Source: Blasia pusilla
Taxonomy: Eukaryota
Assembly: GCA_050084515.1 (NCBI GenBank)
Contig: CM114271.1
Coordinates: 39,866,001 to 39,930,000, forward strand
Reading direction: 5' to 3'
DNA length: 64,000 nucleotides
Shown here: one piece after another, positions 1 through 64,000 of the stretch
How the letters are laid out: every line of letters starts with the position of its first letter
How positions within the stretch are numbered: the stretch's first letter is position 1
The notes under the pieces: model-generated
The model's database searches: none
Seen by the model: only the letters and a program-made list of their open reading frames with translations
What the model was told of the DNA's origin: nothing
Position numbers and translations under genes: made by a program

Positions 1-41
1 CGTTTGCAAGCACTAAAATTTGAAAATGAGTAGAAACCGTT

Positions 42-554
42 TGTAACGTCTTTTAGGATATATCGGTGAGATCTAGTAGAGCGCCTTCGTGAGTAGTGGA
101 GGACAAAATCAGTAGATTGAGGATGACGTGCTGAGGCCCCGGGAAACCTGAGAGAGCAGGTTTCCCCTTCGTTTCGGCTCATTTGGAGCCATATTGAGGA
201 ACTTACTATTTTAGGTAAGTACCATTTTGAGTATATGATCGACTTTCTATTTTTGGTAAGTGGCCCTTGACCTCCTACATCAGGTCAAGAGCCAAGGAGG
301 TGACTTGGGAGAATAGGTTATCATGGAGAGAGCTTGGGAGAGGGGAGGGTATACCTCAACGAGAGAGAGCTTGAGAGCTCATTCTCTTTTTGTTGAACCT
401 CTTCGCATGAGGTGGCGGAGCTATGGTCCCTTGCCTTGTGAGTGTAATCCAAGCCTCTCATTAGGAGAGTGGGTTTGTTTTGACATGAGAGAGAATACAC
501 ACATTTGAGAGCTATGGTGTGAGATGGTGTAGAGAGAGATTGGATCTTACTTTA
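42..554 (+). repeat. Terminal repeat A1 (about 513 bp)
   Basis: Near-identical to 12130-12645; the same ORF translation (STRESLRAHSLFVEPLRMRWRSYG...) appears in both. Confidence 0.93.
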
Positions 555-1095
555 CAAAGAGAGAATGAGAGAGTGAGAGAGCTTCATGGGGGATCTCGCT
601 GGTCATTTGCTAAATTGTTCTAACCCTAAAAACCAGCCGCCACGCCGGCAGCGGCCGTCGCCGTCATAGTCATCGTCAACGGTCTGCCATCGACGGTCAA
701 CCATCACCGTCACCATCAGCGGTCAAACGTCACCGTCAACGGTCCACCGTCCGTTGTCCACCCTTTGGTTGCCATTTCCGCCATTACGAAGTGGAGGGTC
801 TTCCACGACGTTCGTTGATTCTCTGACTTGCGTCGCCACCACGTACTTTGTTTTGGTCGCCACTGTCATCGTAGTTTCCTCATCAACCAGTGATGGCGGA
901 TGACCTCCGGTTATGGTGTTTGAGTTCTTAATTCATGTTGCTATGTTGTGATTGGTAGCCGCTCGACGACGATCGAATACCGTGCCTTGACGCCCTGTAG
1001 CCGCAACGCATCGCCGATTGCCGCACCGTCTCGATCGCGGAGCCGCACCGTCATTATTGAGCAGAGTGTGGGTTTATTGTTGATTGAGGAGGGTA

Positions 1096-1212
1096 TGCCG
1101 CCGAGTGCCGCATCCCACCATCGAGGTCCGTGCCGTTCGTAGCCGTTTCGTGCCGCCGAGTGCCGCATCCCACCATCGAGGATCGTGCCGTTCGTAACCG
1201 TTCCGTGCCGCC
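1096..1212 (+). repeat. 55-bp GC-rich tandem duplication in the retroelement leader
   Basis: tgccgccgagtgccgcatcccaccatcgagg... starts at 1096 and again at 1151. Confidence 0.9.
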
Positions 1213-1706
1213 TGCAATGTCGCACCGTTCCGCTGGAACCGCACTATCCATCAAGGAGTTTTAAGCATCATTAGTACGGGAGGAATATGACTTGATGATT
1301 GGAGGAGTTGTCTCCACGACCGAGTTGGGGTCGAGATTTGCAGTTGCTGAGGAGCGACATCGACATGTGTTCAGGTTACCCGGCCATTCTGGTCCTTTAC
1401 CCTGCACGTGTGAGGGATTCTGGGATTTGGGTAGTTTATTTGGGGATATTGGGTGTGTGGATGCTAAGAGCATCATTTATGCATATGGTTTAGGGGACAT
1501 AGACTTGTGTGGGATGTCCGGAGTTGAGGGTAGGTTGTCGATGAGATAATAGCCTGGTCGATTTGCCGCACCACGCCGCTTGTTGCCGCACGTTAGACGT
1601 CTTGGGGAGGGAGGGTGTAGATCGAGTGCCGCATGTTTGGGATGAGTGATTGAGGGATTACTCGCGAGGTTGAGAGTGATTGTGTGAGAGGGGCACGAGG
1701 GTCATC

Positions 1707-3380
1707 ACGGAGTCTGTTCGGGACTTTGAGAGGCGAGGTGGTGAACTCGAGAGTAGCTCTAGAGGTTTTACGTGGAGTGACGCGAGGTTCCGAGGGTCTC
1801 CATGTGAGGGACCACCTTGACCTCCTTCTGTGTCATCGTCAGACAAGGGGGAGGGTGTAGAGGAGTTTGTGAGCACATCGCCACACATTGTGAGTGGTCC
1901 TACCAGTTGGGCGTATGAGATGGACGACCGGGGTAGAGGACCGCGTAGGTTTTCAGATGCAGTAGGCACGATTGAGTTGCACGATTTCATAGCAGAGTTT
2001 AGGAGTTGGTACGACTCCTAGCGGGCCAGGAACTCTAGAGAGTTCAACCCGTTTACATCATGGAACGGTATGTTCTAACATTTAGAGGGGGCGCCCATGG
2101 ACGATTACCATGAGTTCTCTCAGAGATATGCACATGAGATCGAGGCGTGGAGGCTCTACTATGACCTACATTATGTGTCATGGACGGAGCCATTCCCAGA
2201 TGAGGAGGAAGACTCAAGAGAGGCTACTTCCTCTTCCACTAGTGATGTTTTAGGAGGGGTCACTCGCACGGGAGCAGTTGCACCATCTAGTCGGGTTCGT
2301 CCCAGGTTCAACCCTGTGGTTGAGTTCTTGGCTGAGTTGAGGGTGAGCTACCAGGGGGTACAGACGGAGAAGTTGCGGAGCATCCACGACTTCTAGAGCC
2401 GCCCGGGTGAGAGTTTGCGTGAGGCTTACACTCGCTTGCGCCGGTTGATCAACGTCACTTAGGGGTTGACAGAGGCTCAGGCTATCCAGTCATGGTACGC
2501 GATGCTGGACCGGACCCTGCGAACACGGGTGTGGGAGGGGGTGCTTCGTATGAACACCTCCCCTACGTTGAGAGATTTTTTTAGGACCGCCAAGAACATT
2601 GAGCGCAACATGGCGGAGGAGAGCGTAGCCACCATGGGTTTTGGGCGAGAGCAGTCACGATTGTGTGCACCACCTGTGCAGCAACGTGGACCCCGAGATA
2701 GGTCGACTGTGGCACCACGAGCTCAGGGAGGATACCGGGAGGCCATGCCACATAGACCTGCGACTTCATATGCGGCTCAGCAGCAGCCGCCTACTATTAC
2801 TTGTTGGTCATATGGTGGAGCCCATCATCAACGCGATTGCACTCGTCAGGGTTGTGGACGTGTGCCTCAGCGTGGAGGAGGAGATGTCGCTGCACCAGGA
2901 GGTTATTAGTGTGACTATTGTGAGAGGTATGGTCATACATGCGCCAAGTGTTTCAGTTTACATCCTGAGTTACGTCCGGACCGAGGGCCAGAGAGAGCAC
3001 CAGAGCGAGTAGTCGGTCCGAATGGGGCTAGAGATCTGCACCAGGTGGTCTCGTTGGGGGACGAGGAGCAAGAGTTTCCCGACAGGGTGGTGGAGCTGCC
3101 CGTGGAGGAGGTAGAGTACCACCACCTAGACGCGCCGAGGGAGACGCCGGATGTGAGGCTGGGATGGCTGCTCAAATACAGCAACTACATGAGCAGATTT
3201 CCGCTATGGCATTGAGGTTACCCGATGCCGCATCCGTGGCATCAACATCATATGGAGCAACCAGAGATATGGAGGATCCTGGTTGGGTGTGCGGGGTTTC
3301 CCAGATGGAGGTCGCCGCAGTTGTGACACATGGAGCAGCCGCTGAGTTGGATCCACAGCGAGGGGAAGCCAGAAAATAGA
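1707..3380 (+). pseudogene. Gag (capsid-like region plus two CCHC-type zinc knuckles), disrupted
   Basis: F*SRPGESLREAY retrotransposon-Gag-like motif (~2391-2430); knuckles CWSYGGAHHQRDC and CDYCERYGHTCAKC. The start ATG of copy 2 (40053) is ACG here. Several in-frame stops. Confidence 0.8.
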
Positions 3381-3849
3381 CTAGGATTCCTCAGTCTTTC
3401 ACGTTGTCCGAAGCGATGAGGACCCCATCAATGGGTCCTCATCAAAGTTCCTGGAGAGTTGGTGATGTTGTTGGTGCGCAAGCACGGAGGGCGATAGGAG
3501 AAGCGAGTGTGAAGACTCCTACTGTTGATGCTCAGGAGGGGCATGTGTCGAGCACGTTGTTGGGGGCGGCCACCATTGTGTACCGCGCTCCTTTATTTTC
3601 TGCTTCCGATGTTATGATGTTGAGGGGTACGCCCTCCGAGGCTTTTTGGCTGGCCGCTACACTATATGAGCGTGGAGTTGTAGTTCTTGCATCACGTTCA
3701 AAGGTGATTGCAAAGGAGGTAATGGACCTGCCCTTGGAGCGGATGCTCGGGCCGTCCACGTCAGATTCATGGCAGGGTGCAACTGCTAGGATGGCGGAGA
3801 TGCCCACTAGACCCACGATAGAGCATGCCATGGCTTCTCCTGGTGTTGT

Positions 3850-4300
3850 GTTGATGGATAACCAAGGAGAGGTCTTCCAGTTGGTGAGCCCTGGAGGTAG
3901 AGCTTTTAGTCCGCAGCGCGTCTTGTTGGATTCAAGAGCGCAACCCCTGATGTTGGGGAAAGCGTCATTCAGAGGATTGGGCTTGACGAGAGTTGATGTG
4001 GAGCGTTGTCCATTCCGGATACAGACATCCTTGGGTGGAGCAAGTACCACACAGTATATCACCCAACAGGAGGTTGTGGTGAGGATTCTCGGGACATCCC
4101 TGATGATGAGTTCGTAGTGCGAGCCAAGGCGATAGTGATCGTCGCAGAGTCCCACGGCGTCTTGGTTGGTGGAGCGATGTTATATCCGATGGGGTTTCCT
4201 TGGATTCCGGGAGGAGTCGAGGCCAGGATGGCGTTAGGTGATGGCGCCTTAGCTCATTACCCGTTCGATTCACAGGTGCAGTGATCGAGCAATGGTCAGG
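3850..4300 (+). pseudogene. Retropepsin-type aspartic protease
   Basis: VLLDSRAQPLMLG (copy 2 reads VLLDSGEQPLMLG) matches D-S/T-G; downstream VLVGG flap-like motif. Confidence 0.75.
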
Positions 4301-4383
4301 AGAGATGGCAACCTTAGCAGCATTTAGCAGTGCCATCACTTGGCCTAGTGGTTTGATTGAGGGACATGTCCATGCAGAGGATG

Positions 4384-7336
4384 CAAAGAATATTGTACAT
4401 CTTGCAATACGTTAAGCTTTGTACTATACACATCTGCCGCCATACTGTGGGTAAGTTGTTCTTTCTCTAGGAAAGGTTTGAAAAGGCCTTCTACATTAAA
4501 GGATGGCAGGATTACAAGACCAAGTGTAGGACTTGGTAACTCAATCCAGGGCATGCACTGTGCAAACAACTCATTCACTCTCAAGTTCACCAATAAAACA
4601 TTATGTACTTATCTATACATGAAGTCAGAATCAAATAGCAAAAGTGGTTGTATATTCCACGCAACAAGTGGACAATCAAGCAGTGAGCCGATCTGGAAAA
4701 ATTATGTATGAAACCCTTTGTACTTTGTCTCAATCCCTAGGCGAGAATCGACAAGAGACAATAGTTATAGATACAACGGCTATACCAAAAGTATCTCCCG
4801 TTTGTAGAAAGGAGTCATGTAGATGTTATGTCATGTTAGAGGTGTGCTCAAATTTCTAAACGTAATGGGCATAAGCACAATAAAAAATCATGAAGAAGCT
4901 AGACGATTATCATATGTAATGTACTTCATGAAAACATGTACAACCATTGGGAAGCATGTAAGTACACCACTTAAGTGTCCTACCCAGAGTACAACGATAA
5001 ATGTAAGTTTTTAAAGCATGGAACAGACCAGTGAAGTATTTCACAGATACCAGAAGCTATAAGGGATGAATAAATCCTTGCTATACATGATTCAAAAATT
5101 GCATATGGCAAACATTACAACTACACATCTACCTTTGCTTAGTATTAGATATCAGCTACACAAGGAAATGAATCTTAGAGAGCAAAACATGATCACTATA
5201 TTCAGACAAGTACCTGAATCTGTATGCGTACTTCAAAGAATGTTGTGTCCAACTACAGGTAAGCAACATACATTAGTGAACGTCCGAACCTATGATACAC
5301 ACCACTTTTATATATCCACTACACCCAAGAATACCGGTTTTTACTATTACACCAGTCAAATAAACTGACCTATACAACATGTTTGCCACAAGCGCTAGCC
5401 ACAAATCATACCACGTAAAATAAACTTAAGAATTATATGGGGATCTATTTTGAAAGTATTTTCGCCGCAATAAATGCCTCTACAGAGCTTGTGGTAGCAA
5501 TTTAGTATTGTGGGGCATCTCAATTTTGTGCATGTAAGGCCAATATACACAAGTCCAAAAAGTGTTTATTGATACATTTGTCAAAGGCATGAAAAGATAA
5601 GAAACTACACCATTGAATGAAGTCCATAACCTTGCAGCTTCATAAAATCCCTAAGCATGTTGATCCAAGATTGTAGTTTGTTAAAATGTTGAGGAATATC
5701 GTGACGATATAGTCACATTAAGAATTGTAAAAATTACCACTCAAACGACACTGGACTTAACCAAAACCACATGTGGTCTTTCTATAGCTCAAATCACTAG
5801 AGCACACAAATTGAAAACTTGTATTCAATTCTGAAACCTCAATACCACAGCCAACATGCATACTCCTTACATACTTATTCGTACTATGTATTGTTTTTTA
5901 GTGTGCTATCTTATCTCAAATCTCCACATACTGAAAAAATAAATAATCTAACCTATAAAACACCTTTGTGCTACCCAATCATAAAAACTATTAAACCACC
6001 ACCACTGAACTTCTTAATAATCAAACAAGACATCGAACTACAGCCATAGGCCCTTGTAGTCCCTTTGTATCTAGAATTACGGCTCAATCCACACTGAAAG
6101 TCTCTTTTTTGTCCTAAAACCTCATAACCCTAAGCAGCATCAATACTCTCGAGAATCCCATTTGAATCCCGTCTTGCTTGTTACTTTACTATTTGAATTT
6201 GATAGCTATAGGGTCACATGAGATCGGAAGTGTTGTTGTTGCAAGAAATGCTCCTATACAACTCATTGTGGGGATTCGGTATGGTGAGCTACGCCAACCT
6301 GGAGAATGAAGCAACCTAAATGCAAGCCAACATCTCTGGTTTAATACACACTTGTATCCACATAAAAAAACTATAGGAACCGCCATTGCTGAGCTACGCA
6401 TGGATGTTTGACATAATCATGCTAGCGAAGTTCAATTAGCTTGAGGAAAACTGTGGATAAGGTCTTAGGTGAAAATAAAGCAATAGAAGATAAGGAATAG
6501 TGCAAAGCTCATAAGGTACATAACCAAGAGTGATGGTGGATGGAGACAACCTAATTCTACAGTAAGTTAAATCAAACGCATAACACAAAAGGTAACTAAG
6601 ATGGAAGGTGCCTCAATTGCCACTGAGCTTGCGTTGTTCCTCGAATGCTATAAGTAATCAAAGGAGACAAAGAGGGATTGGGCTACAGCAAGCACAATTG
6701 CGGTAGTTCCAAAGCGAGAGGCATTGTTGGGGTTTAGGGTGCGGATGTCATTAGGTGTAGCAATGATAGTTGGGCATCACTTAAGTGCGTCGTAAAGCTA
6801 GGATCGGGTGCATGACGCAAAACAACTCTAAGCATGGAAGTTACCTGGTTTGCTATAGCTGTTGAAGTCGGCCGCGTACCCTAGAACTGAAAATGATGTC
6901 TATGGATCAACGCTTTGTGCACAAAAAAGCACAACCAAAGTGAAGCTCACTCTATCTAGACAATAGCGTATAGTACGTGCACATGCGTTTAACAATGTCA
7001 CAAAATTATGTTGTTGCAACGTGAGCAAACACAATGGACAATCGGCCCTTACCTTAGCACAAATTTTCTGCCCTAGTAGGAGTTTCGGTCGGGAGCTATA
7101 CTTTAATAGAGGTAGAAAAGAAAACAAGGCTAAGCCGGATCGTGCAAAGTCACTAAACCTCGAATACGCCAAGTGTGATAAGGGGTACAATGCTCTCGAG
7201 ATTTGGACACCCTCACGGGATAGTGGTTCAATTGCGGCACACACACCCGGCCGATCTTCCGACTAGTTTCGACGCAAAATGTTGCCGCCGCTTGTTGTGG
7301 GGCTCACCGAGAGCCGACAATTGGGAGATTGCATCA
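4384..7336. other. About 2.95-kb AT-rich insertion of unknown origin inside copy 1 pol
   Basis: Alignment with copy 2 breaks after ...catgcagaggat (~4383) and resumes at gcgtggagc (7337). About 125 bp of copy 2 (42445-42570) has no counterpart here. Confidence 0.8.
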
Positions 7337-7447
7337 GCGTGGAGCGAGGCGTTTGCACCGGAGCGTGAGGGGTCTGAGGAACCCAAGGTAGCAGGGAGTG
7401 CTACGATGACACCCTTGGATACCACACCCATTGTGTGGTGTACCCGG

Positions 7448-8420
7448 GAGGAGGGTATTCGAGTGTTAGATCTCTTTGGAGGGATTAGCATCGAGTTAGC
7501 TGTTGTTTTGCAGGCATGAGTGCGAGTACATCGGTATATGTATGTGGAGAGTGATGATGTTGCGAGGTGCGTCTCACTACGGCATGTGGCGCAATTACGC
7601 CTACGTTTTCCCAACTTATTATCTGCATCCGCAGTACAAGGGTACCAGAGTTCCCTACCGAGGGATATTTCGTTGTTGGGGGCGCAGGACTTAGAGCGGG
7701 TAGGGACCATTGATTTGGTCATTTTTGGTTGGCCATGTCAGGGCCAATCGAGTGCTGGATGAGGCAGCGGGTTGGCTCACACTCGGTCCAGGTTGTTTTG
7801 GGAGATGTTGAGGGTCTTACGGCAGTTACAAGAGCACCAATCTTGTTCTCCAGCCTACATTCTCGAGAATGTGCCGATCTTAGGAGACTCCAGGTCACGG
7901 GTGGTGAGGAGTGTTCATCAGGTGCGTGCCTAGAGCGGCCCAGCAGTATTCTTGGATGCGTTGAGTGTAGGTTCTAGAGCCCATCGCCGCGTCTATGGTG
8001 GACCAACTTGGTGTCCCATGCGGTGTTACAGAGGGCATATGCGAGAGTGGAGCGCCCCTCCCATTTGTTAGTGGATTCCATTCTAGATCTAGCTCATCGA
8101 TCAGAGGCAGTGAGGCACGATGATCGACTACCGTTGATTGTGGTCAACAGGGTAGGCAGGCCCCGAGCAGCCTTTCCCACGTTTGTGAGTTTTCCCGCTT
8201 CCTATGCATACAAGGAGGACGGTACTGGCTTGGTTTGGGATGACCAGGTTCAGAGGTTGATGGAGCCCAACGCCAACGAGAGAGAGCGGGCGATGGGATT
8301 TCCCCCAGGAGTGATGGCAGTCCCGTCAATATCAGAGGCATCACGATGCCATGTCTTGGGTCAAGCGATGGACCTGAACTGCTTGACATGGATCTTCAGC
8401 TTGGGAGTGGCTGAGCAACG
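7448..8420 (+). pseudogene. DNMT3-like C5 cytosine DNA methyltransferase domain within Pol (copy 1)
   Basis: Motif I IRVLDLFGG (~7454-7483); motif II YVESD; motif IV IDLVIFGWPCQG (Cys codon 7736-7738); motif VI YILENV (Glu 7865); motif VIII AHRxRLWWTNL; motif IX ERERAMGFP; motif X RCHVLGQAMD. Canonical, unpermuted order. Three in-frame stops and one frameshift. Confidence 0.92.
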
Positions 8421-8744
8421 TCGGATGAGATCGCGACAGATCACAGCGGTTGCGTTGGTGAGCCTTATGCCTACCGAGACGGTGGAGGCAGTGGCTGGGG
8501 AGGAGACCCGAGGAGATCGACACACCAGGGGAGATCAAGAGAGACACCCTTCGACTTCTTGGGATGTTTTGCAGGTATGCCAGGAGATGATAGCCACAAC
8601 ATCGAGGGTGGTTTCGGGCACTGCACATGGAGGAGATTAGAGTTTGCATTTGGCTGCATGAGAGCGGCTGAGTGTTGTTGTTTGAGATGGGGTTGCACCA
8701 TAGCAACCATCGATACCCGTGCCGGAGAGTCCTACCGTAGTCAC

Positions 8745-10170
8745 GATGGAGATTTGGGAGCCAAATATGGGCCCTAAGTTCACAAGAGGAGAGCGGCGCT
8801 GAATACATCAATTCCTCAAGAGTTATAGGAGCATCTTTGCGTTTAGCATGGAGGATTTGGGTACGCTGAAGGGACCGGGATCTGCATTGAGTTGTTGAGT
8901 GATACACCGATCTTTCGACGACCCTACAGGTACACTCATATGGAGAGGGCTATGATTCAGAGTAGGAGCCAGGACTTGGTCGGAGCAAGACTAGTGAAGA
9001 TATCGCATGGGGAGTATGCATCTACCACTGTCATGCCCACCAAGAAGGATGTGCATGGCAACTTGACGGATAGGCGGATGTGTGGGGATTACCAACCTAT
9101 CAATCGGAAGACGAAGTCTGATAGGTATGCCATGCCTAATCGCTTCTTTGATACGATTGGTCATGCAAAGGTCTTCAGTTCATTGGATTTGAGAGCCAGA
9201 TACCATCAACTGCTTATCAGATTGGAGGACAGGCAAAAGACGGCATTTTGGGGCATCGATCCTCACGGGAAGGATTGTTTATACCAGTAGCGGTTCTTAC
9301 CATTTGGGTTAAAGAACGCCCCGGCTGAGTTTCAGAGGGTCATGGATAGGATCTTGGTTGGTCTAGATTTTGCTAGGTGTTATATTGATGACATCGCAGT
9401 CTTTAGCGCCACGGTTGAGGAGCATGAGCAACAACTAGAGGAGGTGTTCCGACGATTGCAATTACATGGGCTGAAGCTACATCCAGGCAAGTGCAAGTTC
9501 TTCTAGGACCATATTGAGTATTTGGGTCATACGATATACCCAAGGGGCCTTGGTGTTCAGGAGACAAAGGTAGAGGCTATCTCACGCATTCCACGCCCTA
9601 CATATATGAGCCATGTTTGCGCATTCATGGGATTGGCGAACTTCTATCATCGATATGTCAAGGGATTCAGTTCGATTGCGAAGCCGCTGACCTTGCTGAC
9701 CAAGGTGGATCACGAGTGGCACTAAGGGGATGAGCAAGAGCGAGCATTTCAGTTGCTCAAGGACACGTTGACTTCCGCGCCCATCTTGAGGAGACCGATC
9801 AAGGGGCGTCCTTTCCAGTTGCACACAGATTGGAGCATGTTGGGGCTTGGAGTGGTGCTCACCCAACATGATGATGAGGGTAGAGAGTTTGTGGTGGCTT
9901 ATGCCGGCCGCTGGAACAACGCTGCAGAGGCAAAGTACAGCTCGTATGAAAGTGAGTGCTTGGCTGCGGTGTGGGCTGTCGCGCATTTCAGGTGTTACTT
10001 ATTCGGCAATCCCTTTACCATCATCACTGATCATCAACCACTGAAGTGGTTGATGGAGTGGGACAAGCTTACAGGGAAGCTTGCGAGATGGGCTCTGTTG
10101 TTGCAGGAGTATGATTTGCAAGTGGTACATAGACCTCGGACGCTCAACCAGGATGCAGATGGGTTGAGTC
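8745..10170 (+). pseudogene. Reverse transcriptase and RNase H (copy 1)
   Basis: PIFRRPYR, RMCGDYQPIN, FSSLDLRARYHQ, PFGLKNAPAEFQR, CYIDD (~9378-9392); RNase H motifs LHTDWS, YSSYESECLA, IITDHQPL, NQDADGLSR. Confidence 0.95.
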
Positions 10171-10559
10171 GTAACCCATGCCCGAGTCAGCGAGATGCGA
10201 TTGGAGCTCGATGGCATGGAGAGAGTGATCACAAGTCGGTGCCAGGAGGGCACGCGTCAGCCTATTTAGGCATGTTGGCTATGGAGAGCCAGAGTGTGGA
10301 GACTTCAATGGCGAGGTCTAGTGGAGAGTCCTTGGATCCCGAGGCCAGTGAGGAGACGATAAGTGGCCGAGATATTCATGATGATGGAGTAGTCTTGGAG
10401 TACCTTCGTATTGGCAGCGTTGCGAGCACCGTGGATGCTAGAGAGCGGGATCAGATCCTACAGCGGGCCAGACGGTTCCGTTGGGAGGGGACACATGTTT
10501 TGAGGGTTTGGAAGGATGGTAGAGTCCGCGTAGTGACGCATCCTTCGCAGAGAGCACGA

Positions 10560-11620
10560 CTAGTGCAGCATGCCTACGAAGAGTTGGGTCACTTTGGGAT
10601 GAAGCGGACGTACAGCTTGCTCCAGATTCAGTATTGGTGGCGAGGCATGCAGACTGACCTTCAGCAGTTTGTTGCCAAGTGCATGGTGTGTGATCAGGTC
10701 CGAGCATTGTTCAATGCTCCGACTCCACAGGTCCATCCATTACCGATCATGGGCTTAGGGTATAGATGGAGTTTGGATTTTGGAGGACCTTTTCCTTTTA
10801 CGGAGCGTTACAGTCGTTATGTGTTGGTGATGGTCGAGCACTTCTCAAAGTTTATCAAGTTGGTTGCATTGTCTGTCAAAGCGAGTGAGGGAGTAGCTTA
10901 TGCCTTCCTTGACAGAGTGTTGAGTCATTATGGCGCACTGGCTAAGGTGTTGACAGACTAGGGTACGGAATTTCGCGGTGAGTTCCAGGCCTTGTGTGAT
11001 CAGGCGCTAATCGACCATCGCACGACTTCGCGAGATCATCTTGAGGTGGATGGATTAGCGGAGAGAGTTGTGCAGATGGTGAAGAGGGGTTTACACAAGT
11101 ATGGCTTGTAGAGAGGTCACCTAGGAGATTGGGACCTCCAGTTGCCCTGGTTGGCGATGGGATACAGATTCAGCAGGCAGGCATCCTTAGCGTCTTTTTC
11201 ACCGTACTTTCTACTTTGTGGCCGACAGCCAGATTTACCTACAGCCATTCGTCGAGATGCTGGTGAGGTGCTGGACCTTGATGACCCAGATGTATGGATG
11301 TGAGCATGTTCTCAGAGGGCTTAGTTGTTTTGGAGAGTGATGCCCATGGCGTTCGAGAACTTGGCGATTGCGCAACATCGGGATACGTTGAGGTATGCGA
11401 CTATTCGGGGGTGGTGGTTATCGACCAAGTATCCGGAGGTTTCATCAGGGAGACTATGTCTACTTGCAGCAGATGGCACCGACGACGTTGGATGTGACTG
11501 CAGAGCGCACTATCATGAGAGTTCGTGACGTTTTGCCATCCGGTGTTCTCTTGTTGGAAGGACGCGATGGTATGGTATGGAAGGACCATGTGCGTAATTG
11601 TGCGTAATGTCACCTTCCTA
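10560..11620 (+). pseudogene. DDE (rve) integrase with H2C2 zinc-binding region and GPY/F-like tail (copy 1)
   Basis: HAYEELGHFG...CMVC; WSLDFGGP; VLVMVEHFSK; VLTD*GTEF; DGLAERVVQMVKRGL; RRFHQGDYVYL. Confidence 0.93.
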
Positions 11621-11672
11621 AAATTTATGGTACATTAGTCCAAGCTTAGCAGTAGTTCCTGCAGGCTTGCGT

Positions 11673-11813
11673 TGTATGTTGTGTGGTTCTGCCCGTGGTG
11701 CGGCCACGATGCTAGTCTGTGATGGATGTTCGAGAGGTTGGCATATGGCATGTCTGACGCCACCTCTCACTAGGATTCCTTGGGGACGATGGATGTGTCC
11801 CACATGTACATAG
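11673..11813 (+). pseudogene. C-terminal PHD finger of the polyprotein (copy 1)
   Basis: CMLCGSARGAATMLVCDGCSRGWHMACLTPPLTRIPWGRWMCPTCT* has a C4-H-C3 pattern with WxCPxC. Confidence 0.93.
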
Positions 11814-11999
11814 ACGAGATACTAGGTGGGTTTCAATTTCAACTTTTTCTTTGACATGGATGACAGGAAGGCGACTAACGATGGGGCCAAATGAGCACCC
11901 GGCCTTCTTGCTCTTAGTGTCCGAGAGATGTATGTCATGGTAGGTAGGGATGGATGGCTATCTGGAGTTAGAGGGACCTAGCCACCAGCTCGGGAGGCG

Positions 12000-12127
12000 A
12001 TTGGAGATATTTTAGTACTTCTTGTCTCATTGTTTGGATGCCATGAGTTATCATGGGATCGTGCGTGTTTGTGTGTATGTTTAGTTACAGCGATGCATGT
12101 TGTGTAGCGATGTGTATACGCACGACA
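12000..12127 (+). repeat. Terminal repeat B1 (128 bp)
   Basis: attggagatattttagtac...cacgaca; matches 12646-12773, 46969-47096 and 47288-47415. Confidence 0.92.
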
Positions 12128-12129
12128 GC

Positions 12130-12645
12130 TGTCACATTTTTTTAGGATAGATCGGTGAGATCTAGTAGAGCGCCTTCGTGAGTAGTGGAGGACACGCTCA
12201 GTAGATCGAGGATGACGTGCTGAGGCCCTCAGGAAACCTGAGAGAGCAGGTTTCCCCTTCGTTTCGGCTCATTTGGAGCCATATTGAGGAACTTACTATT
12301 TTAGGTAAGTACCATTTTGAGTATATGATCGACTTTCTATTTTTGGTAAGTGGCCCTTGACCTCCTACATCAGGTCAAGAGCCAAGGAGGTGACTTGGGA
12401 GAATAGGTTATCATGGAGAGAGCTTCGGAGAGGGGAGGGGTATACCTCAACAAGAGAGAGCTTGAGAGCTCATTCTCTTTTTGTTGAACCTCTTCGCATG
12501 AGGTGGCGGAGCTATGGTCCCTTGCCTTGTGAGTGTAATCCAAGCCTCTCATTAGGAGAGTGGGTTTGTTTTGACATGAGAGAGAATGCACACATTTGAG
12601 AGCTATGGTGTGAGATGGTGTAGAGAGAGATTGGATCTTACTTTA
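12130..12645 (+). repeat. Terminal repeat A2
   Basis: Starts TGTCAC; direct repeat of 42-554. Confidence 0.93.
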
Positions 12646-12773
12646 ATTGGAGATATTTTAGTACTTCTTGTCTCGTTGTTTGGATGCCATGAGTTAGCAT
12701 GGGATCGTGCGTATTTGTGTGTATGTTCAGTGACAGCGATGTATGTTGTGTAGCGATGTGTATGTGCACGACA
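12646..12773 (+). repeat. Terminal repeat B2 (128 bp), right end of the element
   Basis: Direct repeat of 12000-12127; ends in CA next to the TSD. Confidence 0.92.
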
Positions 12774-15196
12774 CATTAGTCCGTGTGGCTGCAGTGGGTT
12801 TCACATAACCCTAAGGACCAACGGTTGGGAGAGATCACCCTGTCTTACAATATCCAACGGTTGGGAGAGACCATGTCAGAAAGAAATAACCCCTACTCGT
12901 ATTTGCCAAAAATGCCACGTGTCGACAGGAGGAATGTTTGCGCATCCGAGAAGCAACTCTCCCATAATTATAAGATTATTAAAAAAAATTAATATAAAAG
13001 ACTTCACATGGCGTTCATCGGGAGCCTTTTACGATATGATGATGTAAGAACCTGTAGTTTAGGACGCAAGGCAAAGGCAAGAGTGTAGCGAAGATATCAT
13101 CATCGGAAAAACATTACGGGATCAAGTCACCTGATCTCCAACCATTGGAGAGTTCCAAGTGGTCTCCTATTTCTCAGGAGGATTGTATGCAATTAAGTAA
13201 GTGGAAGAAATTGCACTTCCAAAGTAGTGTAGCTTGGGGGGAGAGACTTACACATGAGCACGCCCGTGGCTTTGAACACGCGATCAAAGATTCCATGCTC
13301 GCTAGAGGACTTCTTGCATCACCAGATCATGGATATGTTCCTAAACCCGTTGAAGGCTTCAAAGAGGACATTCTTATAGACGTCCTCGGCACACAACCAT
13401 ATCAGCTGAGGAGGCACAAAGATGAGAAAAGAGACACCATCGAGGGCGAATCAACAAAAAAATCGCAGAGAACCCCATATCCCCGCATGCACGAGAGGTG
13501 CTCACCATCTCTGAGTAGACGGCCTCTCGAGAATGATGGCCCGACAACACCCACCCCAAATTCAGAAGCCACGAAGAAGGCAGGTCAAAAAGATGTGGTA
13601 GTAAATATCCATATTGTCCTCTAATCTTGGTTGTAGGGAAGACCTGAAGATGCTAAAGAGTAGAAGCTAACGAGAATTTACATATAATTCAACTTTCAGG
13701 AATGGAAGCTACTTGGGGTTGCAATTTGATGATTTGTGTGTGTCTCTTAACCCTATCCCTGTCTTACAGCACTCAACTTGAGCATTAAAAGACTACCTTC
13801 CCGTGGATTTAGGTACTCAACTCGAGTACTTTAGGGTTCCCAAACGGGTACCACTATTGCAAAGTCAACATATCCCATCAAGGGCATCTCACGAAGTCCC
13901 TTTCCATCCGCAAAATCTCACGAAGTCCCGTGCACCCGTGGATGTGCATATCTAAATACTACACTTTACAAAAAGATGGAAAAGTTCAAAAGCATTGGAT
14001 GTGCAGTGGAGCAAAAGCCACGGGACAAAATGGACAACTTGCACACAATGTGGAGCGACCTACATCAAGGTCAAGCAACCAAAAAAGTCTAGCACGGAGC
14101 AAACCCAGACGCACAAGCAGGCTAAGCCCATCGTAGGCACATGGCTGCAGTAGCGTCCAGAACCCTGGGTGTAGTAGCAGCGCACAATCAACCCATGCAC
14201 GCAAACATGTAAGACAGGGAACAACAAGAGATAGGCGATCAAATATGGTGCTCCCACGGGAGCCGGTGCTACCATAACTATGTACACATGGAGCAAACGC
14301 GGCTACAAGGCCATGGAGCAAATGCGCAAAGTGGCCGTAAGGCCGCGGAAGAACACTAGAAGAATCCAGCAAGGAGCGCGGCCGCACGGGAATAAAATAT
14401 CCAACCCAGTAAGCCCAAGAGACACACATGCGCGCCGTAAGCCACTCCAACACACTCGAACACACATGCGCGCACATGGACACCATCAAAAGTACAAACA
14501 ATCCACACACATGCGCGGGAGAGAACACTCGAGCGTGCGCAACAACACCATAAACAAGGTCCGTGCGAGTTTGGACAAACTGCCGCTAGAGCACCCTCAA
14601 GCCTCCGTAGCAACCAAACACAATGACTTCCGTACGATGTTGGACGTGGGGGCGCTCCACACACATGTGCAATCAAGCGCAAGTGCACCCAAGTCTGAGT
14701 GTTGAGAACCGTTGAGGGCCTAAGATGCAGGAGACGAACTAGGCGGAGAATAGACGAGGAGCACAAAATCGCGAAGGGGAGAATGAGAGACTAGACCCCT
14801 AGCGTCGAAGACTCAAGGGGGGGAACATGAAGGGGGCTAGGGGGAGAATGTCCTGCTCGTGGCCCTCTTCGTCCGGAATAAAAACTGACTCCGTCCGATC
14901 CAAGATCTGACGGCCCTCATGGTCATAACCGTTAGATCCGCCATTTATGGATCTGGCGGCAGCTCAGCCTCTGCCCATCCAATCTAAATCTAACGGTGGG
15001 ATTCACCCAGACCGTTAGATTGGTGTGTTTCATCCTGGCCACACGATCTCAAGAAGAAGTGGCGGCAGGGGATAGGTGTGGGAGGTGTAGTCAGGTTTGG
15101 GTTGCCGAACCTAGCCGAGGCCTATTTTCTTTTTTAAAAGAAAGTCTTTTCCAATTTTTTTCCCTCTACTATTAATTTAGAAAAAATAAATCTTTT

Positions 15197-15553
15197 TAAA
15201 ATCCTAAAATCCTCTCTAAAATTTGTTTCTCTCTCCCTCTAAAATTTCTTATCTCAATAATTTTCAATCTTAGAAATTAATACTAATTTTTTTTAACTCC
15301 TAAACTCTTCCTCTAAAATTCCTTTCTCTCTTCTTCTAAAATTTCTTACCTCTGTAATTTTCAATCTTATAAACTAATATTAATCTTTTTTAGCTCCTAA
15401 ATTCTTCCTCTCAAATTCCTTTCTCTCTTCCTCTAAAATTTCTTACCTGCGTAATTCTCAAACTTAGAAATTAATATTAATCTCTTTAACTCCTAGACTC
15501 TTCCTCTAAAATTCCTTTCTCTCTTCCTCTAAATTTCTTAACTTTGTAATTTT
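15197..15553. repeat. About 96-bp CT/AT-rich tandem repeat, roughly 3.7 copies
   Basis: a(a/g)ctccta recurs at 15295, 15392 and 15488. Confidence 0.85.
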
Positions 15554-15841
15554 GATCATTATTCTCTTCGTAGTTTGTTTAGTAAGTATTGAATGTTTTT
15601 TGAAAATTATTGTCTCTACCATTAATTTAGAATAAAATTCTCTTTAATTGATTTTCACCTTGATTGACAGCAGATTATCTATTGTTCATCTATTTTATCT
15701 TCATTTTTTCAAGTAACAACTTTCATAAATAGTTTTGAGGTGTATCATGTAGATGGCGAGTATCGATGGATTATTATGGAACATGTAGAGACGGTGTCGT
15801 ATAGTAAAATCAACCAGTGTGTAAACTCCTTCCTTGTTAAG

Positions 15842-16893
15842 TGTTAGATAGAGTTTTATTAGTATTAAGTAAATTAGCTTATGAAAAGGAAATTCTCATG
15901 TTTAAACTTCTTTATGGTGCCTCTTTTATGCAGCCCAACTTTAGGAAAAGAGGTAATAAATAAAAGATGATTTTATAAAAGTAAAGTAGTGAGGTTGGTG
16001 CTTTAATGAAAAGCAAAAGAAGTCTTGGTTGGTGGCTAGGTTAGTTGGGATAATTTGGAAAATATCAAGTGGGTAAAAGGATATTTTGGAAGAGATAAGA
16101 GGAAATTTATTTGTGTCAAAATGTGATTGGTTAAGCCTTGAGAGGAAGTCATATGGCACAAGATAAGATTAGCTCTATTTTGTACTCTTGTGGATCGCTT
16201 ATGAATATATAAAAAGGAGGGACCTTCAAAGGTTCATCATCTTTTATTCCATATCTTGAGTCTCTCGTGTCACTCTTGAGTATATGGCTTTGGGATTGCT
16301 TGCTCTTCCAATGAGAGTGGATCATCCCTCTTGGGAGAGTAACTTGACCATGGTCATTTCTTCGAGAGGTTTCTAGAGTGTGGTGTGTGTGTGGAGATGA
16401 GAGGCTTGTCACCTTAGAGGAGTTTAGTCATAATAAAATAGTGAATGTTTTGGCTTGTTATTTTCCCAATGAGAGTGGATTATCCCTCGTGGGAGAATAG
16501 TTCCGTCAAAACCCATTCTTCAGGAGAGTAGAGAATGTCTATCAAGCATGGATAAAGGTGGAGCACGAGTTGTGCCCGACTTTCCTTTCCTCAATCCATA
16601 CCATGTCAAGGTACTCTTTGTAGATAGGCACTGGTTCACTCGCTATTTAGTTTTATCACTTTGGGGAGACGTTCATGAACCAGATCATGCAATCTCCAAC
16701 TCCGGTGATCCTTCCTATTATCACATATGGAAGGACATGAGATTGTACTTTGTATGTCCTTATATAACGATCCATAAATGTCAATAGGCATGCTCAAGTA
16801 GGGTTTAACAGTAGTTGTGCTATCTTTCTCGCATACAAACGTAAAATAGTTTATAGGGATTTTATAGTTAGGAATTTCGGGGTCCGATGTTAC
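15842..16893. mobile_element. Possible solo LTR
   Basis: Begins TGTTAG, has TATATAAAAAGGAGGG at 16206, and ends ggggtccgatgttacg (like ...TGTTACA). No convincing TSD. Confidence 0.4.
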
Positions 16894-18339
16894 GAAAAGT
16901 GATCGCCTCAGCATTTCCATTTGTGATACCTGTCGTGAGAGCATAAAGAGTATACATAATAATTTTGTATTGAAAAAAGAGAACTTCTCAGAGAGTTCAT
17001 CTTGCATCGACCACGTGTGCCATAGCTACAAGGCCTGCCCTTACTTGAAGAAAGGCTCTTGACACGACAACGGCCTCTAGGTGTTATCACAAATATAACA
17101 TTTTTGCAACAAATTTCAGAGAGATAACTCGAAAATTTGAAGAACACATCTCCAATGTGAGCACCTTTTTTTCTAGAGTAGGGGTAGAAGCAATATATTT
17201 CCATTCCAAAATCAAACCTTACATGCTATTTTTTGTATTTATAAATTATAATCATGCAATCCTTGTAATTGTTGCACATACTTCCTGTCCCATCAAATCC
17301 TACAGATTTACGTGACTTTCAAAAAATTGATGTGTGTGAATGCACAATGAAAAAGGTGTGCCCATCGCAAGGAAATCTTAGCAAAACAAACACATGTTGA
17401 AGATGAACTCCCCGCCGAAACATCTCCAACGTAAGTTCAATAGATTGAAGATCATTTAGCATGTCCAAATTTCCATCATATATATATATATAATCTCCAC
17501 TTCTTTCTTTGCTCTTAACATTTTTTTGATGTTGCAGACTTCCCATTCTATTGAATCCTGTTGATATATGTGATTTTCGGAAGGTTCTCCGTGGCAAAGC
17601 CCACAAACAAAAACGTGTTATTCGTGATGATAAAATGGAAGCTCTCAAAGAAAGAAAACAATGATATATTATCTAGAGTATAAAAAAAAACAAAGGCGAA
17701 TCATGCTCAAGTTTGGCCTACCTTGATGGTCGAGAGTATTACAACTATTCCAAATAAGGAGGTTCTAACTATTGATAGTCAATTCATCAAGTATAAATAT
17801 ATATTCATAAGTCAACTCAAAATATTTCTTTCTTTCATTTGCACCGATTTTTTATAACATGTGGATAAGTTTTTCAGGCCTTCCACTGAGGGCGGAGTAA
17901 TATTAGGAGAAAGTTAAGAAGTCTATTTTCAATCGATAGAGTATTTGTCACCAAGACTTGAGTTGGTTGATAATGCATTCGAGGAAGTGGAGGAGAATAC
18001 ATCGACATTGGGGCCAACTACTTATATCACACGAGGAGGTGAGTTACCTACCACTCTTCCTATTATGGTTGAACATGAAGTTATTGGAAATTCTTTGACT
18101 CTTCCGCAACTTGGGGATGAAGTAAGGTCAAGAGTAGATCCCGTTTCTTCTAATGGAGTTGTGTTATCTCCAGAAAGTGCCACTGTATCCAACGCCTCAG
18201 GAATTTTTCTGTTGTCTACTGTTAATAGGGTTGTAAGATTAAATACATTCCTCAATCTTGCTAAGAGACCAAATTTCCAAGAAAGTGATATTAAGAAGTT
18301 GCGATTACAAAGGAGTTTAAATCGTACCAATGGTCATCA

Positions 18340-19140
18340 TACATTGGGTTCTATGATAGAGATATGTCCCTCATATCGGGCTTTGCATTTGAAATGTGAA
18401 ATGGTCAAAGATACAAAGTTGAGTGACTCACCATATAGGATATGTTATGGCCATGGGAGAATACATTTACCACTCTTGAAATCTTCTCCTCCATTTCTGA
18501 AATCCTTGATTTTGCATGTTGGTTCTATAAGTCTTCATTTTCTTACACGTGCTCGAGCTTACAACTCTGCACTTCAATTTGCATCTACTGGGGTGCATGT
18601 AAACGAACTAATTGGTGGCATTGCGCACTTTAGGGTCTAAGGTGGGATCTATCATTCTATTGTGCCCTTACATCCTGATATAAGGGAGCATCCCCAATTT
18701 TCTCAACTTTATATCCATGATATTGCAAATGAATTGGAGAATTGTGATAGAGTTATGTCTAGAGGATCTTCTGATCTTAATTAATATACATATTTTGAAG
18801 GGTCTACAAGACATGTTACATGAATGCAATCCATATATGAAGATCTTTTGCCATATGGGTTATGAAGCAAGTGACCATAAAACGCGGATCATCCTCAAGG
18901 CAAGTAAGAGAGGGCTTGATGCAAAACGTTATAACTTATCAGTTGCTTATGGGGTTGTTGTTATTTTTCCCGGTGATGGAAGTGAGCATGTTGACCATCA
19001 AGATATTATTGTGCGACTTCATGGAGGACATATGAGGCATATATCTTACCTTAATGAAGCATATATTCCGTTACACTTTGTTCTATTATTTATCTATGGT
19101 GAAGCAGGTTGGCATCCTGGAATACCCTTTGGGAGAATTG
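18340..19140 (+). pseudogene. Helitron Rep/helicase N-terminal fragment
   Basis: ICYGHGRIHLPLL..PPFLKSL, FLTRARAYNSALQFASTG, FRV*GGIYHSI.PLHP, PQFSQLYIHD, LQDMLHECNPY, RYNL, DIIVR, AYIPLHFVLLF.YGEAGWHPGIP. Disrupted by a stop and a frameshift; no helicase follows. Confidence 0.88.
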
Positions 19141-20106
19141 GAGGCTATAGAGAATCGAAAAGTCAAATATGAATGGGAAGATATTTGAGACAAGTCTAGA
19201 AATAAGCACCTCTCCAATTTTATTTCTAAGATGAGCAAAGGAACGCGCTCCATCAACTTATCAATTTTTGGATCTATAGGGAGTCCACAAGCTAGAGAAT
19301 TGTCCAACAACCAATATTTTATGGCTTATCTTAATCAAGTAGCTAGGCAAGGTCCAACTGGGATTCAAGACCATCAAGCATCATTTGGTCTACTACCATG
19401 GTAAAATTATTCGATTGTTCTAAAAGCAAGAGTATGTGCAAGTAGTAATTCTAGATCATCATATCCTATTCACTATTAGGAATAAGAGGCATATGCACAT
19501 TGATCATTTTGCGAGTCCTTTTTCACATTGATGACAACTTTTGTTAGTCCACTTTAGGCGAGACGTTTTTTAGTCCAATACGAGTCGACTCTAGTTTGCA
19601 ACCATTCCAAACCTTTTAAGTCAATTACCATTAAGTTACGAGTCTCACACACTTGCAAGTGTTGCAAAACGTAAAAGAATCGCAAATACCTTGCATTTCA
19701 ATTTGCAAATATATCTCGCAAATGACTTAAAAAGTACAAGTTTGAAGCATCAATGATTGTAACTTCCATGAGACAAAACAAACTTCACAAAACTCTCCCA
19801 AAGCAAGAGTTTCTACTAGATGCACATGCAAAGTGATATGTATATACAATGACTCAAACTTACAAACTCTTGCAAATGACTTACAAAGTTGCAACTTTTT
19901 TTGGGTAATTTACAACCACCTTGTGAGCCTTGTGGGACTAACGTGCAAGTGTAGAAAGTGGAACTTTTAAGCTAGTCCAACTCTGAGGTTCGGAGTGTAT
20001 TGTGATTGCATGACTCGTAGAGTTGCAAGTCTATTGCAGCTATAGAAAAAACTACATTACGGCTAAGTTATGACTTCCGTAGCTTGCAAAGTGGTAGCAA
20101 ATGTAG

Positions 20107-20421
20107 TACCATGGTTGCACATAAACAGAAAAGTTCGTCCCTAAGACGGACAAGTCTGGCCATGTCCCATTATTTGTAAGATGTGGGATCCACACTTATA
20201 GTTAAAAATGAAAGGCACGGCAAGGGTGAGTGGGGCAATAAGGGGTGAGGGATTGGAGGTGGAAGGTGGAAGGAGGAAGAAATGGGAGAATATGGAACAC
20301 GAAGGTAAGTTAGAGGAATGAGAAAGAAGGGGAAGGTAGGGCCCATATGGACAAGTCATTCCATGAGACAGACATGGACGTGTTCACGGACATGAACTTT
20401 ATCTACATGCAACCTAGTGTA
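20107..20421. mobile_element. MITE-like non-autonomous DNA transposon (about 315 bp)
   Basis: Imperfect TIRs taccatggttgcac...aaagttc and gaacttt...atgcaacctagtgta. GTAG flanks both sides, though a TA duplication is an alternative reading. Its left part resembles the reverse complement of ~29340-29490. Confidence 0.6.
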
Positions 20422-22402
20422 GTAGGGTTTTGAATTGCTACCAAGAGATTTATGCTATAAATTATGATCTCAACTCCTATATTATTAAGCTCAATTTTGA
20501 AATGGATCAAATTCTTATTCAGGTGATGAGAAACCAATTTTTTTACATAAAAGCTTAAAATCATGAGATGTGGATTTCTAAATCCAAGGCCAATTCAACC
20601 ATTGCAAGAGGTGAATCTTGCCAAAATTCAGAGTGAGGAAGAAACTACTTGGTTGCATGAGGATTTAGATGCATAAAATTTGGGATCAAATTTTTGTTGA
20701 TATGTTTATTAGAAAGCCTAATTTTTTTCGAGATATTGAGGATGAAATAATGTAAAAATAAGCATAAAAGCAAAGGATATAAGGAGAGAATAAAAAAAAA
20801 AATCAATGAGAGTTTCAAGTATCCAATGTGGCATGGTCTCCAAATTATATGGATTATATTAACCATGATAGTAGTAGTAAAGACACCCATGGTGAGAATT
20901 CTAAAATGGAATATTCCAATAGTTCTTTATAGCTCAGGTGCATAAGAGGAATTGAAACACAAGGTTGACTAGGTTTAGATTTTGTTGTCAATTGTGGCTT
21001 TGATCTTGAATGTCAATGGTTAGAGAGATCGAGAAAAGTAAGTCCACGAGAGACAATGGTAAGGTCAACAAAGAAAAATTTTAGAATCTTACTATAAGTG
21101 GTATATGTATATATCTTTTAAATTAACTTTACAAGCAAGTTCTTAGGGATTTTAGGCGAGATTTTCTCCATCAATATATGCTAATGAGCAAAATATTTTT
21201 TATTGAAAATTGCCATTCTGTTTCATTTCCAATTCTATACATTTTTTTAGAAATGCATCCAAGCTTCTCTATATTGTTGTTTTAGAACATCTTTTGATTT
21301 CCAAACTGCTCTCCTTTTGACTCTCATCCTTTTGGACCGATCAATTCTTGACATGTGGCCATTTCCTACAAAAGTCAATCATAGGGATAGTAAGTTAGGG
21401 GCCAAATTCAGACACGTGGGATGCCCATTTAGAGGAAGTAAGGCTAATTATGGGTAATTCAAATCACCCATCATTAACCTCGTGCATTGCATTAGTATCT
21501 ACTATTTTTGTCTTACAAGAGTTGTTCTCTACAATAAATAAAGCCATCTCCCATTTTTTAAAATAAAAATTCTCACATTTAAAAGGATTCCACAAAATCA
21601 TGAGGACAGACGTCTCTCAATGCATCTAATTTTTTTAAAATAATTAATAATTTTAAGAAATACATGGAATGGCTACCCATCAAAGATTACTTCAGTTTGT
21701 TGAAAATTTGCATTTCTAAGATAGACCTCGAGAAATGTACTTGCATATGGAATTTTTTTCCAATTCTTTCACACAAATTTAGAGGCTAGTCTTTGATTGA
21801 GTTTTTGTACATACATACATACACAAAAAAATGTCATCGTGCCTATTTATTCTCAGGTTTTCTAACCCGAGATCGAGTTAGTTAACCTTGGCTTCTCCTT
21901 GGGATTATCCTTAAAAGTAAAACTAAAATGTTTATGTTTCCCTTCATCGAGTAGGAAGGTAGACCACATTTGATAACTCCTCCCCTATTGAGCAAGTGAT
22001 CGTGGGCTCGAATCCGGCTGTGCATACTTCATCTTGTCCTTGTATCGCTTTCCACTTAACTGGACTTTTACCCTTCTTGACCTAAGCCGAGGATGAATAG
22101 ACGCGAGGAAGAATGTTGAGAGATAAATTGGTGGTACCATGAAAATATTTTTTTATTGAGAAAATTTTGTTGCATGATCTCTATTCATCTTAAAGATTTC
22201 ACTTTAGGTGCATAAGAGAATGGTTTGAGAAAAGTTGTGATGAATGTTTAATATAAAAAAAATTGCTCCAAAGTTCTTGTAAGCCATTTTTAAAAATTTA
22301 TTGTAATACTAGAATGATCCATTGATCTCTTGCAAATAATCATATTATAAAATAGGTTACCTCTACGAAGAAATATACTTGAAATTAATAGAAATCCACC
22401 AA

Positions 22403-22426
22403 TCTCTCTCTCTCTCTCTCTCTCTC
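22403..22426. repeat. (TC)12 microsatellite
   Basis: Direct reading. Confidence 0.95.
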
Positions 22427-23299
22427 AAGAAAGCTAGCTTGCACAAATATGTAGAGTGAGAGTGTTGGCCCCATATTTCTTATTTTTTAAAGTAAGAAAT
22501 ATCAACATGTAATCCCATAAATTTCAATTTTTACTATGTTGTATCCTCTTTGATGGGTTTTAGTTCTTTCTCCAAGATAAGGTGCAACTTGTCATTGCAT
22601 ACAAAATCTCTTGTTGTATTCAACACTTTATGGTAGGGGATAGGAGATTTTACTACTTTTTTAAGAAGAAGCATTAGTAGAGCCTCTACTAACTTTCTAT
22701 ACTGCTAATGGTCCTTTTCAAGAGATCAATTTTTGGATATTCACTTCATATTGTGATAGCCTCAATTGCATATGAACACCATAAAAAATCATGTACATAT
22801 ACATTGAAATGCTTCTCTTATCTATAAGCCATTCTTTCCTTGGGTATTTCTTTTACTCAATATATTATCTACTATTTAAGATTTTTGGTGATCATTAGTG
22901 AACGTCTGTGCGATCCATGGATTAATCATGGGTAATTTAAATTACTAATCATTAACAAAAAAATATGATAAATAAATTAACCAATCCCCAAAATTATTAA
23001 GTGACCTCTTCAATCGACTTTGACTTATCCCATTGGTTGAGAGATTGAGCAATCCTATTCCTTGAGAGAGCCATATGTCAAGAGGAGAGATGGTAAAAAA
23101 TCAAGACGACATTCTTCAATAATCATGTAGATTAATTCTATCTCTCATCAGTCAATCATGGCTCTCTTATCTTGTGAGTGTATCATTGTGTGTGTTAGTG
23201 GGTTTCTCTGCGATATACTTGTACCATCAATGAATGTACATGTCATGTCTACAGAAAAAGCTATTTGGAGAATATTTCAATAGAGTAAGGTAACTATGT

Positions 23300-26200
23300 A
23301 TTTTAGTGTTGCGACCATATGGTAGATAGAGTTGAAAAAAAATAAAGAAGAGGAGGAACCAACTTGCATTTTGGTTGGTTTACCTTTTAACAATGATTGT
23401 TGAGTTAGATTTTAAGATTTTAGATATTCATATTGTAAATTACTTATTACATATGATAAATAAAATAACCAGGCTTAAAGCAATGGAAAAGGCTTACCAT
23501 GGATGAATTGGCATTCAAGTTGAGGAGATCATCTAGTAGGAAAAGTGCAAATAACTAGGAAGATGAATGCTTGAACATTTTGGAGTGTTAAATGCTAGAG
23601 TAGTTAGTTGGTGAAAAGGGGGTTTTTGGGAAATTTCTCTTGAGATGCTCGTTTGTAGGAATTTTGCACTTCCAATGTGCTATTGCACATCCTCTAAACT
23701 ATACATTTTTTATATTTTAAGCACTTTATAGGTATTTTTTAGAAACAGGTGCCTCATTGAGAGGGGATGGGATTGAGAGGGGATAGGGAAAAAGGCCGCA
23801 TAGTAGTTTAGAAATATCTAAAAAAAAATCCCAGGTTGAAATAAGGTGAAACATATCTTGAGTTGGATCTTGCGATTGTTGCAAATCAAGTTATCGAAAG
23901 CAGAACCCATGTATTTGTATCAAAGAGTAAACCTTATCAAAGGAGTCTTGGGATCCAAAGGGTCAAAAGACTAGAAAACACAACATAATTAATACACTGA
24001 AAGAGGAAAAGACCTTTGAGACCTTATCATAGCTAATGCCTAGAGTACTTGAGCATTTGAGCAATGGATAATGATATCTCTAATATTGCAAATAGTAGAA
24101 ATTCCTCACATCAATTTTATGAGCCAGTCAAATCTCATCATATATAGGACATGTAACAAACACATGTTCTTCATCCTCAATACTTCATATGTCATATAAC
24201 CTACAAATTCATTCCCTTCTATCAATGTTGAGCCATCATCCTTCCTCGATGTCTAGTCTATGAGACTCAGTTCGTTATTGTGTGATAATATGACGTAAGA
24301 AAGCGAATATTCCGCAAGTAGGTACCTTTGTTCATAATATACAAGCATATGATTAATATGAAGTTGATCTTACTCCATTTTTATGCACGGGCTGCTCCAA
24401 ATAATGATAAGAAATTACTTTTTTAGATGTTCGCGGAATGCCTCTAGTTTCAAGTCCCAATCCCATTTAGTCACATTCCATTTTGTAGACTAAGTCACCA
24501 CATCTGTTATCCACCATATGGAGCGTGAGGCTTGTAAAACTTGATGGGGAGGATGAATATCATCTGTTATTTTCACTTCAATACCATAATTAATTCAGTT
24601 GTATTTTTTGGTTAAGATACGTTAACGTTTTTGTTGATTTTTTTTTCTTAGTTTTTGAAAAACTGGCTACTTTCTGAATTTAGTGCTACTATTTTTTTTC
24701 ATCATATTAGAGGGCAGCATGTGCTATGCACGAGAGTGAAAGGATTATTCATGGTTACAACTTTTTTTTTTCTAGTTGCCCGTAAAGGGAGGAATATTTT
24801 CTTGCTACCCCGATGCCACATCTTAGGCAAAGAGGTGTTTGCAAATAAAGAAGGCACTCTTCAATAATAATCTAGATGCGTCATTAAACTAAATTAGATG
24901 TTATTTTCAACAATAAGGATTGATTAATAAGTAATATAAAGCTTTAAGCGAGTGCCTCGTGTCTTCTTCATATTTTAAAATTGATTATTGTAAAGTTTAT
25001 TCATTAAGATTTTAAAATTAAATTACATAATTTTTCATGAAAATGTGATTTATTTTTTAGGTTCCCACATAGTACATGTTAGGAGCTAACAAAAACATAA
25101 ATTTTTGTAGGGGAGATAAGGCTTAATTAAGGATATGAGGGGAAGAAACAAGAGAGGGGAGGAAAGGAAAGCGATAGAAGTATGAATTTTCACCAAGGAA
25201 GATATAGAATTGAAGGAGATCCTTACACTATTTGGAGGGATAGAGGTGAATCGTCCCTCTTTGGAGATTCAGGGAGGGCCCATAAATCCCTACATGAACA
25301 TTCCAAAGAAAATAGGAAAAAGGTCTATTTTAATTATTACCCCAATAAGCATTGCCTAAATTTGGACCTTGAGCCTTATGGTGATACGTCATCCCTAAGT
25401 GTAGAAAGAGGAAAGATTTTCCACATGGAGGTTAAGGATATGTAGCGTGCGTAGAGCCATTAAAGCCACTTGATGTGGAGGTGCATGGCTTGTTCTAGGG
25501 ATTTTTTGCATATCTAACTTACCCATGGAAATGCTTTAGAGTAGGAGTGCGATTTTGTAAGTGCTCTAGGCATTTCCTAAAGGATTTGGCAAGGATGTTT
25601 TCTTCCAAACTTCTTACCAATTTTATCTCTTCTTTCATAGTCGTGTGTGCACTAGCCTCTTGGTCCACTTGTGTGGAGCTATTGTACACATGGTTTCCCA
25701 AATTACTTCGTAGAGCGACGAGAATGGAAGGAATTCTTTTATGTGCATTTTCGGATCTCAACCCAACTTTGTAGATTGTCTTGTGAATTTTGGAGAATAG
25801 AAAATATAGGGAGTAGTGCCCTCCCGACCCTTGTAGGTTATGGCAGCCATGGAGTGATACCCTTGCCTCGACCCTTGCCAATTTCATTACTACAACATCA
25901 ATTCTTGTTGCGGTTTCTTACTGAAGAGTATTTGGGGAAACGAGCAATTCACATGACATATGATTCTACTTGCTCTATGTTGAGAAAATTAAAATTTGCA
26001 TAATCATTTTCATAAGCTTAGCTTTATTGTATACAATCTATTAGATATTGCTCAGAGATCTTTCTTCATTCTTTATAGTTTAAATTTATGAACTTATGAG
26101 GATCTTACTCGCCTTCCTACTTATGTACGATAGTGTTGTCAAGAAATAGACTACAATTGACACAACGATTGGTTTTTATGTCTAGTGTCGGAAGTAAATT

Positions 26201-29200
26201 ATATGAAATGATTGAACCCTTGGAAGCTCATCGTATTACCTATGATATCATGTTTTGTTGTCATCATGACCAGTAGCATGCATAACATGCAAACAAGGAG
26301 GTGTGAGATTTCAACTAATACCCTATTGTCTAGTCTTGGGTTTTCTCAATCTCTGGTTTTCTTTTTCTAGAAATCTATACCCATATCGATCGTGCCAAGG
26401 TGTGTTCAATCATTGCCTACGATGGAGCGGCCCATCTATTTTCTTGGGTCATCTTCCTCTACTACCACTTCAATAATAACGACGGATTTGGAGCTTCTTG
26501 AAGAAGTGACAAGATATTTGACAATAGGCCTTAGTTTGCACTTCCTTATGCCATCCATAGTTTTTGTTTGGCTAGTACTATTAGCTTAGCCTAATTACTA
26601 GTGAATCTAATGTCACGTATAGTATGAAGAGTTTCTCATGAGTCTCACCCTAAATCAACACCTCGATGCGAATGCATGTAATCGATCTAGTTTTCCAGCG
26701 GGCTTTGTGTCAAATTTCCATTTTCATTTGCTAAGCTTGGTCAAGTTTTACTTTGCATGCAAAAAGTGCAAATTTCGTTCTCTCTCATGGAAGCTAAAAC
26801 TGTAAGAATTGGTTAAGTCCACTATGATCTATGGACATGGCACCATTGGCCACATCTCATTTCGGTATATGGGCTAGTCCGATAGTTGTTTCCCAACTAG
26901 GGATGTAATGTGTTGTCACCTCTTGAACTTGAGAACTTATGGTGCTATAACACATGCCTATGCATAATGGAATTGGAAAATATCTATCCAAAATTTCCCT
27001 AGCATAAGAAATAACTACACAACTGCTTGCTATTAAGATTTCTTACTAGACCAGCCGATGACAAATGGCCATGTATTAAGACTAGTGTGTAATGGACCCT
27101 ACAATGAAGAGAACTATAAGTACTCCACTTACGTACCTCTTTTCGGCACATAGATTTTCACAAACTAATTTTTGTCTATGACTCCATTAATGAAATTTTA
27201 TATGTGGTATCCAATCTTAGGTGTTTTCTTTCACACCTGATATGAGTCACATCTTTTTGTGACTCATATCATTATAGTTGTTCAAAATTTGGCAAAACAA
27301 CTAACATATTGCATAGTGGTGTGTCTATATCGATTGCGACCTGATCCTTTTCTTGGATCCCCAATAGCCCTAGATGCATTGATTTTATATACTTTGTTAC
27401 TAACTTGAGATCTCCATGTTTGTAGTTGAGAATATGTTCGCGTAGTATAATAGGGCTTTTGCGACTCAGGTACCGAATCTAAAGTTGTGTATGTCGAGTC
27501 CTCAACAATCTTCTTGTTCTACTCTACTACCCATCTCACTTCCCTACTACCTCACACAAGTGAAGAGCATAGATAACTATGGTCTTGCATTTAAGACCAT
27601 GTAGACTAGTGCTTAAGCCTAGCAGACTCGGTTGGAGGGAGAGACACGGTAATAGTCTGTGCGGATCGATGTGTGACAAAAGGAAGAGTGGAGGATATGT
27701 GGAACATTTGGAAACACGGATTACAAGGGGTTTGTAAAATGTATATGTGCCTCCGTAGTCTTTTCGTTTTGGTCGATATCCCATCTTTTATTCCATCCAT
27801 CCCGCATGAGTCTTGTAGTGTTGCAAATGTGTCTCGGTAGACAAGATTAGTGAGGATTACTAACGATGGACTATTGTCCATAGATGCAACAAACATATTA
27901 AAAGACTTAAAACGAAACTACTCTTTCTCCTTGTCTCCCTTGTACAATTGAGCCTATATAATAACATAACCAACCAAACAAGTAAGCAAAGAATTGTTAC
28001 CTTGGCATTCAAAGATAAGTCACACGAGCAGAGTTTTCAAAGGGAAGGTGCGATTTTTAAAATGAGGTGAGAGCATCCACATGGAGGAAATTTAGGTTTC
28101 TATGCTTGTAAGAAAACTTTCAACCATAAAAATGGAAGAGGTGGACGCAAGCCGTGTAAAATTCTTCATTCGGAATATGGATATTCCGTGGAAATGAGGT
28201 TGGAAATTAGTCCCTTGGGTGTATTCGGTCACACAAAGATAAAAAAATCTACATAAAAAGAAGAAGAAACCAATCATAAACGCAGAGAGCTTACCCCAAG
28301 ATAAAATCATAATGGCCAATGAGCTAATAACTTTGGACAGATCCACATATTGGTCCTTTTCCACGGGTAGTTTAATATCAACATCAATTTGGTCCCTAAG
28401 GTAAACCCTTTTAGGAGTGACCCCAATCACCCAAACGGCGATGTTAACATTGCTATTGTCTACATCCTCTGTGGTGTTTAACCTCCTCTTTATTTGGATA
28501 GTGCATACTAATTTTGATACCATATTCTACTACGAAGCCTTCATTAGATTCTTGACGTTATGCATCTTACCTCCCTCATTATTGACTAAAAAACACTCTA
28601 TTAACTTTATTTTTTGGAAATGGGAGTAAAACCATATGTGATTTCGCACCGAGCACGATTTTGGTGAGGAAGCCATATTGTGACTTTGCCTTTCATAGGA
28701 GAAAGGCGTGAGGCACAAAAGTATTCAGAGATGGGAGAGATGGCAAAGGTGGGAGACACGAAAAAGTTTAGAGACAATAGCGAGACCCTACAAGTGGAGC
28801 AATGAAGTAGCCAAGGGCGGAGAACTTCAAACAGCAAGGCAATACAGGCACTAAGAGCAGATACTAAAAACACATAGCCTCGAGCAATCTTCACAATATA
28901 GGGCCCCGGGAAAACTTCACGAACACGGCGCCAATATCCAAGCAAGAAAGACCTAAAACCAAGTCAAGAGCAAGCAACAAAGAGAGGCCACAACAATGAA
29001 GAGTATGGTTCAGGAGTATCTGCAGGCATTTCTTGAAATATTCATATGAGCTCCAAGGGCACCATCAGACCCAACAACCTACAATCCATCGAGTTGAGAG
29101 TGGCCAACAAAGGAGGGCCACGACGACGAAGAGCAAGAAAAGTTCGAGAACCCAAAACGACGAAGAAGTGGTCGGGATCATGAACGAGACATGAGCAAAG

Positions 29201-29490
29201 AGCAGACGACCTCAACATGTGGGAGAGCGAAAGAGCGGGAGAGGCCGTCAAACATAAAAACTTGTCCATAGAGGTCCCATCTCCCCTTTCTTTCTCATCC
29301 CCCCACTGGCCTTCGTGATCCTCAGTTTCCCGTTTCTTCCTCCTCCCCCTTATTGCCACACCCGCCATTGCCTTGCCTTCCATCATGAAATATAAATTTG
29401 GGCCCCACTTTTTACAATCGTGAATGTATCCAAGCTTGTATGTTCATGTTTGTCCTAGAGAAGCACTTGTCCATTTTGTTGCAACCATGC
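23300..29490 (-). mobile_element. Heavily decayed DNA transposon, possibly the larger relative of the 20107 MITE; superfamily unassigned
   Basis: Right end shares sequence with the MITE terminus. There are faint minus-strand transposase-like fragments (INLNYK ~26080, FLNIEQVESY ~25970). The left boundary is a guess. Confidence 0.3.
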
Positions 29491-30718
29491 AAAATACCCA
29501 TGAAATATGAGATTAGGACAATTAATTAAATTCCGCTATTGGGAAAATACTAAAATTCCATGCTTAGAGAAAAATTAAAAATAGTTATAATAAAACTCTA
29601 TATGAAGGTTTGTAAAGCTAAAAGCATGGAATCTATGTGATTTGAAGATAATACATCGAAAATGATGGAAGCACTCTTTGTGAGGAGAGAATGATTCACT
29701 ATTTTTTTTAATTTTCATTAAGGCAACCTCGATCCCCTTCGTTTGGCCCTCCGTGCAGATTGCGTTAAAGGACGTTCAGCTTTTTGGCCTCCGTCCAGTC
29801 TCTGTTTACTAAAGTCTGGCCCTCAGCCCGTCCGTCCGTTTTTCCTAGAAAAAACTCCCGTCAAACAACCCTTACGCCGTCATCTGTTCGCGATCGTCCA
29901 CCACTGGATATCTTATATGTCGCAGCTATTACCGTGCCTCCCCTCCAATCGAGCCGGCTAGACCCAAGCCCTAGACTGCGACTATCTATGCTCTTCGCAC
30001 ACCAGCCGTGCGATGCAGAATTAAATTACCCATCATTAGCCATGCGCATCATTCCTCATTTTCTCGATTGATCCCAACTCGGACCTTCAGATTTGACTTT
30101 GACTCAACTAAGGACACATGTCAAAACTTGATGGGCTAAATATGTCAGATGAGATGCGTGTGCAAATTGAGAGGACATTTTAAAATAAGAATGTAGATTA
30201 GCCTTCCATTAAGAAGTGGCTTCACCAACAGAGAAATAAAATGTATTTTTCGCATCCATTTCTTCTTTTCTACATCGATTTGGGTAGACAAATCGGTGCT
30301 AGTGCTAAGCTATTAGAGGAGACATGTGTCAAGACCATAAACAACCCGAGAAGACAGGTGTCATTACCGAGACCTGTTGCTAATGATATAGATTTTACAC
30401 AATCGGGAAGCCAGGTTCGTCTGCCACGGCCTCCCGACTAGTCCGTGGCCGTGGATTTTTCACTCTCCGGTAGCTAAGGGAAGCTGATGATCAATCTGAT
30501 AGGCGTTCGAAGGGAGGAAAGGCCAGATGCCCGACTTCGTTCGCGGATGACAGTGCGATGAAGCGCCCACGATGTTGTGATGGAATTCGTGCTCAATTCG
30601 TGGTGTGTCCTCGTGACAGAGAGGGAGGAGGAGAGGTGTGCACTTCTCACGAGCTTACGATTTCCTCATTGGAGTCGACCTTTCGGGCTGATCGGAGGAG
30701 GGGTAGAAGGACGTGGGA

Positions 30719-33700
30719 ATGCCAGACTTCGATCCTGGGAGGGGGGAAGGCCCGATGAGAAGACCGGTGCGAGGGCAGGGAGAGGGCCCCCGTTATGGCC
30801 CGGGAGGATTGCCTTCGGAGGGGCTGGATCCGGCACCAAAGCCATGGCCATGGGCACCATGGTTGGCGGCAGTAATGTGCCTGGGCTTTCTGGCGCTGCA
30901 ATTGTGGCCGGCGGCGAATTTGCGGCATCGCGCTGATCCCGAGCGCACCACGCGTGCGATCACGGCAGACGATGCCGAGGATGTCGCCAAGCTGGAGGCG
31001 CTGCGTCGTGAATGGGATCCTTCATTTGTCGAGGTCAAAGCCATTTCATCTCCTGTCGCACCCGTGGATTCGATGTTGAAAGGAGCAACAGGCGGTGGTA
31101 CCATTTCTGAACTGCTTCGACGGAGGAGAGATGAAGTACAAGTTCACATATTTTTGTCGACAGATGAGAGCGACCTTAGGCCTCTTGTTGTTGTCATTAA
31201 TTCGACCATTTGCAACTCTAGGTAATTAGACTCTTAGCTAATCCTCCTCGAATTTATTTAGGGAATTTTGTTCTTTTACTCGGCTGCAATGAAGTGATTC
31301 AACTACTCGCGAAGAGAAGCAACCACTGCACGGTTGCCAGCTTGCTGCTGAGCCGTAGTGAGGCGTCAGGTGTCTTATGGAAAGGCGAGGGAAGTCGGAC
31401 GCTCCGCAATGCCGACCGCTGAATTGGCTAAGATGAATTTGAGGTCTTGCTTTGGTATGCTGACGGAGTAGGCAGATGCATTCGCCTCGTTTTCGCGTGA
31501 CCTTTCTTCCCGTCCTAGTTAGCAATTGCCTCCGTTATCGCGTCAGATTTCGACGCTCTTTTCGTAAACAAGCATATCTCGACACTGGTATCATAGAGCT
31601 GTTGCGCACTGTACTGATGTTTACGCTCAAGTACCTCGGGAAAATATATTCGTGGATGACTTCGTCTCGCATGGTTGTTCGCATGTAGAATTGACGAGTT
31701 CCTCATTTGGCAATACAGAAATCCAGAGCGACTTGTATTTCACTTGATCATTCCTGCAAGTGAGAGCAACATTGAGTTTTACAAGCTGAAGACTTTCTTT
31801 CCATCCATTTCTATAGATGTGTTCAGGTACTTTTTACTCAACCCCCACCTGAAAAGCCTGACTGATTGCAGGAGAACTGGAAAAATAGCTCACGCGGTAA
31901 AGGTTGCTTTGTGAAGAGTCGAAAGGTAGTAAATTATATATATTCCTTGCTCAAACTGAGCCAATTAACAGATGTTACCAAAGATTTGTAAAAACTGCAG
32001 AAAATGACGTGGAGCAGGCAAGACCATTGCAGTACTCTAATCTCATATGTCCCTGATCTGCTTCTTCTCTCAAACTTCGTAGAACATTACTCCTGCTTAT
32101 TCATCCGCTGCTTTAGAAATTCGCCATGGCTATCAACGGAGCTGCTCCTGTTGATTGTTTCGATTAAGGCCATCAAGCCAGGTAAAGCTCAGTGAACCAA
32201 CCTTAGTGTAAATGGCACTGGACTAGTTAGTATATAGCTACGTCCTCATGCCATGGCCAAGTTTGGATAAGCTCTCTGAAAATGCGAGACTACAAGTGCC
32301 ATGGGAACAGATGAAAAACTTGAGAGATCACAAGAGCGCAATTGCAGACTGTAGAAAAATGTTTGGAATGATCAGTCTCAATTTATTGGAGAATTCGGAA
32401 ATAATTTTGGGAATTCAACACAACGTTAGCTTTTGGTTGCACTTGTTGGCAGTTCCATGCTGCCCTGCCTAAGGTCAATTATTGTTTCTGTGACCAGTAA
32501 GTGGAGAACCTTGGCAATTTAAGTGCGAACAACCAAGATGGTACAAGTGAAAATTGTTGAAGGATCATTTCACTTGTTCAGTAAAATTTTCTAGACTGAA
32601 CATTTTGTCCTAGTTGCAGTGAGAATGTTTTGAGTTTTTGGTGACTGTAACCTAACTGCTTTTGTTTTACAGGGGAGTCTTTGATTTTGAAGGGCTGTCC
32701 AAGCATATAACATACAGGAACAACAGTCATACACGGCAGGAGCTCATTAGTCCTTACAATTTTCTCCCCTTCTACCTTCCTCAGCTATATGAAGACATTG
32801 AAATGATGATCTACCTGGACTCCGATGTGGTGGTAAAGGTATACCTTCTAAACAACCATTGGTCAATTTTTTTGTGGACTCGCCCTAGATTGTGTCTTCG
32901 CCTAGCTTGTCAGGACAAGCCTTGGAGAACTGACTTGTGCTGTCATCTGAGTTTGTCCCTTGCCACTTTTGAAGACCTTTCTGGTGGTGTTACTTAGCTG
33001 CAATTGCAGAATGCTTTGAATGTACGTGGGAGGTTGCTATCTTCCATCTTCCAAATCGTTCTCAGAATGTGCCCTATTTTCCTTCTATTAGAGTCTTTTT
33101 TTATTTATTTGTGAAAGACTGAAGTGTTCAATGGTGTGAAGCTGGTACTAAATTCCCTCCAATTTGTGTGATGTAGTACAGAAGTGTGAAGTTTTCATAT
33201 GCCTCATCTTTTAGTTTTCCCTCGAAAATTGTTCAGGGTCCGATAGAGGAGCTCTACTTCAAGGATCTGAAAGGATATCCAGTGGCAGCTGTTGAAGACT
33301 GCTCTCAACAGTTTAAAATATATTTCGATTTTGAGCAATTAAATTCCATACAAGCAAGAGAGGGTGATTCAAAAGGATGGTTACCTAAAGAGCCCTTCAA
33401 TGCTGAGGCATGCATATTCAACAGAGGCGTTTTGTTGATCAATGCCACTCGTTGGAAAGAACTGAAAATAACAGATGCCATCGAATGGTGGATGAACGAG
33501 TACCACAAAGCTGAGAAGCCCCTTTACAGGTATGTATTTGTAACTCTGCAAACGCGAGAAACAGATGGTGTCAAATTATCTGGAAAAAAAAGACATTCTA
33601 CATACATACTTCAATGGGATTGTGGAGACCTTTGATGCATGTGCTTGCACAGTCGGTGGGCCTTCTTTACTTACAGCAGAGAACCTTGAAATCTAAACTT

Positions 33701-34079
33701 TCTTGTTTTCTGGTTTGGCAGGTATGGGCTGTCACAGCCACCATTCTTGCTGGCCTTGTACAAGAATTATGAGAAGTTGGAACATGCATGGAACACTCGA
33801 GGACTGGGACGAAACAAATTAAGCAAATTAGAACAAGAATATCTTGCAACAAGATATAAGCACAAACCTGATCAACACCCGTTTCTGTCTCTCGAAAGTG
33901 ATTTTGCTAGAATACTTCACTTCAATGGAAAGTTCAAGCCCTGGAAGAGGAGCCGTGTTCGACTTAGCACCGAGGAGATTGTGTCATTGTGTGGGCAGGA
34001 TGGACAAGAATGTCACAAGCTCTGGTGGGAATACATTTCTCTAGCTGCTGATAATGCTTTTAAGCATTATAGTGGATGA
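30719..34079 (+). CDS. Glycosyltransferase family 8 (galacturonosyltransferase-like), type II membrane protein. Exons 30719-31221, 31719-31826, 32673-32838, 33237-33529, 33722-34079
   Basis: N-terminal TM segment WLAAVMCLGFLALQLW; motifs LVVVINSTICNS, FYLPQL, IYLDSDVVVKG (DxD), VAAVEDC, CIFNRGVLLIN, GLSQPPFLLAL, WNTRGLG, ILHFNGKFKPW. GT-AG introns keep frame. The start could instead be the ATG at 30755. Confidence 0.9.
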
Positions 34080-37000
34080 AACTCACAGGAGGCAGGGGAC
34101 AGCTTCAAAGATGTGTGATTTTGGCCGGTCCCTTCATCTGAACATACGAATTGCAGTCTAGTGTCACAATTTGGCCGCCATGAACGTCTTTTCTGTGCAC
34201 ATCTTCCCCAAATAATATCTAGTGGTGTCAAAGAGTCATTACACCAGACTCCCACTAACTTTTGGGTAAAACCAAGGTTTTTGTGCCACGAAGGCTATTA
34301 GCATCCTCGAAGGAAGCATATGACACAACTTGGCTCGGTCAAGGTATTTTGGACATTGGTGCTCAAGTATGGTCTCTAGAGGGATTTCTTGGCATTGTCT
34401 CACAGAATATCTTCTATTCTGCGGGCAAGAAGAAAATGTTTCTCCCTCTAGGGGTATCAAGAAAAAGATTTTGTGTGCAACACGATTATTCTTTTACTCT
34501 ATCAATATGGTGTTGTTAGATCTTATCCACCCCCACACAATTTTGATTAGGAGGATGATGGTCAAAGGCAGGTGATTCGCAAAGGGATGGAGAAACCCCA
34601 AAATAATGGAAAACTGGTTTAGCTTGTAGCTACTCACCATAAGTGAAAGAATTTTGAAGAACCTACAAAAAAGCAAGGAAAGAATGTTCAATCCGCAGTC
34701 GCAATAGAGGTTATCATTATCAACCAAACCTGGCTAAAGTGAAAGGAAATGAGTATCCATTCAAGCAGCAATTGAACATCCCACACTACATGTTATATAA
34801 AACATGAAAGACGAGAATTCTAAAGCAATCCGGCACAAAGTTAGGGCCACTTGGAACCTAATTCGTAAATACTCATTCCATTACACATTGAAGGTGATAT
34901 GGTTTCTTCATGAAGGTAAAGCGTATCTACTCGACATATCCACACGGATCAATATTCCAAAGAAAAATCAAGTATTTCAATCGATTAATCATTTCTTGTC
35001 TTGGAAAGAAAACTACTAAGTGACCCTATTTGCAAACAAATGAACTTAATCGGGTGGCCAATCGAACATACTTGTGTGATGCACCAATATGACACTATAA
35101 TTGATGAAGATCTCAACAAATGACAATTATTTCATAAATTCCCAAATTGTAGGAATAAAGAAAGAACACTTTCCTCGTACAATAGTTCCCTTATGTTTTA
35201 ATATTAATTACCAAAATTTTTTGGTAATCAGATGGATGGAAATGAAAAGACCTAACATACGAAAAAAAAAGTGAAGAAATTTGACACATATTGAATTTTT
35301 AATTATTTCATTAAAAATAGCAAAACTAAAATTCTAGTTATGTATAAACAATAATGAAACTTGAAAAATTTTAATTCATATATTATCGCTTATTAATTTG
35401 GAAAAAAATATGCCTCTTCTTTCTCCAATCCTAATCTTTCAAATTTTTTTTAAAAATCACTCATTTAGATCTCATACATTCTTCCAAATTACAGTTTAAT
35501 TTTTCTACCAACCAAGCTTAAAATTTAAAAAAAAGTAAGAAATAATTTCACTTTCATTCTTTTAAATAATATTTTTATAAAATAATCTTATTATTCTGCC
35601 TCCTTCTAAATAATGGGATTAATTTCCCCTCCTGAAAAAAAAAAACTTGTATGCCTGAGTATTTTTAGTAAATAAAATATTTAAATGGAAAAAGAGATTA
35701 AAATTAAAGAGACTTGAGAAAATTTCTTTCGGGTTGCTGAATTTTATGAAATAAAAATTCATTTGTAAAATCATACTAAAATCTTTTTCCCAATCGATTT
35801 TGAGCTTAGTATTGGATAAAATTAAAAAAAATACAAGACAATTGAAAGGCTTCTTACTTGGCACCCATTCAAAGTCTCCCAACTAGAACTAATGCAAATA
35901 ATAACGTGATGTGAAGTTTGTTTTGTAAACCTCGATGGACGCAAACTCACAACTTTTCCATAAGATTTCTTATAAATATCTTTTTCAAGTACACTCCAAT
36001 AATACTCCAAATCCACATATTTCGTGTGTGAAACACGAGTTGCATGTGGTGTAGCTTATGATTTTTAAGTATTACTTGGATACCATTTTACGTTAATAAC
36101 CTTAATAACATGGTGATCCCTAAAATCCATGTGATTCAACACTATTACAAAGGTTATCATGACAAGTAAATTATTATGAAGGTTACATATCCCTTCACAA
36201 CATGCGGGAAAAAATTGTGCCCACATATGAATTCTTATGACACATACTAGAAAGGATGTCTACGTAATCCATTGGGAAATCATAAAATTTTAAACAATGA
36301 TGGACGAAGTCTTCCTTCGGTTTGTTGGGGTATATTCTCTTGAGCTCAAAGAAGCAAGTGTAAAATCAAATAAGGTAAAAATAACATACACCATATAACT
36401 ACCATACCAAAATACAAAATGAATAATTTTATAAATATACGTCTAATGTGCAATCTTGAAAATCAATTAGAGATTATATAGTTTTGCAATTATGGCCCTT
36501 GATTCAAAATTTCAAAAGATTGGGTCCTTTTTTAAAATAACTTCCCACCTATTAGTAACCCCTTTACCATCCCTGCTAAATATGAGGGAATAAGAAACCT
36601 ATGCCATGGAAGAGTTTAAGGAGCATAGTATTGAATCATTTCTTTACTTTATATCCAAAAGTGGATTCATAGATTTGTTTTATGATAACAATGAGATCTA
36701 ATGGGGAGACTTAGTTTATATTTTGACATATTTCAAATAAATTTTAGCATAACCCTTTTTAACCCATGCTAATTTATATTATTATTGGGCCCTCTCCTTT
36801 TGAGGCACCCTTTTCAACCAAGAAAATTGTTTATTGTCTAAGCCAATATGATTGCTTGAATTCAATTGTACACTTAATATGGATAATTTAAAATTATACA
36901 CCATGCACCAACTAATAATACTAGAACAAGAATCCCACGATACGGTATGACAAGCTAAATCAACATATATTTAAGTTTTCACCCAAAAAGTTAAAAAAAT

Positions 37001-40000
37001 CCGATGAGTAAAATTTCCTTGAGTATGTTTCTTTCTAAAAAATAGGTTCGCTATCTATACTATTATGGGAGAGTGCCTTGTCGCTGCCCAAACACTCGAG
37101 CATCTGACACGTGACATTTTGGCCCAAGAAAAATGCACCATTTCCAAACGGTCTGATATGTGAGTTCTGCGATTCTAACCGTTCGATGGGATTTTTGGTA
37201 GCCGTTGGATGGGGATCCTTAGGGTTTTGGTACTTCGGCCGTGAAAAAGGTTTTTTTTTTTAATCATTCAAATTTTCTGTCCTTGAAGAGAGTTAGATCC
37301 GCTCCTTGAGGGAGATCCGTCGATTTAATGGCCCTCTTGCTATTCAAAGAGGCGTCATGGCTTACAAGACCTTACATAGTAGAAGTATTTATGTTTTACA
37401 AAAAAATTTGAAACCTCCAAACTCACTGTGCGCACTTCAGCCTCTGCTCAAGTAACATTAGGTCTCATTTGAAAGCTCAGGTCACATCGGATCTTTACTC
37501 ATTCAATGAAATGTTACAAGCAATTAAGGCTTAAGCTATAGTTGAGCTTATGAGATTTATTCACGTAGATTTTATTTACACATGCAATAGCTATTGTTGA
37601 GCTTATAAGCTTTATTGATGCATATTTCATTTACACATGCAACAAAATGATACCAGCCAAGCTTAAGTTATTGCTGAGCTTTTGAGCTTTAACTCAGTGT
37701 GTGTCTTTGAGCTCTACTGTGGGCCCTTCGAGATCTTCTCCTAATGTTGCCGTTGATGTGTTCCTGCATTTCAGATACTTGGCAGAGTGATTGGGAGCTC
37801 CTACTTCCGAGTCGGCTCTTTTAGTAGTTCCAACTCCCGATTCGGCTCATTCGGCAGCTCCCATTGCTCTTTCGGTTCCTTTTGCCACCCCCATTGCTGG
37901 TTCATCTCCTTTAGCAACTTCTCCCACACAGGTGCAAAATAGATCGAAGGTACAAAAACAACGAGGATGGCAACAAGAATAACAACAAAGAAGCCACCCA
38001 AGGAAAGGGAAAGAGTGTAACCTAGATGATCTCATCGAAAAAGCTGGAGTAAAGTAAGCTAATTAGGAGCCATTGGAGAGTTCAAAATGGTATCCCGGAT
38101 CTCAAGAGAAGTTGCGCTTTGGTATTAGTCCTCCTTGGGGGGGAAGACTCACTAGGAATCGGATGGGTTCATAAGGGCGTCGGGAAGAACCTTCAGCAAG
38201 GTCTCAGCAGTGACTTCACGGCTGTACAAATGTCAAAAAACCTCAACGTAAACCCGCAACACATCCCAAGCTTCTTGCACATGGCCATGAACGCTACACC
38301 CTTTCATCTCGATAATCAGCGAGGTAGAAGCATGCTATCCGCGGCTTAACGCAAAGCATTGAGATAGCAAAAAATTGGCAACTCGACCAACATCAGTTGC
38401 TTAATTAGAAATGCCGATAAATGAAACACATGACCGATAAGAAACATGATTAAACTCCCCGCATAGGAAGCATTCAATGAATTAGGGCTAAAGTTCTAAT
38501 CGACTGTATAGGAAGCGGAAAGAAAAGGGCAAGGGATAAGCCGGACGCTCTAATCTCCATGAAATACAAACAGGGAGAGGTAATGAGCAGCAAAAAAATA
38601 GGGTGCGAATGGGCGGAACGTTGCACAAGCTTGGCACATGAAGATCTAAATGCAAATATAAAAATCCACCTTACTCTAAGTGCAAAGGAGAGGTCAAAAG
38701 GGACAAGCAATCATTCCACTGGATGAGAGAGTCCGAGAAGAGTCGAGGGAGGAGCAAAGAGGATAATCTAATCATTCCTAGGATGAGATTCCTTGAGCAC
38801 TCAAGTGGAGTAAACTCAGACTCAATGTGGTTGTAGTAGCATTGAGTGGAAAAATCTCCATCGGGTACAACTTGTCACGATTGTTAGGATAGATCGAAAA
38901 GATCTAGTAGAACGCCTTCGAAAATACTGGAGGACAGCCTCAAGAGGTCAAGGATGACGTGTTGAGGCTGCAGGTAACCTCCAAGAGCAGGTTTTCCCTT
39001 CGTTCCCGCTGATTTGGAGCCATATTTAGGAACTTACTATTTCGGGTAAGTGGGGGACCGTGTTCCCCGCTTCATGGCTCATGGGAGTGCTCACCGGAGC
39101 AAGAGACGTGCGAGTTTGTTGTTTTGCTTTGCTGATTTTTTGTACGGGACAGTGGCACGCGGAAGCGTTGGCCAATTTTTGATAGGAATTGAGTATAGGG
39201 ACGGATTGCTCCATTCCGGTGCTCTCGAGAGCATCATGTAGCTTGCTGATTTGTGTTCTTACAGCTTTTACATTTTCGTTGGGAGAAATCAGCTTAGAAG
39301 CGCTGCCAAATTTTGTGTAGGAGAAAGAGACATTGGGTTTTACGACAATACCTGTCAATTTTTACTAGAATAATTGATTCAAAATTTTTTTCAACGCCTT
39401 CGTAGATCGTGAAGCTGTGCACGTTGTGCAAGAGAGAGTGTGCGATTTGGAGTTGCGAGAAAAATGTTATGGTCAATCTTGCAAAACTTCCACTGCTAGG
39501 AAATTTTTAGGGTTAAAATGTTCAAACCCTAAACTAGCCGACGCGGCGGCCGTTGCCGTCATAGTCACCGTCAACAGTCCGCCCTTGATGGTCAACCATC
39601 ACCGTCAATGGTCCATCGTCACCGTCAACGGTCAAAGTACGACTTGATGACTGGAGGAGTTGTCTTCACGACCGAGTTGGGATCGAGATTTGTAATTTCC
39701 GAGGAGCGACATCGACATTATTTTCAAGTTACCTATTTCGGTCTCTTACCCTGCACGTGTGGGGGATTTTTGGGTATTGGGAAGTTATTTGGGATATTGG
39801 GTTCTGTGTTGATGCTGAGAGCATCGACGATGTATGGGTTTAGGGGTCATAAACTTGTGTGGGATGTCCAGAGTTGAGGATGGTTTGTCGATGGGACGAT
39901 TGATCAGTTGATTTGTTGGACCGCGCCGCTTGTTACCATACAACACAAGTCCCAGTGAGAGATTGTAGATTGAGTGCCACATGTTTAGTTTAAGTGATTG

Positions 40001-40052
40001 AGGGATAACTTACGAGATTGAGAGTGATCGTGTGAGAGGGGCACGAACCATC

Positions 40053-42450
40053 ATGGCCTCCTTTCGGGATTTTGAAAGGCGAGGGAGTGGACCTGAGAGT
40101 AGCTCTGGAGGGTTTACCCCCAGTGGTGAGAGGTTTCAAGGGTCTCTACGTGAGAGACCACCTCGATCCCCTTCTGTGTCGTCTTCACACGAGGAGGAGC
40201 GTGTAGATCAGTGTGTTGGTGATCCACCGTACGTATTGAGTGGTCCTACCAGTTGGGCGTACAAGATGGACGACATGGTAGGTTTTCGGATGCTCTAGGC
40301 AAGATAGAGCTTCACGACTTCATTGCAGAGTTTAGGAGTTGATGTGACTCACTATGGGCTAGGAACTTTAGAGAGTTCAACCCGTTTACAACATGGAACG
40401 GTATATTCCAGCATTTAGAGGGGGCGCCCATGGACAATTACCATGAGTTCTCCCATAGATATGCCCAAGAGATTGAGGCATGGCGACTCTACTATAACCC
40501 ACACTATGTGTCATGGACGAAGCCGTTCCCAGATGAGGAGAAGGAGTCAAGACATGCTACTTCCTCTTCCATCAGTGATGTTTTAGGAGGGATAACTCGC
40601 ACTGGAGCAGTTGCACGGTCCAGTCGAGTTCATCCCAAGTTCCACCCCGTGGTTGAGTTCCTCACTAAGTTGAGGGTGAGCTACCAAGGGGTTCATAGGG
40701 AGAAGTTGCCGAGCATCCACGACTTCTAGAGGCGCCCGGCTCTCGAAGAGTTTGCGTGAGGCTTATACTCGCTTGCGCCGGTTGATCAACGTCACTCAGT
40801 GGGTGACAGAGGCTGATGCTATCCAGTCAAGGTAGGCGATGTTGGATCGGACTCAAGGGATACGGGTGCAAGAGGGAGTACTTCTTATGAATACCTCATC
40901 TACGTTGAGAGATTTTTTCAGGACCTCCGAGAACATTGAGCACAACATGGCAGAGGAGAGCGTAGCCACCATGGGTCCTGGGCGAGAGCAGTCACGATTG
41001 CCTTCACCACCAGTGCAGCACCGTGGAGCCCATCATCAGCGGGATTGCACTCGTCATGATCATGGACGTGTGCCTCAGCATGGAGGAGGAGATGGTGCTG
41101 CACCAGGAGATTATCTGTGTGACTATTGTTACAGGTATGGTCACACACGCGCCAGATGTTTCAGTTTACACCCTGAGTTATGTTTGGACGGAGGGCGAGA
41201 GAGGGCACCAGAGCAAGTAGCAAGTCCGGGTGGTCCTGCACCAGCTGGTCCCGTTGGGGAACGGCTGGAGTTTCCTGACAGGGTGGTGGATTTGCCCATG
41301 GAGGAGGTAGAGTCCCACCACGTAGACGCGTCAAGGGAGACATTGAGCGTGATGTTGGGATCGGTGCTCATATACAGCGGCTACAGAAGCAGATCGCCGT
41401 TATGGCATTGAGGTTACTCAATGCCGGATCCGTGGCATTGACATCATATGGAGCAGCCTGAGATATGGAGGATCATGGTTGGATGTGCGGGGTTGCCCAG
41501 ATGGAGGCCTCCGTAGTTGTAACGAGTGGAGCAGCCACAGAGTTGGATTCACAGCGAGGGGAAGCCAAGAAACAGAAGAGGCTTTCTGAGTCTTTCACGT
41601 TGTCCGAGACGATGAGGACCCCATCCATGGGTCTTGTTCAGAGTTTTGGGAGAGTTGGTGATGTTATTAGTGTGCATGCACGGAGGGCAATGGGAGAAAC
41701 AAGTGTGACGACTCCTATTGCTGATGCTCAAGAGGAGCATGTGTCGAGTACGATGTTGGGGGTAGCCATGATGGTGTACCGTGCTTCACTTTTTTATGAT
41801 TCAGATGTTATGACATTAGGAGGTACCCACGCCGAGGTGTTCCGGTTGGCTGCTACGCTATGTGAGCGTGGCGTTGGAATTCCTGCATCACGTTCAGAGA
41901 TGATTGCAGACGAGGTGATGGACCTGCCCTTAGAGTGGATGCTCAGGCCGTCCACATCAGATTCATGGCAGGCAATGGCTGCTTGGATGGCGGAGATGCC
42001 CGCTAGACCCGCGATTGAGCTTGCCATGGCTTCTCCTAGTGTTTTGTTGTTGGATAACCGGGGAGAGGTCTTCCAATTGGTGAGTCCCGGAGGTAGAGCT
42101 TTTAGTCGCAGTGCGTCTTGTTGGATTCAGGAGAGCAACCTCTGATGTTGGGGAAAGTGTCATTCAGAGGAATGGGTTTGACGAGAGCCGATGTGGAGCG
42201 TTGTCCATTCTTGGTTGGTGGAGCAGTGATATATACGATGGGGTTTCCCCTGGCTTACTAGGAGGATTTTGCGTCCTACAAACCAGGATGGAAGTCAGGT
42301 GATGGGCGCCTTAGCTCATTACCTGTTCGATTCACACGTGCTGTGATCAAGTGACGGCCAAGAGAGATGGCGACCTTAGGAGCTTTAAGCAGTGCCATCA
42401 CTTGGCCTAGTGATTTGATTGAGGGAAATGTCCATGCACAGGATACTCCC
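40053..42450 (+). pseudogene. Gag and aspartic protease (copy 2)
   Basis: ATG at 40053; homologous to 1707-4383; knuckle CDYCYRYGHTRARC; VLLDSGEQP. Confidence 0.8.
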
Positions 42451-42679
42451 GTTCCTGACATTTCTATGGAGAGAAGTGGCATAGTAGCCACATCAATCCG
42501 TGGAGGAGAGGTGATGCTTTGGGGCTCGATTGAGGAGGTTCGACGCTTAGCCATTGAGCATGTGCAGACCGCGTGGAGCAAGACATTTGCACTAGAGTGT
42601 GACAGGTCAAAGAAACCCCATGTAGGTAGGAGTACTGCTATGACCCCTTGACACCACCCCGATTGTGGGGTGCATCCTA

Positions 42680-43560
42680 GAGAAGGGTATTCGGGTGTTG
42701 GATCTCTTTAGAGGGATCAACATTGGGTTAGCTGTTGTTTTGCATGCTGGAGTGCAGTAGTACTTGTATGTGGAGATGGATGATGTTGTGAGGCGCACTT
42801 CAATTCACCATGTGGCCTTCTTTTTCCCGCCTTGTTGTCTACGTCCGCCATTCAGGGTTATCAGAGTTCCCTACCGAGGGACATTTTATTGTTGAGTGCT
42901 CGACGAGATAGCGGATTAGCTGACTCTCGATCAAGGTTGTTTAGGGAGATGATGCGGATCTTGCGACACTTGCTGGAGCCTCAGTCTCGTCCTCCAGCAT
43001 ACATTCTGGAGAATGTACCGATTTTGGGTGATTTGAGCTCCCGTGTGGTGACAAGTGTACATCATGTGCGCGCATGGATCGGAAATTTTGTTGGATGCGG
43101 CGAGTGTGGGTTCACGACCACATCGCCCGCATCTTTGGTGCACCAACTTGGTACCACACGAGGTGTTTCGGAGGGCATATGCGAGAGTGGAGCGCCCCTC
43201 CGATTTGTTGGTGGATTCTAGATTGGATCCGGGCCGTCAATCATAGGCAGTGAGGCTAGATGATCAACCGCCATTGACTATGGTCAACAGGATTGGCATG
43301 CCACAGGCAGCCTTTCTCACATTGTTAACCCGTTCCCACTTCCTATGCATTCAAGGAGGCCGGATCTAGCTTGGTTTGGGATGACGAGGTACAGAGGTTG
43401 GTGGAGCCCAATGCCGATGAGCGAGAGCGAGCGATGGGATCCCTCACAGGAGTGACGGAAGTACCATCCCTATCAGAGGCATCACGACGTCATGTCTTGG
43501 GTCAGGCGATGGACCTGAATTGCTTAACATGGATTTTCAACTTAGGAGTAGCTGAGCAGC
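42680..43560 (+). pseudogene. DNMT3-like C5 methyltransferase domain (copy 2), catalytic motif IV deleted
   Basis: IRVLDLFRG, YVEMD, YILENV (43009), RPHRPHLWCTNL, ERERAMGS, RRHVLGQAMD. About 72 bp containing GWPCQ is missing at ~42894. Confidence 0.88.
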
Positions 43561-43865
43561 GTCTTTTGAGGATGCGAAAGATCACAGCAATTGCGTTGGT
43601 GAGCCCCATGCCTACCAAGATGGTTGAGGCACTGGCCGGGGGCAAGATGTAAGGAGATACCAAGACCCGACATACCAAGGGTGATTGGGAGAGATACCCT
43701 TGGACTTCTTGGGATGTTTTGCACGTACGCCAGGAGATGGTAGCTACATCATCAAGCATGGTTCTAGGTACTCCACATGGAGATCCGATTTTGCAGGTGG
43801 TTGTAGGGGAGCAGTCAAATTTTGTTGTCCGAGACAGGGTTGCATCATAGAAACCACCGACACCC

Positions 43866-46857
43866 ATGCCGGAGAGTCCTACCGTAGTCACGATGGAGAC
43901 TTGGGAGCCAGATATGAGCCCTAAGTTAACAAGAGAAGAGCGTTGCCGGATATACCAGTTCCTCAGGAGTTATAGGAGTTGTTTTGCATTTAGTATGCAT
44001 TATTTGGGTACGCTGAAGGGTCCAGGGATCTGCGTTGAGTTGTCGAGTGACACGCCGATCTTCCGACGATCCTACAGGTACAGTGATATGGAAAGGGCTC
44101 TGATTCAGAATAGGAGCAAAGACTTGGTTGGAACAAGACTAGTGGAGATGTTGCATGGAGAGTATGCATCTGCTATTTTCATGCTCGCCAAGAACGTGCA
44201 TGGCAACTGGACGGATAGGCGGATGTGTGGAGATTACCGACCTATCAATCGGCAGACGAAGTCCGATAGGTATCCCATGCCCACTCTTGAGGAGATCTTT
44301 GATGCTATTGGGCATGCAAAGGTCTTCAGTTTGTTAGATCTTCAAGCCGGATATTATCAATTATCTATCAAACTGGAGGACAGGCAGAATGGTGCATTGA
44401 TCCTCACGGGAAGGATTGCTTGTACCAATGGGGATTCTTAACATTTGGGTTAAAGAACGCCCTGGCTGAGTTTGAGAGGGTCATGATAGGATCTTGGTAG
44501 GTCTGGATTTTGCTAGGTGTTATATTGATGACATTGTAGTCTTTGGCGCCACGGTTGAGGAGCATGAGCGACATCTAGAGGAGGTGTTTCAACTATTGCA
44601 GTTACATGGGCTGAAGCTACATCCAAGCAAGTGCAAGTTCTTCTATAACCAGATTGAGTACCTGGGTCATACGATATACCCACGGAGCCTTGGTGTGTAG
44701 CAAACAAAGGTAGAGGCTATTTCACGCATTCTAGATGTGAGTCGAGTTCGTGCATTCATGGGATTGGCGAACTTCTATCGACGGTGCATCAAGAGTTTCA
44801 GCTCGATTGCGAAGTTGATAACCTTGCTAACCAAAGTGGATTAGGAGTGGCATTTGGGGGATAAGTAGGAGAGAGCATTTCAGATGCTCAAGGACAGATT
44901 GACGTCCGCGCCCATATTGAGGAGACCAATCAGGGGGCGTCCTTTCCAGTTGCATACCGATTGGAGCATGTTGGGGCTTGGAGCCGTGCTCATCCAGCAT
45001 GACGATGATGGTAGAGAGTTTGTGGTGGCTTACGCTAGTCGCTCGAACAACGCTAAAGAGGCGAATTATAGCTCGTATGAGGGTGAGTGCTTGGTTGCAG
45101 TGTAAGTTGTCGCACATTTCAGATGCTATCTATTCGGAAATTCCTTTACCATCATTACTGATCATCATCCACTGAAGTGGTTGATGGGGTGTGACAAGCT
45201 TAGAGGGAAGCTTGCGACGTGGGCTCTTTTGTTGCAGGAGTATGACTTCCAAGTCGGGCATAGATCTGGGACGCTCAACCAAGATGCAGATGGTTTGAGA
45301 CGTAACCCATGCCCAAGTCTGCGAGATGCGACTAGAGCTCGTTGGCATGGTGAGAGTGATGAGGAGTTGGTGTCAGGATGGCATGCGTCAGCCTATTTGG
45401 GCTTGTTGGCTATAGAGAGCCAGATTGTTGAGACTTCCATGGCGAGGTCAGATGGAGAGTCCTTAGATCCAGAGGCCGTTGAGGAGAGCACAATGGGTGC
45501 TAGAGAGCAAGATCGGATCTTACAGCGAGCCAGACGGTTCTGGTGGGAGGGGACACGTGTGTTGCAAGTGTGGGAGGATCCTCATCCATTGCAGAGAGCA
45601 CGTTTGGTACGTCATGCCCACGAGGAGTAGGGTCATGTTGGAGTGAAGCAGACGCACAACTTGCTCCAGATTTAGTATTGGTGGCGAGGCATGCAGATTG
45701 ACGTTTAGCAGTTTGTTGGAAGATGCATGGTGTGTGATCGAGTCCGAGCATCGTTCAATGCTCCGACTTCACAGTTGCATTGACTTCCGATCATGGGTTT
45801 AGGTTAAAGATGGAGTTTGGATTTTGCAGGACCTTTGCCGTTGAGGGAGCGCCATAGTCGCTATGTGTTGGTGATGGTCGAGCACTTCTCGAAGTGGATA
45901 GAGTTGGTTGCATTGCCTGAAAAATCGAGTGAGTCAGTAGCGTATGCCTTCCCAAATCGAGTGTAGAGTCATTACTGTGCACCAACTGAGGTGTTGACAG
46001 ACCAGGGTACAGAGATTCGCGAGGAGTTTCAGGCCTTGTGTGATCATGCACTTATCGACCACCGCACCACTTTGCGAGATCATCCTGAGGCGGATGGACT
46101 AGCGGAGAGGGTTGTGCATACGGAAAATAGAGGATTACATAAGTATGGCTTGCAGAGAGGTCATCTAGGAGATTGGGACCTCGAGTTGCCGTTGTTGGTG
46201 ATGGGATACAAATTCAGCAGGCAGTCATCCTTATCGTCTTTCTCATCGTACTTGCTTTTGTATGGCCGAGAGCCACATTTACATGCGGCCATTCATCGAG
46301 ATGTTGGTGAGGTGTTGAACCTTGATGACCCTCATATATGGATGCGAGCATGCTCTTAGAGGGGTGAGTTTTTTCATAGAGTGATGCCCACGGCGTTTGA
46401 GAACTTGGCGATTGCGCAACATCGGGATACATTAAGGTATGCTACTATTGGGGGAGGTGGTTATCGACCTACTATCCAAAGGTTTCATCAAGGAGACTAT
46501 GTCTACTTCCAGCAGACAGCATCCACGACCTTGGATGTGACTATAGAGCGCACCATCTTGAGAGTGTGAGAGATTTTGCCATCCATTGTTCTCTTATTGG
46601 AGGGACGTGATGGTATGGTTTGGAAGGACCAGGTGCGTAATTATGCACCATGCCATCTTCCAAACATTGAGGATATAGTTGATCTGAGCTTAGCAGTAGT
46701 TCCTGCATGCTTGAGATGTATGTTGTGTGGTTCCGTCCGTGGTGCAGTCACTATGCTAGTCTGTGACGGGTGTTCGAGAGGATGGCATATGGCATGTTTG
46801 ACGCCACCTCTCACTAGGGTTTTTGAGGGATGATGGATGTGTCCCAGATGTACATAG
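43866..46857 (+). pseudogene. RT, RNase H, integrase and PHD finger (copy 2)
   Basis: RMCGDYRPIN, CYIDD (~44518), LHTDWS, VLTDQGTE, DGLAER; PHD CMLC...CDGC..GWH..C...W.CP.C at 46717-46857. Confidence 0.93.
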
Positions 46858-46968
46858 TGTAGGTAGTTCTATATTCTGACTTGTATCTGTGACATCGATG
46901 ACAAGAAGGCGACTAAGGATAGATCGCTATCTGAAGTTAGAGGGACCTAATCACCAGCTAGGCGGGCG

Positions 46969-47415
46969 ATTGGAGATATTTTGGTACTTCTTGTCTCGTT
47001 GTTTGGATTCCATCAATTAGCATGGGATCGTGCCTGTTTCTGTGTGTGTTCGGTAACAACGATGTATGTTGTGTAGAGATGTGTATGCGCACGACAAGCT
47101 CTCAAGCATTCTCTCTTTGTTGAACCTATTGGCATGAGGTAGCGGAGCTATGGTCCTCCTTGCCTTGTGTGTGTAACCCAAGCCTCTCATAAGGAGAGTG
47201 GGTTTGGTTTGACATGAGAGAGAGTGCACACCAAAGAGAGCTTGGTGTGAGACCTTGTTGTTGTGATGGAGAGATTTGATCAATTTTATTGGAAATATTT
47301 TAGTACTTCTTGTCTCGTTGTGTGGATTCCATGGGTTAGCATGGGATCGCGTATGTTTTTCTGTATGTTTGGTGACAACGATGTATGTTGTCTAGCGATG
47401 TATATGCGCACGACA
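46969..47415 (+). repeat. B1 (46969-47096), partial A (47097-47287) and B2 (47288-47415) terminus of copy 2
   Basis: Two 128-bp B repeats flank a segment homologous to the 3' part of A (about 376-554). Confidence 0.9.
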
Positions 47416-48284
47416 AACTCCTCCGCCTGTACAAGAAGCGAGCTCCATCGAATAGGAGCGTTTAGCGAGCAGCAACATCCAGCGAGAGGAGGAAGAGCTT
47501 CGCGTAGAGAGGAGAGGAGAGCGTCGTGCTGAGAAGGGAGCGGAAAGACAGGGCAGCGTAGCAGCATGGTTGAGCGGAGGGGAGAACGACGGGCCATGCA
47601 CGAGCGTGGCCGAAGCCTAAAGGGAATGTGCGGGGTGGAAGGGAAAGGGTGAGGGGGGAAGGCGGAAACCATGCCTATGCGATCTCAACCTTTTGATGTA
47701 GATCCCAACGGCTTGTTACATCTGACCATTGGATCTAGCCATGAATATAATTGGCAACAACCGCAGTTAGGGGAAGTACTCGGGTAGGAATAAGTTCGAA
47801 GAACCAATTGTGACATTAAAAAATATATATAAATATTTCTCTTTTTTCTTTCTTTTTCTTGTCTTTTTTTTCTTCCCATCCATGTGTTTACCTTTCCCTT
47901 TAACTTACCATTTCTCATTTTCTTTTATTTTTTCAAATTTTCTCAATTTATTTTAAATCTTTACTTCATACTCAAAATTTTCCTCTACTTCTAATTTCCT
48001 TTCCTTTAAAATTTTCCTCTAGGAAAAATTAACACCAACTTTTTCTATCTTTCCCTTCTTTTTTTCCCTACTTATTCCCATCAAATTACAAAGTTCTCTT
48101 TTTGGTTTATTATTTTAATTGAAATTTTTAATTAACAACAACTAATACTCCTTGACGTGGAGAGAAGAAATCTGGGTGCTATAGAAATATATACCAATTT
48201 CGGAAGTGACTCAAAGGGGACAAACTGAAATACATAAGAACATTTTTCCGCATTTCAAGGAGGCAAAGTGACTTGATCTTCCAT

Positions 48285-48665
48285 TGTAACATGACTTATT
48301 ATTCCTTATTCATGTTTCCGCTCTGCCAACTTTCATGATTATATTATAGAATAACAAAAGCTCTTCAAACATTTTTTTATTTCCCTTGGCACCTTACTGA
48401 TTGGAAGGTAAGATTATCATGTAACATGATTTATTATCCCTTATTCATGTTTCCCGATGATGACTTTCATGGTTACATTATAAAATAACAAAAACTCTTC
48501 AAACATTTTTTTATTTCCCTTGGCACCTTACGAGTTGGAAGGTAAGATTATCATGTTTCTGCGGTGATGACTTTCTTGATTACATCATAGACTAACAAAA
48601 GCTCTTCAAACATTTTTTATTTCCCTTGGCACCTTACTAATTGGAAAGTAAGATTATCATGTTTG
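48285..48665. repeat. Tandem repeat, about 3 units of 115-135 bp
   Basis: ctcttcaaacatttttt...atttcccttggcaccttac recurs at ~48361, ~48495 and ~48602. Confidence 0.85.
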
Positions 48666-48911
48666 TCTGGGAAGAAAGAAAATATTTTCTGGAGATATAG
48701 CTCATGAGGTCACATGTTCAGACTTGACTCATTCAAATTTTTATAATGACATATACCAACCTGAGGACTTCTCAAAAGACAGGTGTCAACCTAATGAGGG
48801 ATTTGTAACCATTCTCTTAATAGTATAATGGTATGTCACAAATACCCCACCAAAGTATTAAAAAACTAGCACCTGCGTATCCGTGGAATGAACAGTCTTC
48901 ACTAGTATGAG

Positions 48912-49016
48912 GGGACAGCTTTGCTTCATCTCCACTCAAACTATATTTCTTGATCTAAGGGACAGCTTTGCTTCATCTCCACTCAAACTATATTTCTTGA
49001 TCTAAGGGACAGCTTT
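48912..49016. repeat. Perfect 47-bp tandem duplication (2.2 copies)
   Basis: gggacagctttgcttcatctccactcaaactatatttcttgatctaa at 48912 and 48959, with a partial copy at 49006. Confidence 0.95.
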
Positions 49017-49453
49017 AGATGGTTCCCTTCCCTTGATACTTAGCAGACATACGCATACATAGTACATCTCAAACACTCCCCTTTCTTGACGTAACGCATA
49101 AAACTTAATTACAGTTCCGTTGTCATGTGCTACTAGACATGGGGGCCTTTTAAGATCAGGAGCCAAAGCTTAATCAGATATTGAATGCATAATCAATATT
49201 ATGACACTCACACGGAGGAACTTCAACCCCACTAATTTACTCAATCCCTGACAATTCAGATACTTACATATTGGTGGACAGTTCTCTCCACATAGAGATG
49301 AGTGCCTTGAGAAGAAAGTTAACAGTCCAACTACGTGATCTTACTATTTTTCACTACTTTCCAACTCGAATTACAACAATACACAGTAAAGGGACGTCTC
49401 AGCATTTCCTGTCAACCCAGCTGTCCAATTCTACAACAGTTGCTTGTTGTTCC

Positions 49454-52400
49454 TCACAAGTGGGCTGGCACCTTCACGCGACTGGCCAATTTCTGCCCCA
49501 ATGTCTTGTCACACTGTTCCACGGAAGAACAAATTGTTAGTTAAGAGATCCCACATCATATGTCAGCTTGAACCACCCCTCCATTACCAAATGGTTACCA
49601 AATGGTGAAGCCATTTGGTACTGGAGAACAGGTGAGATGAGCGAACACATGGACAACAACCAAAACAATCCCAGTGTTGAGATGGTTACTACGAGTCAAC
49701 ATAAAGACACGAACATGAAGCGCCTCCATCTACAACAGGACAACAAACCGGAGTTGAGGGGTCATAATTACCTGAGACCAGTAACCCAGCCATATGTTCC
49801 GAACCTCAGCCGTTACCTTGGGATCCGACAGGTTGTCAACCCATTGGGCAATGAAACGCTCTTGTCTGCATTCGATAAAGCACCAAGAACCCATGATTAC
49901 AAATCATTGCTAAAATATTCAGGTTGTTAGGTCAGGAATCACTACCTGTATCTCATTATAACTAACTGTATCTCATAAGAGTAAGATGCATTCCAGAAAT
50001 CAGGTGAAATAAATTACCTGTCAGGTGCCCATGATCTGAACCTTTGTCCAGGCTGGGTGAAGTTGTTTTCCTTGGCTATCATGACCTGTACACCACAAAA
50101 CCAACACTTAAGTGCCTTCAATGACTGATCAAATATACTCTGAGAGATTTGGAAAATTAGGGTGTTTAACTGGATTTTTTTCTTCGCACATGACTTTGCT
50201 TTCTATAATGTTATACTTTAATGATTACCTGCAAGGTAGTTGCCTTCTATTAGGATACAATCAACTCTTCCTAATTCAAGGTTTTCTTTCCACCCACTGA
50301 ACTTGCACTCGATAGAATTCTGTTTTTCTTGCAGGACCTAAAACCTACTGAAACCTTACAGTGGTACAGAAAAATAGGACTGGTTCAACAGACCAGCAAC
50401 TAACCTTCTCACGTCGTCCAGTAAGAACATGGGATGGGATTGGCACTTTCTCAGAATGGCGTACGGGGTCAAACCGAGATGGGAAATAGTTCACCTGCAT
50501 GTGAACAACCAGCGCATGAGTCCTGACCCCAAGACGTGAGTTATTTCAGGGCTAAAGAATAAGTATTGAAACCATATCAAAGTAGAACAGCAAAACTTTT
50601 TTCACAAATTCACTTCAGAATCACCACTTTCATTTTACCTCTTCATCCCTATGCATGAAGTTCATGGAACCTTCATGGTGATTGTTGTGATATGCACATT
50701 TTGGAGCATTCACAGGTAGCATCAAATAGTTAGGCCCTAATCGATGGCGCTGAGTGTCGGCGTAAGAGAAGATACGACTCTGAAGCAATTTGTCATCAGT
50801 ATAGTACACTCCAGGAACCACAATAGCAGGACAAAATGCCAGCTGTTCATTCTCAGCAAAAAAGTTGTCAATGTTCTTGTTGAGAACCATACGTCCCACT
50901 GGTTGCAAAGGGAATAATTCTTCAGGCCAGATCTTGGTCACATCCAAGGGATCAAAATCAAACTTGTGTTCATCAGCAGGATCCAAAGTTTGAATGAACA
51001 GTTTCCATTCCGGGTAGTCACCAGCAGCGATTGCATCAGTCAAGTCTTTGGTAGCATGACTGTGATTTGATCCTCCAACTACCACAGCTTCCTCAGGCAA
51101 GAGGCACTTCACTCCTTGAGTCGGAATCCAGTGAAATTTCACTAGTGTAGCCTTGCCAGCTTTGTTGATCAAAGTAAATGTATGCACCCCAAAACCCTCC
51201 ATGTGCCTATAGTTCAAAGGGATACCCACATCATCGAACAGGAAGGTGAACATGTGCATACTCTCAGGGTGGTGAGAGAAGAAGTCCAGAATGCGCCAGA
51301 TTTCTTGAATGTGAGTTTTTGGGTTGGGCTTCAGGGCATGAACCATGTCAGGGAACTTCATTCCATCTCGTACAAAGAAAACAGGGAAGTTATTTCCCAC
51401 CATGTCAAAGTTACCCTGCATCAAAAGCAAGAGAACTCCATGGATCAATTACAGGGACCTTATGAATTACAGACCTTCTTCTCCTCCTCCTCCAGAAATA
51501 CAACAAAACACCAAAGAGCACTCAGTCCAATGAAAATGAGACCAACTTCCATCCAGATGGTCCTTGCAAAACTGAATCGTATACCTGGAATATGTCAGAC
51601 TCCACAAACATGTATACAGGCCGTAGCTCATAAAAAACTGCTAAGGAAAAAATGCTCACGTCGTGTTCTACATGTACACCAATAATTCGATCTACAGGGT
51701 AAAATAAGTGATACCTCTCTGGTGTAAAATTTGACTGCAAACCCACGGGGATCACGAATTGACTCCGGACTCCCCCGCTCATGGATGACAGTGGAAAAGC
51801 GGACAATCACGGGTGTTTGAACTCCAGGAGCCCTCAAGAAATCAGCGCAGGAAAGATGTGAGATGTCATGAGTGACCTCGAAAAATCCCTTGGCGCTGGC
51901 TCCTCGAGCATGGACCACTCGTTCGGGAATACGCTCGCGGTCAAATTGGGCAATTTTCTCAAGCAGGTGATAGTCTTCCAACAAAACCGGCCCTACAATC
52001 AGGAATCAATAGGTGAGGCAACCGCACGTTCGACATGGTCAGACTACTGACAAGCAAAGCCACCAAGAAACAACCGAGCCGAAGATAGAGTCTAATCAAA
52101 ATTGCGAACAGGTATGCTGCCCACCACAAATCTAGGAGGGCCTTTCGGCATATCTAATTTCTCTGGTCCACAATTTGTGGAGAAAACTTGCTTACCTCGT
52201 TCACCGACAGTAAGGGAAGCATTGTTATTCCACACTGGAGCCCCAGAGTTGGTCGTGAAGTAGGGGGAGTTGTAAGCGCTTGATGGTCGATACTGCAGAA
52301 ACATGAAACGAATGATGAGTATTTCGTTGTTCTCTAAATAATTTGCATGCTATTCTGTAGACAAAAAACCAAGGACATCTGCCCGGGCAAGTACAAGCCG

Positions 52401-53003
52401 CTTCTCCTGGACGCTGGCAAGTCAGAGTAGGGCTGTCAATGCGACTTGCCACTACCTGACGTCACCGCCGGTGCCTCAAAATGTCACATTTCAATGGGTC
52501 ATTTCCTTTCTCAATTCCGACTAACAGCGCAAATTTCAACACTTTGTGACCGATTGACACCAATACCCTCTCGTCCTTCCAAACGGCTTACATCCCACTT
52601 TTGACCCGCACTCGCTTGTACGCCGAACTTGGCCAGTGCTACATCCAGGGTGAATTCGGAAGAACTAAACAGGGACAATTTCCAGGAAGAGCACTTGGCA
52701 AGTGCTAGTCGTGGCGAGAGACAACGCCAGTGTCTCCACCGCAGAGCTAACAAAAGATTGCGAAATTTAATAGATTCTGAGGACGCCAAATGTGCAGAGA
52801 AAGTTGCTCACTCAGTACACAGTCCACTTCACTGCCCTACCTCCTTCGCAAAACGAATCGCCTCTCCGTCTCTCCAATAGGCGTGACAAATCGGTGACCA
52901 ACCACAACAAGCAAGCACAATTGCAAACACCGACGAACTGATGGAGCACCGCGATAGCAATACAGAAATCAATAGAACGACCAAATACCTTGTAAGGATC
53001 CAT
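49454..53003 (-). CDS. CAT: Catalase (492 aa). Exons 53003-52989, 52292-52196, 51992-51715, 51415-50639, 50494-50405, 50085-50018, 49865-49772, 49513-49454
   Basis: [15 protein letters not shown] start; [20 protein letters not shown] active-site signature; [17 protein letters not shown] heme-ligand signature. Exon lengths 15+97+278+777+90+68+94+60 = 1479 nt, the typical 7-intron plant layout. Confidence 0.98.
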
Positions 53004-54639
53004 CGTTGCACCCCTCGTAGGAGCGTTCTTGACTAGCAATTCCTCTTCCTCCTCGTAGTAAATCTTCCGGTCCTCGTATCGCTGCTCTATTCTGCGGGGA
53101 AGCGTGCTGACCTCGTTCCAAGCACAGGACGAGGGATTTAGAGGACCGACGCGAGATGAGGGAAGGAAGGTAGATAGTTTCTGTGGTAGTCCTCAAAAGA
53201 TCCTCAAAGGGTTGGTCCACATTCACATGGCATGGTATGGCATGGGATGCAGTGAGCCAGCCATGGAGCCATGGGTTATCGTGTCGGCGCCACGCCGAAA
53301 CCAAAGCGGGACATGACAGCCTCGTCTTCAGTCGGTCACTCGTGACACCGGGGACTTCGCGGACCCGGATAAGATCCAGATCCACGGCTTTCGTCATATC
53401 ACGTGTACCCGGAGCCTAATCCACCGCAAAAAAATGTGCCACGTCTCAACACTATTCACCTGTCAGGACCTCCTTCGCCGGGTGTGTGCTTTATCTCGAA
53501 GCACCGGGAGTAGAGTTCCAGAGATGGCCGTCCCGTCGGACGCAACCAGCATTACCAGTAACCACTACCGCGGTGCAGTGGGTGCTCGTTCTAGTACCTT
53601 CATTTCTAAAAACAATACCTCATTTCAAACTTTTTATTTTATTTTTCTTTTTATTTTCACGACTTATTTCACTAAAGCTCATGAACAACACTTCTTCTTC
53701 TCGATCTCCCTATTCGTTACGGCTTCAACTACAACGACTTTTTCAAATAGAAGTTCGTAATTGTGCCACCACATATGGGAGCGCCATGAAATTTTATATT
53801 TTTAGAACTTTGTAAGTATTTTTTAGAAATACAATACGCAAGGGGTGGGGATTCCCATCTCCTCTCATAGGGCCGCACATTAGTTTTACTAGGGCGTCTC
53901 AATGTAGCGTCTGTTAGGGTTGCGACGTCTGACGGCCGCTTGGTTGTAAAACCAGAACGGGAGACTTTTACGTCTTTGGGTAGTTCACTTTGTTAAATGC
54001 CATAAGTCAATTCTATGGGTGCTCTACTTATGTGATGTCGTGTGCTACATGTCTCCGACGTCTCAAAATCACCACGGCCTCACGCCGCCCCGAATTTTGA
54101 AGTGATGTGTATCATGCAATGCAAGCTTTATTCTATATCTCGTCTTGACACATTTGAATTGAATGGAGGGAGAGTCATGAAAGACACTACCACACTCTGC
54201 TTGATTTCTCAAGTAAGTCTGGACCGGCAAGAGTGAGTACCCAATGATAGTCAATTCTGAAGTGCCTTAACGCAGTTGGCTGGAATTTGGTGGAAGATAA
54301 CTTTGCATATCGCATTGGAGGAAGATATTTCATACGAATTAAGCGGGAATTGTGCGGGAAAGATATCACATGCTTCTCAGGGCTTTACTCCCGCCATTCC
54401 TTGTTGCCAAAAATTTAGGGGGATGAAGCTACTAATCAAATTTGCATACTTTTTCAAAAATGGAGAATGAAACTCCATTCTGTTATAGGGAACTTGCAAA
54501 TTTTGGTGCGCCACTCTCGAGACTTATGCTTCTATCAAGATCTTTCTTTGAACATGGTTATTCTGATTAGGTGTTGGGGAGCACAATTAAATATTTTGAT
54601 TAGTGATTAGTCTCGCTTCTATCGGGCTCTCTTTCAACA

Positions 54640-54890
54640 TGATTTATGTGTCTGGCTACTTTGTAGTTCTCTCTTCCGATAAGAGTATATGTTAGGGAGT
54701 TGAGTCTCCAAGTTCTAATTGTAGATTGATGTATTTCGATACCTTTGTAGTTGTCTCTTCCGATCGGAGTAGGTGTTGGTGAGTTTAGATTGGAGTTCTG
54801 ATTGTTGATTTATGCGTGTGGCTACTTTTGTTGTTATCTCTTCCGATCAGAGTGGGCGTTGGGGAGTTTAGACTGGAGTTCTGATTGATG
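54640..54890. repeat. About 83-bp tandem repeat, 3 copies, inside the Harbinger element
   Basis: tctcttccgat recurs at ~54670, ~54754 and ~54837. Confidence 0.8.
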
Positions 54891-55039
54891 ATTACTGATT
54901 TTACCATCATATGTTATGTAAGCACATTCATCAAAACCCACTCTAATGATTTGAAATGCATAAGTACAGATCAAGTAGATGAGTTAATCTGTTGTGTTGG
55001 AGAGGGTGGAGGATTGGGAGCGACTTATCCCACCCTTCA

Positions 55040-55605
55040 AAAGTCATTTGAGAGGAGTAGTAGCGCCTAAACTAAGCGGCAAGCAGCCAATGCAATGAAG
55101 GGTACGTTGCTAGAGTGAAAGATTTCATATGTAGTATGGGGTTATAAAAAGATATTGGAATATTGTGAAGACCTTGAAGACTTTGCAGCATTACATGGTG
55201 TCAGGAGGAAGATAAAAGTTGGAGGGAAAGTGCAATACATATCCTGCTTTTGGAGTTATGGTTGTCTACCAACAAAAATTTGGATTCATGTCTCTTACTA
55301 TCTTGCAGAAAAAGTTCGATAGATATGTGCAAGCATACAAGAAGGCAAAAGAGCTTATAACGAGTACTGGAGGTGGCTTGATAGAAACTCAAATTGCTAG
55401 TGGCTTGTTGTTGGAGGAAAAAGTGAATCAACGATGCCCATTCTTCTATCGAACGGATGCGTTATTTGGGCATCGAGCCAATGTCAACCCCCTTTCCCTT
55501 GCTGCCCTTGGCTTGGAACATTTGTCAACTTCAAAAACATTCAACTCACTGGGTAATTCTCAAGATCCCACCAATTATTCGAGAACTACTCAAGAAGTAG
55601 CATGA
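55040..55605 (+). pseudogene. Harbinger ORF1-like (Myb/SANT-type DNA-binding) remnant
   Basis: KKFDRYVQAYKKAKELITSTGGGL...KVNQRCPFFYRTDALFGHRANVNP resembles Harbinger accessory proteins. Confidence 0.55.
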
Positions 55606-55844
55606 GAGCTTGAGGGCCAATGTCTCGATAGCCAAGTGGACAAGGATTTTCTCAAAAATACAAGTTTTCATCAAGAGTGGATGGCCGCTAGTGACAACTC
55701 ACAATAACTTACTGGACTTTACTTAGAGAATGTGAAGACTCGCTAGTGAAAAATAAATATTATTCTTCTTCGATCATCGAAGACAAATTCAACATTAATT
55801 TAATATCGCGACTTACAATCAAAATAAGTCTCACATTTACACTT

Positions 55845-56330
55845 TGGTCTTTGGCTCAATGGCAACAAGGTCCCATCAATAAGACCCATGCATCAAGGAA
55901 ATCTTTTCTTAGCAAATTCAGCACAGATGCGCTTGTGCTCCTCCTCATCAAGCCATTGGATTTGATTTCCTAACCTATCTTCCAATATCGTCATGCAACA
56001 CCGTGTAGAGTTGATCATAAAGCATTGGGACACTCCCCACAAGAACAAAGAACGTGCTAAAGAAGCCCCGTTGCCCTTATGCCCAAATCTATCTAATGTT
56101 GTTGCCAACTGGGTTGGAATAGGGATTTTTTCCCTACCTAATTCGGATATTAATATTGGGTGATCTTCTATTACTTGAACCAATCAAGAAAATGACTCCA
56201 TGCTCGTGCAAGTCAACTGGCGACAGCTCTTGGGAGCCAAGTCATTAAAGTAATTTTCTACAAAGTCTATACTCTTCAAGAATCCCTCTCGTGGATTCAA
56301 GAATCGTGTGTCAAGCATGTACATATACAT
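55845..56330 (-). pseudogene. Harbinger DDE transposase N-terminal remnant
   Basis: QLATTLDRFGHKGNGAS...LFLWGVS...IQWLDEEE...FP*CMGLIDGTLLPL contains the first catalytic Asp in G.IDGT; truncated after it. Confidence 0.82.
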
Positions 56331-59300
56331 ATCCATGAGATCAAAGCCCATTTCAAGCTCATCATAATCTTAAAAATTCGAATCCTCGTCGAGGATATCA
56401 ATGTAATCTACATCCCAATCATGTATATCACTCTCACCTGAAAACATCTGATCATCTGTCTCGCAATGATTGTTTGCGCTATCTTCGGAAAGGATCTCCA
56501 TTTCTATGAGGCTTTCTACGGTTTTAAGAAGATCCTACCTCTCGGATTGTCTAGGCATGGTTCTTGGATTGTCTAGACATGGTTACTCGCGGTATATAGG
56601 TAGGTCAGTAGCTACCTCAATTGAATCCCATGAGCACAAAAACTACAAATAAATATATTAGGAGAGGGTTCATGCTCACCATGGACTTAGGAGATTACAC
56701 ACAAGAAATAGATTTACTAATTTAGAATTGCCACAATTTCTTGTTGTCACTCTTATGATTAAAAACAATGAATGCATTGAAAGGACCACGAATGTGGAGA
56801 GTTATAGAAGCAATAGAATCAAGAAAGGAAACACGCTCAGTTGAAGAAAAACCCCTAAAATCCCTTCAATTTCCTGAATCATGCATGTTTCTATTCTGGA
56901 ATGAACTTCACATAATATTTTTCAATCTCTGAAGTCTCCCCCATCTCTAAGCAATTTGGAAATTGCCCAAGTGAAAATTAGAGGGATGGGGGGGGGGGGT
57001 TAACTTACTTGCTTTGCGGATCGAGTAATGAACAACGGATTGAAAAGCAAGATTTCACAGGAAATTCTAAATAGAAAGAATTTTCATACATAGCAAGTCA
57101 AGCAAGGCAATACCTAGTTGGAGTAGCGGTTTGAGCACACCAAATCATACCAGCCCATTTCCCACCAGAGAATTTCATATTATTTCATACAAACGAGGCA
57201 GGAAAGCATGTTGAGCGTGCCAAGAAATCAGCAGCATAAGAATGACACGATCATACACAACTAGAGAGGACATCATCGTATAAGAATAACACATTCATAC
57301 ATAGCTAGAGAGGGGCGCACCAACAAGTTGGGTGAGGACAACAAGTTGAGCAGCAACCGCAAGCATTCATTTGCAGATTGACCAACAAGAATTTACAGAA
57401 AAAATTGGAAAATCTATACCCATCACCAAGTACGGCAAGGGCAGCAAGTTGAATGTGCAAGGCAACACCTAGTATGGCAAGGGCAGCAAGTTGGACAAGC
57501 AACGGCTTCATAAGCGTGTACTCGGTGGATTGAGCAAAAAAAGTTCAACGGATTTAGAGCAAAAGATCACATAGCACGATGTGGAGGGGCAGCGAGTACC
57601 GTGTTTGCCTCACACGAGTAGAGTTGGGTTGGAATTGAACGGGGTTGAGAAAAGCCATGATAGTTTTGGACATCCCATGCCAGCATAGGATGTTAGGGGT
57701 GTACATCCACCTCCTATAGCTCTCTGCTCTAGAGGTCAGACATCATATGTAAAAAAATTTACGAAAATAGACATCCGACCTTATGGCCATATTTTGAGAC
57801 ACTCTACTACTTTCATCTTTCAAAATCTTTTCATTGTTTGTGGTACTAGTATTACATTCCGTATCAACATAAAAATCCATGAAATCCATAAATCCATCAT
57901 GTTTCATTTCTTTTATTAAGTGTAAATTTCAATCATTGTAATTTTATTAAAGAGATTAAACCGCCCTAAACCCAAAAGATTCTTGCATGGAATGATTGGA
58001 AATTATACTAAAATTAGATGAAATGTGTTGAAGATGGTGGCACAAATACTTCACCTATGGAGTGAAAATTCATCATTAATCTATTTTAATCTATGTAGTT
58101 AATCTATACAATGATGAAACACATTGGTTTATTATAAGTTTAAGGATTTTAAAAAGAATTCTATGAGAAATGAAACATAAAATTAATTCATGCCATAATT
58201 TACATATGAATTTTTTTTCATCCATAAAAATATGAGATAATTTTATGTGATGTAACAATTGAAAAATTAAGAAATACTTGTGTTAGAAATGCTTTTGTCA
58301 CGATAAATTTTAACTAGTATTTAATAAATGTATTAATAAAAAAATTTCCATTGTTCATAAGAGAAATTGAATTCTTCTGTGGAAATCGGATGAGGGTTCA
58401 TTGCGTAACACGTAAGTTCCAAGTTGCCAAAACCAAGGCGTGCTATTAGTACCAAGGTGACAATAGGACACCGAGTAGATAGTGATGCACACCGTAACCT
58501 AAGGAAATTTTGCTTAATATTTGTTGTGTGGTCATTTTAAGCTTCTTAAATAAAAATCGTTGAAATAATGGATTTATTAACTAGTTTGGAAGAGGTGTGG
58601 GGGCCCCAACCACCCCCGCAAGAGATGGAAGGAGATTGTTGGGCTCTCTTATTTATGGCCCAATCGCCTCCAACTGGCCAATTGGAGAATTGCTTAGCGC
58701 TTTTTTTTGTTCTTGGAAGAATTTACCAATTTTACTTTGAGGGTAGATACAAGGTATGACAATTTGAATAGATCACAAAGAACCTCAAGTGAGATTTCGT
58801 GAACATTTATTCTTCTCGTACAATCAACAGGCAATTACCTTCTTCAATTGGTTTGGTAAAGCAACCAATTATTAGCAAGATCCAAAATGAAACGGGATGG
58901 CCAGGTGACTTTCATGTTTTGGAGACTAGTCGATTACAACTTTCAACATTAAGAAAATTCAATGAAACTTATTATGGTGGGTGATACGTGAGTCGAGATT
59001 GTTACTTTTCATCAACTTGGACGCTAATTGGTTGATATTTTAAGTGCTATAGTTTTTTATCAATGCTTTTTTAATTTCCCCTCACAAGAAATATGATATT
59101 TTAAAAAGTGCTACTCATAATTTAAATCAATATATATTCATCTTATTCATACCCATAGAAATAATATTGTGCCCCAAATAGACCTTTTTAGCAAATATGC
59201 AACATATGGTTGCACGTGTTTTTTAATATTTTGATCAAAATTTTCCAAAATGAATGGGATGACTTTACACAAAATCCTTAAATCCTTAAATGGAACTTAT

Positions 59301-59979
59301 TTTAATCACGTGTTGAAATTTGTATATAGATAGTGATTCCATAAATTACTATCAAGCTCTCATTCTAAGTAACTAAAGCTTCATTTTACTCCAACAACTT
59401 TGATTACTTTATTTATGCATCCATTGATCTCATATTAATGAAATTTTTACAATTTTCCCACCAAAAATAGTTTTCAAATCATACGAAGGTATCCAATTGT
59501 ACACCTCAATCGTCAATGCACAAATTCTCAAAAATATTGGTACGAAAAGAGTGATTTTCGATCGGGTTGAAAGATACGGTGATTTTTCACACACAAAACT
59601 ATGAAACGATCATGCAATGCCAATCCAGGTTGACAATCAAAATTTTATGTTGAAGACTTCACAAAATTGCACCAATGCGACTGAAAATTGCTTTGCAAAT
59701 GTTCAACTATATAAGCTATGACGAGTCAAGTCACCCCACGTGATCATCCCAACATCAAATATGAGGGACAAATTTTCAAAATTGTTATGAGAATCAACTT
59801 TCCTTATAAATCTAGGATAGCATATTTGATTATTTGAATTCAAACCTTTGAGAGATTATTCACTCTTGATCCTCATTGTCATACGTACCACTATCATTTT
59901 AAAAATTTACACCTCTAAATTTTTAATACATGACTTGGTTACAACGGCTATTTTTTCTTGCCTCTTGTAACATCATTTA

Positions 59980-60167
59980 CTAGTTAGGGCCCGTGAGATG
60001 CGTGGTAATAGACATGTATACAACCTGGTTCTATAATTTTACATGTATATATGTGTATGATTAGTAAAAAAGTGTCACATGTAGCTATTTGAAGGTGTCA
60101 AAAGTGCCACGTGTTGCCATTTGAAGGTGTCGTCGTTTGAGAAGCGCTCCTCATATAATAGTAGAGA
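59980..60167 (-). mobile_element. Mini non-autonomous Helitron (188 bp)
   Basis: On the minus strand: A|TCTCTACTATTATA ... imperfect hairpin ccacgcatctcacggg ... CTAG|T. Confidence 0.75.
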
Positions 60168-62437
60168 TGTTACATGTGCCAAGACATGAAGATGGGAGCC
60201 TCAAATAATAGTAGAGATGTCACATGTGCCTAAACATGAAGATGGAAGCCATGTAGAGTTGTGATGTGGAAAAATATGAATCATCCATAATGTGGGGGGA
60301 AAACTCAACGTTCGTTTGGCATTAGCTCTTTTCGCTTACTACCCGTGCCCTCCATTTCTCGCATATCCCCTTCCGCTTTTCTCCTCCACTCACCCGCCAC
60401 ACATACCACTTGTGGCTTAGAAAAAGCTACGAATAGCGATGTGAGTGACCCACGAAAGGAAAACATTTGGATTCACTTTGTGCCTCTCAGCATCCACTCA
60501 CACAATCCGACCTTTTACCGGGGACCTGGACTTAGTCATATGTGAGCGAGGGTCTGGACATAGTCACCGTCAGAGCCGCGGTTACCACGGTAACTGCTCA
60601 TCCCCACACCGACTTCCACTTCCAGGGGGAGCCCCCTGCAAGCACCTTAGACCACGACACGTCGGGCAACTGCTCCTGGACAGGGAATCCCGTTTTGGAG
60701 AGACGGGTACCTCCTGACTGCTTCGCGACTTCGTATTTACGATCGAAGGATATCCATTTTATTAAGAGTATATCTTTTTCTTTCTTCTATGAGAGGACCG
60801 GACGGCGATTCATTACACGGTCAGGGTGCTTCCTTACGGGGGAGTGAATGGCCCTGATTCCCTACTCGCGCCGGTGGCTATCACCGACTAGATCCAGGGT
60901 ACGATGCCGTTCGCAAACTCACGGTCGGCTTTGGCGAAGTACCCAATAGGACTAAGGCTGGGGACTCTTCCGGTATTCCGTGAGACGGTAGTTTTCGTCT
61001 GACCGCAAATTAGGAAAGAAAATCGGAAATTCTAGAATCTAGACAAAATCCCGCCAGGTCAACACTTGACCTGGGCCTTGCAAATAGGGAGAGTCTACGG
61101 TAACCTCCACTTTGGCGATAGCCACGAACTCGATCCCGTTTACTGGAGTTACTAGTAGCTACTACCTAAGGCGGAAATCGCCGGTTGTTCACGGATACCT
61201 CTTCGGACGTGTGCAGGCGGGAGGTGCTTCGACGGGGTTGCGGTTGTGGGTCGCCGCGAGCCCCCACGACGCCCTAGAATCCATGGAGCTCTTGATTTCC
61301 TCGCAAGTCAAGCCACAAGTACAAATTTTGTGAAGTACCCAGGCTCTTTAGCGGTCAGAGTCACCTTACAAGCTGGTATCTAGAGAGATGCGCGGGGTCC
61401 ATATGTGCATTTGTGGTAGAGGATTACGTTCATTCAATCTCGCGGGAATGATTCAAATACGATAATCTGGACCAAATGAACACGGTGTTCTCGAACTTTC
61501 CCTTCCACTTTCGATAGGCTCTCCTAGTTTGAATCATCTTCCAAAAGGTAATTAACTCAAAATCTCTTTGGAAAGACGACATATTTACAGGATAAAAAGT
61601 GAAAGAACTCTCTAGTAGTGGTAAACAGATGGCTTCATGAATGATTTATATCATGGGGACCGTTGACAGTATATTTAGGGTTCTTCGCTCTCATCAATAT
61701 GAATTCGACTATACCATCGAGATAGGCCAGGCCAATGATACCCGTACCTGAGTCGCGTCCACAATTACCCTTACCAGAGGTCTTTTCATGGGGGTTACCA
61801 CAGCCTCATCAAGCAAGGTATTTCTTAGCATAGTTTGATAAACATCGCGGTTGCTTTCGACCCAATTCCACGGTGCAATTAGCGTTGAAATGGCACTGTT
61901 CGCTCCAACACGATGGCATCCAAGACGCATTACAAACACCGTTCTGATACATTGTACGCCGCGTACTACTCTCCAGCGAAGAAACTGGAGGACCTTAGAT
62001 ATTCCACGCTACAGTGAACATTCAATCCTACTGTCACCTGTCATTGCATTTCATTGTGAGCATCGAAGAAATATTCATATCACAATATATTTTACATCAG
62101 AGCCAATTGCGGCCTAAACTCTGAAACTAAGCAACATGCTACAGAGTCTCAAGCAGTCTTGATATCCGCAGCGTCATCTTTCACATGGTTCCACAAGAGG
62201 TGTAGATGCCATCCTGCAAATTATTTGCAGCGCATTCGAAACCATGCCATCAGCGAGATGGGTTGGTCCAGGTGCACCGGACCTCACGGCCCTGAAACAA
62301 AGGTCTGCTAATCTATCCAGCTAACCTACAACCCCCCAGCTTCTCAGAATTCGAGAAATGGGTAAAGCTGTGCTGCTTTTAGAGACTCGAACAAGAGATT
62401 CTAAATCGGATTTCAAGGAATAAGTTTAATGAGAAAA

Positions 62438-64000
62438 TTACATCAGATGCGATTGTTCAAATGCACCCCAGATCTCGGCAATCTCTTCCTGAGAAAGGGC
62501 AACAGAATTTGTGTGAGGAAGAGATCTCTGGGGAGTGGAAGTAGCCGAGGCTACTGGAGTGGTGCCAGTTGATCTCTTGGGAGTTGCAGGCAGAGAGGAG
62601 GCGGGAGTGGTTGGAAGGGAACCGCGAATCTTTTGCAAAAGTGATCTGCCAAAACTAGCCAAAGGATTAGGACTCCAGTTAGCAGTTGGACTAACTTTCT
62701 TGTGGTCTTCCTTGTCGATGGAGTCGAGCAAAAACTGAAAATCTTCCAAAGAAAGGGATGAGGCCTCTGGATAACTATCGGGATCCCTGAACAGCTTAGT
62801 CGAGCATACGAGAGAAGTTCTCTTGTCTGGCGTCGTGCTGGAAATAGAAAAAGGATAGGAAGCCCTCCTACCCAGAGCCACCTGTCCGGCGTCCTCTTTC
62901 TCTCCTACAACCGAGATCAAGTCTTCAGTAGCCGGTACTTCCGAGGCCTGCATCGAGTATTCAAGGATGCCATATCAATCTCCAGCGAATATCTCAGAGT
63001 TGAAAGGGAATATCACCACTTCCAATCAGGAATTGTAAGGTGGAAATTCTGATCCTAGCAAAGCTCACTTGTGGAAATTACTACAGGCAAGAAAAACGAG
63101 AGCCGAACTATCGAGCTCCAGCCACCAGTCGATCACCTTACAGTTGATCTTCGAAATCAAGGGGGAGGAGATGGAAACCTGAACAGTTCCAAGCTCGATC
63201 GATCACCTTCCACTCGAGGAGCTTCGAGTTTCCTTCTAAACTCCACCCGCAAGAAGTATCCAATATCAGATACCTCTAAACAAAAATCCACTTTTTTGCA
63301 TGATCAACCTAAGATAACTCTAGGAATCGGAAGCCTGAAGACGACACTTAGGCCGGCTTCTCGTAATGGTTTGACAAACTGGGTACTTCCTTGTGATCAA
63401 AATTCACGACTAGAGGAAGTCAATCTCGAGAATGTATGTCAGCAGAAAGGAAAACTTCATGGACATATACCTGGGGTGAACTTTTCGATGATGGAAGACT
63501 TGGACTGACTTTCGGCTCGTCAAAACTTCGTTGATGTTGCACTTGAGAGCACATCTCTGTAGCTCGAGAGGTATCTGAAACTTGTGAGGGCAGAGAAGTG
63601 CCACAGCTTATTCCGGATTGAACATTTTGGGCACCGTTGCAGTCACCGGCCATAGAGAGGTCACCGGTTTCCGCGGTCGCCTCATTCCAATTATTCTCGA
63701 TTGAAACACCAGCATCCTTCTCATCGAACTTTGAAGACTTATCGACGTAAGATAGCTCACTTGGCTGCGCATCTCCGCGTGGAGACTTCAGGTTGCCGCT
63801 GAACAGTTCAGTCAATTCGGAACCGACAATTTGCAACCCTTCCACCCCGTGTCCACTCATGCGGCGAACATCAGACGTCACCAGTAGAGTTTCTAACTCG
63901 AAAAAGCGGGCGAACGAGCTGCCTGATATGAACTCCTTCTGTCCAGGAAAAGGGTGCGAATCAAGTTGTGACAGGGAATACTTCGCAGCGTTGTCGGAAC
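62438..64000 (-). CDS. 3' part of an unidentified Ser/Thr-rich protein gene. Proposed exons >64000-63471 and 62947-62438
   Basis: The frame is open from the window edge to CAG|GTATAT (63471). An in-phase acceptor ATGCAG|GCC (62947) leads into a 169-codon exon ending in TAA. No family recognised. Confidence 0.55.

Follow-up and report, generated by a model that had tools for sequence, protein, structure and literature searches.

Decayed copies of a Gypsy retrotransposon family with a DNMT3-like methyltransferase domain in Blasia pusilla

Introduction

Retrotransposons that carry their own DNMT3-type methyltransferase have been documented until now in dinoflagellates and one charophyte alga. 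In SymbioDIRS-Dnmt3 of Symbiodinium the domain lies in the polyprotein of an element with split direct repeats, and in yeast it produced de novo CG methylation (PMC5890265). KnitGypsy-Dnmt3 of the charophyte Klebsormidium nitens has Gypsy-type domains together with repeats ordered A-coding-B-A-B as in DIRS elements (PMC5890265, Fig. 4c legend). A 2026 preprint already writes of "streptophytes (Gypsy-DNMT3)", the portions available of PMC11982613 and PMC9033089 hold nothing on transposon-borne DNMTs, and our literature search found no description of such a family in land plants, in keeping with the earlier note on this DNA, which was made from its letters and knew of no characterised land-plant family.

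Here we describe a 64,000-nucleotide stretch of the Blasia pusilla genome (contig CM114271.1, 39,866,001 to 39,930,000; hereafter the window), in which a single high-copy Ty3/Gypsy family has left two dead insertions. As in KnitGypsy-Dnmt3, an unpermuted DNMT3-related domain sits within a Gypsy-type LTR coding region; Ka/Ks is below 0.2 in the algal element, with its catalytic residues kept, and 0.18–0.28 in the window family (PMC5890265). The hosts differ, an alga in one case and a land plant in the other, and the window family is far more abundant than KnitGypsy-Dnmt3, for which "fewer copies" are given in K. nitens, whilst the conserved stop behind the DNMT, the PHD finger and the 4-bp target duplications of the window family go unmentioned for KnitGypsy-Dnmt3 in the text of PMC5890265 available to us. 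SymbioDIRS-Dnmt3 shares the retrotransposon-borne domain and the split repeats, but belongs to the DIRS elements and has a tyrosine recombinase, whereas a DDE integrase, TG..CA ends and target duplications characterise the window family (PMC5890265, as available). The window family belongs to the "Gypsy-DNMT3" kind, a likeness to KnitGypsy-Dnmt3 drawn from the published description of that element and not from its sequence (PMC5890265); among the matches of our word-limited relative searches there were no K. nitens proteins. Taken as one whole, the window is in our view probably best explained as dead copies of such a "Gypsy-DNMT3" family, to which we add proposals on readthrough, packaging and the role of the enzyme.

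Structure of the two insertions

The intact plan of the family is A - gag (CCHC) - PR - DNMT3-like MTase - UAG - RT - RNase H - DDE integrase - PHD - B - A - B (Table 1). The Gypsy identity proposed in the earlier note is borne out by Pfam matches to RT, RNase H and integrase, the YIDD motif, TGT..ACA ends and 4-bp target duplications; the Ty3/Gypsy characters found were the order PR-RT-RH-IN, a YxDD RT, a DDE integrase, TG..CA ends and a short target duplication, the last being perfect in three of four elements (AACT/AACT in copy 2) and having one mismatch in copy 1. The A-internal-B-A-B layout occurs in copies 1 and 2, with A2 truncated in the latter, and in the metagenome loci L037 and L043, whilst L009 and L052 have the B pair alone. 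A DIRS identity was considered and rejected, as rve, Integrase_H2C2 and target duplications are present and the repeat layout alone is DIRS-like. Behind A1 of copy 1 neither a primer-binding site nor a polypurine tract could be assigned from the sequence.

Protease and DNMT are neighbours in the family, whilst copy 1 has between them the private AT-rich segment, which stands in place of ~65 bp of family sequence. Bins 4949–7097 within it received zero reads in all four read runs, and at position 4382 RNA reads continue with sequence unlike the window. The segment is not repeated anywhere else in the window, and we found no target duplication for it.

Table 1 Features of copies 1 and 2, in window coordinates.
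Feature	Position	Strand	Support or remark
Copy 1, Ty3/Gypsy element	42-12773	+	
Copy 1 repeat A1, 5' terminal repeat, starts TGTAAC	42-555	+	97.8% identity to A2 over 506 bp; termini aligned
Copy 1 gag region	1935-2972	+	tblastn to Marchantia P0163, 45% identity
Copy 1 gag CCHC zinc knuckle	2910-2951	+	pattern CX2CX4HX4C found
Copy 1 protease region, spread over three frames	3155-4382	+	tblastn to P0163, P0172, P0159
Copy 1 protease active-site triplet DSR	3929-3937	+	motif match
AT-rich non-repeated 2.9-kb segment, private to copy 1	4383-7294		not in copy 2
Copy 1 DNMT3-like C5-MTase domain, motifs I-X, pseudogene	7403-8420	+	PF00145 46.6 bits with X at stops; tblastn frames
Copy 1 LDLFGG; GWPCQ; ILENV	7466-7483; 7727-7741; 7859-7873	+	
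Copy 1 GSRAHR/RLWWTNL; ERERAMG; VLGQAMD	7975-8010; 8278-8298; 8353-8373	+	
Copy 1 DNMT in-frame stops	7517-7519; 7760-7762; 7931-7933		
Copy 1 DNMT frameshift	~7987-7989		splits motif VIII
Copy 1 in-frame stop TAG + CAACCA between DNMT and RT	8701-8709	+	matches UAG-CARYYA as defined in the text available of PMC5382211
Copy 1 RT + RNase H, in-frame stops	8856-10112	+	RVT_1 61.9 bits, RT_RNaseH 121.3 bits; tblastn to P0172
Copy 1 RT motif YIDD	9381-9392	+	
Copy 1 integrase, H2C2 zinc finger + DDE core	10542-11303	+	Integrase_H2C2 54.9 bits; rve 21.9 bits (cut-off 32.6, not reached)
Copy 1 C-terminal PHD finger, C4HC3 pattern	11673-11807	+	PF00628 45.6 bits, E 7e-12
Copy 1 repeat B1, ends CACGACA + GC, abuts A2	12000-12129	+	93.75% identity to B2 over 128 bp
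Copy 1 repeat A2	12130-12645	+	aligned to A1
Copy 1 repeat B2, 3' end ...CACGACA, flanks CGTT / CATT	12646-12773	+	
Copy 2, same family as copy 1, older	38873-47418	+	75-89% identity to copy 1 by segment
Copy 2 DNMT domain, motif IV deleted, several frame changes	42644-43565	+	24/38 invariant residues kept
Copy 2 LDLFRG; ILENV; LWCTNL	42698-42715; 43003-43017; 43133-43150	+	
Copy 2 ERERAMG; VLGQAMD	43419-43439; 43494-43514	+	
Copy 2 homologue of conserved stop, TAG + AAACCA	43848-43856	+	RT ORF begins directly after
Copy 2 PHD finger, cut short	46708-46833	+	

The methyltransferase domain

The C5-methyltransferase motifs that the earlier note had placed between the protease and RT of copy 1 are all there, on the plus strand, and the domain it had seen at the same position in copy 2 is likewise present, motif IV being absent there. 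Against the PF00145 gathering cut-off of 22 bits, the unjoined ORF pieces fell short (14.6 and 18.4 bits) and the C-terminal piece had no Pfam match on its own, whilst the N-terminal half of the copy 1 domain, read with X at its three stops, reached 46.6 bits (E 4e-12), with intact relatives scoring 32–46 bits. Searched against 1.84 billion representatives, the C-terminal piece matched 672 proteins at E<=1e-3, 296 of them at E<=1e-10, with a best E of 1.8e-59. A chance origin of the motifs is excluded. Look-ups of the domain in the ESM Atlas led to clusters of phage and streptophyte methylases.

Neither of the two dead window copies can encode the enzyme. Copy 1 is interrupted by three in-frame stops and a frameshift, yet retains 36 of 38 family-invariant residues, whilst copy 2 lacks 72 bp of the domain, including motif IV with the catalytic Cys, and has at least four frame changes.

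Compared with the PDB, a profile of the family ranked DNMT3A first (E 1.8e-21), followed by DNMT3C (8.1e-20) and DNMT3B (6.6e-19), then tobacco DRM (1.8e-11), M.HhaI (1.8e-9), DRM2 (1.6e-8) and DNMT2 (2.4e-5); DNMT1 and CMT were absent from its 57 PDB matches at E<=1, and a single-sequence search gave the identical order. An AF2 model of the relative P0158 (pLDDT 80, pTM 0.78) was used in Foldseek, where every match listed, down to rank 48, was DNMT3A, 3B or 3C (best E 2e-19, TM 0.79–0.81 on target length). Motifs I to X run unpermuted along the strand and the alignment to DNMT3A is colinear; the DRM motif order is permuted. The PDB profile ranking, the colinear alignment and the Foldseek result thus agree with the earlier suggestion of a DNMT3-like, unpermuted enzyme, and judged by PDB ranking and modelled fold, and not by a tree, the domain can be assigned to the C5-methyltransferases of DNMT3 type. 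Host DNMT3A/3B/3C (PDB 2qrv, 6w89, 6u8p, 8tci) are its best matches in sequence and fold, and agree with it in motif order and in the signatures of motifs I, VIII, IX and X, but share only ~20% identity; the retrotransposon domain is longer between motifs VIII and IX, is without PWWP or ADD and is fused to retroelement proteins.

Relatives and distribution

The domain was carried by every one of the 24 matches in the relative search (12 from Marchantia, one from Calypogeia, two from Sphagnum and nine unnamed), the order PR-DNMT(-RT) was found in 36 proteins, PR-DNMT is present in P0127 of the zygnematophyte alga Closterium, and a relative is encoded in 146 of the 465 metagenome stretches matched. 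It is thus a family trait, shared by liverworts, mosses and a zygnematophyte alga, rather than the product of a one-off capture, as the earlier note had concluded from the two copies. The closest relatives of the window element are liverwort elements: in the tree it falls in a 13-row clade with Marchantia and Calypogeia (support 100), and it shares 67% identity with the Calypogeia sequence over 305 columns. These land-plant relatives, from Marchantia, Calypogeia and Sphagnum, sit in public databases as unnamed gene models. Most metagenome relatives are decayed, and an open frame across the whole DNMT match was present in about 4 of the 29 metagenome loci examined.

The stop between methyltransferase and polymerase

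The earlier note had described the methyltransferase as lying inside Pol; its place between PR and RT holds, but elements of the family have it as the last, C-terminal domain of ORF1 (gag-PR-DNMT), followed by a conserved in-frame stop that precedes RT. Similarly, the copy 2 ORFs at 43371 and 43866, which the note had read as pointing to one polyprotein, do share frame 3, but stops at 43650 and 43848 lie between them. The homologous stop followed by CA[AG]YYN was found in 39 of 46 metagenome loci, and in 15 of those 39 it is the sole stop between DNMT and RT, although the loci are not independent, being drawn from a small number of metagenomes and for the most part copies of a single family. 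Five Marchantia gene models end at this stop. In the metagenome locus L050 an ORF1 of 1369 aa is followed by TAG and an ORF2 of 1047 aa in the same frame, whilst P0047 represents a lineage without any stop between DNMT and RT, with gag-PR-DNMT-RT-RH-IN in a single 2188-aa ORF.

The type I programmed readthrough motif is UAG-CARYYA (PMC5382211, as available), and the hexamer behind the stop fits CARYYA in L032, L048, L049, L050 and copy 1. MuLV Gag-Pol and tobamovirus type I readthrough likewise have an in-frame UAG between a structural ORF and a polymerase ORF (PMC5009743 and PMC5382211, in the parts available); the family differs from these in that the ORF ahead of the stop encodes protease and methyltransferase as well, and in that readthrough is here predicted from sequence. 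We propose that ORF1 would be translated up to the conserved UAG and that a minority of ribosomes would read through the CARYYA-type context, adding RT-RH-IN-PHD in the manner of MuLV Gag-Pol. With ORF1 and ORF2 separated by the conserved UAG, the enzyme would be made with Gag, and not only with Pol; made in Gag amounts, it would enter the particle via Gag and be released there by PR.

The stop might instead be an ordinary ORF boundary, with ORF2 expressed from a spliced or subgenomic RNA, by reinitiation or by internal initiation. In 33 of the 39 loci the bases behind the stop are CAACCC, whose sixth base does not fit CARYYA, TAA replaces TAG in 9 of the 39, and the P0172 gene model places a splice across the region, all of which would fit such a boundary. 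Against this, ORF2 is in the same frame throughout, with its start immediately at the stop, which is conserved together with the five bases that follow it whilst the 20 codons upstream are wholly different between lineages, the first Met of the L050 ORF2 is residue 117, behind conserved RT sequence, and among the joints listed from RNA reads none spans the stop. We therefore consider an ordinary boundary unlikely and prefer readthrough.

Selection and expression

Between copies 1 and 2, Ka/Ks was 0.18 (0.11–0.29) in the N-terminal half of the DNMT and 0.28 (0.18–0.48) in its C-terminal half, against 0.28 (0.21–0.35) for RT-RH-IN, all from a single pair of decayed copies; the dN/dS of the domain (0.18–0.28) in this one pair is thus like that of RT-RH-IN. 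Purifying selection acted on the domain whilst the two copies diverged, at a strength equal to that on RT-RH-IN. The columns PCQ, ENV, R-W-N and ERE are invariant in the family.

Host RNA placed 2341–2539 reads per run on the stretch in three of three RNA runs, and depth in the DNMT bins was 20–42 with the first mate on the minus strand vs. 0.1–2.7 on the plus strand. At the first stop 27/29, 18/18 and 33/33 reads in the three runs were without the copy 1 lesion, at the frameshift 28/34, 18/18 and 25/30; only one or two reads per run match copy 1 at >=99%, so that the RNA stems from other copies. The host produces sense transcripts of relatives of the window copies. CpG observed/expected was 0.70–0.82 in the copies vs. 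0.61–0.71 in the flanks, showing no special signal of methylation decay.

Role of the methyltransferase and the PHD finger

The likeliest role, which we hold at rather less than even confidence, would be de novo C5 methylation of newly formed DNA of the element itself, whether cDNA, pre-integration complex or fresh insertion, and this has been proposed by de Mendoza et al. (PMC5890265, as available). Another role, or no catalytic one, is a lesser option to be taken seriously, and methylation of the chromatin around the target site is a somewhat unlikely one. The PHD finger of copy 1 has its best PDB matches in CHD4, PHF12, KAT6A and KDM5B, which we take to be readers of unmethylated H3K4, and by this similarity it may steer the integrase to H3K4-unmethylated chromatin.

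A DNMT domain carried as a non-methylating passenger, be it a pseudo-enzyme, a DNA-binding module or a hitch-hiking relic, appears quite improbable. The isolated DNMT domain of KnitGypsy-Dnmt3 gave no methylation in yeast, but human DNMT3B failed likewise in the same assay (PMC5890265, in the part available); the window copies and most related loci are decayed, yet the catalytic Cys (PCQ), ENV, motifs VIII/IX and the motif I glycines vary little or not at all among sequences of 30–45% identity, and the Ka/Ks of the DNMT equals that of RT-RH-IN. We therefore continue to favour a methylating enzyme.

Relationship to other Gypsy elements

A large algal group of Gypsy elements has the DNMT between RNase H and integrase, in the order RT-RH-DNMT-IN-PHD, and our literature search found no paper describing these elements. 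Present in Haematococcus lacustris, Chlamydomonas eustigma and many metagenome proteins, they carry a homologous DNMT (30–39% identity, same invariant motifs) and share with the window family the Gypsy core and the unusual C-terminal PHD, but have the DNMT between RNase H and IN in one ORF and lie on the other side of the DNMT tree from the window. This second position indicates that the domain is mobile, and recurrent captures were documented by de Mendoza et al. (PMC5890265, as available), so that the bryophyte/streptophyte lineage might have captured its DNMT3 domain separately from KnitGypsy-Dnmt3. We give this little probability, as the window family and KnitGypsy-Dnmt3 have in common both Gypsy-type domains and the rare A-internal-B-A-B layout (Fig. 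4c legend, PMC5890265), and the streptophyte alga Closterium falls in the same PR-DNMT tree group.

A host DNMT3 pseudogene, a chance-nested element or a chimeric assembly, with the domain outside the retrotransposon, could appeal to the one unrelated segment nested just upstream in copy 1, but such an origin, like a one-off capture, is rejected as hardly credible because the domain has the same position and flanks in two separate insertions with different duplications, many relatives, drawn from several plant lineages, have PR-DNMT(-RT) in unbroken ORFs, and RNA and DNA reads span the PR-DNMT and DNMT-RT borders of the family.

Implications

What is new here is that the Gypsy-DNMT3 kind, itself already known (de Mendoza 2018), is abundant and transcribed in a land plant. 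Plants silence transposons mainly by cytosine methylation, and a transposon with its own de novo methyltransferase turns the usual roles around. Given their abundance in a land plant and their unnamed presence in Marchantia, Calypogeia and Sphagnum assemblies, what such an element gains by methylating DNA can now be asked in a plant model open to experiment, and what bryophyte annotations list as DNMT3-like genes may be ORF1s of transposons rather than genes of the host. The conserved stop after the DNMT predicts a dosage, with the enzyme made alongside Gag and the polymerase only by readthrough, and the PHD finger predicts a chromatin preference of integration.

Read jointly, and held tentatively as a rather doubtful whole, these observations would describe an old, green-plant-wide Gypsy lineage with a DNMT3 and an H3K4me0-type PHD finger, ordered RT-RH-DNMT-IN-PHD in chlorophytes and gag-PR-DNMT / UAG / RT-RH-IN-PHD in streptophytes, which survived the move to land and is abundant and transcribed in bryophytes including Marchantia, the streptophyte enzyme being made in Gag amounts and the polymerase and integrase via a tobamovirus-like leaky stop. 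If this is true, the elements would replicate by an unusual split-repeat route despite their DDE integrase, and a transposon-encoded de novo methyltransferase would be an unnoticed contributor to bryophyte methylomes.

Identification of the methyltransferase domain

The cytosine methyltransferase motifs that the earlier note had reported in a Ty3/Gypsy element were located on the + strand of the first of two insertions of the family in the window (copy 1), at 7403–8420 and in the order I, IV, VI, VIII, IX, X. Single open-reading-frame pieces of this domain reached 14.6 and 18.4 bits, short of the 22-bit Pfam cut-off for PF00145, and the C-terminal ORF piece was without any Pfam match, whilst the N-terminal half, translated with X at its three stops, matched PF00145 at 46.6 bits (E 4e-12). 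Searched against 1.84 billion representatives, a 220-aa C-terminal piece on its own matched 672 proteins at E ≤ 1e-3, of which 296 reached E ≤ 1e-10 and 12 reached E ≤ 1e-30. The C5-methyltransferase domain is genuine.

To place the enzyme, a profile of 18 family members was run against all PDB sequences, the top matches being DNMT3A (E 1.8e-21, 79.8 bits), DNMT3C (8.1e-20) and DNMT3B (6.6e-19), followed by tobacco DRM (1.8e-11), M.HhaI (1.8e-9), Arabidopsis DRM2 (1.6e-8) and DNMT2 (2.4e-5); no DNMT1 or chromomethylase occurred in the 57 PDB matches of the profile at E ≤ 1. With one relative as the query the ranking was unchanged and the alignment to DNMT3A was colinear. An AlphaFold model of an intact relative (P0158, 59% identity to the C-terminal half in the window; mean pLDDT 80, pTM 0.78, disordered tail from residue 328 onward) was compared with the PDB using Foldseek, where all of the rows listed, as far as rank 48, were DNMT3A, 3B or 3C (best E 2e-19, TM 0.79–0.81 on target). 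The PDB ranking, the colinear alignment and the predicted fold therefore agree with the DNMT3-like, unpermuted enzyme proposed earlier.

Both copies of the domain in the window are pseudogenes. The reading frame of copy 1 is interrupted by stops at 7517, 7760 and 7931 and shifts by one base at ~7987, cutting motif VIII in two; copy 2 has at least four frame changes and is missing 72 bp, motif IV included. Among 38 positions fixed in ten relatives, copy 1 retains 36 and copy 2 retains 24.

Element anatomy and repeats

The two copies share 75–89% identity by segment. In copy 1, the triplet at 3929–3937 in the protease reads D-S-R, a further lesion of this copy, D-S/T-G being the usual active-site triplet of retroelement proteases. 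The private AT-rich segment between protease and DNMT substitutes for ~65 bp of family sequence; we found neither a repeat of it elsewhere in the window nor a target duplication or long ORF, and the bins at 4949–7097 recruited zero DNA or RNA reads across all four sequencing runs.

Features of the two Gypsy copies and of neighbouring sequence in the window
Feature	Position	Strand	Location	Remark
Copy 1	42-12773
Repeat A1	42-555		copy 1	97.8% identity to A2 over 506 bp
Short tandem duplication	1096-1212		copy 1 leader	62 bp, 93.5% identity
gag CCHC knuckle	2910-2951	+	copy 1	leftmost coding part
Protease region	between gag and DNMT	+	copy 1
Private AT-rich segment	4383-7294		copy 1	2.9 kb, 39% GC
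Motif I LDLFGG	7466	+	copy 1
Motif IV GWPCQ	7727	+	copy 1
Motif VI ILENV	7859	+	copy 1
Motif VIII GSRAHR/RLWWTNL	7975-8010	+	copy 1
Motif IX ERERAMG	8278	+	copy 1
Motif X VLGQAMD	8353	+	copy 1
Stop and context TAG CAACCA	8701-8709		copy 1
RT (YIDD at 9381) and RNase H	right of DNMT	+	copy 1
Integrase, H2C2 and DDE	right of RNase H	+	copy 1
PHD finger	11673-11807	+	copy 1	PF00628, E 7e-12
Repeat B1	12000-12129		copy 1	abuts A2 upstream
Repeat A2	12130-12645		copy 1
Repeat B2	12646-12773		copy 1	abuts A2 downstream; 93.75% identity to B1
GT8 glycosyltransferase open frame	33177-33635	+		PF01501, E 2.5e-12; probable host-gene exon
Copy 2	38873-47418
DNMT	42644-43565		copy 2
Stop and context TAG AAACCA	43848		copy 2
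Short tandem duplication	48285-48500		downstream of copy 2	82 bp, 85% identity
Large catalase exon	50630-51448	-	host gene adjoining copy 2	PF00199, E 2.7e-114; 272 aa open; CpG observed/expected very low, 0.30

The terminal repeats of copy 1 differ from ordinary LTRs. A repeat A flanks the internal region and a 128-bp repeat B occurs twice, on either side of the second A; copy 2 shares this layout, except that its A2 is truncated. Among metagenome relatives, the complete A-internal-B-A-B layout was found in two unrelated loci, L037 and L043, and the B pair, spaced as expected, in L009 and L052. The outer ends are TGT...CACGACA, with 4-bp flanking duplications in L037 (CATA/CATA), L043 (AAGG/AAGG) and copy 2 (AACT/AACT), and the pair CGTT/CATT at copy 1; insertion by the DDE integrase is thus well supported. 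The inner B1-A2 joint (12110–12145 in copy 1, ~14606 in L037, ~10350 in L043) consists of a right end (..CACGACA), GC or TC, and a left end (TGTCA..), and looks like an end-to-end junction retained within the element.

Relatives and domain orders

The DNMT domain was present in all 24 relatives of the first search (gene models from Marchantia polymorpha, 12, Calypogeia fissa, one, and Sphagnum, two, with nine unnamed), an additional member came from the zygnematophyte alga Closterium, and 267 of 269 fetched proteins matched the DNMT probe. In 36 of the 267 the order was that of the window, PR-DNMT(-RT...), including a single 2188-aa ORF encoding gag-CCHC-PR-DNMT-RT-RH-IN (P0047); 122 had the order RT-RH-DNMT-IN(-PHD) (including P0054 and P0180–P0269), the named ones being from the chlorophytes Haematococcus lacustris and Chlamydomonas eustigma, and 109 showed the DNMT by itself. 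The DNMT of the algal Gypsy elements is homologous to that of the window family but sits at a different position, whilst the PHD finger is common to the window family and this large algal group.

A FastTree domain tree of 96 rows was built after exclusion of rows with a domain of <270 aa, which left 146 of 267, and with 45 of 96 algal-type rows taken by random draw. The tree separates all 27 PR-DNMT rows (support 93) from 43 of 45 algal-type rows; as it was built without an outgroup, it does not allow acquisitions to be counted. Two long-branched algal-type rows lay, without resolution, beside the PR-DNMT group. The window copy belonged to a 13-row clade with Marchantia and Calypogeia (support 100), its top identity being to Calypogeia (67% over 305 columns). 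Given this affinity of the element to liverworts, its host is probably a bryophyte. Three metagenome contigs of 38–62 kb (L070, L072, L080), whose sole matches were weak (32–35% identity) and to the first 140 DNMT residues, may carry cellular methyltransferase genes rather than retroelements.

A conserved stop between DNMT and RT

The least decayed relatives possess two ORFs in the same frame with one stop between them, a feature absent from the earlier note. In L050, ORF1 (976–5082, 1369 aa) encodes gag-PR-DNMT and is followed by TAG and ORF2 (5086–8226, 1047 aa), encoding RT-RH-IN-PHD; L048, L032 and L004 have the same plan. The first methionine of L050 ORF2 is residue 117, downstream of conserved RT sequence. 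A stop followed by CA[AG]YYN was found at the homologous place in 39 of the 46 loci in which the end of the DNMT and the beginning of the RT are both present, a count which overstates independence, because a handful of metagenomes supplied these loci and most of them represent a single family. The stop was TAG in 30 and TAA in 9, the following hexamer was CAACCC in 33, one of CAACCA, CAATCA or CAGTTA in 4, and CAACCT and CAACTC in the remaining two, and in 15 loci it was the sole stop between DNMT and RT. The 20 codons upstream are wholly different between lineages, with the stop and its context retained. Both window copies have a TAG at this place, and what the earlier note described as the RT ORF of copy 2 begins directly after it. 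The stop is absent in the P0047 lineage.

Gene models from Marchantia (five) and Calypogeia (one) terminate at the conserved stop, and one automatic Marchantia model (P0172) joins DNMT to RT with the stop-bearing linker 'spliced out'; bryophyte 'DNMT3-like' gene models may thus be transposon ORF1s. In tobamoviruses, UAG followed by CARYYA is described as the readthrough signal of type I (PMC5382211), and Gag-Pol of MuLV is reported to be made by readthrough of an in-frame UAG (PMC5009743). We infer that the conserved stop may be read through.

Constraint and expression

Sequences sharing 30–45% identity keep, with few or no exceptions, the PCQ cysteine, ENV, R-W-N in motif VIII, ERE in motif IX and the motif X arginine and glycine. 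Between copy 1 and copy 2, Ka/Ks (Nei-Gojobori) was 0.18 (bootstrap 0.11–0.29) in the N-terminal and 0.28 (0.18–0.48) in the C-terminal half of the DNMT, 0.28 (0.21–0.35) in RT-RH-IN, 0.36 in gag, 0.61 in the protease region and 0.58 in the linker behind the DNMT, evidence for constraint on the DNMT that is indicative only, as it comes from a single pair of decayed copies.

In three runs of raw host RNA-seq reads from one study, 2341–2539 reads per run fell on the family, of which 2171–2326 were merely 90–95% identical and 1–2 were ≥99% identical; the RNA comes from other family copies, not copy 1. Depth over the DNMT bins was 20–42 with the first mate on the - strand and 0.1–2.7 on the + strand. 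A first mate on the - strand denotes sense RNA in the usual stranded libraries, and assuming that library type the family RNA is sense. Counts for two lesions of copy 1 showed most reads to be free of its first in-frame stop (27/29, 18/18 and 33/33 in the three runs) and of its frameshift (28/34, 18/18 and 25/30). In one run of low-coverage DNA sequencing from the host, 116,723 contig pieces fell on the 9.2 kb analysed, thus the family is highly repeated in its host.

Proposed working and relation to known elements

The enzyme's identity, family membership and constraint, the transcription of relatives and the integrase-type insertion are shown by the data above. Beyond these, we propose that ORF1 would yield Gag-PR-DNMT, with a minority of ribosomes passing the stop and adding RT-RH-IN-PHD. 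Both products would be carried into the particle by Gag and the DNMT freed by PR, whereupon it could encounter double-stranded cDNA and methylate either this or the fresh insertion. The best solved-structure matches of the PHD finger were CHD4, PHF12, KAT6A, KDM5A/B, DPF3, ATXR5, PHF21A and AIRE, whose PHD fingers are mostly readers of unmethylated H3K4, so the finger would be expected to steer integration towards chromatin unmethylated at H3K4, comparable to the role of chromodomains in chromoviruses.

The idea of self-methylation is that of de Mendoza et al., who report de novo CG methylation by the Symbiodinium DIRS enzymes (PMC5890265). For the isolated domain of KnitGypsy-Dnmt3, the Gypsy-DNMT3 element of Klebsormidium nitens, they saw no methylation, in an assay they called inconclusive because human DNMT3B failed in it too (PMC5890265). 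KnitGypsy-Dnmt3 is described as carrying an intronless, unpermuted DNMT3-related domain in a Gypsy Pol ORF, under purifying selection (Ka/Ks < 0.2), and as combining a DIRS-like repeat arrangement with Gypsy domains (PMC5890265, Fig. 4c legend); compared by description, the window family shares every described feature that was testable here. Later papers mention TE-borne DNMT3 'in streptophytes and dinoflagellates' (PMC12344493) and 'streptophytes (Gypsy-DNMT3)' (bioRxiv 10.64898/2026.05.21.726589). This kind of element is therefore already known, and the window family is a further case of it. Full-text searches of openly accessible papers yielded no description of elements of this kind in any land plant, liverworts and mosses included, nor of the algal RH-DNMT-IN-PHD type. 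To the known kind, the present family adds land-plant hosts, a genetic model among them, a stop which places the enzyme in ORF1, and a PHD finger common to a large algal sister group.

Follow-up and report, generated by a model that had tools for sequence, protein, structure and literature searches.

Split direct repeats on an integrase-bearing Ty3/Gypsy-type retroelement family of Blasia pusilla

We analysed a window of 64,000 nucleotides from Blasia pusilla (GenBank assembly GCA_050084515.1, contig CM114271.1, positions 39,866,001 to 39,930,000 of the forward strand) that contains two copies of a retroelement with split direct repeats. Both copies are old and broken, and they belong to a very abundant, transcribed family of the Ty3/Gypsy type. 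The normal, heritable form of this family is A-I-B-A-B, i.e. a single repeat A at the 5' end, an internal part (I) and the series B-A-B at the 3' end; it is not the result of a rearrangement. The elements are inserted by a DDE integrase; their ends are TGT...ACA, and insertion duplicates 4 bp of the target. The positions of the putative primer sites strongly indicate that reverse transcription builds long terminal repeats (LTRs) of the composition B+A and that the genomic copies would be this provirus rotated by one B.

Structure of the two window copies

The features of both copies are listed in Table 1. For copy 1 the A...B-A-B order proposed in the earlier note is real, and A1 is indeed not followed by a B in the sequence. 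The aligned spans of A1 and A2 start at 42/51 and 12130/12140 and end at 554 and 12645, respectively. Divergence within this copy is larger for the pair B1/B2 (6.25%) than for the pair A1/A2 (2.2%). At the spacer between B1 and A2 the two insertion ends abut as the palindrome GACAGCTGTC. The repeat A1 is predicted to carry a promoter part and an R-U5 part. Its internal site complementary to the primer-binding site (PBS) is located ~25 nt downstream of the TATA-like motif GGGTATACC and is predicted to form the first bases of the transcript.

Table 1. Positions of sequence features in the two window copies (window coordinates).
Feature	Copy	Positions	Strand	Remark
Left target duplication CGTT	1	38..41	+	3/4 positions identical to 12774-12777
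Repeat A1, first bases TGTAAC	1	42..554	+	97.8% to A2
A1-internal site complementary to PBS	1	378..393	+	15/16 complementary; 0/200 shuffles as good
Putative self-priming PBS adjoining A1 end	1	554..569	+	covariation with two further subfamilies
AT-rich segment, copy 1 only	1	4383..7449	+	gap in copy 1/copy 2 alignment
C5 cytosine DNA methylase remnant (PF00145)	1	7664..7900	+	E = 1.4e-10, stops as X
Reverse transcriptase RVT_1 and RNase H (RT_RNaseH, RT_RNaseH_2)	1	9138..10112	+	domain matches
Integrase, H2C2 zinc domain and rve core	1	10542..11030	+	domain matches
PHD finger, integrase C-terminus	1	11673..11807	+	E = 2e-9
Purine-rich tract GGGAGGCG immediately 5' of B1	1	11992..11999	+	AGGGGGGCGAG kept in relatives
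Repeat B1, last bases CGACA	1	12000..12127	+	93.75% to B2 over 128 nt
Two-base spacer GC between B end and A start	1	12128..12129	+	sequence read
Repeat A2	1	12130..12645	+	97.8% to A1 over 506 nt
Repeat B2	1	12646..12773	+	first base directly after last base of A2
Right target duplication CATT	1	12774..12777	+	sequence read
Left target duplication AACT	2	38869..38872	+	sequence read
5' piece of A (A positions 1-179)	2	38873..39051	+	80% in alignment
Unrelated filler, ~460 nt	2	39052..39513	+	stands in place of remaining A and PBS
B1, after AGGCGGGCG	2	46969..47096	+	128 nt
Partial A2	2	47097..47287	+	A positions ~331-515
B2	2	47288..47415	+	128 nt
Right target duplication AACT	2	47416..47419	+	sequence read

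Neither copy 2 nor the expressed or abundant family members have the AT-rich segment of copy 1. Over this segment the read depth is ~0-2, compared with thousands in other parts of the element, and loose ends are seen at 4382 and 7450. A Pfam scan of the segment gave no domain.

Copy 2 does have the B-(partial A)-B end described earlier, both B repeats being exactly 128 nt long, but it lacks any repeat of A, since its 5' and 3' pieces of A do not overlap. The partial A2 comprises only the 3' portion of A, beginning ~5 nt ahead of the predicted start of transcription. No match to the filler of copy 2 was found within the window or among the metagenome loci. The identity between both copies is ~75-90% in aligned blocks (about 82% overall) and their flanks do not align. 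Unrelated flanks together with the sequence divergence identify the two copies as independent insertions.

The element termini read TGT(A/C)AC...CGACA, which confirms the TG..CA ends, and are directly abutted by the 4-bp target duplication. As claimed before, this duplication encloses the whole structure in both copies; it is perfect in copy 2 and matches at three of four positions in copy 1. Among 11 complete elements it is perfect in eight (copy 2 (W2), L005, L023, L038, L074, L004, L012, L055), matches at 3/4 positions in copy 1 (W1) and L014 and is ambiguous in L057.

The A2|B2 joint is spanned by DNA contigs from two runs belonging to different studies as well as by RNA reads (depth 27 and 20 across position 12645 of copy 1). 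The B|A joint is also crossed by reads and contigs, and independent metagenome assemblies give the identical repeat layout. This agreement of independent assemblies and the joint-spanning reads and contigs rule out an assembly artefact of the joints. The RNA data comprise two raw-read runs with the same species label, with depth summarised in 30 bins. Their reads cover the entire element on one strand, across both joints. Read starts pile up at one position only (12401, in one run). It is located ~67 nt 5' of where transcription is predicted to begin and may reflect an alignment edge.

In copy 1, RVT_1, RT_RNaseH, Integrase_H2C2 and rve follow each other in one frame. Pfam thus supports the rve integrase named in the earlier note, and the expected absence of a tyrosine recombinase was borne out by a search of all six frames of copy 1 for Phage_integrase (stops as X). 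No YR domain was found in three intact relatives. In the intact relative P0044 the protease comes first in pol, and PF00145 lies upstream of the reverse transcriptase (RT) in P0044, P0024 and P0033 as well. The pol order of the family is protease, C5 DNA methylase, RT, RNase H, integrase and PHD finger. The C-terminal domain of the integrase is the PHD finger; no Chromo domain was detected there by Pfam.

Repeat order across the family

The census comprises 80 metagenome loci, the two window copies and one read mapping. We found 14 independent insertions with the order A-I-B-A-B, two in the window and 12 in the metagenome assemblies (L005=L009, L008, L023, L028, L036, L038, L049, L074=L077, L061, L029=L032, L045=L046 and L057=L058), and 11 with the order A-I-B. 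The earlier note had considered that most copies might carry ordinary AB...AB LTRs, with the window pair as rearranged derivatives. None of the 25 classified insertions has this order, nor BA...BA, A-B-A-I-B or any other, and a single A is present at every 5' end seen. The A-I-B-A-B order occurs in at least five subfamilies.

Terminal branches are longer in A-I-B than in A-I-B-A-B copies (median 0.086 vs 0.047; one-sided Mann-Whitney p = 0.013), as judged from 18 rows after L038 had been dropped for its aberrant branch and with branch length as a rough proxy of age. On the tree the A-I-B copies are scattered among the A-I-B-A-B copies. Most likely, they are products of deletions that arose later between B1 and B2, comparable to solo LTRs. 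The target duplication is perfect in three of the four complete A-I-B copies and matches 3 of 4 positions in the remaining one.

Between subfamilies, B1 and B2 change in concert. The two B repeats of L061 are 92% alike and ~60% identical to others, and those of copy 1 are 94% alike versus 86-90% to copy 2. For the L023-type subfamily the B1/B2 identity equals the identity between copies and is uninformative with respect to homogenisation. No fixed differences between A1 and A2 were observed among 131 substitutions in five pairs, the directions being mixed. A corresponding search for fixed B1/B2 differences yielded multiply hit sites that were likewise mixed in direction and mostly transitions. 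The mixed A1/A2 substitutions fit identity of both repeats at insertion; they give no further evidence either way.

Primer sites and proposed replication route

Complementarity strongly indicates that the bases immediately after A1 are a Tf1-like, self-priming PBS, which would pair with a site inside A downstream of the TATA-like box. The complementarity to this site is 16/16 in L023 and L022, 15/16 in copy 1, L036 and the L001/L061 pair, and 14/16 in L055 (0 of 200 shuffles as good in each case). It is marginal (13/16) in L038 and L074 and non-significant in six of the 14 elements tested (L003, L004, L014, L026, L057 and L042); no such complementarity was detected in the L057 and L042 types and in four degraded copies. 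Three subfamilies have different PBS sequences, with compensatory changes on both pairing sides.

The purine tract of copy 1 is predicted to be the plus-strand primer. Such a tract is found immediately 5' of B1 in 14 of 15 rows, the exception being L029, and a start of the plus strand at this G-rich tract is strongly indicated by its position. The PBS adjoins A1 and the tract adjoins B1 rather than A2, and together they frame B+A, not the genomic end repeats. In 12 of 13 rows, among which L074 and L077 represent one insertion, the A2|B2 joint places the base that precedes the PBS directly next to the one that follows the tract; the exception is L005. The start of A is complementary to the rest of the element only within the palindrome at the B|A joint.

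Aberrant A2|B2 joints were seen in just two cases. L005 contains four tract bases and 16 others at this position, and one DNA contig has A plus seven PBS bases joined to B. Mis-cut cDNA ends leave such remnants at retroviral circle junctions.

Based on the location of the PBS at A1 and of the purine tract at B1, we propose the following route. Reverse transcription by the ordinary rules would yield LTRs of B+A, in which U3 would consist of B and the 5' part of A, and R-U5 of the 3' part of A. The A2|B2 joint would then represent the U5 end joined to the U3 start, and B1|A2 would represent two insertion ends abutted with a 2-base spacer (ACA-NN-TGT). After reverse transcription the two cDNA ends would become joined in the manner of a 2-LTR or gapped circle. 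In the next step the integrase would open the molecule at the ACA-NN-TGT site inside the upstream LTR and insert it. The rotation step itself is inferred. As a whole, a self-primed B+A-LTR provirus with joined ends, rotated by one B and inserted by the integrase, is the best explanation we can offer, and we judge the chances of its being right or wrong to be about equal.

The earlier note had also suggested that the family regenerates its ends from the internal B-A junction. As a source of information this junction is indeed needed: the predicted transcript begins downstream of the 5' part of A1, so that only A2 can supply this part. A DIRS-style route, on the other hand, is not supported by a PBS at A1 and a tract at B1.

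We also considered whether A-I-B-A-B could arise by reverse transcription alone. An additional plus-strand primer might lie at the B|A joint, synthesis might be primed from the 3' end of the RNA or roll around the circular intermediate, or displacement might stall. Given the PBS and tract observed, none of these variants produces the A2|B2 joint.

A 2-LTR circle has two identical B|A sites, and random opening would produce A-B-A-I-B as often as A-I-B-A-B. Against this equal expectation, the observed numbers are 0 and 14. The rotation model therefore needs an added asymmetry, e.g. a minus strand stalled at the upstream site. We know of no efficient use of such internal sites by retroviral integrases.

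It is conceivable, and we put it forward tentatively, that the family by design copies itself with one pair of termini (B start, A end) and inserts with another, shifted pair (A start, B end). If so, every transposition would pass through a U5-U3-joined molecule, and a DDE integrase would work on an internal site of abutted ends, which retroviral integrases are held not to use. On this view, split direct repeats would belong to the way of copying and not to tyrosine recombinases, and the lineage would illustrate a possible path from a Gypsy ancestor to PAT, Ngaro and DIRS-like elements through a swap of the integration enzyme.

A templated end repair of the DIRS type could also account for the layout, and we regard it as unlikely, if worth serious attention. 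Here, an RNA would run from inside A1 into or through B2 and the A2|B2 joint would be inherited via this RNA. The missing 5' part of A1 and the 3' part of B2 would be copied from B1|A2 by template switches, and the direct product would be a linear A...B cDNA, which the integrase inserts. The RNA depth over the A2|B2 joint would fit such a transcript, but these reads may equally stem from transcripts started in A2. In plants, a UG-rich stretch ending in CA is the rule for a poly(A) unit, and B, being UG-rich and ending in CA, conforms to it. Repair of this kind would also be in line with the uniformity of the A2|B2 joint (12/13 rows), with the fact that both termini are carried by the internal junction only and with the requirement reported for DIRS-1, whose transposition is completed only with the internal complementary region (the accessible portion of PMC7192593). 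However, a minus strand primed at the PBS on the A1 side cannot copy the A2|B2 joint or B2, and there is no primer site after B2. Nor did we find any series of template switches that would make use of this PBS and tract and still yield a cDNA with the A start and the B end as its termini. Moreover, the joints with tract or PBS remnants point to a joining of cDNA ends.

Less probable still is that A-I-B is the primary product, formed when the integrase cleaves both internal B|A sites of a linear B-A...B-A cDNA. A-I-B-A-B would then be a rarer by-product and the sole form able to propagate. This would require no end joining for the A-I-B form, and it agrees with the number of A-I-B copies (11 against 14) and with their target duplications. 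The longer branches of the A-I-B copies and their scatter on the tree are, however, what is expected of decay. In addition, an A-I-B transcript would be without a 3' R and without the promoter part of A and cannot found lineages, and the origin of A-I-B-A-B would be left unexplained.

It is very improbable that the window copies are rearranged from a canonical element with A+B LTRs, or that a solo LTR was inserted behind an element. Copy 2 is clearly damaged, and the greater divergence of B1/B2 in copy 1 would suit such an event. This reading is contradicted by the same order in 12 further independent insertions, in at least five subfamilies and in other assemblies, with 0/25 canonical. The PBS directly adjoins A1, A2-B2 has no flanking duplication and the same layout has been described for Klebsormidium (main-text part of PMC5890265). 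Finally, misassembly is common in high-copy repeats and the layout is the defining one of PAT and Ngaro, but an artefact, or a tyrosine-recombinase element mistaken for Gypsy, is scarcely credible in view of the agreeing assemblies, the reads or contigs across both joints, the absence of Phage_integrase in six frames and the presence of rve, H2C2 and 4-bp duplications.

Comparison with known systems

LTR retrotransposons are taught as elements with two equal LTRs, whose outer edges are at the same time the ends of reverse transcription and the ends used by the integrase. By its primer sites, the Blasia family appears to separate copying ends from insertion ends, as a consistent feature of at least five subfamilies. 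Annotation tools that rely on paired LTRs will miss or mis-call this family, which is among the most abundant repeats of its host. The layout links integrase elements with tyrosine-recombinase elements and makes an old question testable in a transcriptionally active plant system, i.e. whether an LTR-LTR junction can be a productive substrate of integration. A methylase and a PHD finger in one polyprotein may possibly tie integration to chromatin.

With canonical Ty3/Gypsy elements the family shares the pol order, the integrase, the TG..CA ends and the 4-bp duplication. A putative PBS likewise follows the 5' repeat and a purine tract precedes the 3' repeats, the two framing B+A. It differs in its unequal ends: the 5' end is without B, and at the 3' end A stands between two Bs. 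In the retroviral 2-LTR circle, a dead end in retroviruses, the U5 end is joined to the U3 start. Circle junctions of the IS3 family have abutted element ends, but there a transposase produces the circles from DNA rather than cDNA. The likeness to both is one of working only, in that the ends are abutted as a short palindrome with a small spacer; for the Blasia family the circle itself is putative.

PAT, TOC1 and Ngaro, which are not known to make a target duplication, employ a tyrosine recombinase, whereas the Blasia family combines an rve integrase with TG..CA ends and a 4-bp duplication. The order of the repeats is identical: their split direct repeats are arranged as A1, internal part and B1-A2-B2 (as given in the accessible portions of PMC4157794 and PMC7192593). 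According to the main-text part of PMC5890265 the methylase of DIRS and PAT is Dam-like and unrelated to C5 methylases. In Tf1/Sushi elements and the plant Tcn1 clade, for which self-priming has been predicted (accessible portion of PMC6317226), the PBS has its complement in the R region of the element itself and not in a tRNA, as predicted for the Blasia site. These elements have paired LTRs and a chromodomain, in contrast to the rotated repeats and the PHD finger found here.

The nearest named relatives of the window protein are from Calypogeia fissa (68%) and Marchantia polymorpha (58-68% over part). The Klebsormidium nitens protein KFL_009030040, comprising methylase, RT, RNase H and integrase domains, shares 45% identity with the RNase H-integrase ORF of the window, a likeness that is pairwise only. 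The PHD finger, present here and in most relatives, was not detected in KFL_009030040. For KnitGypsy-Dnmt3 from K. nitens, de Mendoza et al. (2018) described a DIRS-like repeat arrangement together with Gypsy domains (Fig. 4c legend, PMC5890265). The main-text part of that paper mentions neither a target duplication nor a PBS or purine tract for this element and proposes no mechanism. Our literature search found no other report of such repeats on an integrase element; the supplements of PMC5890265 may hold more. As far as the main-text part goes, both elements have a C5 DNA methylase inside a Gypsy-type pol as well as DIRS-like repeats, and the same layout thus extends to a lineage as distant as Klebsormidium. 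DIRS-like repeats on an integrase-bearing Gypsy element had therefore already been reported, and the Blasia family is of the same kind as KnitGypsy-Dnmt3. New relative to the 2018 report is the phase of the PBS and the purine tract.

Repeat order in the window and among relatives

The two Gypsy-type elements of the window, copy 1 (W1) and copy 2 (W2), were analyzed together with 80 loci (L-numbers), found by scanning metagenome contigs using aligned relatives. A and B denote the repeat units, I the internal part. A repeat search and blastn confirmed the order A1...B1-A2-B2 reported for copy 1 in the earlier note: A1 and A2 share 97.8% identity over 506 nt, B1 and B2 93.75% over 128 nt, and the sequence downstream of A1 is unrelated to B. 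Copy 2 indeed ends B-(partial A)-B. Its 5' and 3' pieces cover different A positions (1–179 and about 331–515), and therefore no A repeat remains. A2 of copy 2 starts about 5 nt upstream of the predicted transcript start, immediately 3' of B1, so the deletion takes exactly the promoter part of A. A 460-nt filler, without a match in the window or the metagenome loci, stands in place of the remaining A1, the primer binding site (PBS) and the leader. Because the flanks do not align and the aligned blocks are 75–90% identical (blastn), the copies are separate insertions from diverged subfamilies. A telomere-repeat-like motif, AACCCTAAA, is conserved in both leaders shortly 3' of the PBS region. 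The leader of copy 1 also contains a tandem pair of 55-nt units, 93% alike; some DNA contigs omit 65–66 nt here.

Locus classes were assigned by self-comparison and by mapping every subfamily's A and B onto all loci. The order A-I-B-A-B is present in 12 independent metagenome insertions (14 with both window copies) from at least five subfamilies, and 11 insertions are A-I-B, with nothing 3' of B. Each 5' end seen has a single A, and none of the 80 metagenome loci has the order AB...AB, BA...BA or A-B-A-I-B. The count of AB...AB against A...BAB copies proposed in the earlier note is thus 0 against 14. The A-I-B-A-B layout is a heritable property of the family, and the finding is real and broader than first supposed. 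In L028 an inverted copy of A positions 1–180 directly follows B1-A2 in place of B2; this could stem from nested insertion or from palindromic rearrangement at the A end.

Positions, repeat order and 4-bp duplications of window features and metagenome insertions ("=", same insertion)
Feature or locus	Position	Order or description	Duplication
W1 (copy 1)	42-12773	A-I-B-A-B	CGTT/CATT, 3/4 bases
W1 A1	42-554		
W1 B1	12000-12127		
W1 A2	12130-12645		
W1 B2	12646-12773		
W1 tandem pair	1096-1205	leader	
W1-specific segment	4383-7449	AT-rich	
W2 (copy 2)	38873-47415	A-I-B-A-B	AACT/AACT, perfect
W2 filler	39052-39513		
W2 B1	46969-47096		
W2 A2 (partial A)	47097-47287		
W2 B2	47288-47415		
Telomere-repeat-like motif	622-632; 39524-39534	W1; W2	
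Catalase frame	50633-51448	minus strand	
L005 (=L009)		A-I-B-A-B	TCTC, perfect
L023		A-I-B-A-B	AAGG, perfect
L038		A-I-B-A-B	AATC, perfect
L074 (=L077)		A-I-B-A-B	CATA, perfect
L057 (=L058)		A-I-B-A-B	unclear
L008, L049, L061, L029 (=L032), L045 (=L046)		A-I-B-A-B	
L036		A-I-B-A-B, cut by locus end	
L028	B1-A2 with inverted A, 3246-3878	A-I-B-A-B	
L004		A-I-B, complete	TACA, perfect
L012		A-I-B, complete	TGTG, perfect
L014		A-I-B, complete	3/4 bases
L055 (=L056)		A-I-B, complete	TGTT, perfect
L002, L024, L062, L065, L069, L071, L080		A-I-B, 3' ends only	
L006, L007, L037		unclassified, rearranged/truncated	
L011		unclassified, partial B	
L033 (=L034)		unclassified	
L042/L070/L076 type		unclassified, match limited to first 59 bases of B	

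Insertion ends and copying ends

Both window copies have the termini TGT...ACA. A 4-bp duplication adjoins these ends in the 11 complete elements, perfect in eight, with 3/4 bases in two and unclear in one. The target duplication noted earlier around the whole structure thus holds perfectly for copy 2 and with one mismatch for copy 1. This pattern is the product of a DDE integrase and establishes integrase-type insertion. Tyrosine-recombinase elements are not known to leave such a target duplication, and the Blasia family differs from them in this respect.

The bases adjoining the A1 end match, in reverse-complement orientation, a site within A that lies about 25–30 nt downstream of a TATA-like box. 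Complementarity is 16/16 in L023 and L022, 15/16 in W1, L036 and the L061 type (PBS from L001, A from L061) and 14/16 in L055; for each, 0 of 200 shuffles was equally good. By the same shuffle test it is not significant in six other elements. PBS and partner differ among three subfamilies with matching changes on both sides, that is, they covary. These data strongly indicate a predicted self-priming PBS. A G-rich purine tract directly 5' of B1 (AGGGGGGCGAG in the L023 type, GGGAGGCG in copy 1), present in 14 of 15 rows compared, is likewise strongly indicated as the predicted plus-strand start.

By standard rules, reverse transcription makes an LTR that begins immediately 3' of the purine tract and ends at the last base before the PBS. 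With the PBS adjoining A1 and the tract adjoining B1, the LTR would therefore be B+A, and the expected cDNA reads B-A-PBS-internal-tract-B-A. Genomic copies read A-PBS-internal-tract-B-A-B, which fits the circle of that cDNA with its opening shifted by one B. Hence there is a strong indication that insertion ends are shifted in phase relative to copying ends.

Both joints are consistent with this shift. At A2/B2, the U5 end and the U3 start are exactly juxtaposed in 12 of the 13 rows compared (L074 and L077 being a single insertion); the exception, L005, has 4 tract bases and 16 others. In one contig from the DNA runs, A is followed by 7 bases of the PBS and then by B. Tract or PBS remnants at joints are typical of mis-trimmed cDNA ends. 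At B1/A2, both insertion ends abut (...CATGACA NN TGTCATG...); the spacer is GC in 6 of 8 L023-type insertions and W1, AT in L005, L038 and L045, and GT in L061 and L057. B1 and B2 change jointly across subfamilies. Among 131 substitutions over five A1/A2 pairs no fixed difference was observed; 28 sites changed in at least two pairs, in mixed direction and mostly by transitions. Both observations fit repeats that were identical at insertion.

Possible routes to the genomic order

We propose that the ends of the cDNA would become joined and that integrase would open the joined molecule at the B/A site within the upstream LTR. In a plain 2-LTR circle such a site occurs twice, and half of the products should be A-B-A-I-B; since none was seen, an asymmetry is required. 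Speculatively, this could be a gapped circle whose minus strand halted at the upstream site, its 3' end being the already processed left end.

A-I-B copies are interspersed with A-I-B-A-B copies on a tree of 19 rows built on the 1.5 kb 5' of B1 (6 changes, not fewer than with shuffled labels). Their median terminal branch is 0.086 vs 0.047 (one-sided Mann-Whitney p = 0.013; L038, with an aberrant branch, dropped). An A-I-B molecule may have been inserted directly; the simplest reading of the sequences is a B1-B2 deletion after insertion, comparable to solo LTRs.

The earlier note suggested that ends are regenerated from the internal B-A junction. In such a DIRS-like route, RNA would pass on the A/B joint and template switches would restore the ends from B1/A2; PMC7192593 includes the DIRS model and a test of it. 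This route requires a minus-strand start 3' of B2, where no such site was found, and we regard it as less likely than the joined-end route.

Reads came from two DNA runs (one organism, different studies) and two stranded RNA runs. In the DNA runs the summed word depth of the element reaches the thousands, word depth not being a copy number. RNA reads span the entire element, with the first mate nearly always on the minus strand, which in most libraries means plus-strand RNA, and cross both the B/A and the A/B joint. In seven RNA reads, drawn from two runs, 11942 (58 nt 5' of B1) is linked to 348 (A position 307) or its A2 equivalent (about 12438), with a 4-base overlap, GGTA. The joint is in no DNA contig and its edges in copy 1 are not GT..AG; possible sources are a deletion copy that is expressed and a template switch.

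Coding content and related elements

With stops read as X, copy 1 encodes on one strand, in the order given, DNA_methylase (PF00145), RVT_1, RT_RNaseH, Integrase_H2C2, rve and a C-terminal PHD finger; the remaining three frames contain no domains. Phage_integrase was absent from all six frames, as the earlier note had expected for a tyrosine recombinase. Intact relatives have the order protease, methylase, RT, RNase H, integrase, PHD. A segment of about 3 kb specific to copy 1 and missing in copy 2 occupies the place of the protease and methylase start and has no Pfam domain in any frame. Its DNA depth is about 0–2 (over 4775–6944) vs thousands in the rest of the element, and at both edges reads from other copies, RNA as well as DNA, continue into different sequence. 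Outside both copies, a 272-aa open frame matches Catalase (PF00199, E = 2.7e-114) and probably represents a single exon of a catalase gene of the host. Six further long open frames there have no Pfam match.

The nearest named relatives are proteins of Calypogeia fissa (68% identity), Marchantia polymorpha (58–68% over part, with a methylase domain), Closterium species and Klebsormidium nitens (45%), whose KFL_009030040 has methylase, RT and integrase. In L053, a distant relative from another habitat (36% identity), a 3.5-kb direct repeat (286–3803 and 9133–12650, 99.9% identical) surrounds the integrase match.

The putative Blasia PBS is complementary to the element's own A, a likeness to the self-priming element Tf1; self-priming has been predicted for the plant Tcn1 clade (PMC6317226). 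De Mendoza et al. (2018) describe KnitGypsy-Dnmt3 (PMC5890265), for which the legend of Fig. 4c gives a DIRS-element-like repeat order with Gypsy domains. The combination was thus already published, in one sentence and for a charophyte, and the Blasia family joins a kind noted once in print, in that legend. New here is the evidence, which strongly indicates copying ends out of phase with insertion ends; DIRS-like repeat order and Gypsy domains are common to KnitGypsy-Dnmt3 and the Blasia family.
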